NCBI RefSeq assembly: GCF_001194135.2
Contig: NC_069001.1
Coordinates: 3,243,176-3,279,885 of the forward strand
DNA: 36,710 nucleotides
DNA from: Octopus bimaculoides
Lineage: Eukaryota
Direction of reading: 5' to 3'
The position numbers were made by a program, and so were the translations under genes. Below are positions 1-36,710 of the stretch, piece after piece. The notes beneath the pieces are model-generated. The model did no database searches and was not told the origin of the DNA. It saw only the letters and a list, made by a program, of their open reading frames with translations. Position 1 is the first letter of the stretch, and the number at the start of each line of letters is the position of its first letter.

Positions 1-580
1 TATATATATATATATATATATATATCCCATACACAGATAACAACATGATGTTATTTAGCCACTTTTTTTTTTTCCATCACAAACTCTTTGTCACATAAAT
101 CAACCAAATTCCTTTGTCCTCGTCTCTTGTATAAAAAAATATCACAGACAAGAGAAAATTCTTCACCTTGCCCTCCAATATGATTAGCTTCAGATTACTC
201 TATTTCCAACCAGAATTTCTTCCTGGCATCCCTTTCTTTCATGAAGTTTCATCTTTTACTTTTTAACTTTTTCTCTTATTTCTGTCTTCATTTCCAATAT
301 TTCTTCAACCACTTCAAAGAACATTTGATTACAATGCTTGGAATCCTTATTTTTTTTTTTCTTTTAATGTTTATATTTACTTGTTGGAATCATGGAATCA
401 TGGAATTGCAGAATTGTGGAATTGTGGAATATGAAGCTGTTCAATGAAATAACATCAAATTTTTTTTAAGATACAGACATCCATCCATACATACATACAT
501 CTATATATATGGGTGCATATATATATATATACACACATACATACATACATACATATGCATATACATATTTATAAATGGTC

Positions 581-750
581 CAGGATTCGACCTCACGATC
601 ACAAAGTTTCTGTCTACTACATTCACTCACAGGGCATTGCTCTGCCTGGGGCTATAGTAAAAGATATTTGAACAAGGTGCCCTGCTGTGGGACTGAACCC
701 ATAATGACATACTTGCAAAACGAACATCTTAACTACGCAGCCATGCCTGT
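581..750 (-). mobile_element. tRNA-derived SINE, family A
   Basis: Reverse complement gives GGCATGGCTGCGTAGTTAAGATG...GGGTTCAGTCCCAC...GGCACCTTGTTCAA, shared with many copies in the window. Confidence 0.65.
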
Positions 751-1578
751 CTGTGTGTATGCATGTATGTATATGTATGAATGTATTCTGTATGTATGTA
801 TTATGTATGTATGAATATATTATGTATTTATGTATGTGGGTAGGTATGTATGTGTTTATTTGTGTATATGTGTATGTTTGTATGAAGGTGTGTATGTGTG
901 TGCGAATGGGGGTGTAAAAGTGTGTGTATGTGTATGTGTGTATGTCAGATGTTCTTTTTTACCCCCATCTTTGAAGAAATTATTAATGGACAGTTTGTCG
1001 TTTTTTTTTCTTTCTATTAAAAAAACAGAAAACTTTGTTTATTAAGTTTGTTCCTGTTATTTCTTTAACTAACAAAAAATAAACTGAGTCAGATAAAAAA
1101 AAAAACAATAAAAAAAACAGAATAAGTAAAAGAAAAACAACTAAATAAATGTATCTTCTGTTCCACCCAAATTTCTTAGCCTTTTTCTTTTTTTCAAAAA
1201 GATTTACGATTCATGATTTATGATTTACTTAGACACTCACCACCACCACCACCTCCACCACCATCACTATCACCACTTCCACCACCTCCACCAATTCCAT
1301 GGTTGCGTTTCAAGGCAGAGTACAACAAACATATATTTAATCTTGATATCACATACATGCACAGACACATAATACATTCATAGAACCCCACATAAACACA
1401 TATAGACACACACACAGACATTTTCAGAACTTCACACACACACACCACACACACTTAGACCCACACTTACATGTAGGCATATCACAAACACACACTACAT
1501 ACATAGACAAACATGCACTAACATTCACAGATACATCAATACACAAACACCATACTCACACATACACACACACACACA

Positions 1579-1699
1579 CAGGGTGGGTCAAAAGTCACAC
1601 ACCAAAACATTTTATTTATGAAGTGTTGCTTTTGAAATGTGCAATATATATACATATATTGAGTTTTAATCTCGGTGCGTGACTTTTGGCCCCATCCTA
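1579..1699. mobile_element. Tc1/mariner-like MITE, ~120 bp
   Basis: Imperfect ~25-bp TIRs CAGGGTGGGTCAAAAGTCACACACC / GGTGCGTGACTTTTGGCCCCATCCTA, embedded in (CA)n and (TA)n arrays. Confidence 0.6.
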
Positions 1700-2136
1700 T
1701 ATATATATATATATATATACACACACATACATACGTATATATATGTACACACACACATATATATACACACATATTTGTATCCACATGGCTCTCACACACA
1801 CACACACATATATTCGAACACACACACTAACATATTCAAACACACACACACACACTATTTCATCTGATGATTCATTTTACACTATGTAGTTTGACCAGTT
1901 TTGCTGTTACACCAGGAACTCAGTCCCATCTCTCTCTCTCCCCCTACTCCCCTTTTAGCCTGTTTCTCAATCAACCACACAGATCCAATCCCAATCGTGC
2001 TGATTCACATTACAGAATGCACCACTTACTAATCGTTGCACATCAAAATATGTATGCACATGCGTGTGTGCGGGCACAATGCATTCTTGTCTATTTAATG
2101 AAAATGGCTGTAGCAGGGGCATATTTTTGTTTATTC

Positions 2137-2315
2137 TTTTACTTGTCATTTTGACTGTGGCCATGCTGGGGCACTGCCTTGAGGAATTTTAGTCGAATGA
2201 ATCGACTCCAGTACTTGATTTTTTAAACTTGGTACTTATTCTATCAGTCTCTTTAGCCAAACTGCTAAGTTATGGGGACGTAAACACACCAACACCAGTT
2301 GTCCAGCAGTGGGGG
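2137..2315 (-). mobile_element. SINE family B (other copies near 24095-24298, 25490-25670, 27630-27795, 30705-30890)
   Basis: Shared TGACTGTGGCCATGCTGGGGCAC...GTACTTATTCTATCAGTCTC...CTAAGTTATGGGGACGTAAACACACC block. Confidence 0.7.
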
Positions 2316-2592
2316 AGGGAAGGAACCAATACGGACACACACACACACACATATATATTTGGCTTAGGGGCTAGTGTGTTGCACTAACAATGTAGCGACC
2401 ATAATTTCAATTCCTTGACCAGGTGGTGCATTATATACATATATATATTATTCACAATTTATATCTTTATATTTATATAAAATGCACTCAGAAACTCCCA
2501 GTTTCTGAGTCAATCTGGAATTTTGCCAATTATTAATAAAAAAAAATATACCTATACTCATGTTTTGAACTTATTTCCCTGTTTGTATCACC

Positions 2593-2644
<52 letters not shown>

Positions 2645-2847
2645 GATAGATATAGATATATTGGGAGCCATTTGGTGATTCACTGCACTGCAACCCAGAA
2701 TTTTGCAATTTCACAATCTATGCTTCCAGTAACAATGGAATGAATCACAGATTCACAACAAATGAAAGTTCTAGGCTATGTACTGAGTGTTGTTCTGTTT
2801 TGTGTGCACATATGTCTTTTGCCAGTGTATACCAATGAGAGAATGTA

Positions 2848-2878
2848 TGTGAGGGGGTGCTGAAAAGTTCCTGGCTTT
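2848..2878 (+). mobile_element. Possible solitary mariner-type terminal sequence
   Basis: TGTGAGGGGGTGCTGAAAAGTTCCTGGCTTT resembles (TA)CGAGGG-type mariner ends; no partner TIR found. Confidence 0.3.
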
Positions 2879-3100
2879 AAGGGGTCCACAAAAGTCTTAG
2901 TTGGAGGCCCAACTTTCCGAGTTCTTTTACAGGGCTTAGAATGAAGGACCGCCACCAAATCTTATCTGGACCCCAGTTGAGGACTACAGCTTTAACTCAT
3001 GACCATTCAGATTACCCTATCAAAAGTAACATCATCATCATTTTAAGGATTGACTTTGCCATAATAATACTTTCTGGAATACCAAAAACAATGGTTTAGG

Positions 3101-3262
3101 GATAGGTGTGGCCCCATGGTAAGAAGTTGGTTTCTCAACCACATGGTTCTGTGTTCAGCCCCACTGTATGGCACTTTGACTGGGCAAGTGTCTTTACTAT
3201 AGTCTCAGGTTTATCAAAGCCTTGTAAATGGAGTTGGTAGACAAAAACTGAAAGAAGCGCGT
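3101..3262 (+). mobile_element. tRNA-derived SINE, family A
   Basis: GGTAAGAAGTTGG...GTTCAGCCCCACTG...GGGCAAGTGTCTT...GGTAGACAAAAACTGAAAGAAGC. Confidence 0.7.
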
Positions 3263-3263
3263 C

Positions 3264-3968
3264 AGTTGATCTATCGGTTTTATAATGTCAATTCAATAAT
3301 CTATCAGTTTATCTGTAAGTTCAATAATCAATAAATTTACTCATCTACCAATTCAGTTTAATAATCTATCAATTCATTAATCTTTTAGTTCACTAATCTA
3401 TCACTTCTGTAATTTATCAATTTAATAATGAATAGCTTAATAATCAATCAGTGTTATAATCTACTACTTCTATAACCTACCAGTTCAATAATCTATCAGT
3501 ATAACAGTCTATTAGATCAATAACCAATTCATTAATTTGTCAATACAATATCAGTTCTATAACCTATCAGTTTAATAGTGTATAGCACAATAATCAATCA
3601 GTTCGATGATCTACCAGTTTGATAATTTATTAGTTCTATAACCTGTCAGTTCAATAATCTATCAGTGAAACATAATATTAGTTCAATAATTTATCCATTA
3701 ATTTATCAATACCATATCAGTTCAATAATCTATCAGTTTAATAATGTATAGAACAATAATCAGTTAGTGCTGTAATCTACCAGTTTGATAATTTATTAGT
3801 TCTATAACCTATTAGTATAATGGTCTATTGGTCCAATAACCAATCAATTCATCAGTACAGTAATTTATTCATTCACTAATCAATCAGTACAATAATTTAT
3901 CCATTCTATAATCTATCAATTCTATAAATTATCAGTTCAATAACCTATCAGTTCAATAATCTATCAAT
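3264..3968. repeat. Degenerate ~16-bp minisatellite (CAGTTCAATAATCTAT) with a higher-order duplication
   Basis: Many variants of the 16-mer; a 34-nt block is identical at 3611-3644 and 3777-3810 (offset 166). Confidence 0.8.
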
Positions 3969-4705
3969 CTAAACAGTGTTTGAAAAGAAGACTGAACGAT
4001 CATGGTTTCATGACTGCAACACTTTTGGTCACAGATCTGTTGGATGAAGTTTGATTGTGATGATTGGTGATGACAACGATGATGGTGATGACAACGATGA
4101 TGGTGATGATAAAAATTGCAAGGATAATAACTGTGACACCTAAAAAAAAAAATAGAAAAGAAAAGCCAAAAAACAAACAAACCAACAAAAACAAACTCAA
4201 AAGAGTATGAAATAGAATGGTTTCCATTTCTATATTTTATTGTAGAATTGGTTTGGTTACGAGAGTCTTCGGCTACACGGACTTAGGGAGAGTTTGCATT
4301 GATCAGGGGACCAGACTGGCCAATTGTATTATGCCCTTAAATGACAAGCCAAGCCACCACAGCTCACAGGACTATTTATTAAAAGACAGAGGCTAAAATC
4401 ATACTGGTGGTGCACCAGCATGGCCACAGCCTCAGGACTGAAACACATATGAGAATAACAATTAATGTTGCAGTAAAGCACATGGCTGAAGCAAGAGAGA
4501 GAGAGAGAGTGTGTGTGTTTGTGTGTGTTGGAGCAGAGGGTATCAAATTTACTCGTTCACATATTGCTGGAAAAATACAGGCATTGGTTTCTTTTTGTTC
4601 TTTTACTTGCTTTGTTCATTGGACTGTGGCCATGCTGGAGGGTGGGTTTTTTTTTTTGCTTTTTAGTCAAGCAAATTGGTCTCAGCATTTGCTGTTTTTC
4701 TTGTT

Positions 4706-4711
4706 TTTATT
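4706..4711 (-). other. First AATAAA downstream of the KANSL3 stop (candidate polyadenylation signal; alternatives at 4375-4380 and 4236-4241)
   Basis: Plus-strand TTTATT; none found between 5374 and 4712. Confidence 0.35.
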
Positions 4712-4924
4712 TTGCTTTCTTTTTGTAAAGTCTGGTGCTTATTATGTTGATATCGTTTTGCTGAACCGTTATGCTATGAGGACAAAAACAAAGCTACACA
4801 GGTTATCAAGCAAGAAGACACAAACAAGCATGCACACACACACACACACACATTAATATATACATACATAGATTGTATGTAAGTGTGTGTGCGTATGTGA
4901 GTGTGTATGTGTGCCTGTGTGTAT

Positions 4925-5212
4925 GTATGGCTTTGTCATTAAGAAGTTCTTGAAACTATGTGACTTTGGGTTCAGCCCCATGGTATGGCATCTGGACAAA
5001 CATCTTCTTTAACTGAGAACTGGTCAGTGCCTTGTTTAGTGAATTTGGTAGATGAGTTTCTGCAGTTTCAGCCAGCCAAATCCACTCGCAAGGATTTGGC
5101 TAGTCCAGCAGGGCCTTATAGTCAAAGACATTTATCCAAGAAGACACTTTCTATGCAGTAGGATTGAACCTGCAACTACATGGTTGTGAAATGAACTTCT
5201 TAACTATACAGT
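4925..5212. mobile_element. Two diverged family A SINEs tail-to-tail (+ 4925-5058, - 5066-5212)
   Basis: Both carry TTAAGAAGTTC...GGTTCA and GTG(A/G)ATTTGG motifs in opposite orientation. Confidence 0.6.
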
Positions 5213-5374
5213 AACACACATGCATCAATACATATACAGATACACTGTTAGAAAAAATCTCCCATCACTCTAGTTTGGGATTAACTGAAGAACTGAGATC
5301 AAAAGGACTTAACTCCACCCCCCCCACTTCCGATCTTCAAGGCACATGATAAGAATCGGAAATAAAATAGAAGT

Positions 5375-6999
5375 TCAAAGATCATATTGTTTTGGTGTTT
5401 TGATTCTGCGAGTTCTTGTGGCAGCTACTGTAGATGACAAGATTGTTTTAGGTGTGGCTTTGTAAGATACAATGTTTGCTCTTGGCAAACCAATGCCAGT
5501 TCGTGAAGTAAGAGGATCGGTTAGCGAAGAAGAGTCTGAAGCAATGGCGGGTAGGGCTCCTACTACTGTTGCCACTGTGGTGTTTGGGGACGTGACTTGT
5601 TTCACTTGTTGACCTACAACTACAGAGGATTTGCCACTGTTGGAACTCATGAATGATGGCTGACCAGTTTGGACTGAAGTGCCAGCAACTTCGACAGTTC
5701 TGGTTTTAACAGATTCTAAGAGAGAAGAAACTCGCCCAAGAGGTTCGGATTTGGTTACTAAATATTCACCAACTGCATCGGACATCAACGATGTCTTAAT
5801 GTTGCCAGTTGATGATGCACCTGAAGAGAGCATTGATGAAGACATGGGCAGAATAGAAGAAACTGCTGTCGTAGAAGTAAGGGAAGTGGAGCTGGTGGAC
5901 TTGGCTATAGTTGTGATACCAGAAAGATTGTGAGAAGAAATGCTCCCACCGGCAGTCGTTAAATTGCCTCTGTTCAATGAAATATGAAGCGTTGTTTGTT
6001 TGCCGCTGGCAGATTCAGACAAAGCTTGTAGCTTGCCTAAGTCTAGTTGGGAATTACACAGGATTTTTGCCTGGGTGATTGTTGGAGTGCCTGTGCTTTT
6101 AGTTAAAACTGCCGTAGTTAAAGGAAAATCATGGAACTGTAGCTTTTGTATGGCCTGTACCTTCTCTTGGTCAGGTGGGTTTATTGTAATGCCAGATGTG
6201 TTGCTGTTGTTGTTGCTGATTTGCTGAACAGATGTGAGTGCCGGGTTAGAATTAGCAGCTTTAGGTTTACCACTGGCTGTGGTTATTGGCTGACCAAGAC
6301 TTAAAGTAGGACAGGTTGAAGTCTGACTATTGCTGCTGCTACTGCTTCCCTTCGCAGAGCAGACAGTGATTGATATTGGACTGCAGCTTGACTTAGCTAT
6401 GGAGGTGAGAAGTTGCTGAATTTGTGGAGAAGAAGCAGCTGTTGTGATATGGACAGTGGTACCACGCGGACCAGTGTGGGAAACTGTGTAGATGGAACCC
6501 AAACCAGTGGGTAGGCTGATGTGCGAAGAGCTTGCTTGAGGAAGTTTTGTAAACAGCTGTGCAGAAACTGGTTTGTTCAAAGAACTGCTATGCTTCTGCT
6601 CAGATAAAATTGATGAAGTCATGGAAGAAGCTGTAGAGACTATGTTTAGGTTTTGAGCTTCAGGTTTGGTGACTACTAAAGCTGTCTTTGGTTTTGTCTC
6701 TAACTCACCGCCACTAGTTAAAGACTGTAGCTTGGAGTTAGTGAGGTAGCTTGCACTAGAAGGAGGACACTGTAAGAGACCGCTGAGCTCAGGAGCGCTG
6801 GAAACAACTGGAAGAAGAGTAGCAGGAGATGGTGAAGACGATGGTACCGAAGGTGACCCGGCTGTAGACTTGAAAGTGCTCAAAGGTGAAGATGATGGGG
6901 ATCCGTCTGCCAAGCGAAATATTCTCTTCTTGGTGTTGGAATCAAAAGCCAGTGAAACTGCTGCCTGACGTTTCCGATGTGTCTGTCGACGTGCCACAA
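5375..6999 (-). CDS. KANSL3: KANSL3 terminal exon 15 (Ser/Thr-rich low-complexity tail)
   Basis: Acceptor TTCCTCAATAG| at 7000, phase 1 entry, 1625 nt open to TGA at 5375-5377. Corresponds to the 562-aa ORF of the track and ends [13 protein letters not shown]. Confidence 0.85.
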
Positions 7000-9429
7000 C
7001 TATTGAGGAAGAAAATGATATTATCAGAATCAAGAAGCAAAGATTATTCATACAGTAATTCAACTGCTATCATGGCAAATATTTCATCACACCAAGGAGA
7101 AGCAGGAAAGTAACTTACATTTAATAAACTCCTCCACCTGTTGTTGAATTATTTTAATACATACAGGTAGACCTACCAACATCAAATAAAGACATCTAGC
7201 TATTTAATATACAAACACCTAAATTTGTATTTAATCAGAGACACACCTACATCTGTTGCTGAGTAACTTAATTCAGATACATCTACCATCCAACCATTGC
7301 AACATGGAAGGCGGACGTTAAAAGATGATGATATACACCTACTGCTCAATAATTTAACAGGGACACATACTTATTTAATATACAGACATACCTGTTCAAT
7401 TACACTGTGTAACAAAATTTTATTTATTCATTTTTGTTTTTGGCTTTTAAGTGTTGTTTCCTATTTGCTTCTATCAAGAAATCAAAGGAAATGACTACTC
7501 CTGCCCTCAAACTTTGCTTTTGTCACCTGGACATCAATGTTTTGAAACTGACCTATTTTCCATTACACTCCAGACAGATTCAGCGCTGAAGCAGAAATAT
7601 TGTTATAGCAAATATTCTGCTCAATACTACATATTTACTTGTCAGTTGCTTCACCGTAACCAACTGAGCATGTCCCTCAGTGGCCGACAGTATGTGCATC
7701 TTTGATCAAGAACAGGAGTAGAGGGGGAGGGGCATCATAGCCATGTGTTGAGAGGGATTCTTTGGGGTTTGAATAAATGCAACAAAAGCAAAGTTTGAAG
7801 GAAATATTAGCCATTTTTCATACTTTCTAGGGGTAAGCAAATAAGAAATAAGCAGTTGCTACCCAAGGGCAAAAATCACATTATACAGTGTTATATATGT
7901 GACTAGATTTATCATTGTCATCATTTTTGGTTTTGAAGATGACTTAAATTTCAGTAGAGACAAAACACACACAAATCCAAACAATTTATTTCGTAATTTT
8001 ATACTTTATAAATATTTATATGCAGGATTTGTATTCTTCTGTCCATATCAGAGAGGGCTAGCTAGAAATTTTAAGGGCTTACCTTGAGTCTTAGCAGGTG
8101 AAAGTGGCTCAGCTATGCTCCCATCTGAAGACTCATCTCCTAATTTTGACTCTGCACTGTCTGATAGTTGTGGAGTCTGACGCATCACCTTCAATAACCG
8201 AGACACAGTCGTTCCCTTCGAAGCGGGTATAAATTTGGAATTCTGAAACAAACAAAAATGAAGGAATGATATGTAAATGCTGAGCCAGAATAGGTTTGCT
8301 AAAATTTGCTTCTACAATAAAAAAACAACAACAACAAAATCCCCAAAGAGTCTGAAAAACTTAATGAAACACACATACCTTTTATACATTAAAAGCACTG
8401 CAAAGTCATTTTGAGAAAACAAAACAAAAAATAAAAGCATATATTTCAATTAATGAACAAATTTTTTTATTTTCTAAATCAGTTCATTTAAATGGAAGGT
8501 AAGAAGGGGGAGGGGATTAAATTGTCTGTACAGAAAATTGTAGACAGGAAAGTTTTAAAATTAAAATGCCATTATAATAGAAAATGAATATTCATGTTAA
8601 TCCTTTTGTCATTAAATTTCTCATGAATAGGCACCTTCATGTTTATGCTTTTTCCTTTTACTTGTTTGTTATTGGACTGCGACCATACTGGAGCACTGCC
8701 GTGAATAGCTATCATTTTATGCCCCAGTTTTTAAAATTTTGTTTCATTGGCAGAGGTTGGAAAGATTTTCTGAGGCAGTGGTTTACACCCAGCTGCCCCT
8801 TCCTTTAAGACTTTAGCTCTTATTTCTAGCAGGTAGGTGCTTGTTAAGCATCATTATGCTTCATGCAAATTTATAATTCATAGCTATTTAATGCTATTGC
8901 GTCTGCGATCCACCTATGTCTCTGCTGGTGATATCATCAATTTTAAAATTTATCCACAGATGATATGAACAGTAGTGACATCTGATTTTAAATCAAAGTG
9001 TTTGAATGTTTTGCTTATAAATTTTTATGCACCATGTGCTCTGTTTTTGGTGCATATGTGCATATGTGCATATGTGACCACAGGATGTCACAAAACGTAA
9101 GCAACAAAAAAATACGAAGTACGAGGACATGGAATATGAACTTTCTTTTTTTTGCGAACAATGAAAGAAACAAATGGAAAACAAACAACAAAAAGAACGA
9201 CACTTCATCAGTTGTCGGCTGTTTTACTAATCCGTATTTCAAGCATTTCACGACAAGATGCGCCTTCAATAAAAAGTTGCTCCTGCAAAGCAAATTAAAT
9301 AAAATTTGGGATTTTATGGAGGGTTAAAATTGGTGACAAAAACTGGTAAGCCTAAACAAGGGTGTGGTGGCAAATGTGAAGAAAGAAGCTTGGACAGGAG
9401 ACAGACAAGAATACGTTTTCCTTGTCCAA

Positions 9430-9523
<94 letters not shown>

Positions 9524-9770
9524 TATTGATTTGATTATAGAAATTGTAGTTGTGGCCAATGCCAGTGCCGCCTGACTGGCTCCCTGTGCCAGTAACATGT
9601 AAAAAGCACCATCTGAACATGGTCGATGCCAGCCACCCCCCCCCCTCATCTGGCTCCTGTGCCAGTGCCGCCTGACTGGCTACCATGCCTTTGGTATGTA
9701 AATAACACCCACTACACTCGCGGAGCGGGACTGAACCCAGAAATATGTGGTGTGGAATCAAGCTTCTTAC

Positions 9771-9802
<32 letters not shown>

Positions 9803-11523
9803 AATATATATAAAATGTACGTATGTATGTATGTATGTAAAAGGCCAATTATCTTTTGAAGAGTTGAGACACGTTACAAAATCAGTCGCAATAAAAGAAA
9901 CAGGTGTTTATTTCATGAGTTAAAACACGAAATGAGAAAACTAATTAGACTAGATTAATTGTCAAATTTAATATTCAACATTCCCAGTTCGAATCATATG
10001 AGATATTTTAAGACAAGATCAACAGAATTTGTGATTATTTTTTTTTTTACCTATGTTTATTATATCCAATGATTAAAAAACAGAAACTTGGAAAAAGTTA
10101 TTTTGTTTCTTTTGCCTTAATAAATTAAAACTTTTAAAAAGAGTGAAATGGAGGATAGTTATTGTGCAACTTTATCATGTGTGACTGAGTGTTGGACAGA
10201 ACTTTGTAGAAGACAAGGAGTATATAGCCGACAGTGAAACAGAAAGAAGCAAAAGTGAAAAGAAAAAAGAAAAAAAGCACATAGATGAATTTACAAATAA
10301 ACAAAAAAGTGATTGATAATTAGTTAAAAAAAAAAATCTTGAAATGCATTTGTGAATAACCTGATAATTATTTCTGCAAATTACTGAGAAAATAAAAATA
10401 AATAAATAAATTATTTGGAAACATCTGGAAAAATAGTCAAATATTAATGGTCGGATTAGTAGCAGTAGTAGTAGTGTGTGGTAATGAGAATGATAATATA
10501 AACAAAAAAAATCAATGTTAATCTAATGAAGGAAAATTGCTAGTCGTTAAATCTGTTAATAGAAATTAAAAAATAAAAGAAAACAAAGAGAAAGCAAAAA
10601 ACACAAACTAGAAATAATTTTTATTCAATCTAATTTATACTAAAAGTACATTAATATCAAAACTTACATACCCCCCTCCACACACACTTGTCTATGTCTG
10701 CGTGTATGTGTGGATAAAATGGACAAATTTTTTTTTTTGGTTAAAAAAAATTGCCTTTCTTTGGTAAAGGAATGGCGTGCAATCAATTAATTGCTATTAT
10801 AACCACTGATGCTTAATTTACTGACTGTTCCCTACCTGTACCAACCGACTTGAGGCACAAAACTGGATACTTTAAAGTAGATAGTCAGGTGATTTGCCAA
10901 TCGTTCACTCAAGCATGAAAAAGACAAAAAAAAACCTAGTAAATGACTAAGAGTATTCTTCTTTTCCCTAGCAAGCATGAGAGACAACCCTGGACATGTT
11001 TTGGCATTAACCTGACATCCTCAGCAAAGAACATCTTTCCTTGTCCTTGCTGAATTAACAATGATTTACTCATCCTCATAGTGGATGAATGCATCCTCAC
11101 CTCAGAGAGTTAATCATTTCGGAGAGAGGGAAGGCTATTGTTTTCCAGGTATTAACTCTCCACAAGTGGGGTGAAACAGCTTCAAATCATAATCAAAAAT
11201 ACATATTGTCAGGGGCTGACAACTCCTTCAACAATATCTCACCCAGAAGTGAATAAAATCACCGATGCAGCAGTCATGGGGTTCCAGGCTTGATCCCAGT
11301 GAATGGCACCTTGGGAAAGTGCCATCTACTACCATAGCCTTGGGTCAATTCAGGCCTCACGAGTGGAATTTGGGAAACAGCAGAACAGTGTGAAATCCAG
11401 TTAGATGCAATGCATTTGTATGTCTAGCTGTGTCAAAATGATTTTATCAATTTGCATGAGATTTACATTAAGAGTACAACTATTATCTGTACCTTTTCTC
11501 TTAATCTAATCCTCAGCCACTTT

Positions 11524-11563
<40 letters not shown>

Positions 11564-11860
11564 TATTCAAATATTGGGTTAAAAACAGTTCTATAATGTA
11601 AACATTATCAATGTCACATATTGTATGTGTATTGTTAAATGGCTTTCGTCTTTAAAAGGGCCTTCCTTGGACAAAATACTGCAGCCTAAAACCATTTAAC
11701 AGCACATACATTAAATATATGACACATGTGTATCAGCATACATATCTCATCATATACATATTTATACACACTCATATATATATACACATACATATATATA
11801 CACATACATATATATAATCGTTCATAGGTACAGTCTATATACATATATACATGATAAATC

Positions 11861-11916
<56 letters not shown>

Positions 11917-14900
11917 NNNNNNNNNNCATGGCTGTGTGGTAAGAAGCTTGCTTCTCAACTACATGGTTCCAGGTTCAGTCCCACTGCATGGCACCTTGAG
12001 CAAGTGTCTTCTACTACAGTCTCGGGCTGACCAAAGCCTTGTGAGCAGATTTGGTAGAAAGAAGCCTGTTGTGTATATATTAAGTATATATCTATGTGGG
12101 TGTGTGTCTTTGTGTCTGTGTTTGTCCCCCACCACCACTTAACAACCAGTGTTGGTGTATTCACATCCCTGTAACTTAGCGGTTCAGCAAAAGAGACCGG
12201 TAGAATAAGTGCTAGGCTTAAAAAAAGTCCTGGGGTTGATTTGTTCAATTGAAATTCTTCAAGGTAGTGACCCAACATGGCTGCAGTCAAATGACTGAAA
12301 CAAGATATATATATATATATATATCTGCCAAATTTAGATTGGAGCCTGGTGTTGCCATCCGGTTTCACCAGTCCTCAGTCAAATCGTCCAACCCATGCTA
12401 GCATGGAAAGCGGACGTTAAACGATGATGATGATGATGATGATGATGATAATATATATATTGCTCATCATGTGTATATGTATATAGACTGTAGCTGCAAC
12501 CCAAAGGGTCGACCTCAAACACTGAGTGTGCCTGTGAATTATACTAAAGGTACAAATGTTGTGTTTGTGGAATATTCAACCACATGCACTTGTAATTCTA
12601 ATATTTTGGAAGAGTCATTCTTCATAGAAAGAACGGAAGCAAATAAATGAAACTGTTTTCCGGTAACACGGAATAAATATAAGAGTTATATAAAAAAAAT
12701 GTTTCCATGAAACCTCAACAACAACAACAGCAACAGCAACAAATAAAGCAAGAAAAACAAAAAAAAAGGACCTTGTGGGGCTTTTGAGAAAAAAAAAATG
12801 GCTAAAAAAATTTCACCAATTTTTGGAAGAATCAAGCTGTTGACATGTGGAAAGCAAAGGTAATTCTTGTGAGCACTGTTTTAAGAAGAGAAATAAACAG
12901 AGCACAGTAAAGGTTTAGTAATTTTTACCATTATTACAATTTACAAAGAAACATTATTAACCCTTTTGTTACCACATTTCTGTTGCAATAAACTGCTTTT
13001 GTTTCAATTAATTTTGAAGTGCAGGGCTTAGTGGTTAGGGTGTTGAATTCATGATTGTAAGATTGTGGTTTCGATTCTTGGACTGGACAGTGTGTGTTCT
13101 TGAGCAAAACACTTCATTCCATGTTGTTCCAGTCCAGTCAGCTGATATAAATGAGTAATCCTGGGACAGGAAACCAGCCCTAGGGGTCTATAGAACTCTG
13201 GAAAGACCCAATTTTGAAAATAATGAAGTAGTTACTTAAATAACTCTGTTATTATTAAGCTGGGCTTTGTTTGAAGGAAGATTTTAATTTACATCCCTTT
13301 AAAACAGGAACTTAGTATCACTGAACTAGGGGCAATCTCAGGTGGGTTGGTAATTCTGTTGCAATAAACTATTTTTGCTTCAATTAATTTTGAAAATATT
13401 GAGGAATTTAGCAAAATAATTTTTTTTCATTTGATGTTTGGAACATAAACACAAGATTTTGATGGAAGGTTTTAATTTAGATCACTTTAAGCCTTTTCTT
13501 ACCATATTTCTGTGGAAATATGCTGCCTTCGCTTCAATTAATTTTGAAAATATTGAAGAATTTCATAAAATAACTTTGTCGTTATTGAGCTGGTGTTTGG
13601 AGCATAACATAATATGAAATTTGTGGAGTGTTTTTACTTTGGATCGTTTTAAAATGGGAAGTTTGTATCATTAAACAAAGGGTGGTTTCATGCAGGTTGG
13701 TAACAAAAGGGTTAAAAGACTGAAACCTTGCCCCACCAACAAATTCTAATAAATCACAAAGAAAAGAGAGAAAACATACACACACACAGACAGAGTAATA
13801 GAAATCACAAAATAACATGAGTAAGATTATGAGGCTAAAAGGAGAAAGCACATGAGATAAAAAGTGTAGAAATACAAAGTGAAAAAGCAACAATCAAATA
13901 AGTGTACAACAAAGATAAATATTCCAGAGGATGAAAGAGAAGTGAAATTTAATGCTTCAGGTGATACACTTTATCAAAGTGAAGATAAAGGAATAAGAGA
14001 GGCAAGATGTAAGAAAAAATATACAATACCGAATTTAAGATGTCTGTTTACATGGCAGGTCTGAGACAGTGTGCATATGTGTATATACATTTCTTTTTAT
14101 AAATTTTTCATCATTGGACTGTGCCCATGCAGGAGCACAGTCAAGGGTATAGTCAAATACATCAACTCCCGTACTTGTAAACTAGTACTTATTTATTTTA
14201 TCAATCATGGAAGAATGAAAGGAAAGCTCAACATGTTGAGATTTGAAATTGGAATTTAAGAGAATCATCATAGAATATCATTGAAAATATTTGTTTAATG
14301 TTCTACTTTTTCTATGACCACACACACAAATATCAAGAGAGAATTTTAGTACTTAATTCAGAGCATGCAAATGCAATCAACAACCTGAAGCAGGATACAT
14401 ATTGTAGTTATCTCTCATAAAAAAAATAAAAGATATATATATTAAAATCTCATTTGTTGTCTCCATTCATTTATATACACCTGAAGTCAGCTTTGCATTC
14501 ATGCAACAAATGCTACTGATGTATTCAAACACACATATTACGAAAAACTTTCCAGTGTGTATGTACATCTCTTTTTTGTATGCAGCTATTGTCCAATTCT
14601 CTGCTGTTGCCACATAGCTGAATCTTTTTGCCTTACTATTCTATCCATCTGCCTGCTCCTCATTGAAAGAACAGCTATTTCATTCTCTTTGGTTCTGTCA
14701 CTTTCTAGTTCTCTTTCTCACTCTCAATCCCTTTTTGTCACACATACTCCCTGCCTTTTTTTTTTTATCTTTCTTCTTAACCATACAGCCATGCCTGAGT
14801 TTATATTTATATATATATATATATATATATATCTGTGTGTATATGTGGATGTGTATTCTTCCTGTCCAAGTGAATATATAAAAGCTTGGACTGGAAGATG

Positions 14901-17900
14901 GAAATATCCTCATTAACCTTTGCAGGCTCTCCTAAACACCTGGGGAAAAAGGACTAAGCATACTGGTTAATGCAGGACCCAGAGGGTGGGGAATGGACAC
15001 AGTACAGGTGACAAGTGGCAGAGAGATAAGTAGTTTAGAAGTACTTGAGTAGCAATGACACAATATCAGCTAAATCCAAGGAACAAAATCCATTGGAGAT
15101 CTAAGTACTAAGTATTGAATCATCATCATAGTGGCTTTCCACTTGTTGCTGTCTATTATCATCTCTTTTACAAGGTTCAGCATCCTAAGATCAACCTGCA
15201 TCACTTCTCATGTTTCCCTGTTCTGCAGCCTCCTTCCACTTTGGGTCTCTTGACCCCTCTTCACCCAACTGCTATCCCTCGTTAATACCACATGTCTGTA
15301 TAAGTACAATTTTTTCTCTTGTTAACTACCGGCTCCCACAATTCCCCAGTCATTGCAGCACAGTGACATCAGTCTTCACATATCCCTCAGCATTCAATGT
15401 CCATAACTTGCTACCAGGCAACATCTTACTTTGCACGTAGCTGTGATATAATCTGCCCTTCACTCTCCATTAATACTGATTAGCTCCTCTAAATACCAGA
15501 AGTTCATCACCATCCTTGTTTAACGTCCACTTTCCATGCTGGCATGGGTTGGACAGTTTGACATGGCTTCTACAACTGGATACTCTTCCTAATGCCACCA
15601 GCATGGGTGCATCAACACAGCACCAGTGTGGGTGCTCTTTAAGTGGAATCAGTATGGGTGCTTTCTAAGTGGCACCGGCACTTTTTAAGTGGCACTGGCA
15701 CCTGTAAGATGTATGTGTGGAAGACGGTGATTTTACTTAGCTTGAAGTGTCTTTTCAAGTACAGCAAATTACCACATTCTTTAGATAACCAGGTGATACT
15801 TGTTGAAAGCTAGGGTGAACTGAAGTAATATAGAAGATAGAGCACTGTGTCATATCCATGAGAGATAAATGTCTCTTAGATATGACTCCAGTTTATCATA
15901 GGTAACATGTGAAGATAACTTGGTGGTACTTATTGTAAATTTCCAATAACTTTTGTTTAAGAAAAAAACTTCATAACTAATTTCTGAAAATATAGCTATT
16001 TGTTTTATTAACATTCTTTCTTTTTTTTTACAAATTTTTGTATAAATTTGAAATTGTTTAGAATAACAGAAAAGAAAAAACACAGGGTAAAAACAAAGTA
16101 AAAAACATAAATGCTGCAGTTTATGAAGAATAAAAGGAAAAAAAAATGATTGATATAAGTATTAAAGTCAGTTATTATTTGGGAATAAACACAAAAGAGA
16201 GAATACAGAAAATTTACAAAATGAAATGTATTTCAGTGAATTTGGGCAATCAGATCTTAGGGGGGAAATCCTTAATGCACCAAATTAGAACATAAATAGC
16301 TGCCTTCTTGATTATGGGAAACTCAGAGGTTTGTGTGGTCTGGATATCACACTGTAGAATTGCAGTAAGGGCTCTTGGGGGATAAAAAAAAAAAGGAATT
16401 CTTGTTGATGTCGCCAAGAGAAATCTCTCTCGTAACCTTGCAACAATGTGATATCACAGGCTTGCATATCAGACTTTGTATGGACGAGATATCACATAAC
16501 TTCTTGCAGATGGCATATCACCAAAGTCACATTCTTCCTCCTTCTCATCATTTTATGTCTGTTTTCCATGCTGGCATGGGTTGAACGGTCTGGCAGGACC
16601 TGGCAAGCTGCAGAGCTGCACCAGGCTCCAAACTGTCTGTTTTGGGATGGCTTTTACAGCTGGATGCCCTTCTTAAAATTCCGAAATTATTAACATGTCT
16701 AGCAAGCAGGTATCCAGTACTAATGACAGGTAAAGACCCAGAAACCATGGTCTACTGGTCTTGTCAATCTGGAGGGGGAGTGACTCACTCCCTTACAATA
16801 TATTGGACACAGGCTGTGTGTTGTTAACCAGCTGGAAAAGACGTTTTCCTGGGGTTAAAATGTAGTAACATAGTTCTGCATAGAACAGCCATGGTATAGT
16901 GGCAAAAAATATTATCTAAAATTATTATCATGTTATAATTATTATTATCAGAAAACTTTATACAATGAGAGATCACATACATCATACTAATAAGATGCCA
17001 TTAAGCTACTTACCATAGCCTTTGATAATACAAAATTTATTTTTCCAATACAGAACCATAAATTCAATAAATTGTCTATTTTCTTCATTTGCCTCAAGGG
17101 AAACAATGATATCAGTAAAAGTGACTTCTGACATAGGTACAAAACATATGTGGAAAGGAGGGGGGAACAGTTGATGAGATTACCCCCTCGACCACCACCA
17201 TCGAGCGTATGACTGATACTTTATTTTATCAAGCCTTGAGAATGGAATGAAATAAAAAAAAAACCCTCGGAGGGATTTGAACTGAGAATGTAGATAGATC
17301 GAACTCAATATTGCCAGACTTGATATTAGCAAAAGGTGAAGAACTTGCAATTATTTGGAATTATAGGTGATTGGACTGATTCCAATACATACCTGTCTTG
17401 AGGTCTATCTGACAGATCCCAATCATCTGCCAGAGAAAGATTCTATCTATGGGTAACGGTGAGGCTCCCTTATATGAAGTGAACTTTGAACTTAAAGAAA
17501 CAAAATTTCAATGCTATAAGGGACATACTCCAGTGTTTTAACCAGGGCTGTGGAGTCGGAGTCCGAAACAATTAAGGGGTAGCTGAAGTTGGAGTCAGAG
17601 TCGGTATACTTTTTACTGACTCTGACTCACAATGTCTTTACTCTTGAACATAAACCAGTTATAACATATAGGCTGACTCAAAGTACAAGACTATGCTTTA
17701 TGAGATATGTAGACCACAAACACTTAATTACATACACAGGAGTCAGAGTCGAAGTTTCTTGTTTCGACTCTTCAGCCCTGGTTTTAACAATGTAGTAAGG
17801 GACATTCAGTCTAGCACCTTAATAGGAAATATCAAACAAGTGTTATACCAAGACCTACAATGTAATGAACCATCCAGTAATACATCTGGGAGTAGAAATT

Positions 17901-20900
17901 TTCTTACCATATTCTTCAGCTGATTGCAATTCATATAAAACTGCTAGAATTGATTTTCCCTTAACAAATAAGGACTCATGATCATCACCATCATTTTATA
18001 TCTACTCAGAGTTTATTGAAGCAAATTTTCTACGACTGGATGCCCTTCCTGTTACCAACCCTCACCTGTTTCCAAGGAAGCTGATATCTCCCCCATGACC
18101 GGACATTTTCATAGAATATTGCCAACAAATGACATTCACTTACAACCGCCATGCAATGTCAAGTCAAAGAGACACAAGCACTGACACGCTCCCATTCACA
18201 CACACACATATATATATACACAACAGGCTTCTCTCAGTTTCCGTTATCAAATCCACTTACAAGGCTTTGGTCAACCTAAGGATATAATAACAGACACTTG
18301 CTCAAAGTGTCAGACGGTGAGATTGAAACTGAAACCATGGAGTTGGAAAGCAAACTTTTTAATCATGCAGGACAGATCATGAGCAGAGAAATAAGAAATA
18401 AGTATTAAGCATATTTCCTCATCTCAGAAATATAGAGTTATATTAAGAAATAAGTGTTTTAACTGACCTGTAGAATAAAATAAGATAATAAAGGGGAAAA
18501 ACATAAAATAGAACTGCTGCATGTATTTTACTTTTAGAAAGAAAATGGAATTATCAATGTTTTTTTTTTTGATTTTTTAAATATTAAAACAAAAAAAAAT
18601 GTTAAACATGTTAAAAGTTTCATTCAGTTTTCAATAATTTAAATATTCAAATTTGAAGTATCCTGCTTGTTTTCCCAGGATACTTCAAATGTTGAAGTGA
18701 TATTTCTGTATCAGAGATGAAAGCTCTTTGAATTTTGTATTCTTACAACACCAAAAAATCTTGCTCCTTGCATTCGCCTTTCGTCCTTAAAAAGCCAAAC
18801 AGCAGCGAATTGGCCACATTCCATCACGTATGCATCATCAGAAAAGGACACAGCTGACATTACAAGGTAGATGGAGGGGTAAAGCAAGCAGTCTTCCTCT
18901 AAGTGATGTGTCTAACTCACCTCAGACCGAACCGAGAACTTGTTGCTGCTGTAAGACAATGCTTCCATGTTGACTGAAGAAGCAGCTTCGCGAGAAACTT
19001 TGCGGCGTTTCTTTTTCTTCAGATCAATGTCTGTCAGTTCGGCATTTTCCGTTTGAGATACAGACTGCGACAAAACACTGCCAAGGAACTCGGATACCTC
19101 ATCCTGAAAATAAATAAGTTTTGTTATCTTTCCTTGTAATCCATTGTTTTTTATGGGTGAGGCTATGAATATGTATGGCTGGGGACAACTGCATAAAGAA
19201 GTGCCAAACCCTAATTGTGGAGGGTACTTGTGGAAGGGGTAGACCCAGGAAAATATGGGATGAATGGTGAGAAAGGATCTTCAGATGCCGAGCCTCTTTG
19301 AGAAAATGGCTGGTAGATACATAGGCAAAATTCAAACCATGTACCTGTTATTTGCTGAGGCAGGCAAAATCTGAGCAAGCTCAACAAGATGAAGCTAGCA
19401 GTATTGATGGTGGGGGAGGGGGAGAACTGGTTAATGATCTTATTATAAAGCAACAGTTTGAGATAGGAAGTGGCCGGTAGATACATAGGCAAAGCTCAAA
19501 CCATGTATTTGTTGTTTAAGTGGTCGGCATTACCACTTACCTCATATAACTGGGCCTCACTAAGGAAACGACAAGGGACCAGGAGATGTGGCAATTTGCT
19601 GTACTTGATAAGACACTTCAAGCTAAGTAAAATCACTGTCTTCCACACATACGGGTTTGTCCTTTCAGGTATCAGTACCACATAAAAAGTACCTGTGCCA
19701 GTGCTGCGTTAATGCACCTGTGCTGCATAAATTCACCCATGCTGGTGGTACATAAAAATCACCCAGCACACTCTGTTAAGTGGTCGGCATTAGGAAAGGC
19801 ATCCAGCCGTAGAGACCCTGCCACAACAGACAGTTGGAGTCTGGATAGCTCCCTGCCAGCCAACTCCATGTCAAACCATCCAACCCATGCCGGCATGGAG
19901 AGGGGATTTTAAACAATGATGATGATGCTAATGCTCTCAGGCCTGGGCCCCTAACTTTACCCTCCACCTGGGCTCCTGAGCTAAAAAAAAATAGTTGCAT
20001 ATACCAGCAAATTAATGCACAGAACTTGGCCTGGGGCTGAAGAAGGAGAGCAACATCAACAAGGAGGAGGAGGAAGACGAAGAGAAAAAGAAGCAACAGC
20101 AATCATCAGAGGAGCTTACTCACCAAAATGAACCTATCGACTGTGCATTGTGTGATTCCTTCTTGCTTCTTTTTGGCCCTTGAAACCCGTAAATTGTCAT
20201 CTGCTCCACCAATAACCACCAGACTGTTCTCAGCTTTCATCTTTTCTCGAAGATCTTCAATGCCATCAATATCACAAGAATTACTATGTTGACCGATTAC
20301 AAAGAGTGTTGATGTTTTGCTTTCTAAGAGTGGATCTTCAACATCCTGAAAAAAAAAACAGAGAAGACACGATCAACAATAATAATTTTTTTTCAAATTT
20401 TGACACAAAGCAACAATTTGAGGTAGGTGGGGGTGCAAGCCAGTTGCATCAACCTGGTGTTAAACTGGTACTTATTTTATCCGTCCCAAGATGAAACACA
20501 AAGTCGACCTCTGTGGTATTTGAACTCAGAACATAAAGTGGGGAGTTTCATCTACCCTGTAGTACCAGAAAAAAACGCCATTAAGCATTTAGTCCAATGC
20601 ACTAATGATTCTGCCAGCTCAATGGTTTCTAATTTTGGCAGAAGGCAATCCTAAGGGAGGTGGCCATTGATTACATTCACCCTAGTGTTCAACACGTATA
20701 TATTTTATCAACTCCAGAAAGATAAAAGGTAAAGTGACCACAATGGAATTTGAACCCATAACGTAAAGAGTTGGAAGAAATGCTGCAAAGCATTTTGTAT
20801 GGCAAGCTAACAACTGTACCAGCTCTCATAGGTTGCAGGAGGGAAAAGCATAAAAGGGGGGGGGGGCAAAATAACAGTCACATCCCTGTTCAGATCAATC

Positions 20901-23900
20901 ACTATGTTGAAAAGGAAGGACAGATAGGATAATGTCGTCTTAATTAGAATATGTTTGAAGTGTAAGATACAAGTTTAATGGATGGAGCAAATTGATTTAT
21001 AGGTCTGCCAGTTTAGATTTGACCTGGGGTTAAACAACTACATATATTATATACCATCATGGTCAATGTTTATATGTCTATCTTTCTACATCTGAATGGG
21101 TCAAATAAGAGCATGTTGGGCCAGAGTTTCTATGGCCAGATACCCTTCCTGTTGTCAACCGTGTCATATCAACAAGGCGTAACAATCTCCAAGTCTAGCA
21201 AAAAAAACAAAAAACAAACAAACAGCCTGAACATATTTTATGCAGAGATACAAAGATCATGCAACATGTCGAGAAGCCCTGACAAGCTTTCATGGAGGAC
21301 AAGAAGACTCAACAACAATCAGGAAGCTATCGTTTAGAATGGTTTCTTGATTGTGTTTTGTTGGTATGGCAAACAAAAAAAAAAGGAAAAGATAATTGTG
21401 AAGCAGTTATAAAACAAACAGATCAAAAGAAGATGAATAAATAAAGAAACAGCAGATACGAACACCACGACCACCATTGATTCCTGTGAGTGGGAAACCC
21501 AAACAAATCACAGCAGATACCATCTCCACCAATGAAACCTAGGGTTGAAAATGAAAGGGGACATGTTATTAATAAATTAGCTGAACTGTCAATTACAATA
21601 AACATCTTGTGGAATATATACACATAAACACACACACAAACACATATGTATATATACGTACTCATGTATACATTCATCTTGTTTATGTGTGTATAATTAC
21701 ACATATTCATGTGTATACATTTCTACATATATATCCATACATCTCATTTAATGTACACACTATAAAGATACAAGATCAGATTGGAGCCTGGTACAGTCTC
21801 CTGGCTTGCCAGTCCTCAGTCAAACCATCCAACCCATGCCAGCATGGAAAACGGAAGTTAAACGATAATGGTGACATCATTGAAATCTCAAAGCTGCAAG
21901 GTAATGTACGACTAATTCAAATCAATGAGATTAAACAAACATTACATCTGGCAGAGTTAATCCATAATCAAATGTAAGGACTAAACTTACATGACATGCC
22001 ACCAATGCTCCAATATTCCATCCCAGCAAGACAATGGGTCGGTTCTGGAAATGGCCTTTTAACTGCAACAGAAATGGAAATATATCATCAAGACATTTTA
22101 AGAAATAGAAATAAATACATTTTTTTTCATTAAAACATTAGAGAAATAAAAATAACAGCCAAACAATTAATTGCTTAACCAATAAATTGTTAATTTTTGT
22201 TTGGGAGTCTCAGTATTACTGGAATATAATTTATATTTCTTCGCACAAAGCAAAAAGCTGAATGAAAACTGCCCCTCTGTTGGTTACAATGATGAAGGCT
22301 CCAGCTGATTCGATCAATGGAACAGCCTGCTGATAGAAATTAATGTGCAAGTGGCTGAGCACTCCACAGACATGTGTGCCCTTACTGTATCAATAGTTCT
22401 CATGGAGATTCAGTGTGACACAGAATATGACAAGGCTGGGCATTCCACAGACATGCATACCCTTAATGTAGTTCTCAGGGAGATTCAATGTAACACAGAA
22501 TGTCCCTTTGAATTATAGGTACAACTCATTTTGGCTACATGAGTGAACTGGGGCAATGTGAAATAAAGTGGCTTGCTCAAGGACACAAAGTGTCACCAGG
22601 AATTGAACCCATGACCTTACGATCATGAGGTGAATACCCTAACTACTAAGCGACATGCCTTCACACTGAATGAAAACTATAAATATAGGTGCAGGCATGG
22701 CTGTGTGGTTAAGAAGCTTGCTTTGCAACCACTTGGTTTCAGGTTCAGTCCCACTACGCGGAATCTTAGGAAGAAAGTGTTTTCCACTATAGTGGAAAAG
22801 ATATGATTGGACAGTTAAAAACAATACTTAGTGTGGTGTATATCTAAAAAAAATTTAATACATGAGAAGGGAGTTAATCAAGAGGAGATAGTGTATAAAG
22901 AGCTACTTGATAGTTAATGTAAACGAGTAATAGAGAAGTAAAAAGGGTTAAAGAGGGAATAAGATGCGTAAGATGGACTTAGGTTTGCAGAAGAACTAAT
23001 ATTTGTTAGTATGTATTAAATATAAGGTAGAAAAGTAAGTAAAAACAGACAAACATAGTTGTTAATATTACAATTTAGATAGTAAATACTTGCTGTGGCT
23101 ATAAAGATGAAAAAAGTGAAGTTTAAGAAGAAAATGGATGTTGGAATACAGAAAAAATAAAAATAATGGAGGGGAGACAAATGAGCTGGGAATGAAAAAG
23201 GCCAGTCAGGCGGTACTGGTAACAGCCACGCTCTCATAGTGGTTGGCGTTAGGAAGGGCATCCAGTTGTAGAAACACTACCAGATCAGACTGGAGCCTAG
23301 TGCAGCTTCCTGGCTTCCCAGACCCCAGTTGAACTGTTGAACCTATGCCAGCATGGAAAATGGACGTTAAACGATGATGAGATGAGATAACTAAGCAAAA
23401 ACAAATAAAAAATGCAGCTTACCTCTAAAACTTTGGTACGTACAGCTCCAATCATATGTTCAAGGCACTGGGCTATACCAACGCCACTGCCGCCATTTAC
23501 TGTATGCATTGTTACAGGAATCACTTTGCCAAGATTGGAGAGTTGAGTAATACAGAATTTCGTGCGTTTTGAATAATTATTATTGGGATAAGTGGGTCCA
23601 CTAGGAGCGACAAGAATTAATGGATTTCCAGGAAGCTTGCGCTGTCAGAACACAAAAATAAGGCATAGCGTTAGTTTATTTAGGAAACAGTATATTCTAT
23701 CAAATGTGTAACTGTCCAAGATGGTTAATTGCTAATCTAATTAATTATAAACTTATCTTTAGAGATAACATTTTTAATATTTACATTTAGGTATTTATAG
23801 ACCTAAATATTTAAAAACATTGCTACATCGTTAAAAGAAAATTAAATATAGTATATCATTTACATAATGAGATAATTCATTTCAAATTTTGGAACTCAAA

Positions 23901-23971
23901 ATAGATGTAGCTATAAATACAGCAGCCCTCAACATTTTCTATCCAAAAGGATTTTGGATTCAATATTTACA

Positions 23972-24017
<46 letters not shown>

Positions 24018-25020
24018 TATAGCTTTATCTACTTCAAGTTCCACAGTTAAAAAAAAAGACAATTAATTTTAGTGTATTTCTTTTATTGGTTTCAATGATA
24101 GAACTGGCCATACTGGGACACTGCCTTCAAGGGTTGGTTTGTTTGCAACCTGTAACTTAACAGTTTGGCAAAAGAGACTGGTAGTATAAGTGCCATACTT
24201 GAAAAATAAGTACTAAGGTTGATTTGTTCAGCTAAACCCATCAAGACAGTGCCCCAGCATGGCTGCAATCAAATGACTGAAACAAGTAAAAGATAAAAAT
24301 GACTCACAGGTTTCTGTTGGCTGAGAGTGCTATACACAGGGTCCCAGGGTCGCTTAAGGAGCAAATTTAAGGCATCCAATGAAACAGCTGATCCCTGACG
24401 AGTGATGGCAGCTGACTGAGCAATCATGCGGTCGACAAGAGTAGGAATCTGAAAGAGTAGGTTCAAAACACTGATAAGTATACACACGAGGATTGAGATT
24501 GCAATCATACTGCAAAAGTCAAACAGTGGAAGCATATGACTGAAAAGTTAAAAAAATATAAAGTCAAAAAAGAAACAATCAAAGAAGTGTATAATGAAGA
24601 TAAATACACCAAAGAACCAGAAAAGTATGCAACATTTTATCAAGAAGAAGACAAGAGATTAAGAGAGACAAGAGAAAGAGTGGATAATATAAAATGCCAA
24701 ATTTTAGACACCTGTTTATATATACATACACAACATTCATATAAATGTATATACATACATGTATACTCAGATATATAAATACATATAGCCACACACACAC
24801 ACACAGATGTGAAGGTGCATATGTATATGCATACAAGAGCACATATGTACAAGAAGAAAATGTACCTTAGCTCGCAGAGTTTGCAGAACATCCAAATAAG
24901 CAGCCAACAAATGACGGGGTAAGTTCTCCAACAATACATTGTGTAACCACTGACTAAGTTTGGGGTCCTGTATAATTAAAAGAAATACATATAAAATTTA
25001 AAAGCAATTTATGTCAGATT

Positions 25021-25107
<87 letters not shown>

Positions 25108-28100
25108 AGCAGACTCTCTCTCTCAACAACAGCAACAGTAATAATAATAATTGACATGATCTGTTAACTTATGTTTTATATAATGCTTCAGCAATGTTTC
25201 TGCTGGTGAATCAATATTGAAACAATTGTAGCGTTATGTAATAAAGTGTGTTGCTCAATACATTTTCTACTATTCACATTTTTGCATAAACCCTTCAGAT
25301 ATCACAGAATTGCAGAAGTATAATCCAATGATATTTTGATCTCACCGTACGATAACATTTGTTAGCTGATACCTGTAGAGAAGCTTTGTCAAGCAAACTG
25401 CACGATTTTATACCCATATTGAATTTACATACATATATGTATGTGTGTGTGAGTGTGTGTGTGTGTATGTGTGTACGCATTTGTCCCCAACCACCACTTG
25501 AAAACTAGTGTCAGTGTGTTTCATCCCTAATGTCTAACAGTTCAGCAAAAGAGACTGATGGAATAAGTACCAATCTTAAAAATTCAGTACTGGTGTTGAT
25601 TCATTTGACTAAAAATTGAAAGTGGTGCCCCAGCATGGCCACAATCTAATTACTGAAACTTGATAAAAGATATACTCACCCATATTTCGCTAGCCAAGGC
25701 TTGTCGTATCCGTTTGGAAGATTTATCAACATGAATTCTTCGCATGACAGCTTCATTATTACTCTAGAAAGAAAAAAAAAGAAAAGAAAAGTAGTATATG
25801 TTTGCAGAATGCAGTCAAGATATATATATATAAATATAACTAAATATGTCAAGCTTAACCTACTCACACACCTCCATATGCATAATGTGTGAAAAGCACT
25901 GGTGCTGGTACCAGGTAAAAAGCACCCAGTACACTCTGTAGTGTCGTTGGCATTAGGAAGAGCAGTCCAGCTGTAGAAACCATGTCAAAGTAGACTATGG
26001 AACCTGGTGCAACTCCCGACCTTACCAACTCCTGCCAAACCATTCAGTCCATGCCAGCATGGAAAACGGATGTATGATGATGATGTGAATGTATGTAGAT
26101 ATGATATAAACATGTATAAGGAGGCTGTTAAGATATCAATATAAAACAGCAACAAAACAAATTAACATTGGTTCAACAGCCATCAGCTGTCTCACCATAA
26201 CATAGGTCTAGTCAAATGCAGACCTGACAACAGCTATTTGTGAAGGCACACAAATATTTGGTCAGGGTGATTCTAAGGTCATGGGTTCAATCCCTAGACC
26301 AAATGGTGTGCTGTGTCCTTGAGCAAGATACTTGATTTCACATTGCTCCAATTTATCCAGCTGTAAATGGCTACTAGCCAGTTGCTGTTGCAGTCCTCTA
26401 TCTGTCTCTCTCTTTCTCTCTTCTGCTGCCATATTCTGGATGTTCCACAAACTCAAGGGTCAGAGAGCAGAAAAGGTGTTTCTGCTTGCAATTACATCAA
26501 CAACTAAAAACAATTAATGAAAATATGGTACAATAATGTTACCAAGCCATTCTGGCCCACAAGTGATGGCTGGCCACACTGTACTGTGCTGTAGTTTAGG
26601 GTTACTTAACAACAACAACAGTTACTGTATCACCATCATTATAAGGAGAAAAATAGTTTTAAAAAAGAGCAACTCACTCCATCAAATGCTAGCCTGGCCA
26701 ATCGGTCGACATGAAGGGCTTTCATAACTTTGTTGTAAAGTCTCTTCTGCTGCATAGTCCACCCTGTTCTGTAACAGAAGGAAGGTATTTACTGAATAGA
26801 GAAGTCTGATTAACGGAAGAGGATGATGAACAGATCACACGTTCTATTCAAGATGAAGTTCTTTATCTAAACATTATGGTCAAGACCATATTGGAGCAGC
26901 ACCAGTTTGCTGAGCACATATAGGTGGCACAAGAGGCCAGGCACGGCAAGTCTACCAGCACCGTTCCCAGCCACCAAATCTCATCACAATGTATTGGTCA
27001 GACACCTGTCCAATGTGCCATGCAATGGGATCAATTCCAGAACCACCTGGTTGCATAGCTAACTTCTCAACTACACACGACAGGATGGTCATGGTTGGAA
27101 AGCCTATGACCATAGGTCTGTCCTATCAAGTTTAAACCAGAGCTAAGCAATGTCTGCATTTCCTAATAATAATCATGTTAGAAATACAAATAGGGAAAAA
27201 GAAAACTGGTAGCTTACTTGCTTATGTGTTCCTCAGAATCTTCCCCACCTTTATCTGGGTAAGCAAGGCTGACATGTCTTTCACATTCATTCATCAAGCT
27301 TCGGGCCTTGGCCACATCACCAATGTGTGAAGATTTAACAGTTGTGGTTTCAACATCGAGTATTTGGTCTTCATCACTAGAGAGAGAGAGATAGAATAAG
27401 AGAAAGAGATCTACAGGCTATACACAGAAGAATTACAGTAGAGAGGTGCATAAACAAGACATTAAGGCAACCATCATCAGAGAAGTGTAGAAAACAAGAG
27501 GTGATGAAGAGTGTCCAACCACATAAGAGAGAAGAGTTGAGGGTAGAACTGATCCAACATGCCCATACCTTTTGGTAATGTATTGTGCTTTTTGGCACAG
27601 CTTTTGAACTGTACGATGATATCTTTTACTAGTTTCAGTCATTAGATTGCAACCCATGCTGGGGCACCACCTTGAAGAATTTTAGTTGAATGAATCAACC
27701 CTAGTACTTATTTTTAAGCCTGGTATTTATTCTATCAGTTTCTTAAACCAAACTGCTAAGTTATGGGGATGCAAACAAACCAACACCAGTCATCACACAT
27801 TATATATATATATAATGGGCTTCTTTCAGTTTCCATCTACCAAATCCATGCACAAGGATTTGGCCGGCTTGAGGCTATAGCAGAAGACACTTACCCAAGT
27901 TTGCATGGACGTGGACGGGATGATATTTGATTAGAGGCATTGTTTTGCAGCTGCTTGACTGTCTTAGAATTAACCCCTCAACCAAGAAGTGGAGTTTCAA
28001 AATTTATAACTCAAGGAAAACTGGAGCAATCAGTGACATACACTACTTAAAGGCACAACACAATGGCTACAATATGAATAAAAAAGCATTAGATTTGAGA

Positions 28101-29303
28101 GAAAAATCTGAATGCCAAAGGGTTAAACTCAGAATGTAAAGAGTTAGCCATTAAATGAAAGTAAACAAAATGTCAAAAGAAACCTACACTGAATTTTGAT
28201 CTATGTCTGCATTTCGAGGGAATTTGTGCATGAATAACATGCGCAATGGCTTGGCATTGCTTGCATCGGGATGTGCACTCCATGGCTTTGCGTAACAGTG
28301 GTCTAAAGAAACAATGTCTAAATCCTGCTCATGTCCAGCTAAGTGGTACTGGTAAGCCGTGGACAGTTTGTGACGGTGACTTTGGTATTCTTCGATAAAA
28401 CGTTCACTGTTGAGTGTAGAAGTGGTTAATCGATTCCTTGATCTGAAAGAGAAGAAAGGGAAAATAAGTTGACAAGTTAAGTTTAATCAGAGAATATAAA
28501 ACAACAGGAGATTACAGAAAATAAAGAGACTGACAACACACCTGGTGTTTCTTCAGGTGTGATCAGAGACTTGAAGAGTCACTTTACACATCAAACCTTC
28601 TAATACCACCCCTGTTTCTACAATATACGATTCCCATTTTGAAATTATCTAAATTAAAAACTACCACCAAAATTCCAATAATGTTCTAAAAACTAGCTTA
28701 ACTCTTTAGCATTTAAACCAGTCATATCTGGCCAAATATGTTGCCTGTTTTGTGTTCAAACTGACCAGATCCAACTTCTCACACCGCCCGAGGCTGAACC
28801 CAGAACCATTTGTTTTCGGATAGTGCTGATAACCTTAACCTCATATACTTCAGCATGTATCTTGATGCTCATTTATTATACATACATATTAACCCTAGAC
28901 ATACACACACATAATAGACTGATAGACAAATATGTGTGTTTTACCCAATATAATAAAGTGATTAGCCGATTCTAAACGTTTTAATTTCTCCCAATTATAC
29001 TTTAAAATCATTAACCAGCATAATATGTAACGTTGATATGCGTAATAAATATTGAGTTAATAATATGGCTTTCATACTATCAATAGATGAATGGTTTCGT
29101 TTACAAACGGAAAACAAAAGTACTCAATACTAAAGCAGAGTGTGCATATAATATTAGAAACTGAAGCTTCGTAAAATATTTAAGCTTCTTTATTCGTTCG
29201 AAGTTGGACGTTTTCCCTCCGTCGCAGCTCATCCTTATATTTATATATATACACACAAACACACGAACCTACATAAGTGTACCCCTTAATATATCCACGC
29301 GCA

Positions 29304-29345
<42 letters not shown>

Positions 29346-29529
29346 NNNNNNNNNNNNNNNNNNNNNNNNNNNNNNNNNNNNNNNNNNNNNNNNNNNNNNN
29401 NNNNNNNNNNNNNNNNNNNNNNNNNNNNNNNNNNNNNNNNNNNNNNNNNNNNNNNNNNNNNNNNNNNNNNNNNNNNNNNNNNNNNNNNNNNNNNNNNNNN
29501 NNNNNNNNNNNNNNNNNNNNNNNNNNNNN

Positions 29530-29576
<47 letters not shown>

Positions 29577-31313
29577 TATATGATAAGCAATTACGAAATT
29601 CCTGTTGACTGAGAATAAACTGGAAATATGACATAATTAGAACAATTTCACAACATATTAAAACACCAATTCTAATTCGGAGTATTTCAAAAAGCATTAA
29701 TAAACTCCAACAGAGTCGGACCCCGCCAGAAAAATAATATATATATATCATAACTAATATTTTCACGTGTGTATACACAGACATCGCAAAAGTAGATAGC
29801 ATCATTTTTGAAAGATTTGTTTGTAGATTCAAAATAATGTAATTTGATTCATTGAAATACTTAATCTAGTGTTTGGTAGACAAACCTTGTGCATAAAAAC
29901 ATTAACTTTTCAAAGCACAAAGTTAAGTGTCCACACAAATAAAAAGGGACAATGTGGGGTGTCTATTGACTTTTGGGATGTCTGTGTGGATATATGTGAT
30001 TTATATATAGGGTATAGAATATCTGTAGTTGATATAATGTTCACGGTATGGAGGGAAAACAGAACATACCTGCTTAATAAAGACATAATGCCAAAAAAAA
30101 AAGGCTTCAACAAAGAGGTGATGTCACCATGTCTTCTTGCAGCAACTAAAAGTACGGAAGCCCAAACGGATCACATTAAATGAGGCATCGTAATTATTAA
30201 ATTTATCCAAATGATTGAGCGATAAAAATGACTAGAATATAGTCAAAACTGAGTGAAAAGGAACTGGAAAGGAATTTTGTTTTTCTTTTAATGATTTAAT
30301 ACGTAAACAAAAGTGTTAGTAAACGCCCAAATATCACTTTAACTATAAATGCTCCGTGTAAGAATGGATGATCAAGGGAGCTAATCCTTGTATTGTCTAT
30401 TACAGCGCCCTCAGGTGAGTCAATTGTCAACTTTTATATTTTAGCTTGATTCAATCATTGGACTGCGGCCCGGCAGGGATACCACGNNNNNNNNNNGGGG
30501 GTCGAACGAATCAACCTCAATACTTATTATTTTTAATTCTGACATTTCTTCTCTCGAGATATAAACAATCCAGCACCGTTTGTCAATTAGTAGTCGGGGC
30601 CAAACAAAGACAGATGGAAAGGCATGCTTATACAATTGTACCCCTTTCCATTTTGTTTCCTCATAACTTTTGGAAAAGTGTATGTATGCAACTAGCTTTT
30701 ATCTTTTGCTTGCTTCAGTCATCGGACTGTAGCCATGCTGGGCCACCACCTCGAACGGTTTAGTTGAACAGATCAACCCCAGTACTTACTGTTTTTTTAA
30801 AGCCTGACGTTCTCCTATCAACCTCTTTTGCTGAACCACTAAGTTACGCAGACGAAAACAAACCAACACTGGTTGTCAAGCAGTGGGTGGGGGAGAGAGA
30901 TTTAGAAGCACAAACATAAAAACACACACATACATACATACATACATACAGACAGACAGACATGTACTAGTTAAATGCTGTGTAAGGAATTGTGATTTAA
31001 AATGGACAGTTGACTCCATAATGTAAACAGGATACTAAGAATAACGGTGATGATGTATTTGTAAGGCATATTATTCAGCGAAATGTAAGCAGACTTTACT
31101 TTAATTAAACAAGCGTAAGAAATTGAAAGAAAGGAGCTTTAGTGGGTAAGGAATAAATAGAAAACAGGGTCCAGGAGGTGAGGGAGGAGGAGTAGAGAGA
31201 GCTCTACAGTTTTTATGATGAATTCTAGTCTTTTTTTGTTTGTTTGTTTTGCTTATGTCTCACTACATTAGATTACTTTGCCCCACCACTGTGTCTGTCC
31301 CGTTCGTAGGCAT
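5375..31313 (-). CDS. KANSL3: KAT8 regulatory NSL complex subunit 3 (KANSL3/NSL3/Rcd1) orthologue; 15 coding exons, ~1166 aa
   Basis: Hand-spliced exons with GT-AG ends and unbroken phase; lengths sum to 3501 nt (1166 aa + stop). The translation contains [83 protein letters not shown] and [25 protein letters not shown]. All match the human KANSL3 alpha/beta-hydrolase-like region as I recall it. The 5' end (exons 1-2) is less certain. Confidence 0.93.
8083..8242 (-). CDS. KANSL3: KANSL3 exon 14
   Basis: TTTCAG|...AAG|GTAAGC, 160 nt. Only one frame is open ([10 protein letters not shown]...LSPAKTQ), and its phase 0 to 1 bridges exon 13 and the terminal exon. Confidence 0.82.
11927..12448 (+). 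mobile_element. Cluster of three SINE pieces (family A 11927-12075, family B 12130-12305, family D 12325-12448)
   Basis: Family A tRNA head; family B ...CTTAGCGGTTCAGCAAAAGAGACC...ATGACTGAAACAAG; family D ...CATGCTAGCATGGAAAGCGGACGTTAAACGAT(GAT)n. Confidence 0.75.
12961..13711. mobile_element. Non-autonomous piggyBac-like MITE (TTAA TSD, 14-bp TIRs) with internal tandem subunits
   Basis: TTAA (12957-12960) CCCTTTTGTTACCA ... TGGTAACAAAAGGG TTAA (13712-13715); three diverged internal units starting TTCTGT(T/G)G(C/A)AATA. Confidence 0.8.
13019..13209 (+). mobile_element. tRNA-headed SINE nested in the piggyBac-like MITE
   Basis: A-box/B-box-like head (AGTGGTTAGG...GGTTTCGATTC), CORE-like TTCTTGAGCAAAACACTT, flanked by a 9-bp direct repeat AATTTTGAA (13010-13018 and 13210-13218). 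Confidence 0.75.
15190..15475 (-). mobile_element. Degenerate RTE-clade LINE ORF2 C-terminal fragment
   Basis: Minus-strand translation [25 protein letters not shown] matches the RTE motif KGRLYxxCVRxxMLxGSETW; stops and frameshifts follow. Confidence 0.6.
17543..17780. mobile_element. hAT-like MITE, 238 bp
   Basis: TIRs CAGGGCTGTGGAGTCGG / TCGACTCTTCAGCCCTG; perfect 8-bp TSD GTTTTAAC (17535-17542 and 17781-17788); internal GAGTC(G/A)GA subrepeats. Confidence 0.85.
18921..19103 (-). CDS. KANSL3: KANSL3 exon 13 (basic NLS-like KKKKRRK)
   Basis: TTTCAG|...|GTGAGT, 183 nt; [13 protein letters not shown]...[12 protein letters not shown]. Confidence 0.92.
19175..19290 (+). mobile_element. RTE-clade LINE 3' coding remnant
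   Basis: Translates [30 protein letters not shown], the RTE C-terminal VEGxxGRGRPRKTW motif. Confidence 0.7.
20124..20345 (-). CDS. KANSL3: KANSL3 exon 12
   Basis: TTTCAG|...|GTGAGT, 222 nt; DVEDPLLE...TLFVIGQ...[44 protein letters not shown]. Confidence 0.95.
21464..21538 (-). CDS. KANSL3: KANSL3 exon 11
   Basis: CCCTAG|...|GTTCGT (weak donor, but phase 0 fits exon 12), 75 nt; [25 protein letters not shown]. Confidence 0.92.
21991..22062 (-). CDS. KANSL3: KANSL3 exon 10 (nucleophile-elbow position, GWNIG)
   Basis: TTGCAG|...|GTAAGT, 72 nt; [24 protein letters not shown]. Asn sits where a GxSxG hydrolase has the catalytic Ser, as in human GWNTG, so this is a pseudo-hydrolase. Confidence 0.95.
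22280..22670 (-). mobile_element. CORE-type tRNA SINE with an internal tandem duplication
   Basis: GTGAAATAAAGTGGCTTGCTCAAGGACAC (CORE-like) followed by a reverse tRNA head; the TCCACAGACATG...GAGATTCA...ACACAGAAT block occurs twice. Confidence 0.65.
23423..23641 (-). CDS. KANSL3: KANSL3 exon 9
   Basis: TGACAG|...|GTAAGC, 219 nt; [16 protein letters not shown]...LGKVIPV...[16 protein letters not shown]. Confidence 0.95.
23974..24016. repeat. (ATT)n microsatellite
   Basis: Direct inspection. Confidence 0.9.
24308..24448 (-). CDS. KANSL3: KANSL3 exon 8
   Basis: TTTCAG|...|GTGAGT, 141 nt; IPTLVDRMI...[19 protein letters not shown]. Confidence 0.95.
24866..24967 (-). CDS. KANSL3: KANSL3 exon 7
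   Basis: ATACAG|...|GTACAT, 102 nt; [34 protein letters not shown]. Confidence 0.95.
25026..25101. repeat. (TA)n microsatellite (similar arrays at 1-25, ~9433-9472, ~11862-11916, ~29306-29573 with gap)
   Basis: Direct inspection. Confidence 0.95.
25680..25763 (-). CDS. KANSL3: KANSL3 exon 6
   Basis: TTCTAG|...|GTGAGT, 84 nt; [28 protein letters not shown]. Confidence 0.95.
26678..26768 (-). CDS. KANSL3: KANSL3 exon 5
   Basis: TTACAG|...|GTGAGT, 91 nt; [30 protein letters not shown]. Confidence 0.95.
27218..27376 (-). CDS. KANSL3: KANSL3 exon 4
   Basis: CTCTAG|...|GTAAGC, 159 nt; LDVETT...[13 protein letters not shown]. Confidence 0.95.
28188..28442 (-). CDS. KANSL3: KANSL3 exon 3
   Basis: TTTCAG|...|GTAGGT, 255 nt. 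Encodes [34 protein letters not shown]; DHCY fits the [DE]HxY HCF-1-binding motif. Confidence 0.95.
30070..30145 (-). CDS. KANSL3: KANSL3 candidate coding exon 2 ([24 protein letters not shown])
   Basis: Acceptor CTTTTAG|, consensus donor AAGCAG|GTATGT, 76 nt, phase 1 to 2 matching exon 3. Weak resemblance to human SARRMGTSLL, which may be coincidental. Confidence 0.55.
31277..31313 (-). CDS. KANSL3: KANSL3 candidate coding exon 1 ([12 protein letters not shown])
   Basis: ATG at 31313, donor CAAA|GTAATC, phase 1 exit matching candidate exon 2. No strong homology. An alternative start exists at ATG 30088 (MSLLSR). Confidence 0.45.
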
Positions 31314-31404
31314 TGGTCGGGTGAGGGGGAATTTCAAAGTATGGTGGTTGCTGGAGTAAAGAAATTCATTTGGCTTTGAATACTGCAGGGATTTAGGAGG
31401 GAGA

Positions 31405-31590
31405 TGGAGGTGAGAGAGAGGGTAGGCAGACAGACACACACACGCAGGGAAAGAGAGAGAGAGAGAGATGGAGAAAGAGATAGGACAGACGGAGAGAAAG
31501 AGAAGGGGCAGGAGAGAGAAACAGAGAGGGGAGTGAGAGAGGAAAATAGACAGAGAAAGAGAGAGAGAAAGAAAGAAAGAGAAGGAAGGG
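31405..31590. repeat. GA-rich purine tract (pyrimidine tract on the minus strand, likely in or near the KANSL3 5' UTR)
   Basis: Runs of GAGA/GAAA/GACA immediately upstream of candidate exon 1. Confidence 0.75.
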
Positions 31591-31599
31591 CTAGTCAAT

Positions 31600-31770
31600 A
31601 GACTAACGGGATAGAACGGGTGGGGAAAACGTAGCGGGGGTAAGAAAATAAAACATTTAACCTTGAGTGTTATGAATAGGCTTTCAGTTAGTAAGTTATG
31701 AAAAGCCGAATTTTGTAGTTACGACATTGTGACAAATTCGACGAGACAGTCGGGGAAATGGTTTACATCA
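31600..31770. promoter_or_regulatory. Putative CpG-rich divergent promoter between KANSL3 and an unidentified plus-strand first exon
   Basis: CpGs are visibly more frequent from ~28950 to ~32110 than in the gene-body introns. The minus-strand start is at 31313; the plus strand has GAAATGG...ATCA|GTGAGT at 31758-31776. Confidence 0.45.
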
Positions 31771-31869
31771 GTGAGTATTTTCCTCTTAATTCTACAGTTT
31801 TGCCGATAGATTCTTGTATTTCCTTACGATTGTTATTGGCGATGATAATGTTGTAAATTAGTCTCTGCA

Positions 31870-32073
31870 TTTTGTTACTATGTTTCCGTTGAAATTATAT
31901 TTTTGGATTCGATTAAATTTTAAAATAATGAATTTAATAAAATAACTGTCATTCTTAATTAATTTGTTACACAAATTAACATGAAATTTTGGATAGAAGG
32001 TTTTCTATTTCGTTCGTTTTAAAACTGGAAGTTTGTATCGTTGAATCAGAAGCGGTTCCAGGCAGATTGATAA
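31870..32073 (+). mobile_element. Diverged second copy of the 12961-13711 MITE unit
   Basis: Colinear similarity: TTTGTTAC..TTTCCGTTG..TTAAATTTTAAAATAATGAA..TTTTAAAACTGGAAGTTTGTATCGTT..GATTGATAA. Confidence 0.65.
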
Positions 32074-32220
32074 ATAAATTTTATCGAAAGGCAGATAACT
32101 CCGCTTTTTGTCTTACAAGAGTTATTTCCCTTGATATTTACAAGTTCTGTTGGGTTTTTTGTGTATGTGTGTGTGCTTGTGCCTCTCTCCCAGAGAGTGA
32201 GAGAGGGATATATATAAGTA

Positions 32221-32692
32221 TCATTTCATCATCATCATCGTTTAATGTCTGCTTTCCATGTTGACATGGGTTGGACGGTTTCACTGAGGACTGGCGAGCC
32301 AGAAGGCTGCACCAGGCTCCAATCTGATCTGGCAAAGTTTCTGCAGCTGGATGCCCTTCCTAACGCCAACCACTCCGAGAGTGTAGTGGGTGCTTTTACG
32401 TGCCACCGGCACGAAGGCCAGTAAGGCAGTACNNNNNNNNNNCCAACCACTCCGAGAGTGTAGTGGGTGCTTTTACGTGCCACCGGCACGAAGGCCAGTA
32501 AGGCAGTACTGGCAATGGCCATGCTCAAAATGGTTTATTTTACGTGCCACCTGCACAGGAGCCAGTCCAGCGGCACTGACAACGATCTTGCTCTCATGTC
32601 TTTACACGTGCCACCGGCACAAGTCCCAGGAAGGCGACGATATCATCATCATCATCGTTTAACATCCGCTTTCCATGCTAGCATGGGTTGGA
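32221..32692 (-). mobile_element. SINE family D copies spanning an N-gap (other copies near 15505-15720, 16540-16680, 17985-18130, 19680-19927, 21770-21880, 23195-23380, 25900-26085)
   Basis: CATCATCATCGTTTAA..TCCGCTTTCCATG...GGGTTGGAC...GGATGCCCTTCCTAACGCCAACCAC signature. Confidence 0.75.
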
Positions 32693-32713
32693 CACATATA
32701 TATATATTTCAAT

Positions 32714-32785
32714 GGCCAGATAACTGAAGAGATGGCAGCATGGGTTTCCGCCCTGGCATCCGAAACTCAGAGTTTTATCATGGCT
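32714..32785 (+). ncRNA. Type I hammerhead ribozyme (Penelope-like/retrozyme type, palindromic stem III)
   Basis: CUGAAGA core 32724-32730; stem II 32731-32761 (7 of 8 pairs); GAAA 32762-32765; stem III ACUC-A-GAGU; cleavage triplet GUU ending 32774; stem I GGCCA-GAUAA pairs with UUAUC-A-UGGCU. Confidence 0.75.
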
Positions 32786-33643
32786 ACCGAATAATTGTCA
32801 CATATTATTTACAGATATATATATATATATATTTCTGTTTATGAAATTTGCTTACAAAGCATTGGTTAACCCAAAGCTTTAGTAGAAAACACTAGTCTAA
32901 GGTGTCACACTGTGGAACTGAACACCAAACCACAAGGTTACAAAGTGGGCTTTGATGAGAGATTTAGGAATATACATTTCACAAAAGATTTTAAGGATAT
33001 GTATTTAAACTGGGCATATGTAGCCGAAATATTCTACTTGATTTATGTTCAAACAAACCCTATCTCACCTCTTACACCTACCTTACAATGTCACTCTAAG
33101 ATCAAACAACCACATCATCGAAATCTATGAGATAATGCATTGCCTTTGACAGAGTTATCTGAATGTAAAAGAGTTAAGAATAGATTTAAGCTGCTCTTTT
33201 CCTTACGTTGAGTAAGTTACATTGTTGTTCCCATGTTTATTTGCTATGGTATTGTCTCAGAAGAAGAAGGAACTAAAAACATATGCCCACATTTAAGACT
33301 TAGGCTGAAAAGAAATTTCTGAAGAAATTCCACTTCAGTTCAGTGAGATCCCTCCATTGCTTGAATTGTTTACATTGAATTAACGAGTTGCAAAAAACTG
33401 GTTTGACATATGAATGTTAATTTTCTTTAAAAGGCCCCCCCCCACACACACACACACATAAATATATATATATATATACATATGTANNNNNNNNNNGGGT
33501 ACAGGACGTTAGAACAATGAACTACAGACAACGGAACGAACACATAGGAAAACGGAAAGCCACTTGGAATATTCCTTCATCAGCTGTTTCATATATATAT
33601 ACGTATAAATATACTGTATACACACACACAGGCTCCAGTCTGA

Positions 33644-33778
33644 AACACCAGGCTCCAGTCTGAAACTCTGCCAAATCAGACTGGAGCCTGGTGTTGCCAT
33701 CCGGTTTCACCAGTCCTCAGTCAAATCGTCCAACCCATGCTAGCATGGAAAGCGGACGTTAAACGATGATGATGATGA
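33644..33778 (+). mobile_element. Young 5'-truncated family D SINE with an inverted duplication at its 5' end
   Basis: About 97 nt identical to 12340-12436; 20-bp perfect inverted repeat 33644-33663 / 33676-33695; (GAT)n tail. Confidence 0.75.
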
Positions 33779-36259
33779 CACACTGGCACATATGAAGTAA
33801 TAAAAACGGAAATAATGCCAGCCCCAAAATTGCTCATTGGGGAAGTAATATGGAGAAAAGAAGCCTATTGTTTAAGGCTGCTTCTTTCAGTCGTTACAAC
33901 CAAAAACTGAAAAATGTTGGCCTAAATTGCAAGAAAAGGAAATAAAAAATATATTCATGTTTATGTTAAGAAATAGAAGAGAAAAAAGGGATTGCTTTTG
34001 TCAAGCGATGGTGGGGGGACAAACAAGGACACACACACACAATCTTTTTTCATTGACCCCTTGAGACAGTTGGTACCTCTCACTTGAAATGTTTGTTTCA
34101 CATACTAGTATTAAGGGAGAACCCCACCCCCACCCCCACCATCTCTTTTCCTTCACCTCTGTTCCTTTATTCTTTAATCACTTGCTACAGTTAATAACCA
34201 CATGAGTTCATGTAGGAGTCTCTATGTGGTTGTTTGCTGTATTAGAAGTAATAGCCAAATCTCTAATTCAGTTCTTTTAAATAAAGGAACAACACTTTGG
34301 ATAATGTAGCCCTTGACAAGGTTGGAGTGGTTATGATTGGAATGCCTTTTATTATAGGTCAGTTAAATCAAGTTGACCTGGTGCTCACAAGACTTTGTCT
34401 ATCACAACGTACAGTTCATGTGGCAGTGTGCCACATGTTTTCAGTTTGAAAATAACTTCTTTCTGCCAATCCCAGAGAACCTGAAATGGGTCATAGCTGT
34501 TGTTTCCCCTCCTATTACCAAATCATGAGAACATGTAAAAAAAAATTTTAAAAAAAGAAGAAGCTATAATCTAAAGTGTTACCCACATGTCTGAGACCCC
34601 TCTGCTGGTGGCATCTTCTCCTCTGCATCCTCTCTACCCCATCCCTCCTCCCCACTCCCTTGTTGTTCCACACCTGAATGAAGGTCATTCAATTGAGCAA
34701 CCAATACTCTTTTAAACCACAAGGACAGAGACATGTGGGTTATACTAATTTTTGCCTCATCTTTATTTTTCTTCGTTCTGTTGCAGTTTGTAATTTATAG
34801 CATAGTTGTTAACAGGTGTTCAATTCCCCAAATGAAATTTACAATGACAAACAAACAAGTGAGCAAGCATGACAAAGAAATACCTGTGCTTTTGTCACTT
34901 GACAGGTCATGCAAGAAATATTGTCTTTTTGTGGTGGGTGGGCACGATTCTGCATTGCATTTAAATGAAAGAAGACATTGTGTGATTGCTGTAGTAAAAA
35001 CAGCCAGTTTGCATCTAGGCTGAAAAGTAATCTTTGCCATCTCATTAATAACCAAGGGTCATAATGTGTGTGTGTGTATATGCATATGTATGTGTGTCTA
35101 TGTATATATATATATATATATATATACATACACACACACACACACACGCACACATTTTATATATATAATTATATGCATTTATATAGAAGCATTGATCATA
35201 GAACAAACATCAAATTCGAGTACACTCTCTAAAGTGTTGACATTAGGAAGGGTACCGGGCCGTAGAAACCATGCCAAAGCAGACACAGGAGCTCGTTTGT
35301 TTATTTTAGAATTATAATTTCCATTGTATAAAACGTAGAAATGTAAAGACATCCCCCCCCCCCCAGTAAAGACATTAAAAAGAAAATTATGAGTTGTTGG
35401 GCACGCCCGCGCGCGCGTGTACGTGCCTGTTCCCCCACCTCATTCCTAAATTTTGTGAGTATATGTGTATGTGTGTGTGTGTAAGTATACAGATTTGCAT
35501 ACACGTGTACAAGGGAATGTTGGCGAAGAAAACAAATATCAATAGTAAATCAAAACAAATCCATGATGGTGGTGGTGGTGGTGATTGTGACACCGAAGGA
35601 AGTAATGTTGCGGTTAGCGTTGCTGATAATGATGTCGACAATTATAACGCTGGCGGGAGTATATAGCGGGTGCTGTTGATAATGCTACTGGTATTTTATG
35701 TTGCTAATGATATTGATGATGATGATGTGTGTTCTTATATTTGTGTTGACAATGATGATAGTGGTGATTGTGTTGGTGTTAGTGTTGACAGTAATATTAA
35801 GTAAATGGGGAAATGATTCCACCTCTGAATCATGTAAAATAATACTTGAATAAAAAATAATACTAATAATAAAACCAAAATCCCAGTAAATAACTTTCGT
35901 GTAACGCTGCCTGACGGAAATAACGGAAAGTAACGGATATTTACGAAAACAAATCATCGTTTTTGTTGATATTTCGACTTGTCATGTAAACCTTGTCTTG
36001 TTTCTTTTACTAAATTCCTTCGGTATTTCGCTCTTATTTCTAAAACTCGTCAGAGTTTTTAAGCAACGCTTACAAATGCAAGGTAATTATTTAATTATAT
36101 TCATTCATTGACTGACTGACACTCAAGATTTGTGTTTCATTTTATCTTCGGATCTGATATTAACTTATCTTTCACGACTCAAGTGCGTATGACCATGCAT
36201 ATAATCATGTATACATACATACATACATACATATGCATGTATGCTTGTATGTATGTATA

Positions 36260-36305
36260 TTGACTTCGAATCAGAAGATTGCGAGTTCGGGTCTCGTCGT
36301 GGTCG
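36260..36305 (+). pseudogene. 3' half of tRNA-Arg(UCG); D-arm absent
   Basis: TGAC-TTCGAA-TCAG anticodon arm (TCG at 36266-36268), AGATT variable loop, T-arm GCGAG-TTCGGGT-CTCGT, acceptor strand CGTGGTC-G. Upstream is a (TATG/TACA)n microsatellite. Confidence 0.75.
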
Positions 36306-36603
36306 AGCAATTTATATATATATATATATAATTTTTTTCCCAGAGGATGTAGCAACCGTTACCAATATAGCATAAGAACTTACCTCAGGAGATCATTAAT
36401 TAGATTCCTTAAGGGTCGTTCTCACAGTTTATATTTATATCATAAGGTTTTTAAACTTTTAAATTTTCATATTCAAAAGAGACAGAGACTTCAAATTCGA
36501 TATATCGATTTATTCACCACTCTATGTTAACATTTCTGTGCCAAACTTATCCAGTGACTGGTCCATTGGATTTAGACGTTTGGCACTTCTTCAGGAGTGG
36601 TTA

Positions 36604-36710
36604 CCTTTCGAACAAAACACGAAAAAACACATACATAACTGTTATTAGGTCCTTAGGACATCGTCCTAATAACAGTTATGTATGTGTTTTTTCGTGTTTT
36701 GTTCGAAAGG
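36604..36710. repeat. Perfect 46-bp inverted repeat reaching the window end
   Basis: 36604-36649 is the exact reverse complement of 36665-36710. Confidence 0.9.

What the first reader, a model, noticed from the sequence alone, without database searches (positions are those of the whole stretch)
32714..32785. Near-complete type I hammerhead ribozyme with a palindromic, dimer-type stem III
Seen: every catalytic-core element is present in the right order: CUGAAGA (32724-32730), hairpin II, GAAA (32762-32765), stem III, and a GUU cleavage triplet (cut predicted 3' of 32774). A 10-bp stem I with one bulged A closes it (GGCCA-GAUAA with UUAUC-A-UGGCU). Stem III is AACUC-A-GAGUU, a palindrome too short-looped to fold well alone. 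Defects: a G-G mismatch in stem II and one unpaired C at its base, as if GGAUGCCAG had mutated to GAUGGCAG. Known: minimal type I hammerheads with palindromic stem III mark Penelope-like elements and retrozymes and can cleave as dimers. Inference: this is an isolated ~110-bp remnant between microsatellites, about 1 kb downstream of the putative divergent promoter. It would be in sense within the first intron of the candidate plus-strand gene, so it could cut a nascent transcript.
Basis: partly seen in the sequence, partly recalled or inferred. Interest (0 to 1): 0.82.

Follow-up and report, generated by a model that had tools for sequence, protein, structure and literature searches.

The report
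Isolated hammerhead-ribozyme-like motif in octopus DNA
A single 72-base stretch about 4.4 kb upstream of the octopus KANSL3 gene carries every conserved letter and all three helices of a type I hammerhead (self-cutting) RNA, which is far more than chance gives in one window. It misses the curated Rfam threshold and I could reach no relatives, so it is most likely a stranded, probably feeble relic of a retrotransposon-borne ribozyme.

Summary
At 32713-32786 (+) there is a 5' stem I strand, CUGAAGA, a 31-nt irregular hairpin II closed by G10.1-C11.1, GAA, then A-CUC-A-GAG-U, U17, and a 3' stem I strand.

- **Chance:** A generic hammerhead descriptor with constrained folding gives -16.0 kcal/mol. 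The next best core in the window is +5.8. Comparable matches arose in 1 of 6000 shuffled windows and with 0 of 539 scrambled-core decoys on the real sequence.
- **Rfam:** At genome scale about 10-25 chance matches are expected.
- **Fold:** The hammerhead fold lies about 9 kcal/mol above a rod-like alternative. Helix III is unstable alone.
- **Copies:** There is no second copy in the window, so no partner for a dimer.
- **Context:** The window is Octopus bimaculoides. The only recognisable gene is KANSL3 on the minus strand. I found no evidence for the proposed plus-strand gene or intron.
- **Relatives:** No octopus relatives or orthologues were reachable, so conservation is untested.

Best reading (about 0.5): a solitary relic of a Penelope-like or retrozyme hammerhead inserted in (AT)n. 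Chance is about 0.35. Interest is low to moderate.

The parts
32713..32723 (+). Helix I, 5' strand (U-GGCCAGAUAA; positions 2.x to 2.1)
   Evidence: It pairs with 32775-32786, giving 11 bp with A32780 bulged. Duplex energy is -11.2 kcal/mol.
32724..32730 (+). Core strand C3 U4 G5 A6 A7 G8 A9 (CUGAAGA)
   Evidence: Read directly from the sequence. It aligns to the CUGAnGA of Rfam RF00163.
32731..32761 (+). Helix II: a 31-nt irregular hairpin closed by G10.1-C11.1, with C32760 unpaired and a G32735/G32756 mismatch
   Evidence: Constrained fold. The hairpin alone folds at -11.3 kcal/mol. The Rfam model skips it as a 29-nt insert where the model expects 12.
32762..32764 (+). Core G12 A13 A14
32765..32773 (+). 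Helix III, ACUC-A-GAGU (A15.1 to U16.1), a near-palindrome with a central A
   Evidence: As a monomer it is 3 bp plus a CAG triloop at +2.1 kcal/mol. The self-duplex of GAAACUCAGAGUUU is -11.8 kcal/mol.
32774..32774 (+). U17. The predicted scissile bond lies between 32774 and 32775 (GUU triplet).
   Evidence: Position in the alignment to RF00163. GUU is listed among the active NUH sites (PMC3138052).
32775..32786 (+). Helix I, 3' strand (UUAUC-A-UGGCU-A)
32787..32814 (+). 28-nt unique 3' flank between the motif and the downstream (AT)n. It could be the 3' end of the inserted element.
   Evidence: There is no other copy in the window. Its role is inferred only.
32696..32707 (.). Upstream (AT)6 run bounding the roughly 107-bp unique segment
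32815..32832 (.). Downstream (AT)9 run bounding the unique segment

Best explanation
This is a solitary hammerhead motif of the metazoan type I kind. It is most likely what remains of a short, 5'-truncated copy of a hammerhead-carrying retroelement that inserted into an (AT)n tract, about 4.4 kb upstream of KANSL3 in Octopus bimaculoides. The source element would be a Penelope-like element (PLE) pseudo-LTR (pLTR) or its non-autonomous derivative, a non-LTR retrozyme.

If transcribed on the plus strand, the RNA could in principle fold into helices I, II and III around the CUGAAGA/GAA core and cleave after U32774.

As it stands it is probably a poor or dead ribozyme, for five reasons:
- Helix III cannot stand alone.
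- No partner copy is nearby for a double hammerhead.
- Helix II has a bulge directly next to G10.1-C11.1, plus a G-G mismatch.
- The triplet is GUU rather than GUC.
- A rod-like hairpin that hides part of the core is much more stable.

Shown here: the motif, its statistical rarity, its sub-threshold match to Rfam, and its single-copy state in the window. Inferred: its retroelement origin and its weak or absent activity.
For: **The motif is complete and rare.**
- The core is complete and in the right order, with G10.1-C11.1 and C15.2-G16.2 as in natural hammerheads.
- The hammerhead-constrained energy is -16.0, against +5.8 for the next best core in the window.
- That energy was reached in 1 of 3000, 0 of 2000 and 0 of 1000 shuffles, and by 0 of 539 scrambled-core decoys on the real sequence.
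- Rfam Hammerhead_1 aligns over model positions 1-45 of 45 in this register. The Rfam consensus helix III is itself a loop-less palindrome (ACGC.GCGU), which is the dimer type.

**Published properties of hammerhead-bearing retroelements fit.**
- PLE hammerheads have a long helix II (6-8 bp), bulges in helix II, a small palindromic helix III, and low activity unless dimeric (PMC4209133).
- PLE endonucleases cut AT-rich DNA, and Naiad PLEs prefer (TA)n (PMC11167929; PMC8557442).
- In the anole PLE, reverse transcription starts about 85-92 nt downstream of the hammerhead cut site. A heavily 5'-truncated copy would therefore be a hammerhead followed by a short 3' piece, as seen here.

**Real hammerheads are common in such genomes.** There are about 5000 in a mussel and 235 Rfam-grade ones in the giant squid. 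That density is well above the chance rate measured here.
Against: - Rfam scores it at 13.3 bits against a gathering score of 34. Rescaled to one family over the whole window, E is about 0.1.
- At about 1 in 3000 to 1 in 6000 per 36.7-kb window, a genome of roughly 2.7 Gb (size from my own knowledge) should hold some 10-25 chance matches this good.
- No second copy exists in the window.
- No reverse transcriptase or GIY-YIG remnant lies in the 2 kb downstream.
- No homologue was found in any collection I could reach. Those collections do not hold octopus genomes, so this negative has little power.
- Helix I is 11 bp, whereas PLE hammerheads have 2-5 bp.
- The unpaired base of helix II is on the 3' strand (11.2 side). 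PLE hammerheads have it between A9 and G10.1.
- The hammerhead fold has an ensemble probability of about 1e-7 in the nearest-neighbour model.
Confidence: 0.5

Rival explanations
1. It is a chance resemblance. An ordinary imperfect hairpin in repeat-rich intergenic DNA happens to carry CUGANGA and GAAA in the right places. It never was a ribozyme.
For: - The Rfam score is far below threshold (13.3 against 34 bits).
- The most stable fold is a plain rod (-25.3 kcal/mol) with an unremarkable z-score of -1.9. The minus strand folds about as well, at z -2.1.
- Helix II needs both a bulge and a mismatch.
- GUU is an uncommon triplet in natural hammerheads (my own knowledge).
- It is single-copy in the window.
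- At genome scale 10-25 matches of this quality are expected by chance (scaled).
- The bare core pair CUGANGA...GAAA occurs 8 times in the window.
Against: - Per window the match is a 1-in-3000 to 1-in-6000 event.
- It stands 8 kcal/mol clear of all 539 scrambled-core decoys on the real sequence.
- Positions the descriptor did not demand also agree with natural hammerheads: G10.1-C11.1, C15.2-G16.2 and a palindromic helix III.
- The density of real hammerheads in mollusc and cephalopod genomes exceeds the chance rate.
Confidence: 0.35
2. It is a working, host-retained single-copy ribozyme. It cleaves a plus-strand transcript, either an intron of a neighbouring gene or a promoter-upstream transcript divergent from KANSL3.
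For: - The core is intact and helix I is long at 11 bp, which would help a lone motif fold.
- Isolated intronic type I hammerheads exist in amniotes (my own knowledge of HH9 and HH10). The retrozyme paper notes isolated, non-tandem motifs in mammals.
Against: - No plus-strand exon or gene is detectable in the window.
- Helix III is unstable alone, at +2.1 kcal/mol.
- The competing rod is about 9 kcal/mol better.
- No conservation data are available.
- In vertebrates, non-LTR retrozymes are reported to be excluded from introns and exons (bioRxiv 10.64898/2026.07.22.740005).
Confidence: 0.05
3. It is a hairpin element of another kind that only mimics a hammerhead: a microRNA-like precursor, an RNA-editing substrate, or a small inverted-repeat transposon.
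For: - Both strands fold into a roughly 72-nt rod.
- Inverted repeats are common in this window, for example 36620-36695.
Against: - The fold z-scores are only about -2.
- The upper stem is riddled with internal loops.
- No Rfam microRNA or other family matches here.
- There is no second copy and there are no terminal repeats abutting a TA duplication.
- This reading does not explain the exact core.
Confidence: 0.05

Closest known systems
Canonical metazoan type I hammerhead (Rfam RF00163 Hammerhead_1; newt satellite, Schistosoma and non-LTR retrozyme hammerheads)
   Same: - Helix I is open.
- The CUGANGA and GAAA cores are present, with G10.1-C11.1 and C15.2-G16.2.
- Helix III is short and palindromic, which implies action as a dimer.
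- The Rfam model aligns end to end.
   Different: - It scores 13.3 bits against a threshold of 34.
- Helix II is a 31-nt irregular hairpin instead of about 4 bp plus a loop.
- No loop 1 / loop 2 contacts are recognisable.
- The triplet is GUU, not GUC.
- It does not sit in a 150-450 bp tandem repeat.
Penelope-like-element hammerheads (min-HHR and the Drosophila virilis variant; Cervera and de la Pena 2014, PMC4209133)
   Same: - Helix II is long and irregular, with a bulged base.
- Helix III is small and palindromic.
- Low activity is expected unless dimeric.
- The AT-rich / (TA)n insertion context is typical of PLEs.
   Different: - Helix I is 11 bp rather than 2-5 bp.
- The unpaired base is on the 3' strand of helix II, not between A9 and G10.1.
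- No pLTR, reverse transcriptase or GIY-YIG sequence is nearby.
- No family of copies has been shown.
Isolated intronic hammerheads of amniotes (Rfam HH9 and HH10; my own knowledge)
   Same: It is a single, non-tandem type I motif in or near a gene.
   Different: - Those have stable helices, are conserved across species, and pass their Rfam models.
- This one matches neither HH9 nor HH10 at E up to 10.
- No conservation could be tested here.

Membership tests
Hammerhead ribozyme, type I | Conserved core: C3 U4 G5 A6 N7 G8 A9, G12 A13 A14, A15.1-U16.1, and H17 not G | tested here: met
   CUGAAGA at 32724-30, GAA at 32762-64, A32765-U32773 and U32774.
Hammerhead ribozyme, type I | Three helices around the core, with helix I open and helices II and III closed | tested here: met
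   The constrained fold scores -16.0 kcal/mol: helix I has 11 bp with one bulge, helix II has 10 bp with a bulge, a mismatch and an internal loop, and helix III has 3 bp plus a triloop. This is rare in shuffles and decoys.
Hammerhead ribozyme, type I | G10.1-C11.1 closing pair of helix II | tested here: met
   G32731-C32761 is present, but the next base on the 3' strand (C32760) is unpaired.
Hammerhead ribozyme, type I | Reaches the curated Rfam gathering score (RF00163, 34 bits) | tested here: not met
   There is no hit in the whole-window gathering scan or in the 301-nt scan at E up to 10. It scores 13.3 bits, E = 1, when only 85 nt are searched.
Hammerhead ribozyme, type I | Tertiary contacts between loop 1 (or a helix I bulge) and loop 2 | tested here: inconclusive
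   Helix I has a bulged A after 5 bp, and helix II has a G-G mismatch at a similar height. No known contact motif is recognisable, and there are no homologues to test it.
Hammerhead ribozyme, type I | The hammerhead fold is thermodynamically accessible | tested here: not met
   The rod-like minimum-energy fold is -25.3 kcal/mol against -16.0 for the hammerhead fold. The ensemble share is about 1e-7. Caveat: nearest-neighbour models ignore core tertiary energy, and dimer-type hammerheads are often hidden in rods.
Hammerhead ribozyme, type I | Mg-dependent self-cleavage 3' of position 17 | not testable with these tools
   This needs in vitro transcription of a monomer and a tandem dimer.
Hammerhead ribozyme, type I | Family of related copies or orthologues with a conserved core and covarying helices | not testable with these tools
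   No octopus genome is held in the searchable collections. ORF look-ups, a protein search and DNA pattern scans were all empty.
Penelope-like-element hammerhead | Lies in the pLTR of an element that encodes a reverse transcriptase (and usually GIY-YIG) | tested here: not met
   There is no Pfam match in any plus frame of 32786-34800 and none in the neighbouring ORFs. Upstream is a SINE end and (AT)n. A 5'-truncated copy would lack the ORF, so this does not exclude a PLE origin.
Penelope-like-element hammerhead | Long helix II (6-8 bp) and a small palindromic helix III | tested here: met
   The criteria come from PMC4209133.
Penelope-like-element hammerhead | Short helix I (2-5 bp) and an unpaired nucleotide between A9 and G10.1 | tested here: not met
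   Helix I is 11 bp. G32731 follows A9 directly, and the unpaired base is C32760 on the other strand.
Penelope-like-element hammerhead | Insertion in AT-rich or (TA)n DNA | tested here: met
   (AT)6 at 32696-32707 and (AT)9 at 32815-32832 flank the 107-bp unique segment. This is circumstantial, because (AT)n is very common in this window.
Non-LTR retrozyme | Tandem repeats of 150-450 bp, each carrying a type I hammerhead | tested here: not met
   There is no second copy by BLAST, by Tandem Repeats Finder, or by a covariance model of the motif run with filters off (next best 16.5 bits, no core).
Non-LTR retrozyme | Expressed as small linear and circular RNAs | not testable with these tools
   No expression data are available.

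The most novel reading that the evidence does not exclude
A single-copy hammerhead has been kept by the host just upstream of the KANSL3 promoter region in octopus. It cleaves plus-strand (divergent or neighbouring-gene) transcripts co-transcriptionally, using its unusually long helix I to fold without a partner. That would make it a cephalopod counterpart of the conserved intronic hammerheads of amniotes.
Probability: 0.04. Interest if true: 0.65.

Novelty: new member of a known kind. Interest (0 to 1): 0.27.

Why it matters
Hammerheads are already known by the thousand in animal genomes, mostly as passengers of Penelope-like elements and retrozymes. One more degenerate copy changes little.

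It would matter in two cases. First, the octopus genome could turn out to hold a family with this long helix I and long helix II architecture that Rfam misses. That would add a cephalopod hammerhead variant and a marker for PLE or retrozyme history. Second, this copy could prove conserved and active beside KANSL3, which would be a rare case of a domesticated invertebrate ribozyme.

The case also shows that a motif can be highly significant within one window yet sit below curated covariance-model thresholds. Only copy-number and covariation data can settle such cases.

Tried and rejected
- **Diverged SINE body.** I asked whether the motif is a diverged piece of the neighbouring SINE, read antisense. 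Local alignments of both strands to nine SINE copies gave z of 2.4 or less, so I rejected this. The shared 10-mer AGCATGGGTT (32680-89 and 32737-46) is the only similarity.
- **tRNA-like SINE head.** ARAGORN found nothing in the window.
- **Other Rfam families on either strand.** Only noise appeared.
- **Orthologous locus.** The KANSL3 protein of the window is not on record in the contig index. The closest genomic relative (L001, 45% identity in the last exon) ends 5 kb from that exon and is not an octopus-grade match. The next relative (L002) is a transcript. No other octopus KANSL3 gene turned up.
- **Other copies by way of short ORFs across the motif.** Exact look-ups and a protein search of the frame translation were both empty.
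- **DNA pattern scans.** Two complementary patterns against JGI metagenomes and one against viral contigs returned nothing. This was expected, because those sets hold no cephalopod genomes.
- **Papers and supplements.** Octopus PLE consensus sequences and the SINE sequence were not held.
- **KANSL3 transcription start.** I tried to place it with the related transcript's 5' UTR, but nothing aligned.
- **Double-hammerhead energy.** The trans dimer of a type I motif is pseudoknotted in a two-strand representation, so I report only the helix III self-duplex energy.

Full report
**What is there.** The plus strand of 32713-32786 reads U-GGCCAGAUAA / CUGAAGA / GAUGGCAGCAUGGGUUUCCGCCCUGGCAUCC / GAA / ACUCAGAGU / U / UUAUCAUGGCUA. 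In hammerhead numbering this is:
- the 5' strand of helix I;
- C3-A9;
- a 31-nt helix II hairpin closed by G10.1-C11.1;
- G12-A14;
- helix III from A15.1 to U16.1;
- U17;
- the 3' strand of helix I.

Helix I has 11 pairs with A32780 bulged. Helix II has one G-C pair, an unpaired C32760, three pairs, a G-G mismatch, three pairs, a 2x2 loop, three pairs and a tetraloop. Helix III cannot have a 1-nt loop. Alone it is 3 bp plus a CAG triloop, at +2.1 kcal/mol.

**Is it more than chance?** I wrote a generic type I descriptor. It requires:
- CUGANGA;
- 6-45 nt;
- GAAA;
- a 5-25 nt segment running from A15.1 to a U;
- then a base that is not G.

The core was forced unpaired, the three junction pairs were forced, and there were 12-nt flanks on each side. 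Every match was folded under those constraints.
- On the real window, both strands, the candidate scores -16.0 kcal/mol. The next best core scores +5.8.
- An energy of -16 or lower appeared in 1 of 3000 dinucleotide shuffles of the window.
- It appeared in 0 of 2000 shuffles done in 500-bp blocks, and in 0 of 1000 nulls of the local 43% GC composition.
- As a control that keeps the real sequence, I replaced the core by all 539 other permutations of its letters. None scored better than -8.0.

For one window the match is therefore roughly a 1-in-3000 to 1-in-6000 event. Scaled to a genome of about 2.7 Gb (size from my own knowledge), some 10-25 such matches would still arise by chance.

**Curated models.**
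- The Rfam gathering scan of the whole window found nothing.
- A permissive scan of 301 nt listed no hammerhead.
It scored 13.3 bits against a gathering score of 34, with E = 1 for that search.
- Rescaled to one family over the whole window, E is about 0.1 (my arithmetic).
- The model skips helix II as an insert and scores only six pairs of helix I. The extra pairing that makes my statistic so extreme is therefore not counted by it.
- The Rfam consensus helix III is itself a loop-less palindrome, which is the dimer type.

**Folding.**
- The free minimum-energy fold of the 75-mer is a rod at -25.3 kcal/mol. It pairs G8-A9-G10.1 with the CUC of helix III and extends helix I into C3-U4.
- The hammerhead class has an ensemble share of about 1e-7.
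- The fold z-scores are ordinary: -1.9 on the plus strand and -2.1 on the minus strand.
- Nearest-neighbour models ignore the tertiary energy of the core. Hammerheads of viroids and retrozymes are often hidden in rods, so this does not argue against ancestry. It does argue against efficient cleavage by the lone motif.
- The helix III segment pairs with itself at -11.8 kcal/mol, so a double hammerhead is conceivable.
- No partner exists. BLAST, Tandem Repeats Finder and a covariance model of the motif with filters off all find no second copy in the window. The next best covariance-model match scores 16.5 bits and is an unrelated palindrome.

**Context.**
- The window is Octopus bimaculoides. 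The large minus-strand ORF at 5375-7063 is 100% identical to the UniRef KANSL3 protein of that species.
- KANSL3 exons map from 28306 down to 5378 on the minus strand. The motif lies 4.4 kb upstream of the KANSL3 start codon, on the other strand.
- Directly to the left, at 32642-32693, is the 3' end of a SINE-like repeat in minus orientation. The window holds at least 11 copies of that repeat. The motif shows no significant similarity to its body.
- The motif sits in a 107-bp unique segment between (AT)6 and (AT)9.
Plus-strand ORFs between 31980 and 36709 have no significant Pfam match, and all three plus frames of 32786-34800 have none.
- The 5' UTR of a related species' KANSL3 transcript could not be placed.

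**What it most likely is.** Published work gives a coherent, though untested, origin.
- Hammerheads of Penelope-like elements have a long, often bulged helix II, a small palindromic helix III, and poor activity unless dimeric (PMC4209133).
- PLE endonucleases cut AT-rich DNA, and some clades prefer (TA)n.
- In the anole element, reverse transcription starts 111-118 nt into the ORF, and the hammerhead cuts 26 nt into it. A heavily 5'-truncated copy is therefore a hammerhead plus a short 3' piece. Here 40 nt separate the cut site from the downstream (AT)n.
- Real hammerheads are dense in comparable genomes: about 5000 in a mussel and 235 Rfam-grade ones in the giant squid. That exceeds the chance rate I measured.
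- Three things count against membership of the PLE type. Helix I is 11 bp instead of 2-5. The unpaired base of helix II is on the wrong strand. No reverse transcriptase or GIY-YIG remnant is nearby.
- The retrozyme definition, which requires tandem units, is not met.

I therefore file it as hammerhead-like and probably hammerhead-derived. I do not call it a demonstrated member of either retroelement family.

**What could not be done.** No octopus genome is held in the searchable collections.
- Look-ups of ORFs across the motif were empty.
- A protein search of the frame translation found nothing.
- Two metagenome pattern scans and one viral pattern scan found nothing.
- Attempts to fetch the orthologous KANSL3 locus failed.

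Copy number, orthology and covariation are the decisive evidence, and they remain open.

| Reading | Probability |
|---|---|
| Relic of a retroelement hammerhead | about 0.5 |
| Chance resemblance | about 0.35 |
| Host-retained active ribozyme | about 0.05 |
| Other hairpin element | about 0.05 |

If real, it is a new member of a known kind. Interest is low to moderate.

Noticed in passing
window 12386-12437(+), 33728-33778(+), 32642-32693(-), 32223-32276(-), 15504-15555(-), 19879-19930(+), 21828-21874(+), 23340-23388(+), 26049-26085(+), 16545-16586(-), 7289-7332(+): At least 11 copies of one SINE-like repeat. Its 3' end reads GTCCAACCCATGCYAGCATGGAAAGCGGACGTTAAACGATGATGATG, with a (GAT)n tail. 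Several copies are 5'-truncated directly against (AT)n runs.
   Followed up: partly
window 5378-28306, minus strand: The KANSL3 gene of Octopus bimaculoides. Twelve coding blocks map here, the first at 28306-28187 and the large last exon at 6871-5378.
   Followed up: yes
window 32366-32432 and 32443-32509: An exact 67-bp duplication on both sides of a 10-N gap (32433-32442). This is almost certainly an assembly artefact inside a SINE copy. Other N gaps are at 11917-26, 29346-29529, 30487-96 and 33487-96.
   Followed up: partly
window 36620-36695: A near-perfect inverted repeat with arms of about 33 bp (CGAAAAAACACATACATAACTGTTATTAGG...). It folds at -43.4 kcal/mol. It could be a palindromic transposon end or a hairpin RNA gene.
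   Followed up: no
window 36026-36053, minus strand: A second CUGACGAG...CGAAA core pair with the typical G and C neighbours but no usable helices (hammerhead-constrained energy +5.8). The window has 8 bare core pairs against 2.45 expected from shuffles.
   Followed up: partly
window 33624-33666: A 20-bp unit, ACACACAGGCTCCAGTCTGAA, repeated twice just 5' of the SINE copy that ends at 33778. The unit is the reverse complement of part of the SINE body (CAGACTGGAGCCTG).
   Followed up: no
window 31512-31583 and 31400-32000: A GA-rich low-complexity tract next to a patch with raised CpG observed/expected (up to 1.5), about 1 kb left of the motif. No transcript evidence could be attached to it.
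   Followed up: partly
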